DNA of 60,327 bases from NCBI GenBank assembly GCA_015494465.1, contig WGBD01000011.1:69553-129879 (forward strand), given 5' to 3'. The translations under genes and the position numbers were made by a program. Origin of the DNA: Candidatus Omnitrophota bacterium. Lineage in GTDB: Bacteria > Omnitrophota > Gorgyraeia > S143-82. Positions 1 through 60,327 of this stretch are shown in pieces; the stretch's first letter is position 1, and each line of letters opens with the position of its first letter. The notes under the pieces are model-generated. The model had not been told where the DNA came from, did not search any database, and worked only from the letters and a program-made list of their open reading frames with translations.

Positions 1-357
1 GGCCAGTTCCACTATCCTCTCGGGAGGCACGAAGTCCACCGAAAGGACCCTATCCCTTTCCTGAGAGATCTGCCAGTTCTGACAGAACTTGCAGCGAAAA
101 TTGCATCCGGGGGTTGCCAGAGAAAGGGACTTGCTACCGGGCAGAAAGTGAAAGATCGGCTTTTTCTCTATCGGATCCAGATTCAGGGCAACCACCCGAC
201 CGTAAGCAAGGCTGTACAACTGCCCGCCCGAGTTTTCTCTCACACCACATATCCCTTTCCTGCCCTCAGGTATAAGGCAGTTGTGGGGACAGAGTTGGCA
301 CCGTACAGCATCGCCTTCCTTCTCCCAGAACCTCGCAGGAATCAGTTGAGTCTCCAT
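1..357 (-). CDS. AmmeMemoRadiSam-type radical SAM enzyme, N-terminal 119 codons (gene continues past window start)
   Basis: Own translation of the minus strand from ATG at 357-355: METQLIPARFWEKEGDAVRCQLCPHNCLIPEGRKGICGVRENSGGQLYSLAYGRVVALNLDPIEKKPIFHFLPGS...GCNFRCKFCQNWQIS. It has the CxxxCxxC radical-SAM cluster motif (CNFRCKFC) plus the CPHxC and DPIEKKP pattern typical of this family. It is not in the ORF track because no stop lies in the window. It replaces the implausible + ORF 148..456. Confidence 0.75.
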   Translation of the reverse strand, partial: METQLIPARFWEKEGDAVRCQLCPHNCLIPEGRKGICGVRENSGGQLYSLAYGRVVALNLDPIEKKPIFHFLPGSKSLSLATPGCNFRCKFCQNWQISQERDRVLSVDFVPPERIVELA

Positions 358-361
358 AATC

Positions 362-1255
362 TCACCGCCTCGGCAGAAGGCTGGCACCTATCACACCTGC
401 GCTATTGCCCAGTTTGGCCTTCACTACCTTCACCCTCTTGCCCTGTACCTTCATAGCGTAGGCCTTCACATATCTGGATATCGCACCTATCAAGGGCCTA
501 CCTGCACTGGCAACTCCACCACCGACGACTATCACCTCCAGATTCAGGAGGTTGACCACACCTATAAGGGTGGGAGCCAGAGTATATGCCACCTTGTCCC
601 AGAAGTCCAAGGCCCTTTCGTCTCCTTTCTTGGCTCTATCACTGACGATAGAGAGGTCGTCCTCCTTGGCGGAAAGCAAGCCCAACTTTCTGGCCCAGTG
701 CACGAGGGCCCGATTGCCGACATATCGTTCCAAACACCCCTTACCTCCGCAGGAACAGGCCTTGCCCCAGGGCACGAGAGGAAAGTGCCCCAGCTCTCCC
801 GCAACGCCGTCTATCCCCCTGTAGACCTTCCCCTCGAGGATCAGTCCCGCCCCCACACCGGTGCCCAAGGTTATGCACATCGCACTCGCGTATCCCTTGG
901 CAGAGCCGTACACCCACTCCGCAACTGCCATCGCGGTGGCGTCGTTGTCCACAGCAATCCTTATCCTCTTCCCCAGCACCGCAGAAAACCTCTCCACTAT
1001 CGGGAAGTTCTCCCACCCGGGCAGATTGGGAAGATAACGGATCCGTCCCCGATCGAAGTCAACCGCCCCCGGGACACCTATCCCCACTCCTTTCACCCGG
1101 GGGAACTCTTTTATCTCCAGAAACGCCCTCTTAACCCAGGCCTGGGGGGTACGAAAAGACCGAGTGGAGAAACTTTTGCTCTCCAATATCTTCCCCTGCT
1201 CGTCTATCAGGGCAATCTTGGTATTGGTGCCTCCTAGATCTATACCTACCCACAT
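362..1255 (-). CDS. glk: ROK family sugar kinase (glucokinase-like)
   Basis: N-terminal ATP-binding motif IDLGGTNTK, the ROK zinc motif region CSCGGKGCLE, and ATG at 1255 preceded by GAGGTGAGGG. Confidence 0.85.
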   Translation of the reverse strand: MWVGIDLGGTNTKIALIDEQGKILESKSFSTRSFRTPQAWVKRAFLEIKEFPRVKGVGIGVPGAVDFDRGRIRYLPNLPGWENFPIVERFSAVLGKRIRIAVDNDATAMAVAEWVYGSAKGYASAMCITLGTGVGAGLILEGKVYRGIDGVAGELGHFPLVPWGKACSCGGKGCLERYVGNRALVHWARKLGLLSAKEDDLSIVSDRAKKGDERALDFWDKVAYTLAPTLIGVVNLLNLEVIVVGGGVASAGRPLIGAISRYVKAYAMKVQGKRVKVVKAKLGNSAGVIGASLLPRR

Positions 1256-1259
1256 ACCC

Positions 1260-2042
1260 TCACCTCACCTTGCGAGCCAGTTCCTTTACATTGCCCCACA
1301 GGGTCCTGCCCCCGAGCATGGCAAAGAAATATCGCCGTCTTCCCTTACGGAACATACCCAAGAAACACTGCCCTGCCTTCCGAGTGAAACCGGTCTTGCC
1401 CTTTATCCACGACCAGCGCTTTGCCCACAGGAGTTTGTTGTGATTCACCACCCGAATCTCCCTGCCTCTTTTACTCCGGAACCGGTAATACCTCCGGGAA
1501 AGGGCAGAGACTATCAATCCGTATCTGCTGGCGATACGCATTATCTTTGCCAGATCCAAGGTGGTGCTGTACTGTCCGGTGGCAGGCAGGCCGTTAGGGG
1601 TTAGGAAATAACTGTCCTTTGCCCCGCACCTTTTGGCCTTGGCATTCATAAGGTCAGCAAACCGTTCCTGACTACCCGCAACCGCTTCCGCCAATACCAC
1701 GGAAGCATCGTTTGCGGAAGCCATGAGCATGGCACAAAGGAGATCCTTCACCCGATAGTACTCCCCTGCCTTCAGGTAGACCTTAGAGGGCTCAACCGCC
1801 TCCGCCACTCTGCTCACCCGAACCCACCTCTCCAGCGGGAGGTGATCTATCACCACCATTGCACTGAGGACCTTCACCGTGCTCGCCGGTGGCAACCTCC
1901 GCCTAGGCTTGTAAGCATAAACTATCCGGCCTTTTTCGTCCAACACCACCGCAGACTTCCAGTCACCGCCGAAGAGTGGGATCGCCCAGACTAACAGAAA
2001 AAAGAGGCTACCTATCCAATATCTGAGAGCGCTTCTCCGCAT
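1260..2042 (-). CDS. D-alanyl-D-alanine carboxypeptidase (peptidase S11, low-MW PBP)
   Basis: Signal-like N-terminus. All three PBP motifs are present: SxxK (STVK), SxN (SAND) and KTG (KTGFT). Confidence 0.85.
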   Translation of the reverse strand: MRRSALRYWIGSLFFLLVWAIPLFGGDWKSAVVLDEKGRIVYAYKPRRRLPPASTVKVLSAMVVIDHLPLERWVRVSRVAEAVEPSKVYLKAGEYYRVKDLLCAMLMASANDASVVLAEAVAGSQERFADLMNAKAKRCGAKDSYFLTPNGLPATGQYSTTLDLAKIMRIASRYGLIVSALSRRYYRFRSKRGREIRVVNHNKLLWAKRWSWIKGKTGFTRKAGQCFLGMFRKGRRRYFFAMLGGRTLWGNVKELARKVR

Positions 2043-2691
2043 AGAAGTCGTTTATTATCTCGAGAACCTCCTCCGGGGTATCTGCGACGGAGAAGATGTC
2101 CAGGTCCTCCCGGTTGATCATCCCCTCTCTCACCAATGTCCGGTCCATCCACTGGATCAAGGGCTTCCAGAACTTGTGTTTCACCAAGATGACCGGGAAG
2201 GACTCTATCCTCTGGGTCTGGATAAGGGTAATGGCCTCGATAAACTCGTCCAGTGTGCCAAATCCTCCCGGCAGGACCACGAAGGCCTTTGCGTACTTCA
2301 CGAACATGACCTTCCTGGCGAAGAAGTAGCGGAACTCTATCAAGATATCCGTATAGGGATTCGGCTTCTGTTCTTCGGGAAGCCTTATGTTGAGTCCGAT
2401 GGAGAGGCCTTTGGCCTTTTTGGCCCCCTTGTTGGCAGCCTCCATTACTCCTGGCCCACCACCGGTGATTATGGCATAGCCCTCCTTGGCCAAAAGAAAA
2501 GCAATCTCCTCCGCAAGTTTATAATTCTCGCTGTTCCTCTTGGCCCTGGCGGAACCGAATATGCTAACCGCAGGCCCAACCTGAGACAGCATCTCAAATC
2601 CGTCGATAAATTCGGACATAATCCGAAAGACCCGCCAGGTCTCGTTGGTGTCCTCTATCCTCACCCACTCTCCTGGAGCCTTGCGAATCAT
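2008..2691 (-). CDS. LOG family protein (TIGR00730, cytokinin riboside 5'-monophosphate phosphoribohydrolase-like)
   Basis: Motifs GGGPGVMEAANKGA and PGGFGTLDEF are diagnostic of the LOG/lysine-decarboxylase-like family. Confidence 0.85.
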   Translation of the reverse strand: MIRKAPGEWVRIEDTNETWRVFRIMSEFIDGFEMLSQVGPAVSIFGSARAKRNSENYKLAEEIAFLLAKEGYAIITGGGPGVMEAANKGAKKAKGLSIGLNIRLPEEQKPNPYTDILIEFRYFFARKVMFVKYAKAFVVLPGGFGTLDEFIEAITLIQTQRIESFPVILVKHKFWKPLIQWMDRTLVREGMINREDLDIFSVADTPEEVLEIINDFYAEKRSQILDR

Positions 2692-2695
2692 ACCT

Positions 2696-3595
2696 TCACC
2701 TCCCAGTGCTATCCAAGACCTTTGCCAGAGCCGACTCTATCCAGCCGTCCATCGGCCCCATGCCACTCAACGGTTCTACGCCACCCCATACTTCCTCGAT
2801 AAGGGCACATCCCTCTCGTATTAGATCACTTATAAGGGCCTTCCCGAGCCTCAGCCTACCCTTGCCCTGCCACCACTTCCGCACCCGAGAGGGATCCTTC
2901 TCCTTCAATAATATCACAGGCAAACTTATCTTTTTAGCCAAAAGGTCCTCTTCCAGATCGGACAGATCGTCCAGCATCTGGAAGACTATGCCCCAATCAA
3001 AGGCGTATCGGGCATAAGGCTCAGCAGATGAGATACCCAGTTCCAATAGGCCCTCCGCAGGCAACTGGAACAGATAGGCGGTCTTACGGGAGATAACATC
3101 CATATAATTGGAAAGGGTAAGCTCCTCGTAATCGCGCATCTTCTCTTCTAATAGTTGGCCTTCACAGACTATCCGCACCGCATACGAGCCCACTGCGGAC
3201 ATCCCCAACTCCGGGAAGATCCCCTGCCCCAGCGCGAAGAGGTAATCGCCCCACACCAGGGCGGATTCCACGCCGAAGACGAGGTGGAAACACTCCTTGC
3301 CCCGGCGCAGTTTTCCCTTATCTAAGATGTCGTCGTGGACGAGGGAGGCAAGGTGGACGATCTCCACCCCCTTGCTGACCTCAATGGCCAGTCTCTGCCA
3401 ATCCTTGCCGATGTCGTTCTTCAGGGCCTTAAAGGTGTAGTAGGCCATCTTGGAGCGAAGAAACTTTCCCTTCCAGAGAGAGGATATGTATCTGGTCTCT
3501 TCTTTCAGGGTCCTGTGCACCCCCTTCAGGGACCGCCTCAACTGGGCCTTCAACTCCTTTAGGAATCCCTTAATCTCCGTATCAGTTCCTGCCAT
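2696..3595 (-). CDS. Polyprenyl diphosphate synthase (trans-isoprenyl diphosphate synthase family)
   Basis: Two aspartate-rich motifs, HDDILD (first DDxxD) and LDDLSDLEED (second). The ORF track starts at 3676, but I prefer ATG 3595 (MAGTDTEIK) with GGAGGAGAG immediately upstream. Even so, it overlaps the upstream gene by 37 nt. Confidence 0.75.
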   Translation of the reverse strand: MAGTDTEIKGFLKELKAQLRRSLKGVHRTLKEETRYISSLWKGKFLRSKMAYYTFKALKNDIGKDWQRLAIEVSKGVEIVHLASLVHDDILDKGKLRRGKECFHLVFGVESALVWGDYLFALGQGIFPELGMSAVGSYAVRIVCEGQLLEEKMRDYEELTLSNYMDVISRKTAYLFQLPAEGLLELGISSAEPYARYAFDWGIVFQMLDDLSDLEEDLLAKKISLPVILLKEKDPSRVRKWWQGKGRLRLGKALISDLIREGCALIEEVWGGVEPLSGMGPMDGWIESALAKVLDSTGR

Positions 3596-4599
3596 CTCTC
3601 CTCCAGCGCATTGCTCCTTAGAAACTCCAAGACCTTCTCTCCTGAGGACCGCAGGTCCAATCCCTCTACCAACCACACCGCAAGCCCGGCGTTAAGGGCG
3701 ACCACCGCCAAAAACTCCTTCGGGGCATCCCCCCGCAAGAACCTTTCCATCATCCGGTAGTTGTCCTCAGGCGAGGAAGGGGACAACTTATCCCAATCCA
3801 GACCATCTATGTAATCCCCCAATACATCCTTTGGCCTGCACCAGCGGTCCTCAACGATCCTTCCCTCCCTCACCAATACCACCCGGAACTCCTCAAAGGG
3901 CAGGGCCTCGTCCATCCCTCCCCGGGAATGGATCACCACTGCGGACCTGCCCAACTCCGCCAAGACCTGAGCAAAGACCGGCATCAGGGACTCGTCCGAG
4001 ACCCCCACGACCTGCCACCCAACGCGCACGGGATTGCTCAACGGCCCTGCCAGATTGAAGACGGTCCTTATCCCCAAGGCCCGCCTCACCGGGGCGAAGT
4101 TCTTCATTGAAGGGAAAAAGGCCGGTGCGTAAAGGAAGGCAAACCCCTCCTTCTTCAGCGACTCCACTGCCCGGGCAGGGGAAAGATCCTGAGGCCAGTT
4201 TATGTGGAAGAAGACATCCGCACTTCCCACCTTCGAGGTCATAGAGCGATTGCCGTGCTTGGCCACCTTATACCCCATCCCCCACAAAGCCAGGGCAACT
4301 GCAGAGGAATAATTGTACTTGGCGGTGCCCGACCCGCCCGTCCCGCAGGTATCTATCGCCTCGGGTACTGATTCGTCCACCGCGCACACCGAATACAGCC
4401 CCTTGACCACACCCATCAACTCAGCTGGACCTATACCTCTAACCGCAAGTGCGGTGAGGACCGCCCCCGCAAGGACCGGATCAAGTCTTCCCTCTGCCCC
4501 CAATCTGACGAAGTCCTCGAGAGAGGCAGGATCCACCCCCTCCCCGGCGACTATCCTCTTTAACAGGGCCTTTACCTCTTCCATCCCTAAAACTCCCAC
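3559..4599 (-). CDS. Anthranilate phosphoribosyltransferase-like protein (glycosyl transferase family 3, TrpD/TrpD2-like)
   Basis: DTCGTGGSG and VAKHGNRSMTSKVGSADV match the TrpD PRPP/anthranilate-binding motifs. No other trp genes lie in the window. Confidence 0.7.
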   Translation of the reverse strand: MGVLGMEEVKALLKRIVAGEGVDPASLEDFVRLGAEGRLDPVLAGAVLTALAVRGIGPAELMGVVKGLYSVCAVDESVPEAIDTCGTGGSGTAKYNYSSAVALALWGMGYKVAKHGNRSMTSKVGSADVFFHINWPQDLSPARAVESLKKEGFAFLYAPAFFPSMKNFAPVRRALGIRTVFNLAGPLSNPVRVGWQVVGVSDESLMPVFAQVLAELGRSAVVIHSRGGMDEALPFEEFRVVLVREGRIVEDRWCRPKDVLGDYIDGLDWDKLSPSSPEDNYRMMERFLRGDAPKEFLAVVALNAGLAVWLVEGLDLRSSGEKVLEFLRSNALEERWQELIRRLRDS

Positions 4600-5492
4600 T
4601 CCAGTCCCGAGATAAACCTCAGATCGCTCTTCTTCTTGCCCTCCGCAGGATCCGAATCGTACTCCTCTAAAAGGGACAGTTTCAGACTCATCCTCTCCCT
4701 CAACCTTACCCGCAACCCCGTCTCCGAGCGCAATCTATAACTGCCTTCGCCAAACGAGGGGTATACATCCACATCCTCAAACAACTCCCATCCTACAGTT
4801 GGCCTGTACTCCCAGCGAACCGATCCCACCGCCAATACATCGTCGTCGGAGTCCTGTAGGTAATAATCCACATATTCCCAACCCAGAGACCCCTCCAGAT
4901 TCAGACGGAACCTTTCCCCGGACAGAAACCAGTATCCCAGACCAAGGGAAGGTATCCCTCGAAACTTCACATCCGCAAACCGATCGTGTTCCAGTTCTAA
5001 CTTGCCGAAAGCATACCAACTGCCTCCCTCCCGGAAAGAGAAACCATACCTGCCAAGGCAGTAGTATTTCCTGTCGTCCATCTGCCCGTGGGACTGGGAA
5101 TAGTAGGCCCGAACCTTTAAGGTCACCTCGTCCTTGGGACGCTTGCGGTGGAGGAGGAGTTCTAGGGAGTTGGATCCACTATCCACATTACCCTTTCTAT
5201 AATCCACTCCCAAGGTCAACCGGCGTTCCCATAGACAGGGCTCGTTGTCGGAACGGGTATCCTCTCCTTTTTGATCGCGTTCTTCCTCCTGTCTTAACTT
5301 ATCGCGCGGGATCTTCAACTTACCCAGTACCGGGTGGTCTATCACGATGTAATTCTTCTCTCGCGAGACGACATCCGCAGTCAACACATCGCCGTTCTCC
5401 AAAACGATCCTCTCCGCCCGGGCTATACTTCCGAGGGAGACGAAACAGAAAACACACCAAAAGACCGTGAAGAAAAACACCCGCCTGGACAT
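4587..5492 (-). CDS. DUF481-type outer-membrane beta-barrel protein (YdiY-like)
   Basis: Signal peptide MSRRVFFFTVFWCVFCFVSLGSIARA, alternating beta-strand pattern, aromatic C-terminus (LEWEF), and DRFADVKFRGIPSLGLGYWF resembling DUF481. Confidence 0.55.
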   Translation of the reverse strand: MSRRVFFFTVFWCVFCFVSLGSIARAERIVLENGDVLTADVVSREKNYIVIDHPVLGKLKIPRDKLRQEEERDQKGEDTRSDNEPCLWERRLTLGVDYRKGNVDSGSNSLELLLHRKRPKDEVTLKVRAYYSQSHGQMDDRKYYCLGRYGFSFREGGSWYAFGKLELEHDRFADVKFRGIPSLGLGYWFLSGERFRLNLEGSLGWEYVDYYLQDSDDDVLAVGSVRWEYRPTVGWELFEDVDVYPSFGEGSYRLRSETGLRVRLRERMSLKLSLLEEYDSDPAEGKKKSDLRFISGLEWEF

Positions 5493-5529
5493 GGATGAAT
5501 TATATCACGACAGACAGACGGGTTTAAAG

Positions 5530-5964
5530 TCAATTGGGGAGGAGAGTCATTTGGACATATACCGGAGAACTACCTCTATGCAGGATCCGATTGTCCAAGT
5601 GGGTCAGAAACATCTCCATCTCCTCGGCAGGAATGTCCTTGTTAGAAAAACTCACCTTACGATCCATAGGGATAGGGATCTCTTTTCCTCCAGCAAAACG
5701 CAACTTCACATCCCAGTCCCTAGCCCCCGATATCTCATAGATCATCTTCCAATCCTTGACATTCCCTCGGACACGGCTGGATATACGGTACGAATTCCGA
5801 CTCCATCTCCTGCCTTTTATCCGGGACAGAGGCGTAATCCTCGTCTGCAGACCTTGAACCCTTGGAACCAAGACCTTTATCCGGATAGTCCTTTTGACCG
5901 TCCCCGCCCAGGCAGTGCTCACTCCGAAGAGGACCAGCGCCACTATCATCAGCGCCTTTCTCAT
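5530..5964 (-). CDS. Small Arg-rich secreted protein, function unknown
   Basis: ATG at 5964 is preceded by GGGAGGTGGTG. The signal peptide is MRKALMIVALVLFGVSTAWA. No family recognised. The ORF-track start at 5997 would lie at the predicted transcription start. Confidence 0.5.
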   Translation of the reverse strand: MRKALMIVALVLFGVSTAWAGTVKRTIRIKVLVPRVQGLQTRITPLSRIKGRRWSRNSYRISSRVRGNVKDWKMIYEISGARDWDVKLRFAGGKEIPIPMDRKVSFSNKDIPAEEMEMFLTHLDNRILHRGSSPVYVQMTLLPN

Positions 5965-6004
5965 CACCACCTCCCTCGCTCGAACCACCCTTCGCACGAT
6001 TGGA

Positions 6005-6032
6005 AGTATAATTTAAAAACTTTTAAAATCAA
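6005..6032 (-). promoter_or_regulatory. Sigma70-like promoter (TTGATT-16 nt-TATACT) upstream of the small secreted protein gene
   Basis: On the minus strand, -35 TTGATT is at 6032-6027, the spacer is 16 nt, and -10 TATACT is at 6010-6005. It lies in the 66-nt gap after maf. Confidence 0.45.
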
Positions 6033-6063
6033 CGCGCGAGGGAGACTTTCCAGAAAAAGCGGA

Positions 6064-6669
6064 TTAAAGGGAGGAGACGAACGGATTGTATCCTAATGCG
6101 GTTATCATCAGCTTACGCAGTCTGCTCAAAGGCAAACCCATCACATTGTAAAAGCAGCCGTCTATTCGGGTGATAAATGTCCCGGCAAATCCCTGTATCC
6201 CAAACCCACCTGCCTTATCCAGGACCGCCTCTTTGGAGAAGTAGAACTCTATCTCCTTCTCTCCCAAGGGATCCATGACGACTTTGGTTCGCTCTACATC
6301 GGTCCAGGCCTTACCGCAGTAAGAGAGGGCAATGCCAGTGTAGACATGATGAGGATTTCGAGACAAGAACTTAAGATACTCCTTGGCGGTCTCCAGATCC
6401 TTTGGCTTGCCAAAGAGTCTATCCTTGCAGAAGACCACCGTATCAGCACCTATTACCAGGGCATCGGGATGACTCTTCGCAACCTGCATGGCCTTATCTA
6501 AGGCGTTTTCCACCACCAAGACTCTTACCTGCCGATGGGTACGAGCACGATCCCTTTCTAAGGAATCCTTGGGGACGACGACCTTGAATGGCAGGTCGAA
6601 GTAAGCGAACAGCTCCCTTCGTCTAGGTGAGGCGGAGGCCAATATTATCTCAGGAAGTGCCTTTCGCAT
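6064..6669 (-). CDS. maf: Maf-like nucleoside triphosphate pyrophosphatase (septum formation protein)
   Basis: N-terminal ILASASPRRRELF and C-terminal GAYGIQG-like GGFGIQGFAG motifs. Confidence 0.9.
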   Translation of the reverse strand: MRKALPEIILASASPRRRELFAYFDLPFKVVVPKDSLERDRARTHRQVRVLVVENALDKAMQVAKSHPDALVIGADTVVFCKDRLFGKPKDLETAKEYLKFLSRNPHHVYTGIALSYCGKAWTDVERTKVVMDPLGEKEIEFYFSKEAVLDKAGGFGIQGFAGTFITRIDGCFYNVMGLPLSRLRKLMITALGYNPFVSSL

Positions 6670-7801
6670 CCCTTTTCAGTTCGTCTATCTTACGGTGGAG
6701 AAAAAACTTTTGGCTTGGAGAGAGCTGAGACAAGAACACACCCACCTGGTGCAGCCCGTTATCGAGTGGCTTGTTCCATATCGTCCTGGCGTCTAAGATC
6801 AGCTTATCTCCGTCGGGAAAGACCAGCTCTAATTCGTATGTATCCCCGAGCTTCATCTCAACGGGCGAGAAGAACATTACTCCTGCCACGCACATGTTAC
6901 CCAAGAAGACCTTGTGAGGGGTGCCTTCTTGGTCGTAGACCACCGCGCTGAGCTCGCAGTCGCTAACATCTATCCTCTCCCAGTAGCGCCTATTCCGAAA
7001 GGCCCTGCTCTTGTCCTTCTTGACTATCACCGATGTCCCTCTTCTCTTCTTTGCCTCGTAAAGCGCAGAATCTGCAACCCGAAGGTACTCTCTGACCGTA
7101 GCGTAATCGGGAGAATACTCCACGATCCCAGCGGAAAACCCAAAAGGATCATCCACTCCTTTGATCGCGAACATTCCCTCGTAATCTCGGGCCTTTTCCC
7201 TGAGCTTATCCAACAGCTCTTGAGCGGACTCCCCAGAGGTGTTGGGGAAGACCACCAGGAACTCATCTCCTCCGTATCTAGTAGAGACATCTGCAGGGCG
7301 GAGGTGCCTAAGCAGGAGTTTTCCAAACAACCTCAGGAGCATGTCTGCCTGTACGGGCCCAAGACGCCTGTTGACCTCGTGGAAGTTGTCCAGGTCTATC
7401 ATGGCAATGGTGAGCATGCCCCCGTGCTCTTTCACATCCCGCATGTTCGTCTCCAACACATCCATCACATAAAACATGTTGCCTAGGTCGCGATCGGAGG
7501 CCGAGGACTCTCCCCTTGCTTTCGACCTTCTACGGTAGAAATGGGTAATCGATAAGATCGCAAGGTACCAGAGAAGATATCCGAGTACCACCGGTTTACC
7601 GACATAATGGGGTGCACTGAGGAATGAAAAGAACAAGGCAGTAAAGAATCCCTCCCAGAATGTACGGAACAGGGCAATAGGCAGGAACATCAACGACAAT
7701 GCGTAAGGCAAAAGTACCAACAGCTGAGGGTGGAGCAAGGCCAGATAATACAGGCTGACGCCCACTAAGACCAAGACCAGATAGACAAAGACCAACATCA
7801 T
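6650..7801 (-). CDS. Membrane-anchored diguanylate cyclase with C-terminal PilZ domain
   Basis: About 3 N-terminal hydrophobic helices. The active site is RYGGDEF (aa 175-181), with an I-site RPAD exactly 5 residues upstream. The C-terminal part has RRYWER (RRxxxR) and NMCVAG (D/NxSxxG-like) PilZ motifs. Confidence 0.8.
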   Translation of the reverse strand: MMLVFVYLVLVLVGVSLYYLALLHPQLLVLLPYALSLMFLPIALFRTFWEGFFTALFFSFLSAPHYVGKPVVLGYLLWYLAILSITHFYRRRSKARGESSASDRDLGNMFYVMDVLETNMRDVKEHGGMLTIAMIDLDNFHEVNRRLGPVQADMLLRLFGKLLLRHLRPADVSTRYGGDEFLVVFPNTSGESAQELLDKLREKARDYEGMFAIKGVDDPFGFSAGIVEYSPDYATVREYLRVADSALYEAKKRRGTSVIVKKDKSRAFRNRRYWERIDVSDCELSAVVYDQEGTPHKVFLGNMCVAGVMFFSPVEMKLGDTYELELVFPDGDKLILDARTIWNKPLDNGLHQVGVFLSQLSPSQKFFLHRKIDELKRDAKGTS

Positions 7802-8019
7802 CCCGTTACCTCTATTAACTTTTTCCTGCTCGCCTCTCCCTTAATTATTCTAATACTGCTCTTGGAAACACCCAAAAAGTCCGCCAAGACCGCTCTCAAC
7901 TGGGCATTTGCCTTACCCCGATCCGCGGGGGCGGTGAGCCACACCTCCAACTCCTTTTCCCCTATCCGTTTTACCTCGAGCCTACTAGTTTTGGGGTGAA
8001 CCTTCACCGATATGTACAT
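7798..8019 (-). CDS. DUF167 (YggU) family protein
   Basis: 73 aa; [11 protein letters not shown] ... [33 protein letters not shown] matches the YggU pattern. Confidence 0.75.
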
Positions 8020-8449
8020 GTCTTATCCTTATACCTGCGGACTCGACGAATTCCCTCGCCAACTCGTCTGGGTAGCCCTCCGAGATCACCACCTCCTTGA
8101 TCCCCGCGTTTATCAACATCTTGGTACATATTATACAAGGCTGGGTGGTTACATACATACTCGATCCCTTTAGACTCACCCCGTGCAGGGCAGCCTGTAT
8201 AATCGCGTTCTGTTCCGCATGCAATCCCCGGCAGAGCTCGTGTCTCTGCCCCGAGGGGACCTTTAACTGTTCCCTAAGACACCCTGTCTCTGCACAATGG
8301 GGGATCCCGGAAGGAGCACCGTTGTATCCGGTTGCCAGGATCCTGCGGTCCTTCACCACCACCGCTCCCACCTTCCGACGCAGGCAGGTAGACCGCTCGG
8401 CAACCAAAAAGGCAATACGCATAAAGTACTCGTCCCAATCCGGCCTCAT
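7985..8449 (-). CDS. dCMP deaminase (ComEB-type cytidine/deoxycytidylate deaminase)
   Basis: Zinc motifs HAEQNAI and [14 protein letters not shown]. Confidence 0.9.
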
Positions 8450-9465
8450 AAAAACTCCTTCAGCCTCACTCGGACTAAAACATTATCCAATTCAGCCAAG
8501 ACATCGTCAACGCTAATCGCCCTCAAACACTCAAAACCTTTCTCACAGCGATGGGCAAGGCACCTTTTGCAAGTCGCCTTGTGTATGGATCTGGCATCCA
8601 CATGCAAAGGTCTCCAGCGCGTAGGAGAAAGACCTGGGTCGTTTCGTCCAAATATTACCACCGAAGGGACATCTACCGCAGAGGCGATGTGGACCGGCCC
8701 AGAATCGTTGGACACGAGCACATCGCATCCCGCCAACAGGTAGACCAGATCTCCCAGATCTATCCCAACCTTATTCCTTATACGGGTAAGATACTGTGGA
8801 GGCACCTTCGATAGTATCTGCTCCGCCAAAGGCCTAACATAAGGAGCACCGATCAAGACCACATAATATCCCCTTTCCAGCAACCTTTGAACCAGCTCCG
8901 CATACCTCTCGATAGGCCACATCTTGGATGGACAGCTGGCATGGGGATGAACTGCCACCGTTATCCCCGGAAACAACTTCTCCACCCTACGATCGAGGTA
9001 GAGTTGCGGTCTGGGACTATCCCAACGATCTATACCCAAAAGCGGGAGAAAAAGCATATTGTATTGGCTCTCGTGCATCAACCCCAATGGCTTGGTGTGA
9101 GGCAGAGTCTTGGTCAAAAGGAGTTTACCCCCCTTTACCGCCCAACCTATGCGCAGGGGTATCCCGGACATTGCCAGCAAGAGGTGGAGACGGAGGTTTG
9201 GATTAAGAGCCACTGCCCCATCGTAGCCCCGCCCCCTGATCTGGCGGGCAAAGGAAAGCATCCGCCTCCAGGAGGACTTCAACTCCTTTGCAGGATAGAC
9301 GATAAATCCGTCTAAGCCTTTGACGAACCTTACCAGAGGAACCAAGGTCTCGGAAATAAGAAGATCTATTCTGGCGTCGGGAAAGTTTTTGCGCAGTTCG
9401 GATATAAAAGGGAGGGATAGAACGAAGTCACCTATTCTATCGGTTCGGCAGATCAGGAGATTCAT
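8446..9465 (-). CDS. Glycosyltransferase family 9 (heptosyltransferase-like)
   Basis: N-terminal [10 protein letters not shown] and C-terminal [21 protein letters not shown], typical of GT9. Confidence 0.8.
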
Positions 9466-10306
9466 CTGCCTTCTTCTCCGAAAGCTGTTTTATCTTAGTC
9501 AAAAGCCCGTCTAACGCGGAAAGCGTTTTCTCATCCAACTTGTCCTGATAGATCTTCTTAAATCTCTCGACGGCATCCTGCACCACATCTAACCTACCCG
9601 CACGCAACAAGAGAACTATCTCGGTGCGGAGATTCGCCAACTTTACCGCTACAGGGATCTCCTCATCCGATATAATAGCCTCGAGTTGTTGGATCGCCTT
9701 ATCCCTCTCTCCTCTGGCCAACGCGGTCAAAAACAGGCCCCGCCTGCCCACGAACCTCTTCTTGGGATCTTCGGCGGAGGCCAAATTAGAGTAGAACTGC
9801 TCAGCGCTATCGCAAAGGCCTTCCTGTCCCATCTTCGCCCCTACGAGACAGCGCAGAAAGGGAAACGAGTACCTCACCTGCTCGTTTTCGACCGCCTTCT
9901 CTGCCCGGTTCAATATCCAGAATGCAAGGTCCCAACGATTGAACCTCAGACTCGAGTTAAAGGCGAACCAATACAGCTCCAGCCGTTTTTTTGGATCGTC
10001 GTACTTCAACAGGGACTTGACATCCTCTGACCTGCCCTTTGCCAAGGCCAACAGTATCCTCATCCTTCGCACCGGGATGTCCAGATCCCTCTCCTTAGCA
10101 GTCTGTTCCAGCAACTGCAACACTCCAGACCACTTTTCGTACTCCACATCGGTCATATTCTCGCCGCTGGCTATCACCGGCCGGAGTTTCTGACCGATGT
10201 GGTATATCTCCCTCTCCAAGGCGTAGCGCTTGGAGCACCCAACCGCAGCTAACAAGATCAAGGAGAGCAGGACCCTGCCTGTGTGCTTCTTAGTAGCGGA
10301 CCTCAT
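9437..10306 (-). CDS. Probable lipoprotein, helical-repeat (TPR-like), function unknown
   Basis: Signal sequence with LAAVGC lipobox-like cysteine; the rest is helical and repeat-like. No family recognised. Confidence 0.45.
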   Translation of the reverse strand: MRSATKKHTGRVLLSLILLAAVGCSKRYALEREIYHIGQKLRPVIASGENMTDVEYEKWSGVLQLLEQTAKERDLDIPVRRMRILLALAKGRSEDVKSLLKYDDPKKRLELYWFAFNSSLRFNRWDLAFWILNRAEKAVENEQVRYSFPFLRCLVGAKMGQEGLCDSAEQFYSNLASAEDPKKRFVGRRGLFLTALARGERDKAIQQLEAIISDEEIPVAVKLANLRTEIVLLLRAGRLDVVQDAVERFKKIYQDKLDEKTLSALDGLLTKIKQLSEKKADESPDLPNR

Positions 10307-11063
10307 CTGCCAACCATCCTACCAATACCGCGTGCACGAACACATTGACGACAACAGTCCAGAGATCAAAAACCCCCATGTAGATAAAGACCAGTTCAGG
10401 GTACATCTTAACATAAGTCGAAGCCAGGATCGGGGCCTCTGCGTACAGGATCGGGATAAAAGAGGCAAAGGCCAAGAGCAATAACAAAAAGGCCCTGAAA
10501 AACAGCACCCCCGTCCACCTGAAGCCCTCAAAAAAGCCGATCACCCTTTCCCTCAGCACCATGTAAAACAGAGGGATTACCAATACAGTGTGGATCAAGG
10601 CGTTGAATAGGACCATAACGAGCCACATCCAGGGAAGCGATTTCAGATAGCGAGCGATCAAGGAAGGAAAGGCCTTTTGCCCCAGGAAAAAGATCAACAC
10701 ATACACCAATACATACAAGATCCCCACCCAAAAGCGTACACGAACCCTAGTACCTTTAAGATAATTCCACAGCATGACCACCACAAACAAGGAAGCGATG
10801 GAGAGCAGGATCACATCAAAAAACCAATTCGAAGCCTTGAGCGAGGAATACATCCAAAATATGTGTCCGGGATAATGGAGTGCAACTGGGCCCCAAAAAC
10901 GAGCTATTATAGGCCCGAATACCTTATTAAGGGGCCACTGAACTGCATAGAACAAGAGCAAGGCGTAGAGCCATTTGACGAGGTAAACCAATAAGAAAGG
11001 GACGAATAAAATCGGTCTCTTTATCGGGATGGCTAGAAAAGCAAAGATTCTATCTGCCCGCAT
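10290..11063 (-). CDS. Polytopic inner-membrane protein, function unknown
   Basis: 257 aa with about six long hydrophobic stretches by eye and no motif I can name. It overlaps the downstream lipoprotein gene (9437..10306) by 17 nt and starts 6 nt after the stop of the sugar transferase gene. Confidence 0.5.
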   Translation of the reverse strand: MRADRIFAFLAIPIKRPILFVPFLLVYLVKWLYALLLFYAVQWPLNKVFGPIIARFWGPVALHYPGHIFWMYSSLKASNWFFDVILLSIASLFVVVMLWNYLKGTRVRVRFWVGILYVLVYVLIFFLGQKAFPSLIARYLKSLPWMWLVMVLFNALIHTVLVIPLFYMVLRERVIGFFEGFRWTGVLFFRAFLLLLLAFASFIPILYAEAPILASTYVKMYPELVFIYMGVFDLWTVVVNVFVHAVLVGWLADEVRY

Positions 11064-11068
11064 CTACT

Positions 11069-11731
11069 TCACAGCCCCTTGCTCAAAAGCACATGCTCTA
11101 TTGTATCAAAAAGGATTCGTAAGTCTAACAAAAAACTGGCATTACGAATGTAAAACAGATCGTATCTCAACTTGTGCTTCACATCCTCGATACAAGAATC
11201 GTAGCGATAGCGCACCTGGGCCAGACCGGTAATTCCGGGACGGACCTCCAGTCTCTGCCAGTACCCGGGTATCTTCTCTGCCAGATGACTGGCGATCTCC
11301 GGCCGTTCAGGCCGGGGACCCACCAAGGACATGTCCCCCTTTATCACATTCACCAACTGGGGTAATTCGTCCAAATGGGTTGCTCTAAGAAACCTGCCTA
11401 TCCGCGTCACCCGGGGATCGTTCTGCATCGCCCACACCGCACCGCTGTGCTTTTCTGCGTCCTTCTTCATCGTGCGAAACTTGTATATGGTAAAGACGCG
11501 ACCCCACCGCCCCAGTCTCTTCTGGCGGTATATAATTGGGCCTGGGGAATCCAACCTTACCGCTATCCCTATCAAAACCATCAAAGGCAGAAAGAGCAGG
11601 AAGAGAAAACTTACCACCGCTACATCGAACATCCTCTTTACCGCTGGGTAAATCCCAAAGGGTACACTTAATGTGCTATCCCGTGACACCACACCTACGC
11701 TCATCGATCCACTCCAAAGTCCTCTTTTCAC
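11069..11731 (-). CDS. Small phosphoglycosyl transferase (bacterial sugar transferase family, WbaP C-terminal-domain type)
   Basis: PGPIIYRQKRLG...YKFRTM...DELPQL...GDMSLVGPRP...RPGITGLAQV are the signature blocks of polyprenyl-phosphate sugar-1-phosphate transferases. Confidence 0.9.
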   Translation of the reverse strand: MKRGLWSGSMSVGVVSRDSTLSVPFGIYPAVKRMFDVAVVSFLFLLFLPLMVLIGIAVRLDSPGPIIYRQKRLGRWGRVFTIYKFRTMKKDAEKHSGAVWAMQNDPRVTRIGRFLRATHLDELPQLVNVIKGDMSLVGPRPERPEIASHLAEKIPGYWQRLEVRPGITGLAQVRYRYDSCIEDVKHKLRYDLFYIRNASFLLDLRILFDTIEHVLLSKGL

Positions 11732-14700
11732 AACCCGGCAAAGGAAACCCTCGAGAGGTCAATTCCTCCCTTGGCCTTAACCGTCTGCCCTGCGGTGCGC
11801 CTTAAGATTGAAGAGGCTACCTCGTAGCCTATCGGCCTCCAACCACCGTAGAATGTCAGACCGCCGACCAACTCGCCTCCCAGGCCTTGGGCCATTATCA
11901 CCGATACCAACCAATCCTCCATGAGCCCACTTCCTAAGGCAAGTCTCCTCTCAAAGGTGGCCAGGTGCCACAACCTCTTCATCGCCGAGGCGTCCCGAAA
12001 CTCTGGAGACTCCATCAAGGTCCTCACAGCAGACCTAACCTGATCGGTAAACCCATCCCCATAATACGATTGCATCCTATCCAAGATTCCGTTAAGCTCT
12101 TCTATCTTCCGATAATCCCAAGAGTCATTCAAGACATTAAACCACACGAATTCCACAAAATCCTCCTCGTTCCGGCTAAGCTCCCGCACCGGGAACAACC
12201 ATTCGTTGGCATACCATCCCAGGAAGAGCTTTCCCCTGTGGTAGTACACGCCTATACGGGGCTGGATACCGTATCCCTTCGCACGATAGAAGACCTGGCG
12301 AGAGGCCTTGGCCAATCTCTCAAAACGATCCAAGTCCTTTTTGGTAAACAGGTCTTCGGGCAGAAGGCCACCCTTTACCTTCTTCTGCCAGATCTCGAAG
12401 AAGGACTCCGCCACCCTCACATCCTCTTTGCTGACCTCGAGGATGTCTACCTCGGGGATTTCACCCTCCCACTGCAGGCCGTTTAAAAGCAACAGGGATA
12501 CAAGATACCTGGCGAATACCGGGGACCTCTTCCTTACATGCTCGACAACCCGTCTCCAACTCTTGTAAGAGCGATAATTGTACTCGTCGACATCGTTCAA
12601 GGCCTCCACCAGAAGCAGTTCCCAATCCAATGCCTCCTCCAGCCTTTTCGCCAACTTAGAGGAAACGAAGATCGCTCCTCCCACCACAGAAAGAGCAAGA
12701 AAAGCGGAGATTATAGTTGTCTCATCAACTCCCCTTACAACCAGATAAACCCCCCCTGCCATCAGAAGTAATAAGCCAAGTAGGATATCAAGGTCTATAC
12801 GGCCAGTTGTACGTTCTCCATCACCCTTCTCCTTTCTCTGCTCCTTATCAGTGATGGTATAGCTACCCATCCATAAATTTTTGGCCACCTCTTCCAATCT
12901 CCTATAAAGCTCTTCCCTTTGCTGCATTGTCCCACCCCAAGCACCCAAGTAAGCCGTGCAGCAATATATAGCCATCCTATACTCGTTATCGTTATCGCCA
13001 GGCCTATCAGAAAGCGGAATCTCAACAGAGTTCAAAGGTATACGTATATAAGAGCCATATTGAAATTTTATTTCAAGTACCCCATCCTCCCACGAAATCT
13101 TTCTTACCTTCTTCCCAGCATCTTTCTCTATTTGCTCTATGTCCAATTCCCCATACCCAGGAGAAGTCAATCCATACGCTTCTGCCTCTCGACGAGACAA
13201 AACCTGCTCGAACTCTACTTTTCCTTCCTTCATACTATTACCTTCGATCACATACTCAGCCCTAGCATAGGAAATTGCTACCTTTTTCAATCTTTCATAA
13301 GCTTCCTCCCTATCGTCGAAACTCTCTCCTTTGGCTCCCCACTCTACTTTGACCCTCCAGGAAGTCCAACCCTCTTCCCAACTCTGACTAGCCCTGACAT
13401 GCTGTTTGACTAGCACATAAGAACCATCATTAAATTTTATATATCCATTCCCCAACTCTTTAACTTCTTTACGAGCATCCTGTTCTATCTGTTTTATATC
13501 TTGATCTTTACCAACGCTGGAGCCCCATAGTGAGTCCAGCTCGTCTACATGTGAATAACCATCTAGTTCAAATCTGCCTATCAAGAGCTCTTTCGGGTTA
13601 AAATGCCTCCTCTGCTCCAATTCTTCATTTGCTGCTTTTAATTCCGCCTCAAGTTCCCGCACGGGGTTTACAATCATATTGTTAATCATAACTAAGACCA
13701 ACCCACCACTCATACCAGAAAGTAGCAACGAGACAAGTTTCTTAAGGGCATCCACATCATCTGGTGCGAACTTAACAAATGCAGCTAATTTTCCCATGTG
13801 CAGGAAATCTGCCACATGCCCAATAATAGGAATCAAAAATCCGAACAAATGAGGGAGTAGAAAATAACTTGCCAGTGTCGATACCACAAATCCAAGGAAT
13901 CTAAGTCTAGACAATCGCTTATTAAGCGACCCAAGGTCAACTGCCCCACGATTCTTCCAATCCCCCAAATACCCCCCGTCCAAGAACTTCCGGCCCACTT
14001 CTAACAGTTTGTTCTTGCTCGCCTCGGCGCCTTTCGGATCCTTACCACTGCCTTCCACATAGAGCCTTGCCACCGGCTCGGTCCCGGAGAGCCTTATTGC
14101 AAACCAAGAACCATCTTCAAAGACCACCTTTACCCCGTCCAAAAGCACCACTTCCCTTATCTTCTTACCGGAGTCAGTCTCAATCCTATCCCAATTCACG
14201 AACCCGAATCTGGCCCGCAAATCCCTACGCGGGACCCTGTCTTGTCCTGCGGAGTAGTCCTTGAGGCGGGAGAACAGATCGGAAAGTGTCTTCTTCAGTT
14301 CAGGAGTCAAATTGACATTCTCCCTTTTGTAATCGTAGAACTTGCCAAGCACCTCTTTCTGCACATAAGACACCATCTCGGACATTGCGTTACCGTACTT
14401 CTTGAGAAAGTAGGCCTCCATAAGGACTGCCAAAGTGCTCATCATAATCCCGTCATCCCAGGTCGCGGTCCCCGGCAATCCTACATGGGCGCTCTCCTCC
14501 CCTGCAACCACGAAGTCCTCCGGATCCCAGAACGCCTTCATCCACTTGAATCCAACCTTGGTCTCCTCTGCCCTAGCTCCATAGTGCCGGGCCAGTGCCA
14601 AGGGCAGGTCAGAGGTGGGAACGGTCTTGGCAACTCCACCCTTGCGTCCGATGTCGTTGAAGAAAAACAATACCAGGCCTATGAACTGGTTAGCGGAAAC

Positions 14701-16779
14701 GAAGTTGCCCTTGGAATCTATCACCCCAAACCTGTCCGCATCACCGTCGAGGGCAACCCCCACTGCGGGAGAGGACATCGCCTTCACCTTCTCAGCAAGG
14801 AACCGGGTCCGACTCTGATCAGGCTCGGGATGACTGAGCCCACCGAAGTCCTCGCGGGGATCCAGTTTCAGGTCCTCTCCCTCAAGAACACGATCCTCTC
14901 CGAACATACCTTTTAGGACCTGCAAAATCACCTTACCGCCTGCACCGTGGAGGGCGGTGGGGATTATCTTTATGTCGTTTTCTTTTATATAAGTTATAAG
15001 GTCGCCAATCATCCCTTCGCCGAGACGCCCAGTCAGGGTCTTCTTTACATAATCCACATACCCCCTAATAAGTTCCTCGTGATCTAGGCGGATAGGTTCC
15101 ACCGGCTCAGCCTCGTAAGGCTCCGCAAGATCGTTTATGGACTCGTTCGCCCTACGGGCGAGGAGATCGGTAATCTCCTCTTCCGCGGCACCGCCATCGG
15201 CCGGGGTGACCTTAAACCCGTTGTACTCCGGGGGATTGTGGGAGGCGGTAAAGTTTATCGCAAACAGGGCCTTGTGTTTGGCGACCGCATAGGCCACCTC
15301 CGGGGTGGTAATAGGTTCGTCAAAGTACACGACCGGTATCCCGTAACGGCTGAGAACTTTTACCGCAAGATTCACGAAGTCCTTGCCCATCCTCCGCCCG
15401 TCTCTGGCGATGACCACACCTTCCCTATCACTGCCGTACTTACTCTGGAAGTAGGCCTTGTTCTCCAGGTAAAACCGGGCAAAGCCCTCCAATGCCTTCT
15501 CCATCTTTTTGAGGAATTTCTCTTGCCCTTCTTTATCCTCCGAATCGGGCATAGTGAACCTCCAGCCGGAGGTCCCAAACTTTATGATCTCCTCGGGAGA
15601 AAATGTCTTCTCGTATATCTCGCCTCGGGAATTTATCACCACCGCCTTATCCTTGGCGATAAATACGCCCCTTTCATCCTCCTTAGGGGCCCTAATCCGC
15701 TTGACTTTGCCAGACTTAGTGATAAATATAATCTCGTTACCGAACGGGCCTTTGAGTTTGAGGCCCACCCTACCCGGCGCCTCCGAGACGATTGCCAGAG
15801 GGGCCTGGGGAACAATCCCGGTACTATCTACATCACCGTAGACCCGAAAGGCAACCTGGGCCTTAACCGGTCCCTCACTGAGACCTATCTGGACGAGCTT
15901 GGTATTGGGAGCGGTGCTCAAGGGGGATGGGACCTTCAGCGGGATTACCTTCTCTGGTATCACTGTTCCGTTGAATCCGCCTGCATTCACTACCACAAAA
16001 GAGCTGTCATCTACCGCTCCCCGACGGTACAACTCCGCAAACTCCTTTAAGAAGTCCCTTCGGCTCCAGAAATCCTCACCCCCAGTAGGCAAGGCGTAGT
16101 TATCTACGGTAGCGTCCAAGACGGGAACCTTCCCCCGCAGGTGTTTTTTATACCATACCGCAAGGATCATCGACTGATAGGCCCTTCGAAGATCTGCAAA
16201 CTCCGGGGCGGTGTTCAACTCTTTTTCCAACTCTTCAAGGACACCTTTGAGGTATCCCTCGATCTTCGTCCCACCTTTTCCCTTTATCCTCAACCCTAAA
16301 GAGGCCTTCTCTATCTTGACCTCGTCTCCATCGTAGGTCACCCTTATCTCTTTGGGCTCTATCCACAACCTGAACCTCTGCTCACCCAGGTCCGAGGGCA
16401 TGAGAGACTGGCTGATAAGTTCCATCGCCCGTCTTTTTAACTCCAGGTCCGCAGAGAGCAGGGCCCTTCCCAAGGAGGTATAGGCCAAACCCTTACCCAC
16501 CACCATGGACTCGTCCACCAGGATGTTAAGGTTGACCCACCATTGCTGAGAAGGAACCGCCAAGGCAGTGAGGAAGTAGGAGAGTTCCCGCTTTAAGGCA
16601 TCCTTATCCGTGTTCTCGCTTACACCCAAGACGAATTGCCCATCGCTTATGCGCATACCCAACAAACCCGAGGACGCGGATACCAAAGAGGTGCTAGCCG
16701 AAGTATAAGCCAGTCCCAGTCCTGGCTGATTGAGTACCAAGGCTATTGCCAGAAACATCGAAATCAACCGATTAGACAC
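11728..16779 (-). CDS. Giant (1683 aa) multidomain protein: signal sequence + unknown N-module + alpha-D-phosphohexomutase domain + TM segments + degenerate tandem repeat + TM pair + unknown C-domain
   Basis: The GTG start at 16779 is preceded by AGGAGG, which overlaps the stop of the upstream gene. All PGM/PMM motifs are present: FGTSGWRF (aa 401), Ser loop TASHNPPEYNGFK (aa 511), metal loop DGDADR (aa 678), sugar loop GEESAHVG (aa 760) and phosphate loop RLSGTEPVARLY (aa 896). Hydrophobic stretches lie at aa 959-989, 1015-1037, 1328-1348 and 1355-1374. Confidence 0.85.
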   Translation of the reverse strand: MSNRLISMFLAIALVLNQPGLGLAYTSASTSLVSASSGLLGMRISDGQFVLGVSENTDKDALKRELSYFLTALAVPSQQWWVNLNILVDESMVVGKGLAYTSLGRALLSADLELKRRAMELISQSLMPSDLGEQRFRLWIEPKEIRVTYDGDEVKIEKASLGLRIKGKGGTKIEGYLKGVLEELEKELNTAPEFADLRRAYQSMILAVWYKKHLRGKVPVLDATVDNYALPTGGEDFWSRRDFLKEFAELYRRGAVDDSSFVVVNAGGFNGTVIPEKVIPLKVPSPLSTAPNTKLVQIGLSEGPVKAQVAFRVYGDVDSTGIVPQAPLAIVSEAPGRVGLKLKGPFGNEIIFITKSGKVKRIRAPKEDERGVFIAKDKAVVINSRGEIYEKTFSPEEIIKFGTSGWRFTMPDSEDKEGQEKFLKKMEKALEGFARFYLENKAYFQSKYGSDREGVVIARDGRRMGKDFVNLAVKVLSRYGIPVVYFDEPITTPEVAYAVAKHKALFAINFTASHNPPEYNGFKVTPADGGAAEEEITDLLARRANESINDLAEPYEAEPVEPIRLDHEELIRGYVDYVKKTLTGRLGEGMIGDLITYIKENDIKIIPTALHGAGGKVILQVLKGMFGEDRVLEGEDLKLDPREDFGGLSHPEPDQSRTRFLAEKVKAMSSPAVGVALDGDADRFGVIDSKGNFVSANQFIGLVLFFFNDIGRKGGVAKTVPTSDLPLALARHYGARAEETKVGFKWMKAFWDPEDFVVAGEESAHVGLPGTATWDDGIMMSTLAVLMEAYFLKKYGNAMSEMVSYVQKEVLGKFYDYKRENVNLTPELKKTLSDLFSRLKDYSAGQDRVPRRDLRARFGFVNWDRIETDSGKKIREVVLLDGVKVVFEDGSWFAIRLSGTEPVARLYVEGSGKDPKGAEASKNKLLEVGRKFLDGGYLGDWKNRGAVDLGSLNKRLSRLRFLGFVVSTLASYFLLPHLFGFLIPIIGHVADFLHMGKLAAFVKFAPDDVDALKKLVSLLLSGMSGGLVLVMINNMIVNPVRELEAELKAANEELEQRRHFNPKELLIGRFELDGYSHVDELDSLWGSSVGKDQDIKQIEQDARKEVKELGNGYIKFNDGSYVLVKQHVRASQSWEEGWTSWRVKVEWGAKGESFDDREEAYERLKKVAISYARAEYVIEGNSMKEGKVEFEQVLSRREAEAYGLTSPGYGELDIEQIEKDAGKKVRKISWEDGVLEIKFQYGSYIRIPLNSVEIPLSDRPGDNDNEYRMAIYCCTAYLGAWGGTMQQREELYRRLEEVAKNLWMGSYTITDKEQRKEKGDGERTTGRIDLDILLGLLLLMAGGVYLVVRGVDETTIISAFLALSVVGGAIFVSSKLAKRLEEALDWELLLVEALNDVDEYNYRSYKSWRRVVEHVRKRSPVFARYLVSLLLLNGLQWEGEIPEVDILEVSKEDVRVAESFFEIWQKKVKGGLLPEDLFTKKDLDRFERLAKASRQVFYRAKGYGIQPRIGVYYHRGKLFLGWYANEWLFPVRELSRNEEDFVEFVWFNVLNDSWDYRKIEELNGILDRMQSYYGDGFTDQVRSAVRTLMESPEFRDASAMKRLWHLATFERRLALGSGLMEDWLVSVIMAQGLGGELVGGLTFYGGWRPIGYEVASSILRRTAGQTVKAKGGIDLSRVSFAGL
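12871..13506 (-). repeat. Degenerate protein-level tandem duplication (two units of about 90 aa) inside the giant gene
   Basis: Unit 1 is aa 1092-1178 (DIKQIEQDARKEVKEL..YIKFNDGSYV...REEAYERLKKVA). Unit 2 is aa 1211-1303 (DIEQIEKDAGKKVRKI..LEIKFQYGSYI...REELYRRLEEVA). The similarity is visible in protein only, not as a DNA repeat. Confidence 0.55.
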
Positions 16780-16789
16780 ACCACACCTC

Positions 16790-19700
16790 CTACCTTAAAC
16801 GGACCTGGGAAAGCAACAGACCACCCACCTTCTTTTCACCGGTGGATTCCTCTTTAGATTTACGGATACCGGATGGATGAAGGATCCGCTCAAGCAGCTC
16901 TGGCACCTCTCTACTCTTTCCGCTGTAGAAAGGCCCGAATGTGCGCAATATCTGCTCATCAGACATCCCATCGACTTCTTCCTCTACTTCATCCAAGGTG
17001 GCATAGATCTGCTTGTCTCCTCCCGCTTGAGCCCGCTGTCCCTCTATAAGGCGGTGCAGGGCCTCCCTTATACGGCCCGGATCCAACCTGCCTCCACCAT
17101 CCGGAACGAGCTCCCCACTGGGGCCCACCTCAGGGTAAGGTGCGTCTTTTCCCCTACCGGGCAGGATTATCCCTTGGGCCTCTGCGACCCGGAAGGAAAG
17201 ACCGGTCTTCCTCTCCAAGGTCCTCAGGAGTGTATTTACCCTCTCCAACGAGCCCTTTTCGAGCTTCTTCACATTCAGGAACTTGGCATGGTCGGATCCC
17301 GCCACATAAAGCAGGACAAAGTCCTTGGTGCCCAGCCTGCTCTCCAATTCGTTAACCAGATAAGGCACTATCTCCTCACCAGTCTTGTAGAAGTGCTCAG
17401 GATCAGAAAACGGAAGGTGGGTGAACTCCACCAACTCTGCACCAAAGACGCGGGACAACAGGGCCTCAGTGATGGGTCCCCTGACCAGGGCATCGGAGAG
17501 CATCGGCTTGCGGGGATCACCGTTATCAACGCTCACCACCACTCTATCCACCTGCCCGCTGGCCAATAGGGCAGCGACGACCCATATGTGACCGTTCTGC
17601 CAAGGATCACCCTTCATAGGCAGATAGGCTATCCGCAGACTGGACTTCTTTAAGGGATCTACCTCACCAGTTTCCACCTTCCTGGCTATCTCTTCGAAAG
17701 TGGCCTTCATGTTCTTATAGGACAGTTGCATCTCCTTGAGATCCAAGAGAGTTTGGATGGAGCCTTCCGCAGAGGCAGACAAAGTCAGCTCCTTCAAGAC
17801 CTTCTTCCTGAAGCTCTCTATTGCTGGCAGGCCCTTCTCCGGAGAATCCGCATCTGCGATCTCCTTGACAGCACTGTAGACCTCCTGAGAGATCTCTCCT
17901 CTCAATACCAGGGTATCTATCTCCCCAAGTAGGTCTTTCAACTTTTTCTCAACCGCCTTATCGTTGGAGACCTCTACCCCGAACAGGGCCCTGCTGTTGT
18001 CGTTAAAGAACTTCTCCAGATTCTGCATCCCCTGGCGGACATTGGCTACCACCTCGTCCTTGCTGGTGGGGATGCCCAAAGGCGTTACATCCTGGAAGAA
18101 CCTTTTCTCCACACTTGCCTTGGCCTCCCTCCAGAGAAGGACATTCCGCAACCTTAATAGAGCCTCAACGAGGTCCTCTTCTCCTCTCTCCCTGGCAGAA
18201 TCTATCCTACTAACCAAGCCCTTGCCGATCGCGTCCAAGACATTGCCGTCTATTTCGTCTTTCTCGAACAATTCTTTTACATAAGGCTTAAGAGAATCTA
18301 CGAGTTCAACGGATGGCTTTCCCCCTCTGCGCTCAGCAATCATCTCATCCACCTTCTTCAAGAACACCTCTGCGATCTCCCTGCCCCTATCCTTGCGCTC
18401 TCTCAACTCCTCCAGTCTCTTCTTCTCATCCTCATTAAGTGTCCCCTCTTTCGCGCGCTCCTCCAGGACCTCCAGCCCTGACCAGCGCCAGAAATAGGCC
18501 TTATCTATCATGGCCTTTACGGGTGCCGGGACCAGATGGGGCCCCTTCTGATTCCTCACCCGGGTGGAAGAGGAGGCAATCAACTGTCGTAGGAAGTGCA
18601 CCTGGGGTACTATCCGCCTTAAGATCTCCTTCTCCTCCTCGGGTAGTTCCTCACCGGGCCTCTCCGAGAAGACGAGACCCTTTATCTCTTTGAGGCGATA
18701 ACTCATTATCTTGCCGACCGTATCCAGACGGGCCACCGCTGTTGCCCTGTCTTTGAGCTTACCTACTAAAGAGAAGGTAAAAATACCCTTACTGTCTCTG
18801 ATTATGACCGCGTTGGATATGTTGGAATAAAAGGGATTGTCCTTACTATACTTCTCGACGAACTCGTTCACGAATTCTTTGGATATCTCAAGGGGTTTAT
18901 GGGTAAGGTTTACTATTAAGACATTCTTTCCTATCGCATCCTGCGCAGATATGCCCTTAAACATCACATCCCCGTATATGTGGACCAACTTGGGATCGAG
19001 GCCGAGTTCCCCGGCCCTGTTCTTATAACCACCGTCGGTTGCAACCTCGTCGTCCTTCTTCACCGGAGGCACATCCGATTCCAATACCGCACCCGCATCG
19101 GAGGCGGTGGAATCCTCAAGGGATCCAGACATGGGCTGCAGCTCTTCGCCAACCTTATTGGGCAGGTTGGTAAATACCTCACCTCCACCTTCTACGCTCA
19201 TCAGACCGTCATCCATACGATTAAGGAGGTAGTCGGAGGCAAAGGCACCCAAGAAGCCTACCCTGTTCACCTTAACCGCCCCTACATCCGGCAAAGTGTA
19301 GCTGTCCACCAGACTGGCAAGGCGAGACTGCTTATACCTTTCCTTCAACGCCTCTTTTGCCCATCCTGCAAGGAGCATCGCGTAATAGGCCTTCCTGAGA
19401 GGGGCAAATTCCTGGGAATAGTTTATCGCCCGCTCTATTTCGGGTATCACCGTCTCCTTCAGGATAGACTTTATCTCCTCCTTCAGATCCTCGGGTATAT
19501 CCGCGTCCTCTATGGAGACCTCCACATCTATCCCTGCCTCCTTGATGTACAGTTCGTCCTCGGTGGCATAGACCTCCATCGCCCCCGGCACCATCCAGAA
19601 CCTAGGGGAGAAGCCGTCAACCCCCAAGCGCGCCAGCCTATCCCACAGCCCTTCCCCCGTGGGGCTATCAGGGGACATCAACCGGTTGACCAACAACTTC

Positions 19701-20086
19701 ATCCTGAGGTCGGAATCCAGCATAACGTGTCCCAATTCGGTATATTCTAGCCCGTCTCCTAATAGTTTGGTCTCGGGATTAAAAAGGTATAGATCGGCCC
19801 ACCAGTTCTCGGTAGGAATGGTCAGGGCAGAATAGAAGTAAGAAAGGATCCTTTTTGCCTCCTGTGATTCCGATAATTCTTCTTTACCCACACCAACGCC
19901 GTCTTCCCTTCGCCAGGCAAAGGAAATTCCATTCGCCCCGATCCTCAAACCTACCAACACAAGCGAAGAATCCTCTCTTGCCAGAGAGACCTTGGCACAG
20001 GCAACCCCTAGAGAAACGACCAAGGCAAGGGCTAGACCCAACAAAACGACCAACCCCGTCCCGATTAAGAGTCTACTTCCTCGCAT
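16790..20086 (-). CDS. Giant (1098 aa) protein: signal/anchor sequence + unknown N-module (paralogous to the next gene) + long charged helical region + NadD/cytidylyltransferase-like domain
   Basis: ATG at 20086 is preceded by AAGGAGG. The N-terminal hydrophobic segment is aa 6-30. The C-terminal region has GDPWQNGH (aa 826-833, resembling the GxFxPxHxGH nucleotidyltransferase motif), LLYVAGSDHAKF (resembling the NadD GADS block) and GIILPGRG. Confidence 0.75.
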   Translation of the reverse strand: MRGSRLLIGTGLVVLLGLALALVVSLGVACAKVSLAREDSSLVLVGLRIGANGISFAWRREDGVGVGKEELSESQEAKRILSYFYSALTIPTENWWADLYLFNPETKLLGDGLEYTELGHVMLDSDLRMKLLVNRLMSPDSPTGEGLWDRLARLGVDGFSPRFWMVPGAMEVYATEDELYIKEAGIDVEVSIEDADIPEDLKEEIKSILKETVIPEIERAINYSQEFAPLRKAYYAMLLAGWAKEALKERYKQSRLASLVDSYTLPDVGAVKVNRVGFLGAFASDYLLNRMDDGLMSVEGGGEVFTNLPNKVGEELQPMSGSLEDSTASDAGAVLESDVPPVKKDDEVATDGGYKNRAGELGLDPKLVHIYGDVMFKGISAQDAIGKNVLIVNLTHKPLEISKEFVNEFVEKYSKDNPFYSNISNAVIIRDSKGIFTFSLVGKLKDRATAVARLDTVGKIMSYRLKEIKGLVFSERPGEELPEEEKEILRRIVPQVHFLRQLIASSSTRVRNQKGPHLVPAPVKAMIDKAYFWRWSGLEVLEERAKEGTLNEDEKKRLEELRERKDRGREIAEVFLKKVDEMIAERRGGKPSVELVDSLKPYVKELFEKDEIDGNVLDAIGKGLVSRIDSARERGEEDLVEALLRLRNVLLWREAKASVEKRFFQDVTPLGIPTSKDEVVANVRQGMQNLEKFFNDNSRALFGVEVSNDKAVEKKLKDLLGEIDTLVLRGEISQEVYSAVKEIADADSPEKGLPAIESFRKKVLKELTLSASAEGSIQTLLDLKEMQLSYKNMKATFEEIARKVETGEVDPLKKSSLRIAYLPMKGDPWQNGHIWVVAALLASGQVDRVVVSVDNGDPRKPMLSDALVRGPITEALLSRVFGAELVEFTHLPFSDPEHFYKTGEEIVPYLVNELESRLGTKDFVLLYVAGSDHAKFLNVKKLEKGSLERVNTLLRTLERKTGLSFRVAEAQGIILPGRGKDAPYPEVGPSGELVPDGGGRLDPGRIREALHRLIEGQRAQAGGDKQIYATLDEVEEEVDGMSDEQILRTFGPFYSGKSREVPELLERILHPSGIRKSKEESTGEKKVGGLLLSQVRLR

Positions 20087-20153
20087 AGGACCTCCTTTTT
20101 GCTTAAGAAAAGCTCTCTCGCGTTCCTATCCGAAGCCCGTGGATTGAATTAGA

Positions 20154-20182
20154 ATTATAATACAGGAAGAGGACTTGGTCAA
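20154..20182 (-). promoter_or_regulatory. Near-consensus sigma70 promoter TTGACC-17 nt-TATAAT with AT-rich upstream tract
   Basis: On the minus strand, -35 TTGACC is at 20182-20177, the spacer is 17 nt, and -10 TATAAT is at 20159-20154. An AT-rich, UP-element-like tract (including the palindrome AATAAATATTTATT) lies at 20183-20214. It sits about 68 nt upstream of the ATG at 20086. Confidence 0.6.
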
Positions 20183-20214
20183 CTTCTTAATAAAAGTTTA
20201 ATAAATATTTATTG

Positions 20215-20769
20215 CTATTTGACGCCAGAGACTACCGGTCTAGCCACCAGCCCACTAGCTTTGAGGCGGGTCAGGATCCTGGGAAGGTCCGAGCGAGAGG
20301 TCTTCACTCTCACCTTGAATAGTCCGCCGGAAGGCACCACGATCACCGCATACCCGGGGAGGAGGGATCTTATCTTATCCCTAAATCTCCTTGCATTCCT
20401 TACCGACTTAAAGGCCCCAACCTGGACCAGGACCACATCCGATGCCTCCACCGCCTTTCGGAGACCTGCGGAAGAAGGCAAACGATAGCGGTACTCCAGA
20501 TCCAGTATCCTCTTTATATCTTCCGCCCGCATAGTCTGTCCCAGGTTCGCATAGGCTATCATTAAAAGGTAATAAAGACGGGCAGGGGGTGGTGTCTCTT
20601 TGTACCTCGCCATCAACCTCTCCCCCTTGGAGACGACCCCGGAATAATCCCCCCTCAAGAGAAGGGCAGATAGCTCCCGCTCCTCAGCTAGGGTAAGTCC
20701 TCCTGCCCAGAGCTGGAGCTGAGAGGCGCCCAGGATAATCAAGGACAGGAGAAAACACCACCTTCTCAC
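20215..20769 (-). CDS. SPOR domain protein (secreted, peptidoglycan-binding)
   Basis: It has a signal peptide. The C-terminal part, VLVQVGAFKSVRNARRFRDKIRS...GLFKVRV, has the SPOR-domain pattern. Confidence 0.65.
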   Translation of the reverse strand: MRRWCFLLSLIILGASQLQLWAGGLTLAEERELSALLLRGDYSGVVSKGERLMARYKETPPPARLYYLLMIAYANLGQTMRAEDIKRILDLEYRYRLPSSAGLRKAVEASDVVLVQVGAFKSVRNARRFRDKIRSLLPGYAVIVVPSGGLFKVRVKTSRSDLPRILTRLKASGLVARPVVSGVK

Positions 20770-21725
20770 ACTACCTCCCCTACTACCTCATCCATCACGT
20801 CCTTCATAGTTATTATACCAATGGGTCTGTGCTCGGAATCGTGCACCACTACTATGCTTACCCTAACCGATTGCATCTGATAGAATACCTGCCCTACCGG
20901 GGTCTCCTCGTGGATGAATATGATCGGCCTTATGTACTGCCTCCAATCCTCTTCTTCGGACATGTAAAGCAGATCCAGGATGTGGACAAAGCCCACTACG
21001 GTATGGTCTTCCTTCACTGGATAGCGGGAGAATTCCTTTTCCCTGGCGAGGTGCATAATTCGAGAGAGGTCCCAATCCCTTTCCACGCAGATCACCTTCT
21101 CCATCGGCAGCATGATGTCCCTGGCCTTTTTCGCGGAAAAGTCGAAGATCCTACGGATCAGGGTGCGTTCCTCTCGGTGAAGGGAAGATGCGGTGCTCCC
21201 CTGATACAACAACATCCGCAATTCTTCTCGGGTCACGAATATACCCTTGGACTGATAGAAGTGCCCACCCATCAACCTGAGGATGGCCTCACTAAAGTAG
21301 GTAAACATGATGGCAAAGGGGAAAAACAACACTCTAAAAAACTCAAACACCGGCAACGCTAACGGGACGAGTTTCTCTGCGTAATAACGGAACAAGACCT
21401 TTGGTCCGGCCTCGCCAAAGACGAGCATAACGATCGCGAAGGTCACCGTAATAACCAAGTCGTTATCTATCCCCAGATAGGAAGAACACAAATAAGTAAA
21501 CAAAGAAGACGCGGAGACTACGGACAAATCGTTCCCTATAAGGGTCGTGCTCAGGAATAGGTTCCAGTTCTTCCGCAACCTCCTTATCTGCAAAGCAAGT
21601 CTAGGGTTCTTTCTCCGAAGGACCTGTATCTTTATGGGCGACAAAGAGACGAAGCCCGTCTCCATGCCCGAGAAGAAGGCAGACAGCAACAATGCCAACA
21701 GGAGTAGGAGTAATATCCCCATCAT
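20766..21725 (-). CDS. CNNM/DUF21-CBS membrane protein lacking the CorC_HlyC C-terminal domain
   Basis: The DUF21 N-terminus (FFSGMETGFVSLS) is followed by a CBS pair. The protein ends right after the CBS pair. Confidence 0.75.
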   Translation of the reverse strand: MMGILLLLLLALLLSAFFSGMETGFVSLSPIKIQVLRRKNPRLALQIRRLRKNWNLFLSTTLIGNDLSVVSASSLFTYLCSSYLGIDNDLVITVTFAIVMLVFGEAGPKVLFRYYAEKLVPLALPVFEFFRVLFFPFAIMFTYFSEAILRLMGGHFYQSKGIFVTREELRMLLYQGSTASSLHREERTLIRRIFDFSAKKARDIMLPMEKVICVERDWDLSRIMHLAREKEFSRYPVKEDHTVVGFVHILDLLYMSEEEDWRQYIRPIIFIHEETPVGQVFYQMQSVRVSIVVVHDSEHRPIGIITMKDVMDEVVGEVV

Positions 21726-22981
21726 GCGGACTTTATCACCACCTGCACTATCCGATTACCTTTGACCTTCTCTACCTCCCATATCCAGCCCTTGTATAGT
21801 ATCCTCTCCCCTCCTTTGGGAACCTGGCCCAACTTGTGCATTACGAACCCTCCCACCGTCTCTACCTTGTCTACATCAAACTCCAGGCCGAGTTCCTCAC
21901 TCAAGTCCCGTAACGATGTCTTACCCGAGACCAAGTATGCCCCGTCAGATCGCCTCAATATCTCCTTTTGTTCCTTGTCGAACTCGTCGGTGATCTCTCC
22001 TAGGAGCTCCTCTATCACATCCTCAACGGTGACCAACCCAGCGGTGCCTCCGTACTCGTCTACCACGATGGCCATAGTCTCACCCTGTTCCCTGAAGTCC
22101 TGAAGCAGGGCGGTTATGGTCTTGCTTTCTGGCACCATCAGGGCCTTCCTCATAAACGAACGCCAGTCCCTTTCAGGATGCAAGAGGACCTCTTTGAGCT
22201 TTATGTAACCCAGGATGTAATCGATGGTACCTTTATAGACTGGCAGGCGCGAATGGCGACGGTGCCTTGCGGTTTCCTTTATCTCTGCCAATCTACTCAA
22301 GACATCCACCGCTACTATGTCTACCCTAGGGGTCATTATCTCATCGACCGTCCTTTCGTCGAGATCCATCGCCTCTTCTAGCATGTCCCTCTCTGCTTCC
22401 GCTAAGACCCCTTCCTGGGTCCCTATCTCCAACAAGGCCTGCAATTCGTCTTCCGATAGAGATAGGTCCATCTTGCGGGTCTTCAGCCCCAACAGGGCGA
22501 AGAGACGGGATATCAGGGTCTCGAATATCCTAGAGATCGGCAGGAGGAAGATCGACAAGGCATTCAAGAGACCCACCCCATAGGAGGCAAAGACGACTGG
22601 ATTGGCGATCGCCAGGACCTTAGGCGTCAATTCACCGAATACCAACAACAATAGCGTACCCGATGCCACCGCGTACATTAGCCCGTATTCACCCCACCTA
22701 TCCAAAAACAACCTGGCCCACACCACCGAAAAGGCGACATTCACCAAGGTATTCCCGGTGATTATCATGTTGATGGTGGCATTGGGATCACGGAGCAAGC
22801 GGGCTATCAGATCCGCCTTGCTAGGATTTCTGGACTTTATCTTCTCAAGGCCTATCTGGGATAGAGAAAAGAGGGCAGTCTCTATCCCTGAGAAAAAGGC
22901 AGAAAATAGAAACAGAACGAAGATGAGCAACAGCTGTAGATAGAGATCCATAGGGGCCTTAGTCTCCCAAACAGGTCCCAA
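21722..22981 (-). CDS. Hemolysin-family CNNM protein (DUF21-CBS-CorC_HlyC; TlyC/CorC-like)
   Basis: DUF21 (FFSGIETALFSLS), a CBS pair, and a C-terminal CorC transporter-associated domain (LSEELGLEFD...VETVGGFV). Confidence 0.85.
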   Translation of the reverse strand: MGPVWETKAPMDLYLQLLLIFVLFLFSAFFSGIETALFSLSQIGLEKIKSRNPSKADLIARLLRDPNATINMIITGNTLVNVAFSVVWARLFLDRWGEYGLMYAVASGTLLLLVFGELTPKVLAIANPVVFASYGVGLLNALSIFLLPISRIFETLISRLFALLGLKTRKMDLSLSEDELQALLEIGTQEGVLAEAERDMLEEAMDLDERTVDEIMTPRVDIVAVDVLSRLAEIKETARHRRHSRLPVYKGTIDYILGYIKLKEVLLHPERDWRSFMRKALMVPESKTITALLQDFREQGETMAIVVDEYGGTAGLVTVEDVIEELLGEITDEFDKEQKEILRRSDGAYLVSGKTSLRDLSEELGLEFDVDKVETVGGFVMHKLGQVPKGGERILYKGWIWEVEKVKGNRIVQVVIKSA

Positions 22982-24065
22982 TCATCCTAGCAGCCTTGAT
23001 CATCTCGCAATCCTTGGGGACCGTTCGGACCTTTCCGCCCACCTTCTCCAACTCTATGCTGGACATCCTACCATTTCTAAGGCATACCATCTTCCCGAAG
23101 TCCCCATTTCTAACCAGTTCCATAGCAGCGATACCGAATCGAGTAGCAAGGATCCTGTCAAAGGGGGTAGGCGTTCCACCCCTTTGGATGTGCCCCAATA
23201 TGGTTACACGGGTCTCCAAGCCGGTCATCTGCTCTATGTCCTTGCCTATCTTATTGCCTATCCCTCCCAAGCGTATGGGATCGGGGCTGTCTTTCACCAC
23301 CTCCCTGACCACCAACGAGCCACCCTTTGGTCTGGCCCCTTCGGCCACGACGACGATGCTAAAGCGCTTCCCCTTGCGGTTTCTTTCCTTTACCTTAGCG
23401 CAGACGCTGTTTATGTCGTAAGGTATCTCCGGGATCAATATGATGTCCCCGCCTCCTGCCAATCCCGCAGAGAGGGCAATCCATCCTGCATATCTGCCCA
23501 TCACCTCTAATACCATCACCCGATGGTGGGACTGGGCGGTGGTGTGGAGTTTGTCCACTGCCTCGGTGGCGGTGGTCATCGCGGAATCAAAACCAAAGGT
23601 CATGTCCGTACCCACTAGGTCGTTGTCTATGGTCTTGGGCACCCCTACGATGCTCAGGCCTTTCTTGACCAGTTTGCTGGCAACGGTCTGAGTACCGTCT
23701 CCTCCAATGCATATAAGAGCGTCCAACTTCAGGTTCTTGTAGGTCTTTACCACCTCATCGGATAGGTCCTTGTAATACACCTTGCCAGTCTTCTCGTCCT
23801 TAAAAGGTTGTCTAAACGGATTGTCCTTATTCGAGGTACCAAGTATCGTGCCTCCCTGCACCAAGATCCCCGAGACATCGTGGGCATCCAGTTTCTTCCA
23901 CTTGTTGAACATAAGCCCCGAATATCCATCCTTAAACCCAATCACCTCTATACCCATCTCCAAGGCAGGCTTGACCACTGCCCTTATGACCGCGTTCAAC
24001 CCCGGACAATCGCCTCCTGCAGTAAGGATCCCAATCCGTCTGATCTTCTTTCTCCGGACCGCCAT
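22959..24065 (-). CDS. pfk: 6-phosphofructokinase (phosphoryl donor ambiguous)
   Basis: GILTAGGDCPGLNAVIR, IGGDGT and PKTIDND. ATG at 24065 has AAAGGAGGAAAGGCG upstream, inside the end of hisS, so the ORF-track start at 24122 is rejected. Confidence 0.9.
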   Translation of the reverse strand: MAVRRKKIRRIGILTAGGDCPGLNAVIRAVVKPALEMGIEVIGFKDGYSGLMFNKWKKLDAHDVSGILVQGGTILGTSNKDNPFRQPFKDEKTGKVYYKDLSDEVVKTYKNLKLDALICIGGDGTQTVASKLVKKGLSIVGVPKTIDNDLVGTDMTFGFDSAMTTATEAVDKLHTTAQSHHRVMVLEVMGRYAGWIALSAGLAGGGDIILIPEIPYDINSVCAKVKERNRKGKRFSIVVVAEGARPKGGSLVVREVVKDSPDPIRLGGIGNKIGKDIEQMTGLETRVTILGHIQRGGTPTPFDRILATRFGIAAMELVRNGDFGKMVCLRNGRMSSIELEKVGGKVRTVPKDCEMIKAARMIGTCLGD

Positions 24066-24078
24066 CGCCTTTCCTCCT

Positions 24079-25338
24079 TTACGACGATTCCCCCACGACT
24101 TCCTTAACCTTATCCAGACCAACCCTTATCTGGTGCCCCCTAGACATGTCCTTAACCGCAACCTCCCTCTTCTCAAGTTCCTCATCACCCAAGATCAAGA
24201 CCCAGTTCGCTCCCACCCGGTTGGCCCAACGCATCTGAGAGCGAAAGGACCGGGCAGAAGGGCTCACCAAGACCGATCTGCCGGATTCCCTCAACTCCGC
24301 TGCCAGCTTCAGGGCAGGAACCTCCCCTCCCGGGGAATAGATCACCGCGACCTCTATCCCCTTCCCTTCCTTGGGTAATCCTCCCTCCATCGCCAGAAGC
24401 AACCTCTCCAATCCTATAGCAAAACCTATTCCAGGTACAGACAACTTCCCTTCGCTTATCTCCTCTATAAGCCCATCGTATCGGCCTCCAGCGGAGACCG
24501 TATCCTGTCCCGCACCAAGGGCTGGGTGGGAAAGCTCGAAGACGGTGCGCAGGTAATAGTCCAATCCCCTCACCAGAAATCTATCTTCCTGATAAATTAT
24601 CCCTAGCCCTTCTAAGCCAGACTTGACCTGCTGGAAGTGATCTCGGCACCCTGGGCACAGTACCTCTCCGAAATCCACCGACTCTTCCACCACCCTCCGG
24701 CAGGCGGGATTTTTACAGTCCAAGACCCGCAGGACATTGCGATCAAATCTCCTCTGACAGTCTTCGCACAGTTCCCTCTTACGCGAAGCGAGCACCTCGC
24801 GCAGGTGGACGGATAACCTCTCTTTATCCTCTCGACAACCAACGGAGTTGATCCGCAGGGTGTATCCTTTCAATCCAACTCCCTCCAAGAACCTCACCAT
24901 AACCAATATCGTTTCGACATCGACGATCGGATCATCACTCCCAAATATCTCCACACCCAATTGATGAAACTGACGCAGACGGCCCCTCTGAGGTCTCTCC
25001 CCCCGAAACATGGGCCCGATGTAAAAGTACCTCTGTATGGGATCGTTCAGGTCAAGTCGATGTTCCACATAGGCCCGAGCCACACCAGCGGTCCCCTCTG
25101 GACGCAATACGAGTTGATCGTCTCCTTTCTCGACGACGAACATCTGCTTTTCCACTACATCGCTGGTCTGGCCTAAGGACCTGAGGAAAAGGGCCATCTC
25201 CTCGAGCACAGGGGTCCTTATCTCCCTAAATCCGTAGCGGGGGAAAAAGTCCCGTGCCCTGGCCTCTAGATAAAGCCAGCTAGGGATCTCGTCAGGTAGG
25301 ATATCGCGCGTTCCACGAACCGCCCGGGCAAGCATCAC
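24079..25338 (-). CDS. hisS: Histidine--tRNA ligase
   Basis: Class II motifs are present, including FRGERPQRGRLRQFHQLGVEIFG, and the length is typical of HisRS (419 aa). Confidence 0.95.
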   Translation of the reverse strand: MMLARAVRGTRDILPDEIPSWLYLEARARDFFPRYGFREIRTPVLEEMALFLRSLGQTSDVVEKQMFVVEKGDDQLVLRPEGTAGVARAYVEHRLDLNDPIQRYFYIGPMFRGERPQRGRLRQFHQLGVEIFGSDDPIVDVETILVMVRFLEGVGLKGYTLRINSVGCREDKERLSVHLREVLASRKRELCEDCQRRFDRNVLRVLDCKNPACRRVVEESVDFGEVLCPGCRDHFQQVKSGLEGLGIIYQEDRFLVRGLDYYLRTVFELSHPALGAGQDTVSAGGRYDGLIEEISEGKLSVPGIGFAIGLERLLLAMEGGLPKEGKGIEVAVIYSPGGEVPALKLAAELRESGRSVLVSPSARSFRSQMRWANRVGANWVLILGDEELEKREVAVKDMSRGHQIRVGLDKVKEVVGESS

Positions 25339-25607
25339 TTGATCTTGGCCTTCATCTCAAGGCCGGGCTTGAAGACCACTACTCTTCGAGGAGGAACTGG
25401 AACGACCTCCCCAGTTCTCGGATTTCTCCCCACCCGAGGCTTTCGCTCCTTTACCTTGAATACGCCAAAGTTGCGCAATTCTATCTTATCGCCCATAGCC
25501 AACGCCTCAGTAATGATGTCGAACGTCTTCTGCACCACCAAACGCACATCAGCCTGTTTTAATCCAGTCTCGTCGGCGATCCTCAACACGATGTCCTTTT
25601 TAGTCAT
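25335..25607 (-). CDS. HU/IHF family DNA-binding protein
   Basis: 90 aa; GFGVF-like RNFGVFKVKERKPRVGRNPRTGEVV arm motif. Confidence 0.9.
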   Translation of the reverse strand: MTKKDIVLRIADETGLKQADVRLVVQKTFDIITEALAMGDKIELRNFGVFKVKERKPRVGRNPRTGEVVPVPPRRVVVFKPGLEMKAKIK

Positions 25608-25620
25608 AGGTCCAACCTCC

Positions 25621-26139
25621 TCAATCTACCACACTCAGGGTTTTGTACTTACCGAAATACTCTATCATACCACCTTCCTGAAGAATCTTCTGCATAACCT
25701 TGGGCAAAGGCGATATCTTTCTGGTCCAACCCTTGTTAAGGTTCTTCAATTCTCCTTTGTCCAGGTCGATCTCCAGTTGATCCCCTTCCTCAATCCCGGT
25801 GGTGTCCACCTCAACTAGAGGAAGCCCTATGTTGAAGGCATTGCGGAAGAATATTCGGGCAAAGGACTTGGCCACCACTGCATTTATACCTGCAGCCTTG
25901 AGGGCCAAAGGCGCCTGTTCCCGAGAAGAACCCATACCGAAGTTCTCACCTGCCACTATTATCGAATTCCCGTGATCCAGACGATCGTAAAATCCGGGAG
26001 CAATGTCCTCCATTATGTGCTTGGCCAACTCGTTCAGGTCGGTTATGGAGAACTTGTACCTCCCTGAGATGATAAAGTCGGTGTTGATGTTATCCCCAAA
26101 AGTGTAGGCCTTTCCTCTTACTATCATCCCTCCTATCAC
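25621..26139 (-). CDS. leuD: 3-isopropylmalate/(homo)aconitate dehydratase small subunit
   Basis: YTFGDNINTDFII and GENFGMGSSREQA motifs. The start is either GTG 26139 or ATG 26127; both overlap the end of pilT. Confidence 0.85.
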   Translation of the reverse strand: MIGGMIVRGKAYTFGDNINTDFIISGRYKFSITDLNELAKHIMEDIAPGFYDRLDHGNSIIVAGENFGMGSSREQAPLALKAAGINAVVAKSFARIFFRNAFNIGLPLVEVDTTGIEEGDQLEIDLDKGELKNLNKGWTRKISPLPKVMQKILQEGGMIEYFGKYKTLSVVD

Positions 26140-27205
26140 CTCCTGGTTCCTCAGGCTGACCCAATAGATTTGGATTCTTCATGTAGGTTATCGCGTCCTC
26201 GTAGGTAATTAATCCACTGGAATAAAGCCTCTGTATAGACTTATCCATGCTCTGCATCCCGTATTGGGCACCAGTCTGGATGAGGTTGGGTATCTGCTCT
26301 ATCCTCATCTCCCTTATCACATTCCGTATAGCGGGAGTACATATCATTATCTCCATAGCCAAGACACGGCCCTGTCCGTCCTTGCGCCTTATCAATTGCT
26401 GGGAGAGAACCGCCTGCAGACAGTCCGCCAACTGCAAGCGTATCTGCTGTTGCTGGTGGGGTGGAAAGACGTCTATGATACGCTCAACGGTCTGGGCAGC
26501 GTCTACGGTGTGCAAGGTGGCCAATACCAGGTGTCCGGTCTCCGCAGCAGTGATGGCAGTGGAGATGGTCTCCAGGTCCCGCATCTCTCCCACCACTATC
26601 ACATCCGGATCCTGACGCAGTACATGCCTCAAGGCGCTTGCAAACGAAAGGGTGTCCTGATGGACCTCCCTCTGCTTGACTATACTCTTCTTGTGTTTGT
26701 GCAGATACTCTATCGGATCCTCTATCGTGATGATGAGCTTGCTGAACTCCTCGTTTATGAGATTCACCATCGCAGCAAGGGTCGTGCTCTTTCCAACGCC
26801 GGTGGGACCGGTGACCAAGATCAATCCGTTTGGCCTGCGGGCAAGCTCTTGAACCACGGGAGGGATTCCCAACGAATCCCAGGAAGGTATCTCCGAGGTT
26901 ACCCGACGGAACGCAGCCTCTACACTGCCCCTCTGCATGTGGACATTTACCCTGAACCTGTCGGTGTTGGGAAAGTGGAGCGAGAAGTCCAATTCCAACT
27001 CCCGTTCGAACTTCTGCTTCTGAGAATCGGTAAGGCATCCGTATATCATCCTTCTCAGCTCGTCCCTTTGTATCACGGGCATGTCCCGCATCACGGTAAG
27101 CTGACCGTGGATACGCAAAATCGGTGGCATCTGAGCAGTCAGGTGCAGGTCTGAGGCCCCTTTCTCCATACAAAGCAACAGGAGATCTACTAGATTGACT
27201 GGCAT
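26090..27205 (-). CDS. pilT: Type IV pilus retraction ATPase PilT
   Basis: GASDLHL, Walker A GPTGVGKSTT, Asp box and His box (ATLHT), and a length typical of PilT. Confidence 0.9.
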   Translation of the reverse strand: MPVNLVDLLLLCMEKGASDLHLTAQMPPILRIHGQLTVMRDMPVIQRDELRRMIYGCLTDSQKQKFERELELDFSLHFPNTDRFRVNVHMQRGSVEAAFRRVTSEIPSWDSLGIPPVVQELARRPNGLILVTGPTGVGKSTTLAAMVNLINEEFSKLIITIEDPIEYLHKHKKSIVKQREVHQDTLSFASALRHVLRQDPDVIVVGEMRDLETISTAITAAETGHLVLATLHTVDAAQTVERIIDVFPPHQQQQIRLQLADCLQAVLSQQLIRRKDGQGRVLAMEIMICTPAIRNVIREMRIEQIPNLIQTGAQYGMQSMDKSIQRLYSSGLITYEDAITYMKNPNLLGQPEEPGGDRRDDSKRKGLHFWG

Positions 27206-27220
27206 GAAACTCCCCCCTTA

Positions 27221-27415
27221 CTAGGACTGTCCTCTCCTAGAAAACAAGGTTCCACCTACTCCCCAATTCTCTCTATCCACCTCGACGATCACCACATAGG
27301 TGCTTTCCGGCTTCTTACCAGCCACCTCGTAGAGGACATCGGATATCCCCTTAACTATGGCCTCTTTTTGTTCCTCCGTGAGTTTGCCCAACAACTTCAC
27401 CTCTACATACGGCAT
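27221..27415 (-). CDS. 4-oxalocrotonate tautomerase family protein
   Basis: 64 aa beginning MPYVEVKL (catalytic Pro1 after Met removal), with a beta-alpha-beta pattern. Confidence 0.8.
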   Translation of the reverse strand: MPYVEVKLLGKLTEEQKEAIVKGISDVLYEVAGKKPESTYVVIVEVDRENWGVGGTLFSRRGQS

Positions 27416-27424
27416 TATCCCCTC

Positions 27425-27952
27425 CTAAGCTCCTCTCTCCCGCTCCATTATCCTGCGTATGTCGTTGTCGATAGAGCGGTTCACCAACACCGCCACATAG
27501 ATCAGCAGAGAGAACTGCCACACATCGTTTGGCCCCACTAGCAGACCGGTGGTAGTATCCTCCCGTCTCGCCAAGTCGTTTTTGACCTTGGCAAGGGCCT
27601 CTTCTACACCCATCTCCCACACATCCAAGGTAAAGGTCTTGTTGAAGTACTTGAGGGAAGGCAGTCGAACCCCCCGCATGTACAAAAAGGCCCTTATGGA
27701 GTCGTCGCTGTAGCCTACATCCTCCTTGAAGTCGAAACCCTCAAATATGGGATAGTCTGGTGGCACGATTATAACCGGCTGCATCAGCTCTATCACGCCC
27801 TTACGCACCACCGTATCCCCTTCAGAGATATCGGACCTTGAAAGGAGCACATACGGCAGATTGGTTGGACTAAAGGTATGGAGATAATCCAACCTCTGCC
27901 GGTGTATATCAGTATGTTCCAAGGCCTTAGACCAGAGCGCTTCTATGTCCAT
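27425..27952 (-). CDS. Hypothetical protein
   Basis: A 175-aa ORF in the operon frame with 6-9 nt spacers on both sides. No recognisable motif. Confidence 0.5.
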   Translation of the reverse strand: MDIEALWSKALEHTDIHRQRLDYLHTFSPTNLPYVLLSRSDISEGDTVVRKGVIELMQPVIIVPPDYPIFEGFDFKEDVGYSDDSIRAFLYMRGVRLPSLKYFNKTFTLDVWEMGVEEALAKVKNDLARREDTTTGLLVGPNDVWQFSLLIYVAVLVNRSIDNDIRRIMERERGA

Positions 27953-27958
27953 ATCCCA

Positions 27959-28882
27959 TCACCTTCTCCTCGAAAGCCTTATGCACACCTCTATAGATTT
28001 TAACATAGATACCGGAGAGGCAATACCTTTATCTCGTATGTCAAAGGCAGTACCGTGGGAGGGAGAGGTCCGCACCACCGGCAGGCCCCAGGTCAGGTTC
28101 ACCGCATCCGGATACAAGGTCTTTATCACTGGAAGGACCTGATCGTGATACATAGCAACGATCACCCTAAAGCCCATTTTAAAGACTGCATCCGCAGGAA
28201 CCGGACCTCGTACCGGAATGCCTTTATCCTTCATCCGATTAACCACTGGGCCTATCGTATCCCGCTCCTCGCTACCCAATAGTCCACCCTCTCCCGCGTG
28301 GGGGTTGAGACCGCACACCCCGATCTCTCCTGGCCAGCCCATGGCCTTGCGAAACCCCTCCGCCGTCTGAACGACCTCTTTTACCCGTTCTTTGGTTATG
28401 AGGATAGGTACTTCCCTCAACGGCACATGCCTAGTGACCAGGATCACCGCAAAGTCCTCCATCACGAATATCATCTCCACAGCCTTTACCCCAAATCTCT
28501 CCTTTAACCACTCGGTGTGCCCAACGAATCCGGGGGAGATCTCGCTCATCTTTTCCTTGCTCACGGGGGCGGTGCAGATCCCCGAAACCCGCCCATCCTT
28601 TGCCAACTCTACCGCCTTTTCCAGGGCAAACAAGGTGCTTTGGGCATAGGCGCGGTCATAGGGCCCGGAATAATTAACCGTCTTCCCGGGCAGCGTGTCC
28701 AAAAACCTAACGCCCTGAAGCGAAGAATCAAGCCCTAATCTCTTCAATTGGTAATCGAAGGCGCTTTTTGCCCCGATAACCAGGATCCCCTTCCTCACCT
28801 CGGGATCCAACTGGGCCAAGGCCTTTACAGTGACCTCCGGACCGATCCCGTAGGGATCACCAAGGGTTACGGCTATCATCAT
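27959..28882 (-). CDS. pdxA: 4-hydroxythreonine-4-phosphate dehydrogenase
   Basis: GDPYGIGPE, GLNPHAGE and SPSHGTAFD motifs. Confidence 0.9.
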   Translation of the reverse strand: MMIAVTLGDPYGIGPEVTVKALAQLDPEVRKGILVIGAKSAFDYQLKRLGLDSSLQGVRFLDTLPGKTVNYSGPYDRAYAQSTLFALEKAVELAKDGRVSGICTAPVSKEKMSEISPGFVGHTEWLKERFGVKAVEMIFVMEDFAVILVTRHVPLREVPILITKERVKEVVQTAEGFRKAMGWPGEIGVCGLNPHAGEGGLLGSEERDTIGPVVNRMKDKGIPVRGPVPADAVFKMGFRVIVAMYHDQVLPVIKTLYPDAVNLTWGLPVVRTSPSHGTAFDIRDKGIASPVSMLKSIEVCIRLSRRR

Positions 28883-28890
28883 CCCACCTC

Positions 28891-29937
28891 TTAGATTATC
28901 AACATAGCGGACCCATAGGAAAAGAACCGATATCCCTTTTCCACCGCGTGTCTATATGCCCTCAATACCAGATCCCTACCTGCAAACGCGCACACCAGCA
29001 GGAGAAGGGAACTCCTGGGCAGGTGGAAATTGGTGAACAGCATGTCCACCATCCTGAAACGGTAACCAGGATAGATGTATATGTCCGTCCATCCGGAGAA
29101 GTCTTTCACTTCTCCCTTTTCAACAAACTCCGCTACCGTCTCCAATGTTCGCACCACGGTGGTCCCGATAGCAAGTATCTTCTTACCGGATCTCCTTGCC
29201 TCCACCAATTCAGCCATCGCCTCTCTGCCGACCTCTACCCATTCCGAATGTATCCTGTATTCGCGTATGTCTTGCGTCTTTATAGGAGCGAAGGTACCGT
29301 AACCCACGTGGAGGGTTATAAAAACAACCTTCCCTGCCCTCGCCTTTAACTCCTCCAGCATCTCCGGGGTAAAATGCAAGCCCGCAGTAGGCGCTGCTAT
29401 AGCCCCGTATCGCCTGGCATAAACCGTCTGGTACATCTGCCTGTCCCTGTCCTCCGGCACGCGCTTTATGTAAGGCGGTAGGGGCATCCTGCCTATCTCC
29501 TCCAAGAGTGGGATGTCCACCGGTCTCTCGAAACGAATGAGATCCGGGGGGTGGTAATAGCCACGCAATCTATCCTCGAATACTATCTCCTCACCCTCTT
29601 TCAGGCGCTGTTTCGGCTTCACCAATGCCTTCCAAACCCATCCATCTCCGTCCTCAGGATGCATCAATAAGGCATCCACCTGCCCACCACTGCGCACCTT
29701 TCTGCCCAACAACCTTGCCGGAATCACTTTGGTATCGTTGAAGACCACGACGACATCCTCGTTGATGTATTCCAACAGATCGCCTACCTTACGATCCCTA
29801 AATACCCCAGAATCCCTATCGACCACGAGCAATCTATCCTCCCTGCCCCGCAGCGGCTCGTAGGCTATTAACTCCCGGGGCAGATAATAGTCGTAGGCAT
29901 CCAGATCGTAAAGATCCTTACTTCCCTGAGGTCCCAT
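28891..29937 (-). CDS. queA: S-adenosylmethionine:tRNA ribosyltransferase-isomerase
   Basis: YDYYLPRELIA, MPLPPYIK and TTVVRTLE motifs. I chose the internal ATG 29937 (MGPQGSKDLYDL) because the 49 codons upstream in the track ORF overlap ybeY and look non-coding. The SD spacing is poor, so the start is uncertain. Confidence 0.85.
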   Translation of the reverse strand: MGPQGSKDLYDLDAYDYYLPRELIAYEPLRGREDRLLVVDRDSGVFRDRKVGDLLEYINEDVVVVFNDTKVIPARLLGRKVRSGGQVDALLMHPEDGDGWVWKALVKPKQRLKEGEEIVFEDRLRGYYHPPDLIRFERPVDIPLLEEIGRMPLPPYIKRVPEDRDRQMYQTVYARRYGAIAAPTAGLHFTPEMLEELKARAGKVVFITLHVGYGTFAPIKTQDIREYRIHSEWVEVGREAMAELVEARRSGKKILAIGTTVVRTLETVAEFVEKGEVKDFSGWTDIYIYPGYRFRMVDMLFTNFHLPRSSLLLLVCAFAGRDLVLRAYRHAVEKGYRFFSYGSAMLII

Positions 29938-30358
29938 AATAAGCAGATAAAAACTCCTCCTGAACCCTAAGCATCTTCCTGCGTTTAGGAGGGGTGTCGT
30001 CTTCCCACCCCATGGCGTGGAGAAGACCGTGCAACAAACAAAACTTGAGTTCCCACTCAGGATCGGTCCCGTAAATACGGGCATTGCGGGAGATGGCCTC
30101 CCAATCTAGGAATACCTCCGCCTCTATAGGATCCAACTCAATGGGCACGGTGATCACATCCGTCGGGCCCTCCCGCCCGAAAACTGCCTGATTGATATTT
30201 CCCATCTCCTCATCCCTCACCACATACACGACGATCTCCCGATAGCCCCTTCGGTGTGCCTTCAGGAACCTCTTGGCGAGGGAAGAAAGGCCCTGAGTCA
30301 GGCCCTTTATCCCAGTGCGGTTTATCACCTTAATTGTCCCTCGGGAAGCTCTCCTCAA
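29918..30358 (-). CDS. ybeY: rRNA maturation endoribonuclease YbeY
   Basis: Zinc motif HGLLHAMGWED. Confidence 0.9.
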   Translation of the reverse strand: MRRASRGTIKVINRTGIKGLTQGLSSLAKRFLKAHRRGYREIVVYVVRDEEMGNINQAVFGREGPTDVITVPIELDPIEAEVFLDWEAISRNARIYGTDPEWELKFCLLHGLLHAMGWEDDTPPKRRKMLRVQEEFLSAYYGTSGK

Positions 30359-31815
30359 GTGCTGGCGTTTCTCCCGTTCTTGCCGTTTTTGGGGTTCTTA
30401 CCGTTCTTGCCTTTCGGCTCGGGATAGGCCACCCTCTGGTGGTACATACTGGTGAGGATCTTGGTAAAGACCCTGGCTATGCGGTCGAGGTCTCGGAAGG
30501 TCAGATCGCACTCGTCCAACTGGCCGTCGATCACCTTGGAGTCTATCACCTTCTTGACCGTCAACTTTATCTTATCCGGGGTCGGATCAGGAAGACTTCT
30601 GACCGCAGCCTCCACCGCATCGGCGAGCAAAACGATGGCGGTCTCCTTGCTCTGGGGCTTTGGCCCAGGATAGCGGAAGTCCTCCTCCCTTATATCCTCC
30701 TTACCTTCTTCCAATGCCTTCTGATAAAAATAATAGGTTAGGCTCTTACCGTGATGCTGGGCAATAAAGTCCATTATCTGCCGTGGGAGTCTGTGCTTGC
30801 GGGCCAACTCCAATCCCTCTTTGACGTGGTTAAGCAGGATCAGTTTACTCATGGAAGGCGAGAGCTTCTCGTGGGTGTTCTGACCGTGGGGCTGATTCTC
30901 CACGAAGTACTCCGCCCGCGGGATCTTGCCGATGTCGTGGTAGTAGGCCCCCACCCGGGCCAAGAGGGAGTTTGCACCTATCTCCTCCGCTGCCGCTTCT
31001 GCAAGGTTCCCCACCACCAGGCTGTGATGGTAGGTCCCCGGGGCCTCCATCACCAACTTGCGCAAGAGCGGTTGCTGTGTATCCGCCCATTCCAAGAGGC
31101 TTATGTTAGTGATAGTACCAAACATCGCCTCGAATAGGGGTATCCCAACGAAGGTTATGGAAAAGGAGACTATCCCGTTGACCAGACTGGCTATAAGATT
31201 TGCCTTTACGATGTTTCCGCCACTAGCATACACATACAAGAGGTACAGCAGGACCATGGTCACACTCACCCCCACTCCAGCCCGGAATATGTGCTTGCGG
31301 TGGCGGACATTCTGGGACATCAAGGCCCCTACGATGGAGGACAAAAACACGATCCAGAAGTAATACAGGTTTCCGCCGAACATCTCCGCAGTCAAAAAGC
31401 TCACCAACATCGCAAACACGAAAACCAGCTCTAGATCCCGGTAGTTCAACATCACCACCATCGCAGCAGCCGGAACCGGAACATAATAAGGAGACCACCC
31501 CGAGGAGATGATAAACCTGCAGATAGGTATGTAAATTAGAAACAGCAACGACAAAGAGACGAACGAACGCATGTCGAGTCTTCGTTTACCCCTTAAGACC
31601 TTCAAGTAGATCACCGTCAAGAAGTAGAATATAGAGACCAGGGGGCTGACTTGGGCAAAAAACAGGACTGCCTCTACCAGAGAAAATACGGTAACCACCT
31701 CAATCACATAGCTGATCTTGGACCAGGTGGGATTAGGCGTTTTGACTGCCTTTTTTCTCTTGATACCGGGCATAGGCCTCAATAATCGCCTGAACCAGTT
31801 CATGGCGCACCACAT
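30355..31815 (-). CDS. Membrane HD-domain phosphohydrolase (7TM-HD, PgpH/YqfF-like)
   Basis: A multi-TM N-terminal half is followed by the HD domain (HSLVVGNL...YHDIGK). The true start is probably an internal Met, because the track start overlaps phoH by 83 nt. Confidence 0.8.
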   Translation of the reverse strand: MWCAMNWFRRLLRPMPGIKRKKAVKTPNPTWSKISYVIEVVTVFSLVEAVLFFAQVSPLVSIFYFLTVIYLKVLRGKRRLDMRSFVSLSLLFLIYIPICRFIISSGWSPYYVPVPAAAMVVMLNYRDLELVFVFAMLVSFLTAEMFGGNLYYFWIVFLSSIVGALMSQNVRHRKHIFRAGVGVSVTMVLLYLLYVYASGGNIVKANLIASLVNGIVSFSITFVGIPLFEAMFGTITNISLLEWADTQQPLLRKLVMEAPGTYHHSLVVGNLAEAAAEEIGANSLLARVGAYYHDIGKIPRAEYFVENQPHGQNTHEKLSPSMSKLILLNHVKEGLELARKHRLPRQIMDFIAQHHGKSLTYYFYQKALEEGKEDIREEDFRYPGPKPQSKETAIVLLADAVEAAVRSLPDPTPDKIKLTVKKVIDSKVIDGQLDECDLTFRDLDRIARVFTKILTSMYHQRVAYPEPKGKNGKNPKNGKNGRNAST

Positions 31816-32704
31816 CCGCTCCGGTTAGGTAAACGAACTCTATTCCCTCTATCCCCTTCAATATCTCTATGGCCTCCAACAGCCCTATGGGTTTGCCCCC
31901 TATGAGGTCACTCTGGGTCAGGTCCCCAGTAACCACTGCCTTGGAGCCGAATCCCAAGCGGGTGAGAAACATCTTCATCTGTTCAGGGGTGCAGTTCTGT
32001 GCCTCGTCGAGAATGATGAAGGCATGGTTCAAGGTCCTGCCCCGCATAAAGGCCAAAGGAGCCACCTCTATAACACCGGTCTCCACGTATTCCTCTATCT
32101 CCTCTGGGTCCATCATGTCGTAGAGGGCGTCGTAAAGGGGTCTGAGATAGGGGTTCATCTTCTCCTCTAGAGACCCGGGCAAAAAACCCAGTCTCTCCCC
32201 TGCCTCCACCGCTGGACGGGTCAGTATGATCCTCCTAACCCTGCGGGAGACCAGGGCCTCCACCGCCATGGCCATAGCCAGATAGGTCTTCCCCGTGCCT
32301 GCGGGTCCTAACGCGAATACCAGATCGTGGCTCCTGATAGCGGAGACATACCTGCGCTGACCAACCGTCTTGGGGACCACCGCAGGGACACCCCGCTTGG
32401 CCACCTTTATCTTCTCCACCCGGAAGTCGTTGTCCGTGAGGTCCTCTCTGGACTTGAAGTCCCTTATAAGGTAGATCACATCCTCCTTGCTGAGCGATTC
32501 CCCTCTGTATACCCTCTCCAGCATCCTATCCACTATCTTGTTCACCAGATCCGCATCCTCGTCTTTAATTTGGAGTATAATGTCTTGCCCCCGAATAGCA
32601 ACCTGCACGCCTAAGGACTCCTCCAAGAGCTTGAGGTTCTCATCGTGTCTGCCAGAGAAGAAATAGGCCTGCTCTATGGAATCAAACCTAATCGTCCTGC
32701 GCAT
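31733..32704 (-). CDS. phoH: PhoH-like ATPase (YbeZ)
   Basis: Walker A GPAGTGKTYLA and Walker B ILDEAQN. It sits in the conserved phoH-HD-ybeY neighbourhood. Confidence 0.9.
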   Translation of the reverse strand: MRRTIRFDSIEQAYFFSGRHDENLKLLEESLGVQVAIRGQDIILQIKDEDADLVNKIVDRMLERVYRGESLSKEDVIYLIRDFKSREDLTDNDFRVEKIKVAKRGVPAVVPKTVGQRRYVSAIRSHDLVFALGPAGTGKTYLAMAMAVEALVSRRVRRIILTRPAVEAGERLGFLPGSLEEKMNPYLRPLYDALYDMMDPEEIEEYVETGVIEVAPLAFMRGRTLNHAFIILDEAQNCTPEQMKMFLTRLGFGSKAVVTGDLTQSDLIGGKPIGLLEAIEILKGIEGIEFVYLTGADVVRHELVQAIIEAYARYQEKKGSQNA

Positions 32705-33341
32705 CTAACTCCTCTTTTTCCAAGATCGGTATCCTCAACTCCTGTCCCACATAGATGCTGTCCGGGTGCTCCAGACGATCCTTGTTGGCCTCGAATATCT
32801 TGGGCCAGAGGCTGTACTTGTGATAGAACTTGTAGGATATCTTCTGCAGGGTGTCACCCTTCTGGACCTTGTACATTATGTACTTCTGCTCGGGCTCCTG
32901 TTGGGATCCGGATTCCATCTCACTGGACTCCACAGGGTTAGACTCTAAATTTTCCATTTCACTCGTAGTTCTCGCCACACCTTCGCCTCCTGCCCCTGCA
33001 GAGGATTCTTCCAGTCTTTCTCCTTCTTCGCTCCTATATATGTACCCGTAATTCCCTTCTTCTTTGGGCTCTTCCTCGCCGGCCTCCACATCCTCTGCCT
33101 TCTGCTTACCGGTGTACTCCACCTCCAACTTCTTGGGGTTCACCAACTCCACCTCGGTCACCAAAATAGTTCGGGTCTTCTTCTCTACCGTGTAGCCTTG
33201 CCTCTCGGGACTGCCCACGAGATAGCCCTGATTACCCTCAACCACTATGTCCTTCCTGGGCATCTCCTTCTTGTAGACCCGGATTACGCAACCTGATAAG
33301 ACCAACGCCAGCACCAAACCCACAAACCTATAGAGTCTCAT
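32688..33341 (-). CDS. LysM-domain lipoprotein
   Basis: Lipobox LSGC, an acidic low-complexity middle, and a C-terminal LysM (YKVQKGDTLQKISYKFY...IYVGQELRIP). Confidence 0.8.
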   Translation of the reverse strand: MRLYRFVGLVLALVLSGCVIRVYKKEMPRKDIVVEGNQGYLVGSPERQGYTVEKKTRTILVTEVELVNPKKLEVEYTGKQKAEDVEAGEEEPKEEGNYGYIYRSEEGERLEESSAGAGGEGVARTTSEMENLESNPVESSEMESGSQQEPEQKYIMYKVQKGDTLQKISYKFYHKYSLWPKIFEANKDRLEHPDSIYVGQELRIPILEKEELDAQDD

Positions 33342-33356
33342 GGCATCCCCCTGTGT

Positions 33357-34745
33357 TTAAACCACCACCTTTATGTGCAACTCTTCCAACTGCTTGGGAC
33401 TTACTTCCGAAGGTGCACCGGTCACCATACATATCGCCCTCTGGGTCTTGGGGAAGGCAATGACCTCCCTTATACTGTCCTCCCCCGCCAGCATAGCGAC
33501 CAACCGGTCCAGACCAAAGGCAATACCTGCGTGAGGAGGCGCACCGTAAGAAAACGCCTCCAACAGGAATCCAAACTTGGCCTCTATCTCCGCCTCGTCC
33601 ATCTTCAGTATCTCAAAGATGCGCTTCTGGAGGTCCTGACGGTGGATACGCACCGAACCACTACCCAACTCCGCACCGTTGAGCACCAGATCGTAAGAGC
33701 GGGCCCGCACCTTTTCCAACTCCCCGCTCTCCAAGAGGGGCAGGTCATCGGGATGGACCGAGGTAAAGGGATGGTGCTCGCTCTCCCACCTGCCTTCCTC
33801 CTCGTTCCAGGTGAATAGCGGGAAGTCCACTACCCACACGAAGGCGTAATCGGTGCCGAACTCCTCCCTCAAATCCGGTTTATCGGTCCCATACTTCTCC
33901 ACAACCTCCACATAACGCATTCGGGGAAAAGGCACTTCCAACTCTATCCCTTTTACCTCCCTAAATATAGCCTGCATAAGCGCCTCGCTCATAGAGAATA
34001 TGTCCTCCTCGTCCACGAACGAGGCCTCTATATCTATCTGGGTAAATTCCGGTTGGCGATCTGCTCGCAGGTCCTCGTCCCTGAAGCACTTCACTATCTG
34101 AAAATACCTATCCATCCCAGCCACCATAAACAACTGCTTGAACAACTGCGGTGACTGGGGAAGGGCATAGAACTTGCCGGGGTTCACCCGGGACGGGACG
34201 AGATAGTCCCTTGCCCCCTCAGGCGTGGACTTGGTCAGGAATGGCGTTTCCAGTTCCGCGTATCCCATATCCGACAGGGCCCTGCGGGCAGACTGCATAA
34301 CCTGATGGCGCAGAAGTAGGTTGTTCTTCATCCTGCTCTGTCGGATATCCAGGTACCGATACTTCAGCCTCACATCCTCTCCCGGCTCGGTATCCCCGTC
34401 TATCTCAAACGGAAGGGTCTTGGCCTCGTTGAGGACCTCTATCTCCTTGGCCAGGACCTCGATGTAGCCGGTGGCGATCTTGGGATTCTCCGTCCCCTTG
34501 GGCCGTTGATTCACTATCCCCTTTATCGCCACAACATATTCCGAGCGGATCTGCTTCGCCAGTTCGTAATCACTGCACTCCTTAGGGACGACTACCACCT
34601 GGGTAAGCCCCCAGCGGTCCCTAATGTCAAAGAATATGATCTTCCCGTGGTCGCGCCTCCGGTGGATCCAGCCCGCCAGCACGACCTCCGAGCCTATTTC
34701 AACCTTTGAAAGCTCTTCCGAGGTATGCGTCCGCTTGAGCCTCAT
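33357..34745 (-). CDS. aspS: Aspartate--tRNA ligase, bacterial-type core but without the GAD insertion domain
   Basis: ATG 34745 has AAGGAGG 7 nt upstream. It has an OB anticodon-binding N-terminus, motif 2 FRDEDLRADRQPEFTQID and motif 3 GLDRL. The GAD position is occupied only by KPDLREEFGTDYAFVWVVDFP. Confidence 0.9.
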   Translation of the reverse strand: MRLKRTHTSEELSKVEIGSEVVLAGWIHRRRDHGKIIFFDIRDRWGLTQVVVVPKECSDYELAKQIRSEYVVAIKGIVNQRPKGTENPKIATGYIEVLAKEIEVLNEAKTLPFEIDGDTEPGEDVRLKYRYLDIRQSRMKNNLLLRHQVMQSARRALSDMGYAELETPFLTKSTPEGARDYLVPSRVNPGKFYALPQSPQLFKQLFMVAGMDRYFQIVKCFRDEDLRADRQPEFTQIDIEASFVDEEDIFSMSEALMQAIFREVKGIELEVPFPRMRYVEVVEKYGTDKPDLREEFGTDYAFVWVVDFPLFTWNEEEGRWESEHHPFTSVHPDDLPLLESGELEKVRARSYDLVLNGAELGSGSVRIHRQDLQKRIFEILKMDEAEIEAKFGFLLEAFSYGAPPHAGIAFGLDRLVAMLAGEDSIREVIAFPKTQRAICMVTGAPSEVSPKQLEELHIKVVV

Positions 34746-34803
34746 ACAACGCCCTCCTTTCGCAAAAGCGGTTCTCACCCGAGAAAGTTTATTATATCAC
34801 TTA

Positions 34804-35451
34804 TTACCGTCCCAGTCCGAGGGTAAGGTATATCAGTTGGGCCCGGGGATCTTCACCGTGAATCTTCACCGCCACATCCGCATCGGCCAACCTGTCCAGC
34901 AGGGACAATCGCCGTTTGGGATCCCTTCTAAACCGATCCTCTATACGATAACGCAGGGCACCTACCAGACCGGAGAAGGTCCAGCGATCTATCTTCAGCC
35001 TGTCAAAGAGGGAAAGGGCCCCTTCCAGATTGCCGGAGACTATCAGATCCACCAGATCGAACATGTTCTCCTCGCTTACCCTCCCAAAGGTCTTGACCGC
35101 CTTGGGGAACAACTCCGCCAGTCTGCGGGAATTCTTACCTTCGGGCTCACTTCCTCCTTCCACCACCAAACACACCCCCGAAGAGTCCAACGCAAAACGG
35201 TTTATGAGGTCCACCAATCCGTTGAACAAGGAGGACTTCAGGGAATCCACATCCCAAAGGACCACCAGCCTCTGCCCCCCAAGTCCGATGCTCCTCACCG
35301 CCTGTTGTAGGGTGTTCAAGGAGGTGATGTCTTTGCCGTAGAGGATTTCGGTCTCAACCCCCAAAAGGCCCCCTGACAGGCTGGACTTCAGGGACTCGAG
35401 GAACCTTTTCTTGTCTTCCAATCGCGGGCCGAGGAGAATGTGCAACATCAC
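34804..35451 (-). CDS. holA: DNA polymerase III delta subunit-like protein (short)
   Basis: It lies immediately after lptE, as in the conserved lptE-holA arrangement, and shows weak HolA N-terminal pattern similarity. At 215 aa it is shorter than typical delta subunits. Confidence 0.4.
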   Translation of the reverse strand: MMLHILLGPRLEDKKRFLESLKSSLSGGLLGVETEILYGKDITSLNTLQQAVRSIGLGGQRLVVLWDVDSLKSSLFNGLVDLINRFALDSSGVCLVVEGGSEPEGKNSRRLAELFPKAVKTFGRVSEENMFDLVDLIVSGNLEGALSLFDRLKIDRWTFSGLVGALRYRIEDRFRRDPKRRLSLLDRLADADVAVKIHGEDPRAQLIYLTLGLGR

Positions 35452-35954
35452 CAGAAGGTAAACACCGCATCCGCTATCCTGCGGACCAGATCGTCCACCG
35501 CAGAGCGCACCGCCACTCGCTCACTCTCCAGACGCTGATCGTAGACCTCCTGACCGTACATCCTGCGCCGGACCGTCCTGTCACCTACCTTTAAGAGGAC
35601 ATCTGCACCGACCTTTATCCGCCAGCGATTCACCTCATCAGAGTCGGTATAACCAAGAGGCTCGCGAGTATAGTCCACCAAGACCACCTCCACCTGGACA
35701 TCCGCAGAAGGGGTGTCGGTCAATCTGAGAGTGCCGTCGGTCAGGAACCTGTCCATAAGGGCCCTGCGTATCTCTACTTCCAGATTGGGATAGTACTTTT
35801 TCAGCTCGTCGATTGAGGAGTAATCGCTGGCGATAGTTAGTTTGTTCTTCACTGGAGCCACGTAAACCGTGCGCAACGACTCATCCAATGCCCGGAAAGA
35901 ATAGCCACAACCCATCAAGAAAAGGAATAGAGACAACAGGACGCCCAGCCTCAT
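35448..35954 (-). CDS. lptE: LPS-assembly lipoprotein LptE
   Basis: Lipobox FLMGCGY, a size of about 170 aa, and the position upstream of the holA-like gene. Confidence 0.65.
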
Positions 35955-36400
35955 TTCCCCTCTCTCCTGATGTGGGAGACCAGTGCCTCTAACCCAAGCA
36001 GGTAACTGTCCAACCCGAACCCGCTTATCAACCCTAAGGCGGATTGAGCGGTTATGGACTTCCTGCGGAACTCCTCCCGGGCGTGGATGTTTGACAGGTG
36101 CACCTCCACCACCGGTAGGTTCACCCCTCTAATGCAGTCAAGGAGGGCAACGCTGGTGTGGGTCAGACCCGCAGGGTTTATCAATATCCCGTCCACCTCC
36201 TTACGGCGGGCGATTATCTCATCTATTATCTGCCCCTCGTGGTTGGACTGAAAGACTATCAACTCCACCCCCAACTCCTCTGCCTTGCGAATCAAGGCGG
36301 AGTTGATGTCCTCAAGGCTGACGGTCCCATAGACGTCGCGCTCCCGCTCCCCTAAGAGGGAGAGATTCGGACCGTGTACCACCAGTATCTTTATGCCCAT
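35951..36400 (-). CDS. aroQ: Type II 3-dehydroquinate dehydratase
   Basis: [12 protein letters not shown] and [12 protein letters not shown] motifs. Confidence 0.95.
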
Positions 36401-36407
36401 AACCCCT

Positions 36408-37307
36408 TTATTTTAACAACCTTTCCGGATATTTTCTACGCAGATATTCCTCCACCGCATCCTGCCAATCCCTCATCTCCACCACCGACCTTATCTTCGT
36501 GTTGTCCAGCGCAGAATAGGCCGGTCGGGGCGCCGGGCGGGGAAAATCCTTGGTGCCCACCGGGAGGAGTTTCCCCTGCCAACCAATGGTATCTAAGACG
36601 AATCGGGCCAGCCCGTACCAGGACACTGCCCCGGAATTCGTGCAGTGATATATACCGTAATCGGACATCCCCTCTCTCAAAAACCTCTCTATCGCCCGGG
36701 CAACATCTGAACAACTGGTGGGTGAGGTGATCTGATCGTCAACGACCTTCAACACATCCCTGTCTTGAGAAAGGGAGATTATCGTATCTATAAAATTGGC
36801 ACCCTTGCCCCTCGGGCCCTTTACCCCATACAACCCAGCGCACCTGAATACGAATACCTTATCTCCGCTTGAGAGGGCGTTGACCTCGCCCTCCAGTTTG
36901 CTCGCCCCGTAAACGTTTAGCGGGGCGGGGGTATCGGCCTCGCGATAGGGCCTGGCGGTGTGCCCGGAGAAGACGTAATCGGTGCTGATGTGTATCAGGA
37001 CAACCCCTGCCTCAGCACAGGCCCGGGACAACTGCCCGGGAAAATCCGCGTTTATCCGGAAAACCGCATCCCGCAGGTCCGGATCCTGGGCCTTATCCAC
37101 GTCGGTGAAGGCTATGCAGTTTACCACCGCACTTACCTCTCGGAGATATCCGATTAAGGCGTCCCTGCCATCGCCGGTGAGCACATCCAGTTCGGGATAG
37201 TCCATCCCCACCACGGAGTAGCCCCGGGAAGAGAGGTATTCCTCTACTTCGAACCCCAACTGCCCCTTATTTCCCAAAACGAGGACCTTACTTATCTCTT
37301 CCTGCAC
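36408..37307 (-). CDS. rfbD: dTDP-4-dehydrorhamnose reductase
   Basis: Rossmann motif VLGNKGQLG and the catalytic YGASK. The track start at 37325 is TTG; I prefer GTG 37307, with GGAGAGG 7 nt upstream. Confidence 0.85.
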
Positions 37308-38319
37308 GCCCCAACCTCTCCACAAACCACTCCACCGTCTTCCTCAGACCTTGGGCAAAGTCGGTGGACGGGCTCCATCCCAGATCCCTCTTTATCTTGC
37401 TTATGTCCATCGCGTAGCGCCAGTCGTGACCCGGGCGGTCCTGAACGAAGGTCAACTGCTCCGCATAGGACCTGCCATCCTCCCGCGGGGCGAGATCGTC
37501 CAGTATACTGCAGATCTCCCGGGCCACGTCTATATTCCTCCTCTCGTTCTCCCCACCTATGTTGTAGGTGCTTCCCGCGGGCGCCTTGTGGAAGACCAGA
37601 TCTATCGCCTCACAGTGGTCCTCCACGTACAACCAGTCCCGCACATTCTCCCCCCGCCCATAAATGGGTATAGCTTGGCCGGAGAGGGCAGTGCGGATTA
37701 CCGTAGGGATAAACTTCTCCAGGTGCTGACGGGGACCGTAGTTGTTGGAACAGTTGGTTATCACCACGTTCATCCCGTAGGTGTGGTGATAACTGCGAAC
37801 CAGCATGTCGCTACCCGCCTTGGATGCGCTGTAAGGGGAGTTCGGGGCATAGGGCGTATCCTCCCGGAACTTGCCCTCGTCTCCCAGACTGCCGTAGACC
37901 TCGTCAGTAGATATGTGGTGAAACCGGCACCCTTCGTATCCCGGTCGCACCTTGAACGGTCCTTCCATCCAGTACCTGTAGGCAGAATCCAATAGGACGT
38001 AGGTGCCCAAGACATTCGTGCGGACGAATATCCCCGGGTTGGCTATGGAGTTGTCCACGTGGGACTCGGCTGCGAAGTGGATCACCCCCCGGATGTCGTA
38101 GTTTTGAAAAAGGGAGTTCACCAGTTCCGCATCGGTGACGTCGCCCTTTACGAATATGTGCCTGGGATCGGAGAGGACACCCTCTAGGTTATCTAACGAC
38201 CCCGCATAGGTGAGCAGGTCCAGATTCACCACCCGGACATCAGGATGGGCGTTGAGAAAGTAGTGCACGAAATTGCTCCCGATAAACCCCGCACCACCGG
38301 TGATGAGTATCGTATTCAA
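37288..38319 (-). CDS. rfbB: dTDP-glucose 4,6-dehydratase
   Basis: TGGAGFIGSN, the catalytic YSASKAGSD, and a length of 343 aa. Confidence 0.95.
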   Translation of the reverse strand: MNTILITGGAGFIGSNFVHYFLNAHPDVRVVNLDLLTYAGSLDNLEGVLSDPRHIFVKGDVTDAELVNSLFQNYDIRGVIHFAAESHVDNSIANPGIFVRTNVLGTYVLLDSAYRYWMEGPFKVRPGYEGCRFHHISTDEVYGSLGDEGKFREDTPYAPNSPYSASKAGSDMLVRSYHHTYGMNVVITNCSNNYGPRQHLEKFIPTVIRTALSGQAIPIYGRGENVRDWLYVEDHCEAIDLVFHKAPAGSTYNIGGENERRNIDVAREICSILDDLAPREDGRSYAEQLTFVQDRPGHDWRYAMDISKIKRDLGWSPSTDFAQGLRKTVEWFVERLGRAGRDK

Positions 38320-38873
38320 TCGAACACCTCCGCATCTTTCAGAGTGGGCAATGCTTTATCTTTGGCAGAGATTATCAGTTTGGCCCTCTCTACGGGCCAG
38401 TCTATGCCTATCTGGGGATCGTCGAACCTCACTCCCCTGTCGTGCTCGCGGGAATAGTAGTTGTCCACCTTGTATTGGACTATGGCAAACTCGCTCAACA
38501 CCACGAACCCGTGGGCAAATCCCCGGGGTATAAACAGTTGCCGTTTGTTCTCTCCACTCAACTCCACGCCAAACCATCGGCCAAAGTTCGGGCTGGACCT
38601 GCGCAGGTCCACTGCAACGTCCCATATCCTGCCCTCCACCACCCGCACCAACTTGGCCTGCTCAAAGGGGGGAAGTTGATAATGAAGCCCGCGCAACACG
38701 CCGCATACCGAGCGGGACTCGTTGTCCTGCAGGAACTCACCAGAGAATCCTACAATGTTTTTTTTATCAAACCACTCCTTGCGAAAGGACTCGAAGAAGT
38801 ATCCCCTCTCGTCGCGAAACACATCAACCTCAACGATAAACAGACCCTCCAAAGGGGCAGGGACGATCCTCAC
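38316..38873 (-). CDS. rfbC: dTDP-4-dehydrorhamnose 3,5-epimerase
   Basis: RGLHYQ, and FIPRGFAHGF cupin motifs. Confidence 0.95.
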   Translation of the reverse strand: MRIVPAPLEGLFIVEVDVFRDERGYFFESFRKEWFDKKNIVGFSGEFLQDNESRSVCGVLRGLHYQLPPFEQAKLVRVVEGRIWDVAVDLRRSSPNFGRWFGVELSGENKRQLFIPRGFAHGFVVLSEFAIVQYKVDNYYSREHDRGVRFDDPQIGIDWPVERAKLIISAKDKALPTLKDAEVFD

Positions 38874-39754
38874 CGCTCTGCCTCCTCCAAGACATCCAAC
38901 AGGTACTTGCCGTAACGGCTCTTCATCAATGGCTCGGCCAACCTGCGCAACTGCTTCCCGTCTATAAATCCCTTGAGAAAGGCTATCTCCTCCGGGCAGG
39001 CGATCTTTAGACCCTGCCTCCTCTCTATCACCTCTATGAACTTACCCGCCTCCAGGAGACTCTCAAAGGTCCCGGTATCCAGCCAGGCATATCCCCGCCC
39101 CAATAGTTCCACATCCAGAAGTCCCCTCTCAAGATACACCTGATTCACGTCGGATATCTCCAGCTCCCCCCGGGCGGAAGGCCTTATCTGGGATGCGACC
39201 TCCGGGGCATCTGAGGGATAAAGATAGAGACCCACTACCGCCCAGTGGGAGATTGCCTCCTTGGGCTTCTCCACTATCCTCTGGGGACGCATATCATCAT
39301 CCAAGACGACCACCCCATAGGCGCTGGGATCCTTCACGTAATATCCGAATATCACCGCCCGACCATCCTCTTCCACCCTGCGCCTTGCCCTCGTCAACAC
39401 TTCGGTCAGGCCGTGGCCATAGAGCACATTGTCCCCCAAGATCAGCGCCACCGACGAACCGGTGAGGAAGTCCTCTCCTATCGTTAGGGCCTGGGCTATA
39501 CCCTTGGGCTCATCCTGCACCGCATACTCAAACCGCATCCCCCACTGAGAGCCGTCCCCCAACAAGTCCTCGAACCTGGAGATGTCCCTTGGCGTAGATA
39601 TGATGAGGACCTCACGAATCCCCGCCAGCATCAATACCGAAAGGGGGTAATAGATCATCGGCTTATCGTATATAGGGAGCAATTGCTTCACTATAGTCCG
39701 GGTCAAGGGGTAGAGCCGAGAGCCGCTGCCTCCCGCCAATACTATGCCCTTCAT
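38870..39754 (-). CDS. rfbA: Glucose-1-phosphate thymidylyltransferase
   Basis: GIVLAGGSGSRLYPLT and YGVV...EKP motifs. Confidence 0.95.
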   Translation of the reverse strand: MKGIVLAGGSGSRLYPLTRTIVKQLLPIYDKPMIYYPLSVLMLAGIREVLIISTPRDISRFEDLLGDGSQWGMRFEYAVQDEPKGIAQALTIGEDFLTGSSVALILGDNVLYGHGLTEVLTRARRRVEEDGRAVIFGYYVKDPSAYGVVVLDDDMRPQRIVEKPKEAISHWAVVGLYLYPSDAPEVASQIRPSARGELEISDVNQVYLERGLLDVELLGRGYAWLDTGTFESLLEAGKFIEVIERRQGLKIACPEEIAFLKGFIDGKQLRRLAEPLMKSRYGKYLLDVLEEAER

Positions 39755-39771
39755 ATCCTGCTATCTCCTTT

Positions 39772-40596
39772 TTAGTCCCATATAGGCTCTATTCTAATCC
39801 TGCCCTTGCGATCTATCAACAGGACAAAAGGGTCCTCCAGAAAATACCCCGTATCCCTGCTGGGCAGACCGGTAGAAAATACGGTATAGAGTCTTCCCGA
39901 GAAGAATCTGCTCTCATCTTGGGCCCGCTCCGCAGAGCGGGGTTGATGGCCCCGGATAAGGGCCTTGACGCCCAAATCCTCACAGAACCTCTCCACCGCT
40001 CCCTTCGGATATAACCAACCTGCACCCCGGGGATTGGGGCGCCAATCCGCATAGGCGGAGGGATCGCTCCAGAGCATATCCTCCACCACCTCCGGGGAAA
40101 GGAGGGCGGAAAGGTCGTATCTTTCCAGCCTCGGGATACCGCCGTGGACGAAAAAGTACCTTCCCTCCCAGATGGCAAAGATATCCAGGAGATCAAACCA
40201 CCTCTGGCAAAGACCATAGATCTGGGAAGGTACGGAATCCCGAAAGCCGTAATAGGTGTTGACCTGACTATCCTCGTGATTGCCCCTAAGCAGGATAACC
40301 CTGTCGGGATACTCCAACTTCAAACGGGCCACATAGACCACCACATCCAACTGGCGCCTGCCCCGATCCACGTAATCGCCCAAGAATATCAGTCCCTCGT
40401 CCCTGCTCCACCTACGGCTTACCAGCCTTTCTAACGATTCAAGATCCCCGTGCAGATCCCCTACTACCACTGCCCCTTGCCAGTCGTCGGGCACCACGCA
40501 GTAGCACACCTCCCGGTCCCAGCGGTGCATCCTTGACCGCGCTTGGGAATAGATGTCCAAAACGTCCTCCAGGACTTCAACCACGCTCACGGCCAA
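39772..40596 (-). CDS. PPP-family metallophosphoesterase (Ser/Thr phosphatase / ApaH-like)
   Basis: GDLHGD, GDYVDRG and RGNHE motifs in canonical order. Confidence 0.8.
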   Translation of the reverse strand: MAVSVVEVLEDVLDIYSQARSRMHRWDREVCYCVVPDDWQGAVVVGDLHGDLESLERLVSRRWSRDEGLIFLGDYVDRGRRQLDVVVYVARLKLEYPDRVILLRGNHEDSQVNTYYGFRDSVPSQIYGLCQRWFDLLDIFAIWEGRYFFVHGGIPRLERYDLSALLSPEVVEDMLWSDPSAYADWRPNPRGAGWLYPKGAVERFCEDLGVKALIRGHQPRSAERAQDESRFFSGRLYTVFSTGLPSRDTGYFLEDPFVLLIDRKGRIRIEPIWD

Positions 40597-41786
40597 TATC
40601 CCTTCACAAATATACCGTCCTCCCTGTAGACCTCCTCTACCACCTTACCCGAAGATCGAATGTGGGCAAGACGACCTGCATCGGTGTAGGGGATAAGTTC
40701 CTCCCGATAAGGCAGGCTCGGCTCTATCTTTTCGGTTATCGCCTTGAGAAGTTCCTGGATACCGATCCCTTTTAGCGCCGAGATCACCACCGGAGATGGC
40801 ACCACCACGGTTATCTCCCTTATAAGGGACTCCGGGGCGATGTCCACCTTGTTCACCGCGGTCACGATAGGCTTGCCCTTGGCCCCTATCTCGTCCAACA
40901 CCCCGAAGACCGCTCTGTACTTGCGCCTCCAATCGGGATCCGAGCCGTCCAGAACGAACACCAGCACATCCGACTCCACTACCTCCTCCAAGGTGGCCTT
41001 AAAGGCCTCTATCAAACCGTGGGGAAGGCGATCTATAAAACCCACCGTATCCGAGACCACCGCAGGCCTGCCGTCTGCAAGTTTTATCCTGCGCAAAAGC
41101 GGATCCAAGGTCGTGAACAACTCCTCCGAGACCCTTTGTCCCGCACCGGTAAGGGCATTCAAGAGGGTGGACTTGCCTGCACTGGTGTATCCAACCAGGC
41201 TTATCTGGGGGATTCCAACCCGCTTCCGGGAGTGTCGGGACCTGCCCCGGTGTTCCCTGTACTCCTTCAGGGCCCTGCGCAGACGGGCAATACGGTCGCT
41301 GATTCGCCTCCTGTCCACCTCCAGTTTCGTCTCACCCGGACCGCGCGTACCGATCCCGCCACCCAATCGGGAGAGCATAATCCCCTTACCCGTCAGTCGG
41401 GGCAGGAGGTACTCCAATTGGGCCAACTCCACCTGCATCTTCCCCTCTAGGGACCTAGCGTGGCGGGCGAATATGTCCAATATCAACTGGGTGTAGTCCA
41501 CCGTCTTCACTCCCAAGATGTCCTCTATGTTCCTCTGCTGACTCGCCTTGAGGTTAACCCCGAAGATAACCACATCCGGCTCCAGCACCTCAACCTCCCG
41601 TTTCAGCTCCTCCAACTTGCCGGTGGTCAGATAATAAGCGGGATTTATCCGGCGGATCTCCAAGACCATCTCCGAGATCACCTCCGCACCTGCGGTGCGG
41701 GAGAGGAGGTTTATCTCCCTACGGAACACATCCGCCAACCTGCGATCTTTGGGAGATACCACCGTCACCGTAATCGCCCGCTCCAT
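40587..41786 (-). CDS. hflX: GTPase HflX
   Basis: HflX N-domain, G1 GYTSAGKSTLLN, G3 DTVGF and G4 NKVD. Confidence 0.9.
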   Translation of the reverse strand: MERAITVTVVSPKDRRLADVFRREINLLSRTAGAEVISEMVLEIRRINPAYYLTTGKLEELKREVEVLEPDVVIFGVNLKASQQRNIEDILGVKTVDYTQLILDIFARHARSLEGKMQVELAQLEYLLPRLTGKGIMLSRLGGGIGTRGPGETKLEVDRRRISDRIARLRRALKEYREHRGRSRHSRKRVGIPQISLVGYTSAGKSTLLNALTGAGQRVSEELFTTLDPLLRRIKLADGRPAVVSDTVGFIDRLPHGLIEAFKATLEEVVESDVLVFVLDGSDPDWRRKYRAVFGVLDEIGAKGKPIVTAVNKVDIAPESLIREITVVVPSPVVISALKGIGIQELLKAITEKIEPSLPYREELIPYTDAGRLAHIRSSGKVVEEVYREDGIFVKGYWP

Positions 41787-41875
41787 TTGCGCACCTCCGA
41801 AAGAGGATCAATCACGGGGCCCAGATCTTTTCTTTTCCACCTGACTAGACGAGCCAACGGGTAAACAGGGGTGAA

Positions 41876-43432
41876 TTACAATCGTTCCCATCTAAAGGCG
41901 GAGAGGTTTCTCTCCTGGCTGTTTATATTGATACCGACGAGGTATATATCCTTGTCCTGACCCTCGTACCTCTTGTAGTACTGCCTCTCCTTTATCTGCT
42001 TCAGCGGGGATTCACTGGAATCCACCTTGATCTCAAAGATGTAGATCTTATCGTCCAGCATCACCACAACATCCGCCCTGCCTTTGCTTGTTACATCTTC
42101 TCCTATTATCCTATCCGCCGCTCTCTGCAAATAGGCATATACCACCGATATGTAGTATCCCTCATTCTTCCCAATCTCGTTGCGGATGTGGTAATGATAC
42201 GGGATAGAGGCAAACAAAGATTCCAGTTCCTTGCCTAAGGCCTCCACTTCTCCCGACCTCAAGATCCTGTGGATATTCCTGCGGGCTCGATCGTTTATCC
42301 TCTGGGTCAGATACTCTATCAATATCTTCGACAACGCCCTGCTCACCTCTTTGTTTGGCAGCCTTAGGAGGTATTGTATGTCCTCTTCTTCAGTTATTAT
42401 CTCCTTATCTATGGTCAGATATCCGGTCTGAAACAGGAACACTTCCGGGCGTATGTTCTCTATGTCGAAACTGTCTAAGACTATCTTCTCTACCGTCAAC
42501 CCGGATAACTCGGGCAGGTAAAAGTTGCCCTTGTCTATCACATCTACCAGAAACTTCGGCGTGCCACTGGTAAACCAGTAGGTATCAAAGACAAACCGCC
42601 CCCGCCCAATCCCATCGTCTATGAACAACAGTAAATCGAACGGATTGTATACGGGGCCCCCTAAAAAGTTGTACCCGTTGTACCACTCCTTGACCTCTTC
42701 TAAATCTACTCCATTTTCCCTGAGAAACTCTCCGAAATGCTCCTCTAACTCCGCCTGCGTTATACCCAGCATGTTCCCAAAGGCAGGATAAAGGCTGATG
42801 TCCTTGAGGTTGTTCAGTCCGGAGAATATACCCGCCCTTGAAAACTTGCTTACCCCGGTGAGAAACGCAAACCGAACATACGCATCCATATCCTTTATAA
42901 TCGAATACAGCCCCCGCAGGATGTTCCGGTTCTCCAACGCCACCTCCATCTGGTCTATGTTGTCGAGGATTGCCTTGTCGTATTCGTCTATCAGTATTAC
43001 GACTTTTTGGCCGTATTTCCTATAGGCCACTCTTATCAATTCATCAAAACAGTTAGAATAGTTACTGGTCTCCTTGCACTCCACTCCTAATTCTCTTTGA
43101 TTATTCTCCAATAAACGCCATATCCTCTCCTTCAACTCCTCCGGACTCCTCATCTCTCCGGAAAAGGAAAGGTGTATCACCGGATGTTTGGGAAAGTCGT
43201 ATTTGTCGTAGATGTATAAACCTCTGAATAGGTCTTTTTCTCCTTGGAATAGGTACTTTAATGTGGAAACGAGCAGGCTCTTACCAAACCTGCGCGGACG
43301 GGAGAGAAAGTAATACTTGCCTCCGGTGATTAACTTGTGAATCGGGCGGGTCTTGTCTATGTAAAGGTAATCACCTTCCCGTATCTCCTTAAAATCCTGT
43401 ACCCCTATGGGCAACTTCTTTATCTTTGCCAT
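41876..43432 (-). CDS. AAA-ATPase-like domain protein with C-terminal PD-(D/E)XK nuclease-like domain (DUF1703 type)
   Basis: The N-terminus KKLPIGVQDFKEIREGDYLYIDKT...FLSRPRRFGKSL is the hallmark of the predicted AAA-ATPase (PF09820-type) family. The C-terminal GRADVVV...IYIFEIK resembles a PD-(D/E)XK core. Confidence 0.75.
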   Translation of the reverse strand: MAKIKKLPIGVQDFKEIREGDYLYIDKTRPIHKLITGGKYYFLSRPRRFGKSLLVSTLKYLFQGEKDLFRGLYIYDKYDFPKHPVIHLSFSGEMRSPEELKERIWRLLENNQRELGVECKETSNYSNCFDELIRVAYRKYGQKVVILIDEYDKAILDNIDQMEVALENRNILRGLYSIIKDMDAYVRFAFLTGVSKFSRAGIFSGLNNLKDISLYPAFGNMLGITQAELEEHFGEFLRENGVDLEEVKEWYNGYNFLGGPVYNPFDLLLFIDDGIGRGRFVFDTYWFTSGTPKFLVDVIDKGNFYLPELSGLTVEKIVLDSFDIENIRPEVFLFQTGYLTIDKEIITEEEDIQYLLRLPNKEVSRALSKILIEYLTQRINDRARRNIHRILRSGEVEALGKELESLFASIPYHYHIRNEIGKNEGYYISVVYAYLQRAADRIIGEDVTSKGRADVVVMLDDKIYIFEIKVDSSESPLKQIKERQYYKRYEGQDKDIYLVGININSQERNLSAFRWERL

Positions 43433-43485
43433 GTCAGGACATTATAGGGTCGTGAGACGGATTCTTCCAGCAAGATTTCGTCTCA

Positions 43486-44238
43486 CTAGGAAGAGATCTT
43501 ATCCAGGATCTCTTCGGGGATGTCGAAGTTCGAATACACATTCTCAATGTCGTCGTGCTCTTCCAGCGCCTCCATGAGGTTGAGGATCTGCCTGGCCACA
43601 TTCTCGTCCTCTATTCTCACGGTCGTGGAGGGGAGCATGGTGATGTCCGCGGATTGATACTCGATGCCAGCATCCTCCAAGGCCTGGCGTACGGTCTCCA
43701 GTTGGGACGGTTCACAGTAGACCTCGTAGGTGCTACCCTCGGTCTTCACATCTTCTGCCCCTGCCTCTAGGACCACCTCTAATAGCCTGTCCTCATCTAC
43801 CTTATCCTTATCCACGACGATTATCCCCTTTTTAGAAAACTGCCAGGCTACACTGCCTGCCCCAGCCATGTTCCCGCCCCGCTTGGAGAATATGTGCCTT
43901 ATCTCGGCGACGGTGCGATTCTTGTTGTCGGTGTAGGCGTGTATTAGTATAGCCACACCCCCCGGTCCATAGCCCTCGTAGACGACCGACTCGTAAGTTA
44001 CGCCCGGCAATTCCCCAGTCCCCTTCTTGATGGCCCGCTCTATGTTGTCTGCAGGCATGTTAGCAGCCTTGGCCTTTTCTATAGCCCGGCGCAGGCGAGG
44101 ATTGAGCTCAGGATCTCCCCCACCATCCCTCGCAGCTACGGTTATGTCTTTGATAAGTTTAGTGAAGAGCTTTCCCCTCTTGGCGTCTTTCGCTGCCTTC
44201 TTGTGCCTTATACTGTGCCACTTGGAATGCCCGGACAT
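43486..44238 (-). CDS. yebC: YebC/PmpR family transcriptional regulator
   Basis: [27 protein letters not shown] is the invariant YebC N-terminus. Confidence 0.95.
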
Positions 44239-44242
44239 AGAC

Positions 44243-45832
44243 CTACCTCCCTGCGGATATCTTATTCCTTCTCAACCTCGTTATCGTCTCCACTATCATG
44301 TAGACCGCCAAGAAAAAGAGGGCCAAGGCAATACCCCACAGCAGATAATCACTCTCCCAATATTCGACGGACTTCAAATATAAGGCAAAGAGGATGGTTA
44401 TCGCCATTCCACTGGAAGTCAAGAGGGCAAAGGACCTACCCTGAAGCCTCGCGCTCAAGAAAACGCCTATCAGCATCAAGACCATAACCGCTATAAGCTG
44501 ATTGGCAGACCCAAACAACGGCCAGACCGCCTTCCAGTGCCCGGAGAGGGCAAGTCCCAAAGCAGGCAAGACTACCAATGCGGAGGAGACATACCTATTT
44601 CTTATCCCCGTCAGCTCTTCCACTACGTACCTTGCGATACGAGTAGCGGTGTCCAATGTGGTGAGGACGAATGCGTTGAGCATGATTATCCCAAAGACCC
44701 TCCCCCAAGGCCCCAATATGGGAGTGGTCAGCTTGCCAAACCCCATAGAAAAGGCGGTAATAGGCCCTCCTGACTTCAACACTGCTCCGAGCTCCTGATA
44801 GGAAGCAAATCCAGTGATTATCGCCAAGGTGGATAGCAGGGCCAGGGCCCCTTCCGCGACCATGGCATTGTAGGCCACCAATCGGGCGTGACTTTCTTTG
44901 GCTATCTGGCGTACGGTCGTTCCGCTGGAGATAAGGGAATGGAAACCAGAGATGGCCCCACAAGCGACTATCACGAACAGCATTGGCCAAAAATCAAAGG
45001 GATGGCGTCCGTGATATTGGGCAAGATGTACGCTAGGGCGAGAGACGAATACGCCTATGTAGCCAACGATCAACCCAAAAAACAACAAGTAGGAGGAAAG
45101 GTAATCCCTAGGCTGTAACAGGAGGTGCACCGGTGTTATAGAGGCAAGAAAGGAGTAGGCCATGAGCAGGATAATCCACAGACCCAGTGCATCCTTCCCC
45201 CCTATGGATATGGGAAGGTATTGACCCAGGGCGAGCAATACCGACAGCAATCCAAGCCCCAATACCGTGCTCACCAGCAGGTTCCACTTCCTCAGGTTCA
45301 ACACATAACCTACCAGGATGGCTATAGGGATCAACCCCAGGGAAGGCAACACTATCTCTGGCCCCTGCACAAAGGTCTTTGCGGTTACCGATCCAAAGAC
45401 CGCCACTACCAACACCAGGGCCAGATAGAGAAAGACGGAAAAGATCAGGCGGGCCCTCCGAGACAACAACCGCTCCGCGATGTACCCCACCGACATCCCT
45501 CCAAAGCGCAGGGACATCATAAGGGCCCCGAAGTCGTGGAAACCGCCCACGAAGGTCGAGCCCAAGACGACCCACCAGTATACCGGTGCCCACCCCCAGA
45601 TGCTTATCGCCAACACTGGCCCAATAATAGGGGCTGCGCCGGCTATCGAGGCGAAGTGATGACCAAACAGGACCGGCCAACGGGCAGGCACCCTGTCCAC
45701 CCCGTCACTCTCCTTCACTGCTGGGGTAAGACGATCATCGTCTACCCCGAATACCCGCTCCAGCCAGCGGGAATAGATGCCCATACCGATCCCGAAGATA
45801 ACGAAGGCCACCAAGACCAATCCCAGGATCAT
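44243..45832 (-). CDS. cstA: Carbon starvation protein CstA-family transporter
   Basis: Polytopic, 529 aa; [18 protein letters not shown] is characteristic of CstA. Confidence 0.85.
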
Positions 45833-47055
45833 ACCCTCACCCCTTTCAAGAACAGGTTAAACAGCTCCGGCCCCGATCCTACAAATATTCCAGTGGAGGT
45901 ACAGGCATTCTCGTCGTAGCCAGAGACCCCGGCAGGGGATATGCCTTCGCCCCACAGGAGAAAACCCACCGGATCTGAGGTATGGGTCCTCACCCGCAAG
46001 GGCGTGGGATGATCGGGAGAGATGAGGATCCGCCCTCCCCGGGAGGCAAAGTATTGGTAGATGGGCCCTACGACCATGGCATCGAAACGCTCAAGGGCCC
46101 TCACCTTCTCCTCAATGTGTCCGTTATGGCCCGCCTCGTCTGTCGCCTCAACGTGCACCATCACGAAGTCGTGATCCTCCAAGACCTTTATAGCGTGTTC
46201 CGCCTTTCCCCGATAATTGGTATCGTAATAACCGGTAGCCCCCGGCACCTCAACCACCGTAAGGCCTACCTTCCTCCCCAACCCCTTCAACAGATCCACG
46301 GCAGAGATGATTGCCCCCTTGAGACCATACCTTTCTTCAAACGAAGGCATCTCCCTACCAACGCCCTGTCCCCACAGCCATATCATGTTGGCAGGGTTTT
46401 CACCCAGGTCCACGCGCACCTTGTTGACATCGCTCTTGGAGAGGACATCGACCGAGGCCTCCATAAGCCCGCGTACCAAACGCACCGCCTCTGCGTCATC
46501 CCCTTGGGGCAGATACCGCTCTATCTCTTCCCCCATTATGTTGTGGGGAGGGGTGCACTTAAGGGACAAAAAAGCCTGAGGCGAATCGGTAGTGATCACC
46601 AAGAGGTTGCGGTAACTGGTGCCAGCGTAGAACCTAATCTTATCCGAACCAAGGGCATTGTTCAGATCGTCTATCAGATATTCCGCCTCTTGGGTACTGA
46701 TGTGGCCCGCACTGTAGTCCACCATCTTCCCCTCGTAAACGGTGACCAGGTTGCACCGAAAGGCCACCTGATTGGAGGCGATGTCCACCCCTATGTTTGC
46801 TGCCTCCAAAGGGGCCCTGCCCGAGTAGAACTCTTCGGGGGGATATCCCAATAGGCTCATGTTGGCCACATCGCTGGCAGGAGAAAATCCGTCAGGCACA
46901 GTCTTCACCAAGCCGACGACCCCTTCCTTAGCCATGCGATCCATAAATGGGGTCTGTGCCACCTCCAGAGGGGTCTTGCCCCCCAAGGCGTCCAGAGGCA
47001 GATCCCAAGCACCATCGGGTACCAATAACACGAACTTTTCCGACATGACTACCAC
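45829..47055 (-). CDS. apgM: Cofactor-independent phosphoglycerate mutase, archaeal-type (ApgM)
   Basis: LLVPDGAWD, the metal-binding EATDEAGHNG and SPDHPTP motifs. Confidence 0.85.
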   Translation of the reverse strand: MVVMSEKFVLLVPDGAWDLPLDALGGKTPLEVAQTPFMDRMAKEGVVGLVKTVPDGFSPASDVANMSLLGYPPEEFYSGRAPLEAANIGVDIASNQVAFRCNLVTVYEGKMVDYSAGHISTQEAEYLIDDLNNALGSDKIRFYAGTSYRNLLVITTDSPQAFLSLKCTPPHNIMGEEIERYLPQGDDAEAVRLVRGLMEASVDVLSKSDVNKVRVDLGENPANMIWLWGQGVGREMPSFEERYGLKGAIISAVDLLKGLGRKVGLTVVEVPGATGYYDTNYRGKAEHAIKVLEDHDFVMVHVEATDEAGHNGHIEEKVRALERFDAMVVGPIYQYFASRGGRILISPDHPTPLRVRTHTSDPVGFLLWGEGISPAGVSGYDENACTSTGIFVGSGPELFNLFLKGVRV

Positions 47056-47062
47056 TAAAAAA

Positions 47063-47138
47063 TCGGGGCGAGAGGATTCGAACCTCCGGCCTCTGCGTCC
47101 CGAACGCAGCGCTCTAAACCAAGCTGAGCTACGCCCCG
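47063..47138 (-). tRNA. tRNA-Pro (anticodon CGG)
   Basis: Reverse complement: CGGGGCG TA GCTC AGCTTGGTTTA GAGC G CTGCG TTCGGGA CGCAG AGGCC GGAGG TTCGAAT CCTCT CGCCCCG A. The cloverleaf folds by hand with a 7-bp acceptor stem, a T-loop TTCGAAT and the anticodon loop TT-CGG-GA. No CCA is encoded. Confidence 0.9.
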
Positions 47139-47156
47139 ATTATTCCATTTTACTCG

Positions 47157-48476
47157 TCAATGATGGTAAAGTTCAACACCATCGACAGTGATCTCGGGGG
47201 GCACCATGGTGAATATCTCCCGAGCTATCTTGGGATACCTGGCTATGAACCGGAGCTCGTCCTCGGTAAGGGGCTTCTGGTTGTGCACGTTGGCATAGCG
47301 CACAAGCTCCAGGATCTCCTGGGCCTGCTTTTCGTCCTTAAACTTTATCTCCAACCTCTCGTATACATTGCGGAATCCCTTTATACCGCTGTACTCCCCA
47401 ACGGTGATCTGACGACCGGTCTCTATTATCTCAGGGGTACCCCTACCCAGCTCCTCGTAGTCGTACAGCTCGTAGTTCCTGCGGTCCTTCAAGGCACCGT
47501 CAGCGTGTATGCCAGATTCGTGGGCAAAGGCATTCTCTCCCACACCAGGTTGATTTATAGGTATAGGTATACCAAAAGCATAAGAGGCATACTTGCAGAT
47601 CCTCCAGGCCATGCTGAGGTTTATGTTCTCGTCCAAAGGATACTTACCACCAATCTGACTGCTGTACTTCAAGGCCAAGATAGTGGAAACCAGATCCGCA
47701 TTACCGGCCCTCTCACCGATCCCATTCACAGTGGTATTGACATAGGCATCAACGCCCGCATCTATCGCTGCTTTAGCACCGGATACGGTATTGGCCACCA
47801 CCATACCAAGGTCGTTGTGGCAGTGGATCTCCACTGGCAGTTTCACCTTCTTGGCCAACTCGTAGACCCGCTCGTATATGCTGAAAGGAGAGTCGTAACC
47901 CAAGGTATCGCAGTAGCGGATCCTGTCCGCACCCGCCTCCTTTGCAGCCATAGCAAACTCTATCAGGTAGTTCAGATCGGTACGGGAGGCATCCTCGGCG
48001 TTCACCCCAAGGGCCTTTATCCCCATCTCCTTGGCAGCCTTCACCGCATCCACCATCGTCTTAATAACCTTATCCCTATCGAGCTTGCCCTGGAACTTGT
48101 AGACGATCATCTGATCAGAGGTGGATATAGAGAGATTCACATACTCGAGATCCGGTACATACCGCTTGGCCACCTCCACATCCTTCCTTATCGCCCGGAT
48201 CCATCCGGACAGGCGCATGTCCGAGATCACGCCCATCTTGGCCAACTTTAGATTGGCGTTGAGGTAATTCCTCTCGTGATGGGTAAAAGGGAACCCGAAC
48301 TCGCTCTGCCATATCCCCATCTCGTCCAGATAGAGATTGATCATCGTCTTCTGGAGCTTGGACAGACAGATACGCGAGGTCTGCACGCCATCACGATTGG
48401 TCACGTCGATGATTCGGATAACGTTCTTCTTGGCCTTTTCTTTGGCCTGACTCTGCTGTTTCTCTTTATTCCCCAT
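47157..48476 (-). CDS. HMGL-like synthase of the isopropylmalate/homocitrate/citramalate synthase family (specificity unknown; no LeuA regulatory domain)
   Basis: TIM-barrel DRE-TIM motifs are present: IIDVTNRDGVQT (a variant of the LRDGEQ block), HCHNDLGMVVANT and HESGIHADG. At 439 aa it lacks the C-terminal LeuA dimerisation domain. Confidence 0.7.
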   Translation of the reverse strand: MGNKEKQQSQAKEKAKKNVIRIIDVTNRDGVQTSRICLSKLQKTMINLYLDEMGIWQSEFGFPFTHHERNYLNANLKLAKMGVISDMRLSGWIRAIRKDVEVAKRYVPDLEYVNLSISTSDQMIVYKFQGKLDRDKVIKTMVDAVKAAKEMGIKALGVNAEDASRTDLNYLIEFAMAAKEAGADRIRYCDTLGYDSPFSIYERVYELAKKVKLPVEIHCHNDLGMVVANTVSGAKAAIDAGVDAYVNTTVNGIGERAGNADLVSTILALKYSSQIGGKYPLDENINLSMAWRICKYASYAFGIPIPINQPGVGENAFAHESGIHADGALKDRRNYELYDYEELGRGTPEIIETGRQITVGEYSGIKGFRNVYERLEIKFKDEKQAQEILELVRYANVHNQKPLTEDELRFIARYPKIAREIFTMVPPEITVDGVELYHH

Positions 48477-48489
48477 GCTCTCTACCTCC

Positions 48490-50004
48490 TTATCGCTTTA
48501 CATTTAACTTGTTCACTGCATTCACGTAGGCCTTCACGCTGGCCTCCACTATGTCTGTACTGGAACCGTGGCTGTTTATCACCTGTCCCTCACCGAAGTC
48601 CACAGTGATGCTGGCCTCCCCCATGGCGTCCTTTCCCGAAGTCACCGCCTGTATATTGTAACTCAAGAGCCTACCCGGACGACCGGTGATCTTATCTATC
48701 GCCTTATAACAGGCATCCACCGGACCATCCCCTTGGGCGGTCTCGCTGTAAACAGTATCGCCAAACTTCAGGTACACCCGAGCAGTCGGGAGCCCATCCT
48801 TTGGGATGGTCACTTCTATACCCTCCAACTGCCACTTCTCCACGTCTACCCGCATAGTGGATTCCACCAAGGCGATGAGGTCCTCGTCAAAGACCTCCTT
48901 TTTCCTGTCCGCCAGGCGCTTAAACTCCTCAAAGATCCTGTCCAGCTCCTCCTTGGACAGGTCGAAACCGAGCTGGTGCAGACGCTCAGCCAGGGCATGA
49001 CGACCCGAGTGCTTGCCCAAGACCAGCTCGTTTTTGTCCAGACCGATGTCCTCTGGGGACATTATCTCGTAGGTCTGACGATACTTTAACACCCCATCCT
49101 GGTGGATCCCTGACTCGTGCCTAAAGGCATTCTTGCCCACTATCGCCTTGTTAGGAGCCACTACAAAGCCGGTAAGCCTACTTACGAGCCTACTCGCCCG
49201 GATGATCTCCCGGGTATTTATGGATGTCTCCACGCCGAAGTAGTCCTTCCGGACCTTAAGGGCCATCACTATCTCTTCCATAGCAGCGTTCCCCGCCCGC
49301 TCACCAATACCGTTGACGGTGCACTCCACCTGCCTTGCACCCGCCTTTACCGCGGACAAGGAATTGGCTACCGCCAATCCCAAGTCGTTGTGGCAGTGCA
49401 CGGATATCACCGCCTTGTTGATATTAGGCACGTTGTTGAGGATGTCCTTTATCAACTGCCCAAACTCCTCAGGGATAGCGTATCCCACAGTGTCGGGTAT
49501 ATTGATCGTGGTAGCCCCTGCGGAGATCACTGCCTCTATTATCCTGTACAAGAAGTCCCTTTCACTACGAGAAGCATCCTCCGGAGAGAACTGGATGTCG
49601 TCAAAGAATTGGCGGGCATACTTCACCGCCTCCACCGCTATCTCCAGGACCTCCTCCGGTCTCTTCTTTAGCTTAAACTCCATGTGAATAGGAGAAGTAG
49701 CAATAAAGAGGTGTATCCTCTTGCGCTCCGCAGGCTCCAAGGCGGAACTGGCAGAATCGATGTCCTTCTTCACACAGCGAGACAGCCCACAAACCGTGAC
49801 TCCCTTCACCTCTTTAGCTACCAGATTGACCGCTTTAAAGTCCTCCGGGGAAGAGACCGGAAAGCCTGCCTCTATCACATCCACCCCCAAGCGCACCAGC
49901 TGGTGGGCGATCTCCAACTTGCCCTGCGAATCCAGTGCAGCCCCGGGAGCCTGTTCTCCATCCCGGAGGGTAGTGTCGAATATCATTACCCTATCTGCCA
50001 CCAT
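48490..50004 (-). CDS. leuA: 2-isopropylmalate synthase
   Basis: FDTTLRDGEQAPG, HCHNDLGLAVANS and HESGIHQDG, plus a C-terminal LeuA allosteric domain; 504 aa. Confidence 0.9.
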   Translation of the reverse strand: MVADRVMIFDTTLRDGEQAPGAALDSQGKLEIAHQLVRLGVDVIEAGFPVSSPEDFKAVNLVAKEVKGVTVCGLSRCVKKDIDSASSALEPAERKRIHLFIATSPIHMEFKLKKRPEEVLEIAVEAVKYARQFFDDIQFSPEDASRSERDFLYRIIEAVISAGATTINIPDTVGYAIPEEFGQLIKDILNNVPNINKAVISVHCHNDLGLAVANSLSAVKAGARQVECTVNGIGERAGNAAMEEIVMALKVRKDYFGVETSINTREIIRASRLVSRLTGFVVAPNKAIVGKNAFRHESGIHQDGVLKYRQTYEIMSPEDIGLDKNELVLGKHSGRHALAERLHQLGFDLSKEELDRIFEEFKRLADRKKEVFDEDLIALVESTMRVDVEKWQLEGIEVTIPKDGLPTARVYLKFGDTVYSETAQGDGPVDACYKAIDKITGRPGRLLSYNIQAVTSGKDAMGEASITVDFGEGQVINSHGSSTDIVEASVKAYVNAVNKLNVKR

Positions 50005-50129
50005 CTACACCACTCCCTTCCTCTTTAAAATTTAGGTATTATACAACCAAAATAGAGATCAGGGGAAGGCCTATTTTCCTCAGATTATAAGACAGATTCT
50101 TTCAGAAAGATTTTTGTCTCATTGGGGGG

Positions 50130-51551
50130 CTAGTAAGCGCCCTTGGCAGAAAGAACCACCCAAACGGTCTTTGCCAGGATCATAAAGTCAAGCCAAGGGG
50201 ACCAATTGAGCACATACCACACGTCGGTCTCTATCCTGAACCGGTAATCCGTATCACTCCTGCCTGAGACCTGCCACAACCCAGTGATGCCGGGGCGGAC
50301 CATCAGATAATACTGGGCATCTTCCCCGTAGAACCTATCTATCTCCTCCTTAGTGACCGGTCTTGGGCCCACCAAAGACATATCCCCCTTTAGCACATTG
50401 AACAACTGCGGGAGCTCATCTAACGAGGTGCGCCTTAAAAACTTCCCCAACGGCGTAATCCTAGGATCATCGCTCAACTTCCTGTTCTCCTCCCACTCCC
50501 TTGCCTTCTCAGGGTCATTTTTCAGTATCTCATTCAATCTCTTATCCGCATCCTTGTACATCGTCCTGAACTTGTAAACAAAGAAGGGCCTGCCTTTATA
50601 ACCAATCCTCCTCTGGAGGTATATTATCGGTCCTTCAGAGGTAACCTTTACTAACAGGGCGACGATCAGCAGAAGCGGAGAAAGTATTACTATCCCCAGC
50701 GAAGACAAAACCACATCCATCGCGCGCTTTAAAAACCTATTCCGAGAGTAAAGCAGATTATTCCGCAAGTGGACCAGAAGTATGTTGTCCATAAACGGAG
50801 GGATTATCTCCGCATTCAAGAGGGAAATACCCTTTACCCCCGGCATAAACAATACCTTGCGCGAGGAAAGGTGTATCTGATTGACGAGGTCTATGACATC
50901 CTCCCCGGGCAGATCGGGCAGGGCCACCATAATCGTCCCCGCATCCACTGCCCGGGCAATCCGCTTAAACCGCTTTACCCCTATAAAAGCCTTAAACCTG
51001 CGTCCCGCCACATCCACATACTTACCCGGCACTTTATCGTCCACGAAACCCACTATGTTGTAACCCATCCCCTGCTCCTTCAAAATATACGAGGCACCGG
51101 ACAAAGCCACATTATTAATCCCCAAAATGAGTAGATTATCCCTGTATATACCCAACCTGCTTAAAAGAAGTCTCGTCAAATAGCGCACCACAGGAGATAT
51201 CACCAACAGTGCAAAGAACCACAACAGCAAGAAAAGCCGCGATATATCGTATATCTTGAAGGCAGAGGTAAAGGCCAGAAACAATATCTCCGCCAAGAAA
51301 AGATCCTCAACCGTATACTTTACCTCCACCCAGAAAGGCACACGCTTAACATAGACACCCCGGTAGAGGTCTACCAGAATCACAAATAGAAAATACAAAA
51401 ACGGCAGGAAATGTATGCGAGAATAATCCACCTGCCACGGCTTCACCAACCCACGCAACAACAAAGCCACCCAAAAGGCAATAATTACACTAAGAAACGT
51501 GGAAAAAACTAAAGAAGCAAAGAATATTAATTTGTTTAGTATGACACGCAT
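50130..51551 (-). CDS. Large polyprenyl-phosphate glycosyl-1-phosphate transferase (WbaP/EPS initiating enzyme type)
   Basis: Four to five N-terminal TM helices, a central Rossmann-like region, and a C-terminal sugar-transferase domain (GPIIYLQRRIG, YKFRTM, DELPQL, GDMSLVGPRP, RPGITGLWQV). Confidence 0.9.
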   Translation of the reverse strand: MRVILNKLIFFASLVFSTFLSVIIAFWVALLLRGLVKPWQVDYSRIHFLPFLYFLFVILVDLYRGVYVKRVPFWVEVKYTVEDLFLAEILFLAFTSAFKIYDISRLFLLLWFFALLVISPVVRYLTRLLLSRLGIYRDNLLILGINNVALSGASYILKEQGMGYNIVGFVDDKVPGKYVDVAGRRFKAFIGVKRFKRIARAVDAGTIMVALPDLPGEDVIDLVNQIHLSSRKVLFMPGVKGISLLNAEIIPPFMDNILLVHLRNNLLYSRNRFLKRAMDVVLSSLGIVILSPLLLIVALLVKVTSEGPIIYLQRRIGYKGRPFFVYKFRTMYKDADKRLNEILKNDPEKAREWEENRKLSDDPRITPLGKFLRRTSLDELPQLFNVLKGDMSLVGPRPVTKEEIDRFYGEDAQYYLMVRPGITGLWQVSGRSDTDYRFRIETDVWYVLNWSPWLDFMILAKTVWVVLSAKGAY

Positions 51552-51570
51552 GGAAAATTATTAACGAGTG

Positions 51571-52545
51571 CTATTCCCACCACAACACATTCATGGTTAA
51601 CCTTTTTACTAAACAAGCAGGTATTTTATCATAGTTATATCCAAGATTATATCCAATCCATTTCATTAATACCCTAAGTATACATTCTGGTAATAAAAAA
51701 TAGGTTTTTCTGTTAAGCAAAAATCTAATTTCGGATAGCACATATCTAAATCCTTCTCCTTCCGGCTTACCAAATTCACGTAAAATCCAATTTTCACACC
51801 TATGAAATACACCTATGTCAAAATACCTTTTAAATTCCTGCCAAACGGTATAGGAATGGGAATGGTAAACTCTGGCCTCTGACGTGTATGCAACCTTATA
51901 ACCTAATTTCAATATCTTTGCTCCGGCATAAGTATCCTCTCCTAAAATAAGTCCCGATTTAAACCAACCTATTTGCTCTAATACCGTTCTTCTATAGGCA
52001 GCGAAGCTATTAGACAAAAAAACCGTCTTTATGCCATAATCTACCTTATCCTTATACTCCCTTATATAAGAGATTTCCGGATAGTTAAAGTACCTCAAAT
52101 GCTTCCCAAATAAATTCGTATCTTCATACGGAACCTGCCTTCCAAAAACAGCCCCAATTTTTGCATCTTCGTAGAATGGTCTAACTATATTTTCTATAGC
52201 ATAACTATCGCAAGGCAAAGCATCTTGCGTTAAGTAAACTAAGATTCTTCCTTTCGCTAATTTCCCTGCTAAAGTCCTTGTACCTCCATGATCAAATTCT
52301 CCTCTAGGGATCGATATTACCCTTGCACCAAATGATTTAGCTATGTTTACAGTACCATCGATTGAGGAAGAATCTATTACTATAATTTCTTTACGTTCTA
52401 TAGTCTGTTTATTTAACAAATCCAGCAATTCCCTGATATGCTTCGAAGCATTGTATGTTGGGATTATAAGGCTAATATGTAATGATCTATCGTCGGCAGA
52501 TTTCACGAGCCCCTCTTCAGCTTCTAATTTCCCATTCTTTTCCAT
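51571..52545 (-). CDS. Glycosyltransferase family 2 (rhamnosyltransferase-like)
   Basis: SLIIPTYNASKHI...IIVIDSSSIDGT and a DxD-like QDA block. Confidence 0.8.
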   Translation of the reverse strand: MEKNGKLEAEEGLVKSADDRSLHISLIIPTYNASKHIRELLDLLNKQTIERKEIIVIDSSSIDGTVNIAKSFGARVISIPRGEFDHGGTRTLAGKLAKGRILVYLTQDALPCDSYAIENIVRPFYEDAKIGAVFGRQVPYEDTNLFGKHLRYFNYPEISYIREYKDKVDYGIKTVFLSNSFAAYRRTVLEQIGWFKSGLILGEDTYAGAKILKLGYKVAYTSEARVYHSHSYTVWQEFKRYFDIGVFHRCENWILREFGKPEGEGFRYVLSEIRFLLNRKTYFLLPECILRVLMKWIGYNLGYNYDKIPACLVKRLTMNVLWWE

Positions 52546-52580
52546 TCCCTAAGCTATTTCTTAATGAGAAGGCAACTTTA

Positions 52581-53603
52581 TCATTGTAGAATTTTCATCT
52601 CAAACAGCTTCTTGATCACATCTTGCGGGGTGATCAAATCCATACAGTAATTGCGATCCATTTTACATTTGTGTACATTGCACGGCTGACACTCAAGCAA
52701 TTTATGAAAAACAAAAGCAGTGTTAGGATATATGGGGCTATAATGTTTGGGATCCGTTGCTCCAAATATTACCAAATGCGGTATACCTAAAGCGGAAGCT
52801 ACATGAGAGAATCCACTATCTACAGTAACTACAACAGAAGAGTCTAAAATTTCAAAAACAGTATCTAGAAGCGGTTTGCTCACAAAAAAAACATTTCTCA
52901 ACCCACCACACATTTTTTTTATAGGATCTAATTCAATAGGAAGGCCTACAAATCTAATTGCGAGTTCAGGCTTTATCTTTAGCAATTCCCTACACAATTC
53001 AAAATAATATTTATCATTCCACTTCTTAAGTGCTTTAGAGGCTCCCGGATGTATAGTTACAATACACTTCCTATCCACATGAGGAACTTTAAAAATATTT
53101 TTAATGTCGACCTCGACATCCCAATCTATTAACCCCGCTAATTTCGCAAAAACAATTTCCCGTTTCATTAAAGGTAATGACTTATCGATAGGAATTCTTT
53201 TATCATAGAGAAACGAATTTTTATCTTTCCAACTTCCAATAACGAATATGTTTTTATTAAAAAATTTCAACATCTTCAAAAGTAGAGGAATTTTCCAACT
53301 CGTGAGATGATCTTGTGCATGAGGAGAAACTAACACAACATCCGGTCTGACACCTATTAAGTTTTTCAAGAATTTTAAGTGGAATCTTAAGTTACTCCTA
53401 AAGGAAAAAAGGGAAAACTCTAAAAACTTAACTCTAGGGACTTCGACATCGACTAAAGGTAAAAGCTCTTTATTCCTTTTGCTAATGAGAACGACTAGTT
53501 CATAATTAGGTGCTTTAGACAAATACCGAATAAGGGGCAAAGCAGACACAAAGTCTCCCAAGCCATAATAGAAACCCATCAAAATCTTCTTACGGGACTC
53601 CAT
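52581..53603 (-). CDS. Glycosyltransferase family 9 (heptosyltransferase-like)
   Basis: N-terminal GLGDFVSALP and C-terminal VDSGFSHVASALGIPHLVIFGATDP. Confidence 0.75.
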   Translation of the reverse strand: MESRKKILMGFYYGLGDFVSALPLIRYLSKAPNYELVVLISKRNKELLPLVDVEVPRVKFLEFSLFSFRSNLRFHLKFLKNLIGVRPDVVLVSPHAQDHLTSWKIPLLLKMLKFFNKNIFVIGSWKDKNSFLYDKRIPIDKSLPLMKREIVFAKLAGLIDWDVEVDIKNIFKVPHVDRKCIVTIHPGASKALKKWNDKYYFELCRELLKIKPELAIRFVGLPIELDPIKKMCGGLRNVFFVSKPLLDTVFEILDSSVVVTVDSGFSHVASALGIPHLVIFGATDPKHYSPIYPNTAFVFHKLLECQPCNVHKCKMDRNYCMDLITPQDVIKKLFEMKILQ

Positions 53604-53633
53604 ATCTCTTTCCTTAGATATTTAAACGATTCT

Positions 53634-54905
53634 CTATTTTCCCCGACCAACACAGATTAGCCCAAAAGCAGAAAAGTTAATCTTTGATAAGAACAATACC
53701 ATTATAGCAATTAAGATATGTTCCAAAAATGCACTTCCCACACCAACAAAGACAAGAGGGATATCTGCAAAATATAATGCCAAAACAAAATAAAAGATAC
53801 TTTTTGTTTTTCTCAACCCATTGACCGCCCACCTTAGAAAGAAACCCTTTATTGCCGCAGCTATTCCCAAATAAAAGATTGCAAAAACACCAAAGTCAGC
53901 ATATACACGGCCTAACAATCCAAAGCTCGGATCCCCAACATTCTTAGCAAATTTTTCAGGATAAATAGCTCTTGCTAACCGAAAAGACCCAAAAGATCTA
54001 GGCTTATCTTTCCAAAATTTCCTTGGGATTTTGCTAATAAAATTATCTTCTAAGAGCAACCTGCCGTAAAAATGATTGTCAAAATAATAATCGTAATTAT
54101 CCAACAACTTAATAGCATTTCTCGTGTAATCGGAATAAGAACTAATGGCTTTCAAAAAAACACCAATGTCGTGTATTCTATGGAAAGTAACCTTAAACGA
54201 TAAAAGAATAATCATTGCTCCTACCACCAAATAAACCAAAGCTCTTAGGAAACCAATAGAGCAATCCTCCACATAGGCTCTATAAAGTAGGAATAAAAAA
54301 AATAAAGAAACAATGACCGCTTTGCTTCCGTATAAATATGCCAAGGGAAAAGACAAAAAAAACACTATCAACTTATAAATAAATCTCTTAGAGGCATAAA
54401 GGCCAAATATGAAGCCTATTTTTAGAAAAAGGATTGATGGATAGTAAAAAATTCCCCATCCGCTCCGGGTACGTATATATATTTCCCTTGGGGTCAAAAG
54501 ATATTGTTTAAAACTTGTTATCACAGGGTAGTACCACAAAAGAGCTAGAAAAATAAAAAGCAAAGATAATAAAAAAAATCGAGATAGATCAAAATCATGG
54601 CGTAACTCAGTTCTCACATGGAACAAACGTATTCTCGTAAAAACAGGTAGCAATCGTACATTTAGACGATATGACAACATCCAAATAGTAAAGTAAATAC
54701 TATAACAAAGATAGACATACACATAACCAAAACTGTAATTTATCGTACCACCCGTAACATAAGCATATAGAACCGGTAATAGATAGTTCGCAGACAAAAA
54801 AATAAACAAAGAAGGGAAGAATATATGAATAAACTTATGCTCCCATCTTGCAATGAATAGGTAACAAGCTAAAATAAGAAGAAACGAAAAGAAAATCAGC
54901 TCCAT
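53634..54905 (-). CDS. wzy: Wzy-type oligosaccharide repeat-unit polymerase (polytopic membrane protein)
   Basis: 423 aa with more than 10 hydrophobic segments and a larger loop near the C-terminal third. It sits between glycosyltransferases in a Wzx-containing cluster. There is no strong motif, so the call rests largely on context. Confidence 0.5.
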   Translation of the reverse strand: MELIFFSFLLILACYLFIARWEHKFIHIFFPSLFIFLSANYLLPVLYAYVTGGTINYSFGYVYVYLCYSIYFTIWMLSYRLNVRLLPVFTRIRLFHVRTELRHDFDLSRFFLLSLLFIFLALLWYYPVITSFKQYLLTPREIYIRTRSGWGIFYYPSILFLKIGFIFGLYASKRFIYKLIVFFLSFPLAYLYGSKAVIVSLFFLFLLYRAYVEDCSIGFLRALVYLVVGAMIILLSFKVTFHRIHDIGVFLKAISSYSDYTRNAIKLLDNYDYYFDNHFYGRLLLEDNFISKIPRKFWKDKPRSFGSFRLARAIYPEKFAKNVGDPSFGLLGRVYADFGVFAIFYLGIAAAIKGFFLRWAVNGLRKTKSIFYFVLALYFADIPLVFVGVGSAFLEHILIAIMVLFLSKINFSAFGLICVGRGK

Positions 54906-55024
54906 ACCATAGACTCCTAATTCATTGGCAGACTCCCATTAAAACTACACCTCAGGTATTCAATCCGTAGCCCACAGAGATTAAAGCTATCTCACCAATT
55001 CTGTATCCTGCATTAATTAAAAGA

Positions 55025-56218
55025 TTACGAATCAGAGCTATAATTTAGTCTAGTATATAAGCGAATATACTCTTCTACTATTAACTCTTTTCGAAATTTT
55101 TTAGAAAGCTCGATAATTTCCCCTTTAGGAAAGAATTCAATACGAGAGATAATTTTCTTCAATTTTTCCTCAAAGTCACCTTTCCGGTCGGGATCAAAAA
55201 TAAATCCAGTCTTTCCTTCTTTCACTAACTCCGGTAACCCTCCTCGATTCGATACAAGTACAGGGATACCATAAGAATAAGCTTCCGGAACAACTCTCCC
55301 GAAAGGTTCGTTCCATAAAGAACCTACCAATAGGATATCTATTTCCTCATAGATCCTTTTAGGATTCCTAACTCCTCTAAATTCAACATTGGCTAAAGAA
55401 TATTTAGCTTTTAACGCTTTTTCGTATTCTTGCGTTATGCCTCTGCCATAAACGAAAAGTTTAATATCCGACAATCCCAATTCTCTGAAACATTTTAAAA
55501 CAAATTCTGTCCCTTTAGCAGGGGATATAATACCAACTAATCCTAGAACAATTTCTTTTGTTTTTTGTGTTTTCAAACTAGGAGATTTACTCGAGACTAT
55601 AGGATTATATATAGAAAGTTTGATACTAGCATTCTTAAAATACCCAAGTGTTAAATGCTTTTCCAAAACAAAATTGCTAATACCCACCACAGCATCAACA
55701 TATCTGTTTGAGAATATTTTTTTCGGCATAGCATATACCTTGCAGATACCGCATTGACTTACACAGTTTTTTCCATCTTTAAACATTGTAGACCTAGGGC
55801 ATAACAAGTAATAATCTCTTATCGTATGCAGCACTTGATACCCCAACTCTTTCGCAAGTTTCCATACAATAACAGAAAACCCGGCGAGATTGTTGGTATG
55901 AACAATATCTGGCTTTTCATTGAGCAAAATCTCCTCTATTTTCCTTTTCGCAAAGATGTTATACATATCAATAAAATGCCATATTGGTTTTTTCCACCTT
56001 GGCTGTTCTTTAGCAATCTTCATCCAGTATAAGTTTGGGATTTTCACATAATACACTTTTACCCCGTTAATGCTTTCCACATAATCTTTATTCGAAGTGC
56101 TCACTACAACTGGGGTCATTCCCTTTTTCAACAACCCCTCCGCTAATATTTGGACAGATCTCTCTGCTCCACCAACTAAATTGGGAAAATAAAGAGAATT
56201 AAAAATTAAAATTCTCAT
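55025..56218 (-). CDS. Glycosyltransferase family 4 (GT-B, retaining)
   Basis: C-terminal EPFGRVVPEAYSYGIPVLVSNRGGLPELV (the E-x7-E region). Confidence 0.85.
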   Translation of the reverse strand: MRILIFNSLYFPNLVGGAERSVQILAEGLLKKGMTPVVVSTSNKDYVESINGVKVYYVKIPNLYWMKIAKEQPRWKKPIWHFIDMYNIFAKRKIEEILLNEKPDIVHTNNLAGFSVIVWKLAKELGYQVLHTIRDYYLLCPRSTMFKDGKNCVSQCGICKVYAMPKKIFSNRYVDAVVGISNFVLEKHLTLGYFKNASIKLSIYNPIVSSKSPSLKTQKTKEIVLGLVGIISPAKGTEFVLKCFRELGLSDIKLFVYGRGITQEYEKALKAKYSLANVEFRGVRNPKRIYEEIDILLVGSLWNEPFGRVVPEAYSYGIPVLVSNRGGLPELVKEGKTGFIFDPDRKGDFEEKLKKIISRIEFFPKGEIIELSKKFRKELIVEEYIRLYTRLNYSSDS

Positions 56219-57290
56219 TTTTACCCATAAATCCCTTTAAGCCATCTATAATAGCTTTATCAAAAATTTCCAGATTTTTAGCAGAAAGACTCTTATGTTT
56301 ATCTAAGAATTGAAAAAAACCTAAAATAAGCCTATAAAGGGCCAGGTTAAAAAAATACACCAACGGCATTGTGACTAAGTTTTCTCTCTCAAACAGAATC
56401 CTATTCCTGATAGCATAATAAATTCGCATTTGTGACTTTTCGTGTAGAATAGATAAAAAACTCATACTATTTTGCTCCTTAACATGCCAAGATACATCCA
56501 AATCCTTAATTAGACTACCAAAGACAATAAAGATTTTACCTCCCGCCTTGGTTATTCTATAGGTCCACTCATGATCATCTGAATAAAGAAAGTATTTTTC
56601 TTCCGGAAAACCAATACTTTCTAATAGACACTTATGGAAAAACAATCCACCATATGGAGCAACCGGAACAATTCCCGATGTTATACTTTGTAGGAAGTAT
56701 TCCTTTTGCAAAGATAATGGTTTTATCCTTGCAAAAATTTTGTACGGAATATCAATGAAATGGAACCCTAGAAAACTGTTTTCCCTACCAAGGACCAAAT
56801 AAGGTTTTTTCTGTAAAACCGCCCTTTTGTACACCAATCTACTTATCCGAAATGAGGAAAGGACGACTTCCTTTTCCTTCTCTTGAAATTCCTCAATCGT
56901 ATGCCAAAACTTAAGCAATTCACAAAGAGCTCTTTCATCCGGTTGATTATCATCATCCAACAACCATATAAATTCACACCCTGGATCATTGTAGGCCTTT
57001 TCGAGACCTCTTTTATATCCTCCCGCAGACCCTAAATTCTCAGGCAAATAGACCACCTCAATTTTATTGCCCAGATGTTTTTCTAACTGCTTTATACCCT
57101 GTTTGCTTTCAAAAGAAGAATTATTATCGACAATAATTATTTTGTAAACTTCCTGGGATAATACTGACTCCACTACTTGACTTAGATATTTAAACCTGTT
57201 TCCATAGGTTACAATTACTACACATACATTTGCTCTTATCACTCTAAAACTCCCATTAACTAAATGAGATCGAGAAACAAATGATACCAC
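56199..57290 (-). CDS. Glycosyltransferase family 2 (rhamnosyltransferase-like)
   Basis: VCVVIVTYGNRFKYL...IIIVDNNS...LLDDDN. The track start at 57290 is GTG; an alternative GTG at 57242 has GGGAG 7 nt upstream. Confidence 0.8.
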   Translation of the reverse strand: MVSFVSRSHLVNGSFRVIRANVCVVIVTYGNRFKYLSQVVESVLSQEVYKIIIVDNNSSFESKQGIKQLEKHLGNKIEVVYLPENLGSAGGYKRGLEKAYNDPGCEFIWLLDDDNQPDERALCELLKFWHTIEEFQEKEKEVVLSSFRISRLVYKRAVLQKKPYLVLGRENSFLGFHFIDIPYKIFARIKPLSLQKEYFLQSITSGIVPVAPYGGLFFHKCLLESIGFPEEKYFLYSDDHEWTYRITKAGGKIFIVFGSLIKDLDVSWHVKEQNSMSFLSILHEKSQMRIYYAIRNRILFERENLVTMPLVYFFNLALYRLILGFFQFLDKHKSLSAKNLEIFDKAIIDGLKGFMGKNENFNF

Positions 57291-57387
57291 TCTAATTGGG
57301 CTCTCTAGTCTGAGCTTTCTTACTACTAGCTACAAGGGAACCAACATGCACAATACACGGAAAGAGGTCTAATCCAATAAAGTTTAC

Positions 57388-58035
57388 TCATGTTCTTTTA
57401 GAGCAAACAAATAAATACTGTCTTACCAAAAACTCAGAAAACAAATGAAAAGAAATGGCGTTAACTAAGCACCTCTTAAAATCTAGATTAAACCCAATTT
57501 TTTCCAGCCTAAAACCCGCTTGTTCAAAAAGTGCAACCGCATTCTTTTTACAAAAAAACCTAAGGTGGGATCTATCTAAAATTCCTGCATCAACATATTT
57601 AAAATCCCCTTTTATAACGATTTGATAAAGCGTCTTTATCTCCCTTATGTTTGGGATGGAAGCAATAAGTAATCCATTTCTCTTGATATAACGATGTAAT
57701 TTTTTAACGAACACCCAAGGATCTATTAAATGTTCTAATACATCCGCACATATAACCACATCAAAAAAACCCTCATCGAAAGGTAAATGATCTATCTCTC
57801 GTTCTACATCTCCACAAATAAACTCATCTAAAATCTTATCCTGTCCTAGATCAACCAAATCTATACCTACTATGAAAGACGCTTTTCCCAGGCGCTTCAA
57901 ATGTGCCAGAGTATATCCTGCACCACAACCAATCTCTAATACATTGGAGGTACCATATGGAACGAGACCCACTACATCATTTCTTACATTTGAAAAATAG
58001 GAATTTTCTTTTCCAATATATAATTTCTCTATCAT
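57388..58035 (-). CDS. Class I SAM-dependent methyltransferase
   Basis: Motif I VLEIGCGAGYT and the post-I acidic residue GIDL. Confidence 0.8.
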   Translation of the reverse strand: MIEKLYIGKENSYFSNVRNDVVGLVPYGTSNVLEIGCGAGYTLAHLKRLGKASFIVGIDLVDLGQDKILDEFICGDVEREIDHLPFDEGFFDVVICADVLEHLIDPWVFVKKLHRYIKRNGLLIASIPNIREIKTLYQIVIKGDFKYVDAGILDRSHLRFFCKKNAVALFEQAGFRLEKIGFNLDFKRCLVNAISFHLFSEFLVRQYLFVCSKRT

Positions 58036-58673
58036 GACTTCCTCTCTTGCATACTATTTCTTTTTTTGAGAATTTCATCTAAAATGATAGGATCTAGAGG
58101 ACGATACAACAAATCAATGTTAGCCCTTACAAAAGAATCATCAAGCAACTCTACCAAGTCTATAGAAATTAGCTTATTGATCAAATCCTCGCTAAATCTG
58201 TATCTTACAACCCTTGCTGGATTGCCCGCCACAATAGCGTAAGGAGGAACATCTTTACTCACAACACTACCAGCCCCTACGACAGCACCTTTTCCTATTC
58301 GCACATTAGACAAAATAAGCGAATCCATCCCAATCCAAACATCATCCTCTACTATAATTGAGCCTTTAGACAGAGACTCAACTTTATATCCCATAAATTT
58401 TTTCTTAAATGGGTAAGTAGATATAGTGTCTAGTCTATGATTACCCCCGAGTATAAATTTCACCCCTCTAGCAATAGAAACAAAATTCCCGATTTTAAGT
58501 TCCTCGTTCTCTGTTCCCCATGCGTAAACCGTTAACGGGCCATAAGAATATTTACCAATTCTTACTTTATCTATGGGAAAAATGTTTTCAGGGATAATAT
58601 AATTATGCTTATTTAAAAGCCTAAATCTTATTCTGAAAAGCATAAGTCTAAGATAATAAAGACCTTTTCCCAT
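58032..58673 (-). CDS. Hexapeptide-repeat O-acetyltransferase (XAT/CatB-Vat class)
   Basis: IGKYSYGP...IGNFVSIA...GGNHRLDTISTYPF, followed by left-handed beta-helix hexapeptide repeats (VWIGMDSLILSNVRIGKGAVVGAGSVV). Confidence 0.85.
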   Translation of the reverse strand: MGKGLYYLRLMLFRIRFRLLNKHNYIIPENIFPIDKVRIGKYSYGPLTVYAWGTENEELKIGNFVSIARGVKFILGGNHRLDTISTYPFKKKFMGYKVESLSKGSIIVEDDVWIGMDSLILSNVRIGKGAVVGAGSVVSKDVPPYAIVAGNPARVVRYRFSEDLINKLISIDLVELLDDSFVRANIDLLYRPLDPIILDEILKKRNSMQERKS

Positions 58674-58823
58674 GTCCTACTGTCCTCCCCAGATAGCCCA
58701 AACGCCTTCTTCTAATAGCTAATCCCTGTAGATAGGAAAGTTCTAACTTATTTCCAGATCAAGCTCGGCATTATTTTTTCCCACTTCTACTGTTATTACA
58801 TATAATCGTATTCGTATATCCGA

Positions 58824-60131
58824 CTACCAAATGTCTTTCTTAATAAATCTCATCCAGGATCCAACATTGAATGCATAATAGTACAGCGCTACTGTAAGAT
58901 ATGTCACCGAGATAATTATAGAAACACAGGATCCTACATAAGAAAACCAAGGGACCAATAGGAAATTTAGAAGTAAATCAAATGCCCCTCCAGACACAAC
59001 TAACATTGTGAACAACCTATCTCTTTTCTCTCCAAGAAGCTTGTGGACCGCTGGTACATTTATACCAATTATCAATGGCACAATTGAAAGCAAGCGAATA
59101 CTTTGGGATGTAACATATGAACTATCGCCCACAAATATCTTTGCAATCAAATCTGACCCAAAAAACAACATAACACCTGTAAGTAGCGAAATCGAAGCTA
59201 TAGTAATACCAATTTTTTTAAGAAACCCTTTTACCACAGAAGATATATTTCTCATACTGTACGGATAAATAGCCTGAGATATAGTGCTTGCCAATGAATT
59301 GACCATATCTATTATCTTTTTAGCAATAGAAAAATATCCCACAATGCTATGATCTGCAAATAGTCCCAGTACAACTATCGCATTTTTGTTATACATACTT
59401 ATGCCAACCATGGATACGAATGTATACCAACCTTGTTTCAAATGGTACTTTATACTGGAAAGCTTACACATTTTAAAACAAGCGTCAAATCTAGTAGTTA
59501 TGACCAAAATAGCTCCTATCCCTGCCACAATATAACCAAGAGAATTTATCGAAGGCACATATAGATAATCGGATACCCTGTGCACGAACAGGAAAATCGA
59601 TACGGTAAAGATCAATTTCGCGGTAATGTTTAAAAAAGTTATATACTTCATCCTCTCCATCCCCTGAAAGAACCAAACGGGGAAAAGGGTTTGCCCTATT
59701 ACCATTCCAAATGTCAGATAGTAAACTAACCAATCTCTTCTGAATCTCTCAAAAGAAAAAACAATGGCCGTCATTATGAGGAAAGATAAAATTAAGAGAG
59801 CGCCCTTTATTATCATAACAGAACTGAATATCTCCGAGACCTTTTCTATATTGTCCCGGTGGATTGAAATCTCTCGTGTAGCGGAGAGGTTAAAACCGTA
59901 ATCGGTTAGGATATTGAAATACTGTATAAATGCCTGGGCAAATGCTATTAGACCAAACTTCTCCGGTCCCAATACTCTGACCAAATAGGGCAAGGTGATT
60001 AACGGCAGGATATAGTTTGCCCCCTGTAAGACCGACAAGGAAAAGAAATTTTCTAAGAGCCTTTTTTTATCAGCATCTAGTCTTAATCTTAGAACCTTGG
60101 GCCACATCCTTACGCTCACAGCACTAAACAT
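58824..60131 (-). CDS. wzx: Wzx-type oligosaccharide flippase (polysaccharide biosynthesis protein, MOP superfamily)
   Basis: NFFSLSVLQGANYILPLITLPYLVRVLGPEKFG is a typical flippase N-terminus; about 12 TM segments. Confidence 0.8.
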   Translation of the reverse strand: MFSAVSVRMWPKVLRLRLDADKKRLLENFFSLSVLQGANYILPLITLPYLVRVLGPEKFGLIAFAQAFIQYFNILTDYGFNLSATREISIHRDNIEKVSEIFSSVMIIKGALLILSFLIMTAIVFSFERFRRDWLVYYLTFGMVIGQTLFPVWFFQGMERMKYITFLNITAKLIFTVSIFLFVHRVSDYLYVPSINSLGYIVAGIGAILVITTRFDACFKMCKLSSIKYHLKQGWYTFVSMVGISMYNKNAIVVLGLFADHSIVGYFSIAKKIIDMVNSLASTISQAIYPYSMRNISSVVKGFLKKIGITIASISLLTGVMLFFGSDLIAKIFVGDSSYVTSQSIRLLSIVPLIIGINVPAVHKLLGEKRDRLFTMLVVSGGAFDLLLNFLLVPWFSYVGSCVSIIISVTYLTVALYYYAFNVGSWMRFIKKDIW

Positions 60132-60164
60132 CTCTCTAAAAATGGAGAATTCCGGCCCATATTC

Positions 60165-60327
60165 CTATTTCTCTCCAACTCGGGGCGTAACACTGTCCCG
60201 AATCAACGCTATAAGGATAGACAAAAAGAAGCCTAAAAGGGCCGTAAGCGTAAAAAGAACTCTCCTGTGGGGAGAGATGGGTTTCAATGATACCGAAACA
60301 GGTTGGGTTTCGATGAAGTTGTGGATG
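60165..60327 (-). CDS. Wzz-like polysaccharide chain-length determinant, C-terminal 53 codons (gene begins beyond window end)
   Basis: Own translation of the minus strand: IHNFIETQPVSVSLKPISPHRRVLFTLTALLGFFLSILIALIRDSVTPRVGEK, with the stop TAG at 60167-60165. The Pro-rich segment followed by a terminal TM helix is the usual end of PCP/Wzz proteins. Confidence 0.5.
   Translation of the reverse strand, partial: IHNFIETQPVSVSLKPISPHRRVLFTLTALLGFFLSILIALIRDSVTPRVGEK

Follow-up and report, generated by a model that had tools for sequence, protein, structure and literature searches.

Two adjacent genes for large, apparently exported proteins with sugar-enzyme domains, G1 and G2, raise the question of whether they form a dedicated envelope-glycan system with the transferase genes that follow them in the window, a stretch of 60,327 nt from a Candidatus Omnitrophota bacterium. 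The original prediction joined both to the genes for a polyprenyl-phosphate glycosyl-phosphotransferase (PGT), a polytopic membrane protein (M4), a lipoprotein (L5) and a GT9 enzyme in one coupled unit, where G1 and G2 would act either as a scaffolded sugar-activation machine or as an exported effector pair. The analysis indicates that they are probably two members of an Omnitrophota family in which cytoplasmic-type enzymes stand behind an export signal and a leader, and not a dedicated pair. The six minus-strand ORFs were confirmed at the coordinates predicted for them, spanning 8446..20086 (Table 1).

Table 1. Positions in the window of the features discussed in the text; (-), minus strand.
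Feature	Position	Description
Promoter-like match	20154..20182 (-)	Sigma-70-like, TTGACC-17-TATAAT, inside the 128-nt gap upstream of G1
G1, 1098 aa	16790..20086 (-)	N-module family, subfamily ending in GGLLLSxVxxR
G1 aa 1-35	19982..20086 (-)	MRGSR, ~23 hydrophobic residues, ACA|K; Sec signal or signal-anchor
G1 N-module, aa 36-312	19151..19981 (-)	Two long beta-hairpins and long helices
G1 aa 355-530	18497..19024 (-)	Alpha/beta domain conserved in the G1 subfamily, SSST.VR motif
G1 aa 533-805	17672..18490 (-)	All-helical region; length varies between orthologues
G1 aa 815-978	17153..17644 (-)	NadD/cytidylyltransferase-fold domain
G1 C-terminal tail	16793..16834 (-)	GGLLLSQVRLR motif
G2, 1683 aa	11728..16779 (-)	N-module family member with embedded phosphohexomutase
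G2 aa 1-24	16708..16779 (-)	Classical cleavable-type signal (LISMFLAIALVL...GLA|YT)
G2 N-module, aa 25-280	15940..16707 (-)	
G2 aa 400-913	14041..15582 (-)	Phosphohexomutase domains I-IV, Pfam PGM_PMM
G2 aa 961-1377	12649..13899 (-)	Lineage-specific insert
G2 C-domain, aa 1378-1668	11776..12648 (-)	43% identity to the P0007 C-terminus
G2 C-terminal tail	11731..11775 (-)	Carries GGIDLSRVSFAGL
PGT (Bac_transf)	11069..11731 (-)	Small monotopic polyprenyl-phosphate glycosyl-phosphotransferase, Pfam E=3.5e-70
M4, 257 aa	10290..11063 (-)	Polytopic membrane protein by hydropathy
L5, 289 aa	9437..10306 (-)	Helical lipoprotein candidate
GT9	8446..9465 (-)	Heptosyltransferase-like, E=5.5e-31
DUF167-like ORF, 73 aa	7798..8019	Within the abutting/overlapping run

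As predicted, all six genes abut or overlap their neighbours, with junctions that range from a 10-nt gap (G1/G2) to a 29-nt overlap (L5/GT9) and include a 4-nt overlap, GTGA (G2/PGT), a 5-nt gap (PGT/M4) and a 17-nt overlap (M4/L5). The Shine-Dalgarno of G2 indeed overlaps the stop codon of G1, AGGAGG being found at 16791..16786, 6 nt ahead of the G2 GTG, and the TAG at 16792..16790. Sequence agreeing with the promoter proposed upstream of G1 is also present, with 11 of 12 consensus positions matched and the top score within the 15 kb scanned, and a AAAGGAGG ribosome-binding site lies between it and the G1 ATG; as a class, promoter-like sites were not enriched (6 found versus 10.8 expected). 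The idea of a coupled six-gene unit stood as far as the abutting of its genes is concerned, but not in its extent, for the run does not end at GT9: it adds a deaminase gene (4-nt overlap), the DUF167-like ORF, a GGDEF protein and Maf, so that 11 genes lie in the run between 20086 and 6064. Moreover, 30 of the 52 junctions in the window measure 10 nt or less, and all of its 53 genes lie on one strand. With overlapping genes being the rule all along the window, the six genes are not supported as a distinct system.

The claim that G1 and G2 are paralogous through a common N-terminal module of ~300 aa was borne out by BLASTP, which aligned aa 13-312 of G1 with aa 5-278 of G2 over 310 columns (E=1e-30, 33% identity). 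No characterised family was found for this N-module, or leader, in Pfam, NCBIfam or the PDB structures; the C-terminal tail module likewise has no Pfam or NCBIfam model, and the literature yielded no paper describing either of them. A profile search with the N-module gathered 7,619 clusters at 50% identity, 6,157 of them at E<=1e-30, in which it always lies within residues 1-345 and occurs once per protein, in proteins of ~470-6,400 aa, and all named matches of a word-index search came from Candidatus Omnitrophota. Of the 143 best family representatives, an N-terminal hydrophobic segment (family signal consensus: K/R-rich / ILSLLLCFLLIF / EQSGFA|Q) is present in 136, and 113 carry a GG motif, with consensus GG[I/L][D/L][L/F], located 106-143 aa ahead of the C-terminal end. 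The C-terminal module of most members opens with GGIDF and extends ~110-135 aa past the motif; G1 and G2 stop right after it, and a G1-like position within the last 25 aa was seen in 6 of the 143. The cargo in 38 members comprises GPI (four), guanylate kinase (three), HD (two), PGK, PPDK, GH94, DnaJ, PGM, HEAT and TPR, a further match (P0038) carries Enolase_N, and the combination of N-module and PGM recurs in P0008 and L009. Judged by sequence, G1 and G2 belong to a very large, unnamed Omnitrophota family, and these comparisons establish both the membership and the domain content of the two proteins.

The NadD/cytidylyltransferase-like domain with which G1 was said to end could be recognised from its predicted structure. 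This C-terminal domain has no Pfam or NCBIfam model (no CTP_transf_like match even at E<=5) and no PDB sequence match, a profile comparison with PPAT 1vlh being weak (E=0.07); its AlphaFold model (pLDDT ~88) matches the NadD entry 4ymi_B with a Foldseek probability of 0.99 (rmsd 3.2 A, 118 columns) and five other NadD entries, the six together at 0.96-0.99. With the NadD/HIGH-motif nucleotidyltransferases, which include PPAT, TagD and HldE domain II, it shares the fold and the second His of HxGH, whereas the first His is Gln (Q-N-G-H), no ISxTxxR-type second motif was recognised and the domain follows ~800 aa of other sequence. AGSDH is conserved and, across 10 divergent sequences, H833 (the second His) never varies and R869, D932 and H933 vary little or not at all; the closest GTDB match is an Omnitrophota MAG.

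The complete phosphohexomutase attributed to G2 is present with its domains I-IV and all four catalytic motifs (TASHNP 511, DGDADR 678, GEESAH 760 and SGTEP 898), as in the alpha-D-phosphohexomutase superfamily (PGM/PMM/GlmM; PDB 1tuo, 1wqa), from which it differs in its setting inside a protein of 1683 aa, after a signal peptide and leader. It scores far under all NCBIfam equivalog cut-offs, the best being Arch_GlmM (174.5 bits versus 439). The insert that follows, in which a hydrophobic hairpin stands on either side of two copies of a ~110-aa domain, has a GC content of 0.435 versus 0.53 elsewhere and is missing from the orthologue P0007. The G2 signal has an n-h-c layout (MSNR / LISMFLAIALVL / NQPGLGLA|YT), and the hydrophobic segment of G1 is long enough for an anchor. 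The predicted export of both proteins is supported at the level of prediction by these Sec-type signals, judged by eye and hydropathy.

The four downstream genes code for what had been claimed, L5 as a lipoprotein candidate in which a signal precedes Cys24. GT9 reaches 124.6 bits against TIGR02195, slightly below the cut-off of 134.6. M4 and L5 have no family match and show 38% and 34% identity, respectively, to their orthologues in L001, where Cys24 is kept. In this locus, the closest relative with gene context and the only close one available, the order is G1 orthologue-PGT-M4-L5-GT9-deaminase-DUF167-GGDEF-Maf, without G2; the synteny extends past GT9 into housekeeping genes, and the block lies downstream of an outer-membrane/lipid A cluster (lpxD/lpxC-fabZ/lpxA/lpxI and bamA). 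No PGT or GT9 was seen in six to eight distant N-module contexts (L002-L005, L008, L009, L090 and L091), and distant G1-type (P0004) and G2-type (P0008, L009) genes adjoin tRNA synthetases, recG or an ATP synthase operon. The G1/G2 pair is hence not conserved beside PGT/GT9. A lineage-specific envelope role is still conceivable, as the G1 orthologue of L001 sits beside the same PGT-GT9 block; PGT counts here as a neighbour by synteny.

These observations bear on the proposal that G1 and G2, associated with the membrane, jointly activate a sugar and feed PGT and GT9 for an envelope glycan, in which the mutase would produce a sugar-1-P, a NadD/HldC-type nucleotidyltransferase would convert it into an NDP-sugar, and M4 and L5 would serve export or assembly. 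The intact mutase of G2 fits such a route, as do the fold class of the G1 domain, a superfamily that includes heptose-1-P adenylyltransferase, the abutting genes behind one strong promoter-like site, and the L001 order with its G1 orthologue ahead of the same block and after lipid A genes and bamA. We nevertheless consider it quite unlikely, given the lack of G2 in L001, the other surroundings of the distant genes, the Q-N-G-H and missing CTP_transf_like match of G1, the overlap chain running on to Maf, and unrelated cargo behind the same leader in thousands of proteins. The window also holds, at 50130-60131, a separate glycan cluster of the canonical Wzx type, which has a PGT and a GT9 of its own. 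Like LPS-core or Wzx/Wzy loci, the six-gene unit has a PGT, a GT9, a membrane protein and a lipoprotein, but it contains no flippase, polymerase, ligase or leaderless NDP-sugar synthesis genes. Moreover, PGT and GT9 use nucleotide sugars at the cytoplasmic face, whereas the Sec-type signals would place the enzyme domains of G1 and G2 outside the cytoplasm, on the other side of the membrane from where PGT and GT9 have their active sites. With no conserved pair there and signals pointing outward, the scaffolded machine remained unsupported; the evidence is compatible with the exported effector pair.

The reading that we favour, of exported family members, takes the common layout as a Sec-type signal, a leader of ~300 aa, variable cytoplasmic-type enzyme cargo and a GG-motif C-terminal tail. 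Both proteins would be exported by Sec, G1 being soluble or N-terminally anchored and G2 held in the inner membrane by its two helical hairpins, with the phosphohexomutase and the NadD-fold domain facing the periplasm, the cell surface or the host cell. Leader and tail may be shared elements by which the cargo is exported, attached or delivered; in bacteria that are ultra-small and depend on a host, the most plausible role of this cargo is to work on metabolites of host origin or within the host itself. The position beside PGT-M4-L5-GT9 would be inherited gene order of one lineage with a tightly packed genome. Action outside the cytoplasm is biochemically awkward for PGM, NadD-like, PGK, guanylate kinase, PPDK and J-domain cargo, because it needs phosphorylated substrates, ATP or Hsp70, which to our knowledge the periplasm does not supply.

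This overwhelmingly cytoplasmic-type cargo, dependent on ATP or sugar phosphates, would suit a hydrophobic N-terminus acting as a tether, with the family consisting of inner-membrane enzymes that face the cytoplasm and are organised by leader and tail into a membrane-bound metabolon. An overlooked TM helix could flip the predicted localisation (West-Roberts et al., 10.1101/2023.11.21.568195), a 2026 preprint takes TM-only long proteins as cytoplasm-facing (10.64898/2026.06.07.730766), and the hydrophobic stretch of G1 has anchor length. On the other hand, the positive N-terminus, 12-14-residue hydrophobic core and small-x-small site (GFA|Q) of the family consensus are arranged as in a Sec signal that is cleaved off, with the bulk of the protein translocated; the later hydrophobic segments of G2 are even in number by hydropathy, which keeps all its large domains on the side of the N-module, and an internal TM-like segment occurs in only 19 of the 143 members. 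The ROK kinase, PFK and iPGM encoded in the window are leaderless, so the leader is not used here for ordinary sugar-metabolism enzymes, and a tether appears unlikely. That the cargo is catalytically irrelevant, its enzyme-derived domains being binding modules of surface adhesins or coat proteins, would agree with an earlier proposal for giant Omnitrophota ORFs (PMC10066038), with the degenerate HxGH of G1 and with the large helical and unknown regions that dominate it; the four intact G2 motifs, which align to solved enzymes, and the nearly invariant residues of the G1 domain make this very improbable.

A common terminal handle with variable cargo is known from T9SS C-terminal-domain proteins and from MARTX toxins with conserved flanks. 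The parallel, an analogy only, would cover conserved end modules, interchangeable enzyme cargo and many paralogues per genome; no sequence or fold relation to G1 and G2 was found, nor did components of a T9SS or T1SS turn up here. Enzyme domains have been reported before in long, exported proteins of Omnitrophota, the PGM/PMM, PGI, TIM, FBPase and aldolase domains embedded in giant proteins having been predicted to be extracellular (bioRxiv 10.1101/2023.11.21.568195). Neither that work nor 10.64898/2026.06.07.730766 was found to describe the shared N-module and GG-motif tail. The "Archaeovorins" and related proteins of these two preprints resemble G1 and G2 in their phylum, in a signal peptide that may be accompanied by TM helices, in embedded sugar-phosphate enzymes (including PGM/PMM and PGI) predicted to be extracytoplasmic, and in large regions without a Pfam match. 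Unlike them, G1 and G2 carry no dockerin, TSP3 or C39 domains, and they measure 1.1 and 1.7 kaa as compared with 10-147 kaa for those proteins.

The two large proteins heading the gene run, G1 (1098 aa) and G2 (1683 aa), do share an N-terminal module, or leader, of about 300 aa, as originally predicted: BLASTP aligned their N-termini over 310 columns with 33% identity (E=1e-30), leaving the rest of both proteins without match. Full-length searches with G1 and G2 recovered only a handful of relatives, and far more were found with a profile of the N-module. A word-index search with this profile gave 116 proteins, all the named ones belonging to Candidatus Omnitrophota and none having a Pfam domain over the module, and an exhaustive HMMER search through 1.84 billion representatives yielded 7,619 clusters at 50% identity (6,157 at E<=1e-30). 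Each protein has a single copy of the module, at residues 1-345; protein lengths range from ~470 to 6,439 aa, and the profile scores are 423 bits for G1 and 377 bits for G2. The N-terminal consensus of the family is signal-like (K/R-rich, ILSLLLCFLLIF, EQSGFA/QVAGQLNI), and a hydrophobic segment is found at the N-terminus of 136 of the 143 best representatives. At the other end, 113 of these 143 keep a GG[ILVM][DLNVM][LFM] motif 106-143 aa from the C-terminus, which opens a conserved C-module, the GG tail, of the form GGIDFRxLP...LLLCLADIFKLEEEN..SSPELREALVIVDS that extends ~110-135 aa past the motif. A further six of the 143, corresponding to the G1 subfamily, have the motif within their last 25 residues and end in GGLLLSxVxxR, while the C-terminus of G2 and of its orthologue P0007 reads GGIDLxRVS. 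The C-module is thus missing from G1 and G2, whose termini lie 11-13 residues past the GG motif, and likewise from the related proteins P0127-P0129, P0163, P0167 and P0222.

The cargo identified by Pfam in 38 members of the family comprised GPI (four cases), guanylate kinase (three), HD (two), PGK, PPDK, GH94, DnaJ, PGM, HEAT and TPR domains, to which Enolase_N in one further hit and a J domain following the N-module of P0143 can be added. Neither of the two end modules is covered by a Pfam or NCBIfam model. The N-module alone, modelled from 62 sequences (pLDDT 83.6, pTM 0.80), was predicted to fold as two long beta-hairpins plus long helices, and a Foldseek comparison of this model with the PDB found no match (best E=0.15, probability <=0.18), which agrees with the original view of a module outside any characterised family. 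A reading of the leader as a ClyA/Mak-type toxin was dropped (Mak matches had a probability of 0.01-0.03), as were those of leader and tail as encapsulin or microcompartment targeting peptides, donor-strand polymerisation or exosortase-type sorting, for which no supporting result was obtained. The single notable match of the model in BFVD was a "J domain-containing protein" of Tupanvirus soda lake (A0A6N1NXY0_2; probability 0.94, TMq 0.36, 279 columns); with the J domain of P0143 in view, this may point to a homologue transferred to a giant virus. Throughout the family, the N-module finishes with an invariant Gly-Gly (..SGG), and a second such pair stands at the beginning of the tail (GGIDF/GGLLL). 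Double-glycine sites are cleaved by C39 peptidases, and C39 domains have been reported in long proteins of Omnitrophota; the Gly-Gly pairs at the leader end and tail start may be candidate processing sites.

Positions of the features discussed (nucleotides of the window unless a protein or another locus is indicated)
Feature	Position	Strand	Description
Promoter-like element	20182..20154		TTGACC-17-TATAAT
G1	16790..20086	-	1098 aa, leader and NadD-like domain
G2	11728..16779	-	1683 aa, leader and phosphohexomutase
PGT	11069..11731	-	sugar transferase, Pfam Bac_transf
M4	10290..11063	-	polytopic membrane protein
L5	9437..10306	-	lipoprotein candidate
GT9	8446..9465	-	Pfam GT9
DUF167/YggU-like ORF	7798-8019	-	73 aa
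CNNM/CBS paralogues	20766-22981		tandem, CorC-type
Second glycan cluster	50130-60131		reaches the window end
G2 phosphohexomutase	G2 aa 400-913		PGM_PMM I-IV
G2 loop motifs	G2 aa 511, 678, 760, 898		TASHNP, DGDADR, GEESAH, SGTEP
G2 insert	12649-13899		G2 aa 961-1377 (also given as 960-1377)
G2 hydrophobic hairpins	G2 aa 961-1037, 1328-1377		two segments each
G1 NadD-like domain	G1 aa 815-978		fold by modelling
Q-N-G-H	G1 aa 830-833		position of (H/T)xGH
Gly-Gly sites of G1	G1 aa 300-302, 1088-1089		leader end; GGLLL from aa 1088
Gly-Gly sites of G2	G2 aa 268-269, 1671-1672		leader end (by BLASTP alignment); GGIDL from aa 1671
G1 orthologue and upstream genes	L001 1770-8736		GCA_053988955.1
NTase-like domain in long ORF	L007 8-15532		MAG labelled Elusimicrobia bacterium RIFCSPLOWO2_01_FULL_54_10
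N-module and PGM ORFs	L009 10001-16839		GCA_016208765.1

Regarding the cargo of G2, the predicted phosphohexomutase was borne out by sequence: the four PGM_PMM domains were all detected over their gathering scores (Pfam E 8.6e-25, 2.7e-13, 4.8e-14 and 1.8e-9), and the four classes of motif checked, namely the phosphoserine loop T/SASHNP, the metal loop DxDxDR, the sugar loop GEExx and the phosphate loop SGTEP, are present and alignable to PDB 1tuo. Every NCBIfam equivalog scored under its cut-off against this region. Downstream, G2 carries an insert of lower GC (0.435 vs 0.53 elsewhere) in which two hydrophobic hairpins flank two copies of a ~110-aa domain (IEQIEKDAxKKV...), found in the relative P0006 and missing in P0007, which is 62% identical to G2.

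The NadD/cytidylyltransferase-like domain proposed for G1 stood as a fold and fell as a sequence-based assignment. No sequence support was obtained from Pfam (no hit at E<=5), NCBIfam or PDB phmmer; the NCBIfam NadD model scored 12.8 bits (E=0.066) against a cut-off of 167 and in the wrong region (aa 471-534), and a PDB search with a 10-sequence profile of the domain gave at best PPAT (E=0.07). On the other hand, when G1 was modelled with AlphaFold on a 10-sequence alignment (mean pLDDT 74.9, ~88 across the domain), the sole high-probability Foldseek matches in the PDB were six NadD structures (4ymi, 4ybr, 5vir, 1kaq, 2h29 and 1yum; probability 0.96-0.99), superposed at an rmsd of 3.2-4.1 A over ~115 columns for five of the six entries and of 7.0 A over 136 columns for 1kaq_A. 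The fold call is therefore taken as right, yet the domain is not filed here as a NadD: it lacks membership of the PF01467 and NCBIfam NadD profiles, and the (H/T)xGH signature reads Q-N-G-H, its second His being invariant in the 10 sequences and the first, absent from G1, present in P0002, P0004, P0128, P0163 and P0167. For the N-module, the mid domain and the helical region of G1, the whole-model Foldseek search gave nothing credible. A contig scan with a profile from a 5-sequence alignment of the NTase-like domain gave two loci only, one tiny and the other inside an ORF of >5,174 aa extending beyond the start of its locus (L007), which indicates that the domain is a mobile cargo module also present in much longer proteins.

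The six ORFs from G1 to GT9 were recovered on the (-) strand as predicted, and so was the close spacing of G1 and G2: the gap between them is 10 nt, and an AGGAGG placed 6 nt 5' of the G2 GTG shares nucleotides with the stop codon of G1. The G2/PGT overlap is GTGA, the following junctions measure +5, -17 and -29 nt, and the predicted promoter-like element is the top match within the 15 kb scanned. The overlap chain started by G1 runs beyond GT9 to Maf, comprising 11 genes, and the spacing argument for a unit at 20182..8446 applies equally to five further genes. Moreover, 30 of the 52 junctions of the window are <=10 nt (23 are overlaps) and the 53 genes called are all on the (-) strand. With tight spacing so general and a chain that reaches Maf, gene spacing gives little functional information here. 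Outside the PGT and GT9 genes, Pfam found no match in G1, M4 or L5, and low-threshold scans of M4, L5, the C-part of G2 and the middle of G1 were also without match.

The genomic contexts of relatives bear on the original prediction of an envelope-glycan system led by the paralogue pair. In the closest relative with context (L001), whose housekeeping proteins are 52-79% identical to those of the window, the order is G1 orthologue, PGT, M4, L5, GT9, deaminase, DUF167, GGDEF and Maf, the same as in the window minus G2, so that the common order reaches into genes unrelated to glycans. Synteny breaks exactly 5' of G1, which is preceded by SPOR, CNNM and PFK genes in the window; in L001, the genes bamA, skp, lpxD, lpxC-fabZ, lpxA, lpxI and tyrS come just before the G1 orthologue. 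No PGT/GT9 linkage was found in six other N-module contexts (L002, L004, L008, L009, L090 and L091). The N-module gene adjoins tRNA synthetases in L002, where the 1081-aa gene upstream encodes an unrelated polytopic protein, recG in L004, and transposases and acetate kinase in L008; the neighbours in L090 and L091 are unrelated. In L009, directly after an F-type ATP synthase operon, an N-module ORF of 456 aa runs into the start of a PGM-domain ORF of 1842 aa, and the two look like a single G2-like gene that a frameshift has divided. A metagenome scan with a PGT alignment retrieved 80 loci, none with a homologue of the N-module, M4 or L5; their PGTs are at most 60% identical, with no closer relative among them, and the scan is uninformative for close relatives. 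Among the contexts compared, linkage is therefore limited to the G1 orthologue of L001 and the pair is not conserved beside PGT/GT9, an outcome that the original prediction itself had named as refuting; the claim of a glycan system, left unsupported, should be dropped.

The topology of both proteins bears on the same question. G1 starts with MRGSR, ~23 hydrophobic residues and ACA/K, whereas G2 has an n-h-c signal layout (MSNR, LISMFLAIALVL, NQPGLGLA/YT), and orienting these signals by the positive-inside rule predicts that the bulk of G1 and G2 is translocated. The four later hydrophobic segments of G2, arranged as two hairpins, would place N-module, PGM and C-domain on the same membrane side. 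An alternative reading, a tether facing the cytoplasm, is regarded as unlikely. Monotopic PGTs and GT9 heptosyltransferases act on the cytoplasmic face using nucleotide sugars, so that exported G1 and G2 could presumably not feed them; the PGT-GT9 unit has no flippase, and its polytopic M4 matches no family. A sugar-activation pair supplying PGT and GT9 would agree with the mutase of G2, the NadD-like fold of G1 and the gene order of L001, but predicted export and the unlinked contexts make this model quite improbable. Non-catalytic adhesins, for which the missing first His of G1 could speak and the complete mutase loops of G2 do not, seem very improbable.

G1 and G2, both small and truncated at the tail, thus belong to a phylum-wide family whose members bear the leader, are predicted to be exported and carry enzymes as cargo. 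Membership is well supported by the leader profile, and the signals suggest export; the favoured role is one played outside the cytoplasm or inside a host. Both together are regarded as probable. More tentatively, and with rather less than even chances, leader and GG tail could be the two handles of an undescribed Omnitrophota-wide route for exporting, processing or delivering enzymes, plausibly into the host cell. Hundreds of different cargoes would travel by it, enzymes of cytoplasmic type as well as co-chaperone domains (PGM, PGI, PGK, PPDK, guanylate kinase, J-domain, NadD-like), with G1 and G2 as minimal, tail-truncated members.

Embedded glycolytic enzymes that appear to lie outside the cell are a puzzle of the published work on Omnitrophota giant proteins. 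TIM, PGI, FBPase, PGM/PMM and aldolase domains predicted to be extracellular were described in the giants by West-Roberts et al. (bioRxiv 10.1101/2023.11.21.568195), who cautioned about the localisation of such domains. A 2026 preprint (10.64898/2026.06.07.730766) found PGM Pfams in 88, 65 and 64 of 916 long proteins, and signal peptide plus TM helices in 39% of the long proteins, listing effector, CAZyme and inner-membrane readings. The leader and tail modules are described neither in these papers nor by Seymour et al. (see below), and a literature search by motif and by fused glycolytic enzymes in Omnitrophota gave no description. G1 and G2, at 1098 and 1683 aa, also differ from the Archaeovorin/dockerin-type giants (>10 kaa, dockerin/TSP3 or C39) in lacking such Pfam hits. 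A useful outcome is the compact definition of an Omnitrophota-restricted family (signal, ~300-aa leader, cargo, GGIDF tail) of at least 7,600 clusters at 50% identity, and since leader and tail also occur on proteins of just 0.5-2 kaa, the puzzle becomes easier to tackle experimentally. A host-dependent lifestyle has been described for the phylum (Seymour et al., PMC10066038), and where the leader-bearing enzymes work bears on the host interaction of these ultra-small bacteria.

The window itself is an extremely streamlined and strand-biased genome stretch, with a median intergenic distance of 4.5 nt and negative GC skew in every 2-kb bin of positions 1-60327. What looked like a gap between the deaminase and GGDEF genes holds a previously unlisted DUF167/YggU-like ORF, which overlaps both genes and has a 75-aa PF02594 counterpart in L001. 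Two CNNM/CBS transporter paralogues, overlapping by 4 nt, immediately precede the SPOR-domain gene located upstream of G1. Towards the window end, GC drops from ~0.53 to 0.34-0.36 over a canonical Wzx-type polysaccharide cluster, which encodes a WbaP-like PGT of 473 aa, a GT2, a second GT9, a 423-aa protein without assignment, a GT4/GT1, another GT2, a methyltransferase, a hexapeptide acyltransferase and a Polysacc_synt flippase, and was probably acquired horizontally as an O-antigen or EPS island.

Follow-up and report, generated by a model that had tools for sequence, protein, structure and literature searches.

A domain repeated in two neighbouring Omnitrophota proteins belongs to a very large, mostly actinobacterial family

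The window analysed here, the whole of a 60,327-nucleotide stretch from a Candidatus Omnitrophota bacterium, contains two adjacent minus-strand genes: gene B (16790..20086, 1098 aa, from the ORF listing and its translation) and gene A (11728..16779, 1683 aa, with a GTG start 10 nt past the B stop). The initial annotation, made by eye, had described a module of about 200 aa at the N-termini of both "giant" proteins, a word which is exaggerated for 1683 and 1098 aa. Its coordinates (A aa 37-232, nt 16084-16671; B aa 43-267, nt 19286-19960; minus strand in each case) are correct and its 23 identities in 57 positions were recounted exactly; a second count of 13 in 20 should read 12 in 20. The formal pairwise alignment, which it had named as a possible refutation, is highly significant. 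BLASTP of the full proteins aligned A aa 21-278 with B aa 26-312 (97/294 identities, 33%, E=3e-29), and the two modules scored 297 by Smith-Waterman, against 36 +/- 5.4 for shuffled sequences (n=300, z=48). The similarity begins right behind the signal peptides, as had been noted, and the rest of the two proteins is indeed unrelated apart from a short C-terminal motif (next-best BLASTP segment, E=1.0). That the resemblance is due to chance or composition has a negligible probability: the modest 33% identity is all that speaks for it, and it is refuted by the BLASTP result, the shuffle test and a family search giving thousands of module homologues, together with a confident AF2 model of the module.

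The shared domain is longer than first described. The structure model gives B aa 42-304, the HMM matches cover B aa 38-317 (5e-84) and A aa 54-278 (1.9e-64), and the first β-hairpin of the A module begins near aa 37. It is thus confirmed, from the protein sequences, that A and B carry a homologous domain of about 260 residues directly behind their predicted signal peptides. The duplication is old, because similarity at the DNA level is essentially absent, a single 56-nt stretch at 73% being all that was found.

Protein B is identical (100%) to the database protein P0002, and its full-length AF2 model has a pLDDT of 81. It consists of a signal peptide, the module, an α/β domain, a long helical domain, a NadD/PPAT-like nucleotidyltransferase domain, a disordered linker and a C-terminal GG tail. 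On the minus strand, the signal peptide (MRGSRLLIGTGLVVLLGLALALVVSLGVACA, 19994..20086, about aa 1-31) has one hydrophobic segment (Kyte-Doolittle 2.84) and a positively charged n-region, followed by the module copy (19175..19963, aa 42-304, delimited by BLASTP against A, HMM and AF2), the nucleotidyltransferase-like Rossmann domain (17147..17644, about aa 815-980, placed by orthologue invariants, profile matches and AF2) and the tail GGLLLSQVRLR (16793..16825, aa 1088-1098), conserved across orthologues. Protein A, with the orthologues P0004 (77% identity) and P0098 (62%), has a signal peptide, the module, a β-rich linker, PGM/PMM domains I-IV, a TM pair, a repeated soluble region, a second TM pair, a C-terminal domain and a GG tail. 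Also on the minus strand, its signal peptide (MSNRLISMFLAIALVLNQPGLGLAY, 16705..16779, about aa 1-25), conserved in both orthologues, has a 12-residue h-region and then GLA-Y, and the module copy lies at 15946..16671 (aa 37-278, by BLASTP, HMM and alignments). The phosphohexomutase follows at 13999..15582 (aa 400-927, by Pfam and motifs), the TM segments (aa 958-1036 and 1330-1372), which enclose the repeated soluble region, at 12664..13908 (by hydropathy scan and internal repeat), and the tail GGIDLSRVSFAGL at 11731..11769 (aa 1671-1683, by tail comparison). The hydropathy scan placed a K/R-rich stretch, NKRLSRLR, before the first TM segment of A. The predicted signals are SP+TM for A and SP-only for B, and signal-peptide-like starts were recognized by eye and hydropathy in both and in all orthologues with complete N-termini.

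The module is not peculiar to A and B: it belongs to a very large family, for the most part actinobacterial. An exhaustive HMMER search gave 7,472 cluster representatives, of which 4,083 reach E<=1e-30, and the family members that could be named or located among those examined are actinobacterial. The initial annotation could not assign the module to any family, which holds for curated families, but it overlooked this one. Pfam-A 2025 and NCBIfam 20.0 have no family over A aa 1-399 or over B at E<=0.1, barring a weak NadD match (E=0.066, B aa 471-534); 31 modules scanned at E<=1 gave scattered noise, the best being DUF5802 (0.038, in 6/31); a PADLOC 2.0 scan gave no match; and the module region of the actinobacterial members is likewise without a curated family match. 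The module profile found nothing significant among PDB sequences (best E=0.076, phage gp15, 75 residues). The AF2 model of the B module has a pLDDT of 87.4 and a pTM of 0.86, and Foldseek with this model returned no PDB entry at E<=0.001 (best E 0.15, TM 0.14); in BFVD it matched only one entry, an unannotated stretch of a J-domain protein from Tupanvirus (E=4e-4, TMq 0.39). A well-known fold such as a solute-binding or LolA-like one, which the initial annotation had named as a possible trivial explanation, is not what the module maps to: searches by sequence and by structure model gave no significant PDB match to either. No relatives were found on viral contigs. The module is thus absent from curated families and solved structures, although thousands of proteins share it.

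Eight polar residues are invariant or nearly so across phyla (T116, D126, K130, R162, N222, R231, Y234 and D304 in B numbering). D126 and K130 stand at i and i+4 on one predicted helix, a spacing which in the model is compatible with a structural salt bridge; D126, K130, R162, N222, R231 and Y234 may just as well belong to a catalytic or ligand-binding site.

The actinobacterial members examined are built as a signal peptide, a variable head, the constant module and a C-terminal membrane anchor. The modules of 195 members are alignable in all pairs, with about 50% identity across the sampled genera, and the N-terminal regions of the same members form 25 or more unrelated BLAST clusters, with only 8% of pairs sharing a match. 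Among the heads, Pfam recognises XOO_2897 deaminase, Col-Pyo (colicin-type) DNase and Ntox5. An N-terminal hydrophobic signal segment is present in 166/197 full-length members and a C-terminal TM segment in 172/197, at a median of 32 aa past the module, and 98% of the TM-bearing members have a net-positive tail behind it (mean +5.4). Moreover, exactly two Cys residues, at two conserved columns, occur in 99% of a related set of 195 modules, the pattern that a disulfide would give. From the signal peptide, the C-terminal TM segment with its positive tail and the Cys pair, the module in these relatives is clearly predicted to lie outside the cytoplasm. In the Kitasatospora locus L004 the module gene is directly preceded by a gene of SUKH-4, an immunity-type family; no recognisable immunity gene was found in the actinobacterial loci L013, L015 and L016, which have only small unannotated ORFs or none, nor was one found in the window. 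By their predicted domains, the actinobacterial relatives combine variable toxins with a constant region in inverted order. A and B carry no toxin domain; their cargo consists of a mutase and a predicted nucleotidyltransferase.

The initial annotation had suggested looking for modules at the head of other enzyme fusions. Among the Omnitrophota-type relatives, which come from Omnitrophota metagenome bins, only two fusions were found, with a phosphohexomutase (A-type) and with a NadD/PPAT-like nucleotidyltransferase (B-type). Residues 400-927 of A match Pfam PF02878, PF02879, PF02880 and PF00408 (E 8.6e-25 to 1.8e-9) and keep the catalytic motifs intact (phosphoserine loop TASHNP, metal loop DGDADR, sugar loop GEESAH and phosphate loop RLSGTEP), by which this region is assigned to the α-D-phosphohexomutase superfamily; in NCBIfam, Arch_GlmM (3.4e-51) is under its curated cut-off and all equivalog scores are below theirs. 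In the nucleotidyltransferase domain of B (AF2 pLDDT mostly >85), DPWQNGH replaces HxGH, the first His being Gln, a GSDH motif is present, and an SSTxxR-like motif stands about 320 residues upstream of QNGH. P828, H833, D857, G930, D932 and H933 are invariant across seven orthologues. The orthologue P0035 carries HLAH and matches TIGR00482 NadD (2.5e-7) and TIGR00125 (6.5e-5); matches of the B domain to PPAT in the PDB are weak.

The short C-terminal motif shared by A and B, a GG(L/I)(L/D)L(S/G) strand, forms the extreme C-terminus of 11/11 complete Omnitrophota-type proteins. In B-type proteins it is always the C-terminal end, with G1088, G1089 and L1090-1092 invariant in seven orthologues, and the A-type orthologues from L003 and L005 share with A the tail KGGIDL(S/G)RVS. 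No other plausibly coding ORF among 416 from the window and related loci has it. The motif resembles the GG(I/V)DF strands which occur at the module start in 196/197 and at the module end in 187/197 actinobacterial members, and MAFFT spontaneously places the tails on the last strand of the module. In the full-length AF2 model of B, the tail has a pLDDT of 46-63 and is not confidently docked in cis onto the module.

A and B belong to a single tightly packed gene string. Downstream and co-directional (8446..11731, minus strand, from Pfam, NCBIfam and translations) are a Bac_transf phosphoglycosyl transferase (11069-11731), whose start overlaps the A stop, a 257-aa polytopic membrane protein (10290-11063) and a 289-aa helical lipoprotein (9437-10306), both known from their translations, and a GT9 glycosyltransferase (8446-9465, by Pfam/NCBIfam). 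In the loci L001 and L002, B-type genes are followed by Bac_transf, membrane protein, lipoprotein and GT9 as in the window, and in L005 unannotated ORFs match in size and order.

The explanation preferred here, held tentatively and as plausible rather than probable, is that the module is a Sec-exported extracytoplasmic α/β domain, the constant carrier or docking part for interchangeable enzymatic cargo, by which A and B would be co-localised at the envelope. An old duplication would have placed the module on two cargoes, the phosphohexomutase of A and the nucleotidyltransferase of B. After signal-peptide cleavage both modules may bind a putative common, conserved envelope partner or each other, and the C-terminal strand, as a copy of the edge-strand motif of the module, may join this pairing, whether head-to-tail or by linking A with B; both enzymes would thereby come together at the envelope beside the glycan-assembly machinery. 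For Omnitrophota, a position outside the cytoplasm is inferred, and so are docking and the part played by the tail. The docking, targeting or assembly function proposed by the initial annotation fits the pattern of a constant module with unrelated cargo and the tail motif, but the AF2 model without confident tail docking does not bear it out. Extracytoplasmic co-localisation is also puzzling, because sugar phosphates and NTPs, the substrates of the mutase and nucleotidyltransferase, are cytoplasmic and Bac_transf and GT9 act at the cytoplasmic face. In addition, the NKRLSRLR flank and the positive-inside rule would make the mutase of A cytoplasmic, which counts against the preferred explanation.

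Alternatively, the hydrophobic N-termini in Omnitrophota would be uncleaved tethers, and the module would scaffold mutase and nucleotidyltransferase at the inner membrane face, from where an NDP-sugar, possibly NDP-heptose, would be channelled to Bac_transf and GT9. The HxGH nucleotidyltransferase family includes heptose-1-phosphate adenylyltransferase, the downstream GT9 is a "heptosyltransferase", the mutase motifs are intact, genes of the string overlap at their stop and start codons, and in A the positive charges that precede TM1 and follow TM4 point to cytoplasmic large domains. Such a scaffold is nevertheless quite unlikely, since the A h-region of 12 hydrophobic residues with a GLA-Y cleavage-type site is too short for a TM helix, signal-peptide features are kept in orthologues with complete N-termini, and the module is extracytoplasmic in the actinobacterial relatives, a change of compartment being rare within a domain family. 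It is very unlikely that the module is itself an enzyme or autoprocessing domain, releasing cargo by cleavage or acting on an envelope polymer, with the duplication reflecting a shared catalytic step. The polar residues kept across phyla, the release step that an anchored toxin-headed protein would need, and the roughly 50% identity among actinobacterial modules, compatible with an active site or partner that is conserved, are in its favour; no catalytic family is similar by sequence or fold, a nucleophile motif is not evident, and the helical D126/K130 pair would suit a salt bridge.

The module may instead be a delivery or translocation domain that moves or presents the fused enzymes to another cell, a doubtful reading. 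Actinobacteria would use it as the invariable delivery part of polymorphic toxins with an inverted layout, the toxin N-terminal and the anchor C-terminal, and in host-dependent Omnitrophota it would bring mutase and nucleotidyltransferase into a partner or prey cell holding their substrates. Some Omnitrophota are regarded as host-dependent or predatory nanobacteria. The cargo substrates are cytoplasmic in both phyla (DNA or nucleotides; sugar phosphates and NTPs), yet the proteins bear export signals, and one Kitasatospora member has its SUKH-4 neighbour. The best PDB fold matches, although non-significant (E>=0.15, TM ~0.14, probability <=0.08), are repeatedly the α-pore-forming toxins MakA, MakB and MakE. 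In a preprint (10.64898/2026.06.07.730766), multi-enzyme proteins with signal peptides are interpreted as surface-exposed. Against delivery, an immunity gene is unrecognisable in three other actinobacterial loci, the C-terminal TM anchor and short linker hold the module at the membrane of the producer, the tight linkage to glycan genes of the cell itself speaks for a housekeeping role at the envelope, and no relatives were found on viral contigs. In its boldest form, likewise unlikely, the module and the GG-strand motif would together be an unrecognised cargo-delivery device of two distant phyla, making inverted surface-anchored toxins with N-terminal warheads in actinobacteria, and in Omnitrophota active sugar-nucleotide enzymes that are exported and either joined head-to-tail or passed on to a partner or prey cell.

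Compared with polymorphic toxin systems as outlined in the survey of Zhang et al. 2012 (PMC3482391), the actinobacterial relatives likewise join a constant region to interchangeable toxin domains, with one SUKH-4 neighbour, but the canonical layout is reversed, the toxin being the N-terminal head and the constant module and anchor C-terminal; a term search of the greater part of that survey's text found no description of the inverted layout. A and B differ from the systems outlined there in bearing sugar-metabolism enzymes, without toxins or an immunity gene. The ClyA/MakA-family α-pore-forming toxins (PDB 6w08, 6dfp, 6ezv, 6tao), the top-ranked fold neighbours, have long helices and a β-hairpin like the module; the fold match to them is not significant (E 0.15-2, TM 0.11-0.14, probability <=0.08) and is a lead only. 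As for the cargo, A aa 400-927 has all four PGM/PMM Pfam domains and catalytic motifs of α-D-phosphohexomutases and the C-terminal domains of B-type proteins weakly match NadD and cytidylyltransferase models, but unlike the known enzymes both are fused behind a module predicted to be exported, and B departs from HxGH nucleotidyltransferases in its QNGH and in the distant upstream position of its SSTxxR-like motif. Finally, in the long multi-enzyme, signal-peptide- or TM-bearing Omnitrophota proteins of the same preprint (bioRxiv 10.64898/2026.06.07.730766), PGM/PMM domains recur in a "sugar metabolism" module, and SP+TM and SP-only proteins make up 39% and 9% of the catalogue; neither a module at the N-terminus nor a tail motif at the C-terminus turned up in a term search of its text. 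A and B, although just 1.1-1.7 kaa long, resemble those proteins in having metabolic enzymes predicted outside the cytoplasm and present the same paradox.

The neighbouring minus-strand genes B (20086 to 16790, 1098 aa) and A (16779 to 11728, 1683 aa, GTG start) are separated by an intergenic gap of 10 nt, and both encode proteins in which a signal peptide is followed by a common N-terminal module. The initial annotation had proposed this shared module from alignment by eye, and formal pairwise alignment bears it out: in BLASTP of the full proteins, A aa 21-278 and B aa 26-312 have 97 identities in 294 positions (33%, E = 3e-29), the second-ranked segment reaching an E-value of 1.0, and the two modules have a Smith-Waterman score of 297, as against 36 +/- 5.4 in shuffled sequences (z = 48). 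With such values, a chance or compositional origin of the resemblance is out. The module coordinates of that annotation were correct and its count of 23 identities in 57 positions was exact, and a stretch credited with 13 identities in 20 positions has 12. The likeness of the two module regions is almost nil at the DNA level, so the duplication is ancient. In addition, modules of the A type (joined to a phosphohexomutase) and of the B type (joined to a NadD/PPAT-like nucleotidyltransferase) are 32% identical, while either is only about 22% identical to the actinobacterial modules described below, which places the duplication within the Omnitrophota-type lineage. No third copy was found in the window.

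The homology extends far beyond these two proteins and takes in a large, uncurated family of domains. It has no match in Pfam-A, NCBIfam or PADLOC, nor among PDB sequences. Word-indexed searches performed poorly, giving a single match (the database protein P0001) with a profile of the A and B modules and zero matches with a nine-sequence Omnitrophota profile, so HMMER had to be run exhaustively against 1.84 billion cluster representatives; this gave 7,472 matches at E <= 1e-3, of which 4,083 had E <= 1e-30. The module is thus carried by more than 7,000 protein clusters and has neither a curated family model nor a solved structure. The AF2 model built from a 31-sequence alignment is confident (pLDDT 87.4, pTM 0.86) and consists, in order, of an N-terminal β-hairpin, three helices, a long β-hairpin, two helices of about 25 residues, more helices and a last strand. 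Foldseek found no significant neighbour of this model in the PDB (best E = 0.15, TM 0.14), the top ranks being occupied repeatedly by Mak α-pore-forming toxins with negligible probability. Only the BFVD entry A0A6N1NXY0_2 came out as a significant structural neighbour of the module model (mf9b05cce0cf7); it covers part of a “J domain-containing protein” from Tupanvirus soda lake (E = 4e-4, probability 1.0, TMq 0.39, 280 columns). A scan of viral contigs found no relatives of the module.

The signal peptide of A is short (MSNR, a 12-residue h-region and GLA-Y), and the module (aa 37-278) is followed by a β-rich linker and a complete phosphohexomutase (aa 400-927, Pfam PGM_PMM I-IV), in whose translation the motifs TASHNP, DGDADR, GEESAH and RLSGTEP are all intact. 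Hydrophobic segments occur in two pairs, at aa 958-1036 and aa 1330-1372, on either side of a soluble region (aa ~1037-1329, window 12793-13671), which contains two copies of an internal repeat, DIEQIEKDAGKKV...IKF.DGSYIR, and most of which is missing from the A-type orthologue P0098. The C-terminal domain of A gave nothing significant against PDB sequences.

In B, the signal peptide stands ahead of the module (aa 42-304 in the full-length AF2 model, which has an overall pLDDT of 81), and the same model has an α/β domain (~aa 360-530), a long helical domain (~aa 530-810) and a Rossmann-like domain (aa 815-980). The last is weakly tied to NadD and cytidylyltransferase models by way of the B orthologue P0035. 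A hydropathy scan found no further transmembrane (TM) segment beyond the signal peptide, comparison of full-length B and of its C-terminal region with PDB sequences gave nothing significant, and Foldseek with the full-length model was uninformative. The sole NCBIfam match of B is NadD (E = 0.066, aa 471-534). NadD-like motifs occur in reversed order, SSSTRVR (aa 505-511, window 18554-18574) preceding DPWQNGH (aa 826-833, window 17588-17611), and some 320 residues separate the ISSTxxR-like motif from the HxGH-like motif downstream, in which the first His is Gln. This order suggests either two nucleotidyltransferase-like domains, one of them degenerate, or a permuted arrangement. B also contains the sequence LGVAC, which agrees with the loose PROSITE lipobox; the lipobox-like Cys is missing from the orthologues, and on this ground we rejected B as a lipoprotein.

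Among the best 150 matches, only two cargo types are joined to modules of the Omnitrophota kind, the B type (P0035, P0040, P0056, P0068, P0126 and P0129) and the A type (P0004 and P0098). Pattern scans for the B-type module gave four loci in genomes and four in metagenomes, and the genome scan puts B-type genes in Candidatus Omnitrophota metagenome bins and in one bin labelled Planctomycetia. Judged by these relatives, the organism of the window probably belongs to Omnitrophota. Downstream of the B-type gene in two related loci (L001 and L002), as in the window, are genes for a Bac_transf protein, a polytopic membrane protein (about 260-275 aa), another product of about 290 aa and a GT9; in L005 the match is one of ORF sizes and order. 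The window, L003 and L005 are the only loci with an A-type gene. It precedes the B-type gene in L005 (3-6411) and follows it in the window (11728-20086), and B alone is found in L001 and L002 by gene calls and in L006-L008 by BLAST of flank ORFs. Because of this differing order and the B-only loci, the A-type gene looks like a mobile or lineage-specific addition beside a conserved B-type gene. The window's copies of the two unannotated genes in this row (9437-11063), syntenic with the B-type genes, encode a 257-aa polytopic membrane protein and a 289-aa helical lipoprotein (AVGC lipobox), and these may be membrane and periplasmic partners of the module system.

Throughout the window (1-60327), all long coding-like ORFs and the single tRNA-Pro (47062-47139) are on the minus strand and the GC skew is uniformly negative, which makes the full 60 kb look like a single co-directional stretch. 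The GC content falls from ~0.52-0.56 to 0.34-0.36 in 50001-60327, with 0.44 in the 2-kb bin 50001-52000, and the ORFs from 50130 onward form a polysaccharide cluster with a full-length Bac_transf protein having a CoA_binding_3 domain, GT2 (two copies), a second GT9, GT4, a methyltransferase, a hexapeptide acyltransferase and a Wzx-type flippase. This low-GC cluster looks like a surface-glycan island that is horizontally acquired or fast-evolving.

In all of the 11 complete Omnitrophota-type proteins, a disordered linker leads to a terminal GG strand motif. Its form is (P)GGLLLSxVxxR, with close variants, in the B type (window 16793-16825 in B) and KGGIDL(S/G)RVS(F/L) in the A type (window 11731-11769 in A). 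In a survey of 416 ORFs from the window and related loci, only module-bearing proteins had this motif, one spurious frame aside. A related motif, GG(I/V)DF(S), is present in the actinobacterial modules themselves, on the first strand in 196 and on the last strand in 187 of 197; the last-strand versions in the window are GGGEVF in B and AGGFNG in A. Looser copies stand ahead of the TM pairs of A, at aa ~947 (RGAVDLGSLNKRL) and ~1325 (TGRIDLDIL). MAFFT puts isolated B-type tails on the last strand of the module, and this placement, together with the likeness of the motifs, suggests that tail and module may pair by β-strand. The tail has low confidence (pLDDT 46-63) in the AF2 model of full-length B and is thus not confidently docked in cis. 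Paired with the N-terminal module, the strand motif at the C-terminus gives a concrete hypothesis of assembly.

About 240 family proteins were retrieved, and, the Omnitrophota-type proteins excepted, all those named or located in a genome belong to Actinomycetota, including Streptomyces, Nocardia, Kitasatospora, Micromonospora, Actinoplanes and Sinomonas. Their lengths range from 650 to 800 aa. An N-terminal signal-like segment is present in 166 and a C-terminal TM, at a median of 32 aa beyond the module, in 172 of the 197 full-length members, 98% of those TMs being followed by a net-positive tail (mean +5.4); furthermore, 99% of the 195 modules in a related set have exactly two cysteines, in two conserved columns. 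Therefore, the actinobacterial module is placed outside the cytoplasm. The modules all align in pairs at about 50% identity; the approximately 300 residues ahead of them form at least 25 mutually unrelated BLAST clusters, and only 8% of pairs share a match. The heads that Pfam recognises are toxin domains, namely XOO_2897 deaminase in many members, colicin/pyocin DNase in P0050 and Ntox5 in P0237. In a Kitasatospora locus (L004, 7474-10163), a SUKH-4 gene lies directly upstream and overlaps the start of the member gene; three other loci (L013, L015 and L016) have no recognisable immunity gene. NACHT/NB-ARC genes adjoin two other actinobacterial members.

A constant module with variable cargo, signals for export and a paired tail motif lead us tentatively to infer that the module is an extracytoplasmic carrier or docking domain. 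The chief difficulty is that the mutase, the nucleotidyltransferase and the toxin heads of the relatives need cytoplasmic substrates, and this raises two serious rivals. The module could be a delivery domain that hands its cargo to another cell, which would bring cargo and substrates together and which we regard as unlikely. In Omnitrophota only, it could instead be a scaffold on the cytoplasmic face supplying the adjacent Bac_transf and GT9 enzymes, as the K/R-rich flank ahead of the first TM of A might indicate; the signal peptides are conserved, however, and the topology of the family contradicts such a placement, so that this is more doubtful still. A catalytic or autoprocessing module, to which the invariant polar residues, such as D126, K130, R162 and R231 of B, could point, appears the least probable of these. 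The carrier or docking reading shares its paradox with Omnitrophota long proteins generally, in which enzymes are predicted outside the cytoplasm, PGM/PMM domains recur often and 39% combine a signal peptide with TM (bioRxiv 10.64898/2026.06.07.730766). Defining the module would give a handle on this puzzle of metabolic enzymes behind signal peptides in long envelope-associated proteins, and would put an annotation on thousands of actinobacterial proteins now called “hypothetical”.

Two new leads are the most useful, the co-occurring C-terminal GG-strand motif and the link to the actinobacterial toxin-headed proteins, which, with signal peptide, toxin head, module and TM anchor in this order, look like inverted polymorphic toxins. 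Literature searches gave no paper on actinobacterial proteins that start with a toxin and end with an anchor, and searching the 2012 polymorphic-toxin survey (PMC3482391) by terms turned up neither the module nor the inverted layout. Compared with the systems of that survey, the family would be set apart by its order of parts, in which the toxin leads and the constant module and anchor follow, and defining the module would flag this inverted toxin architecture.
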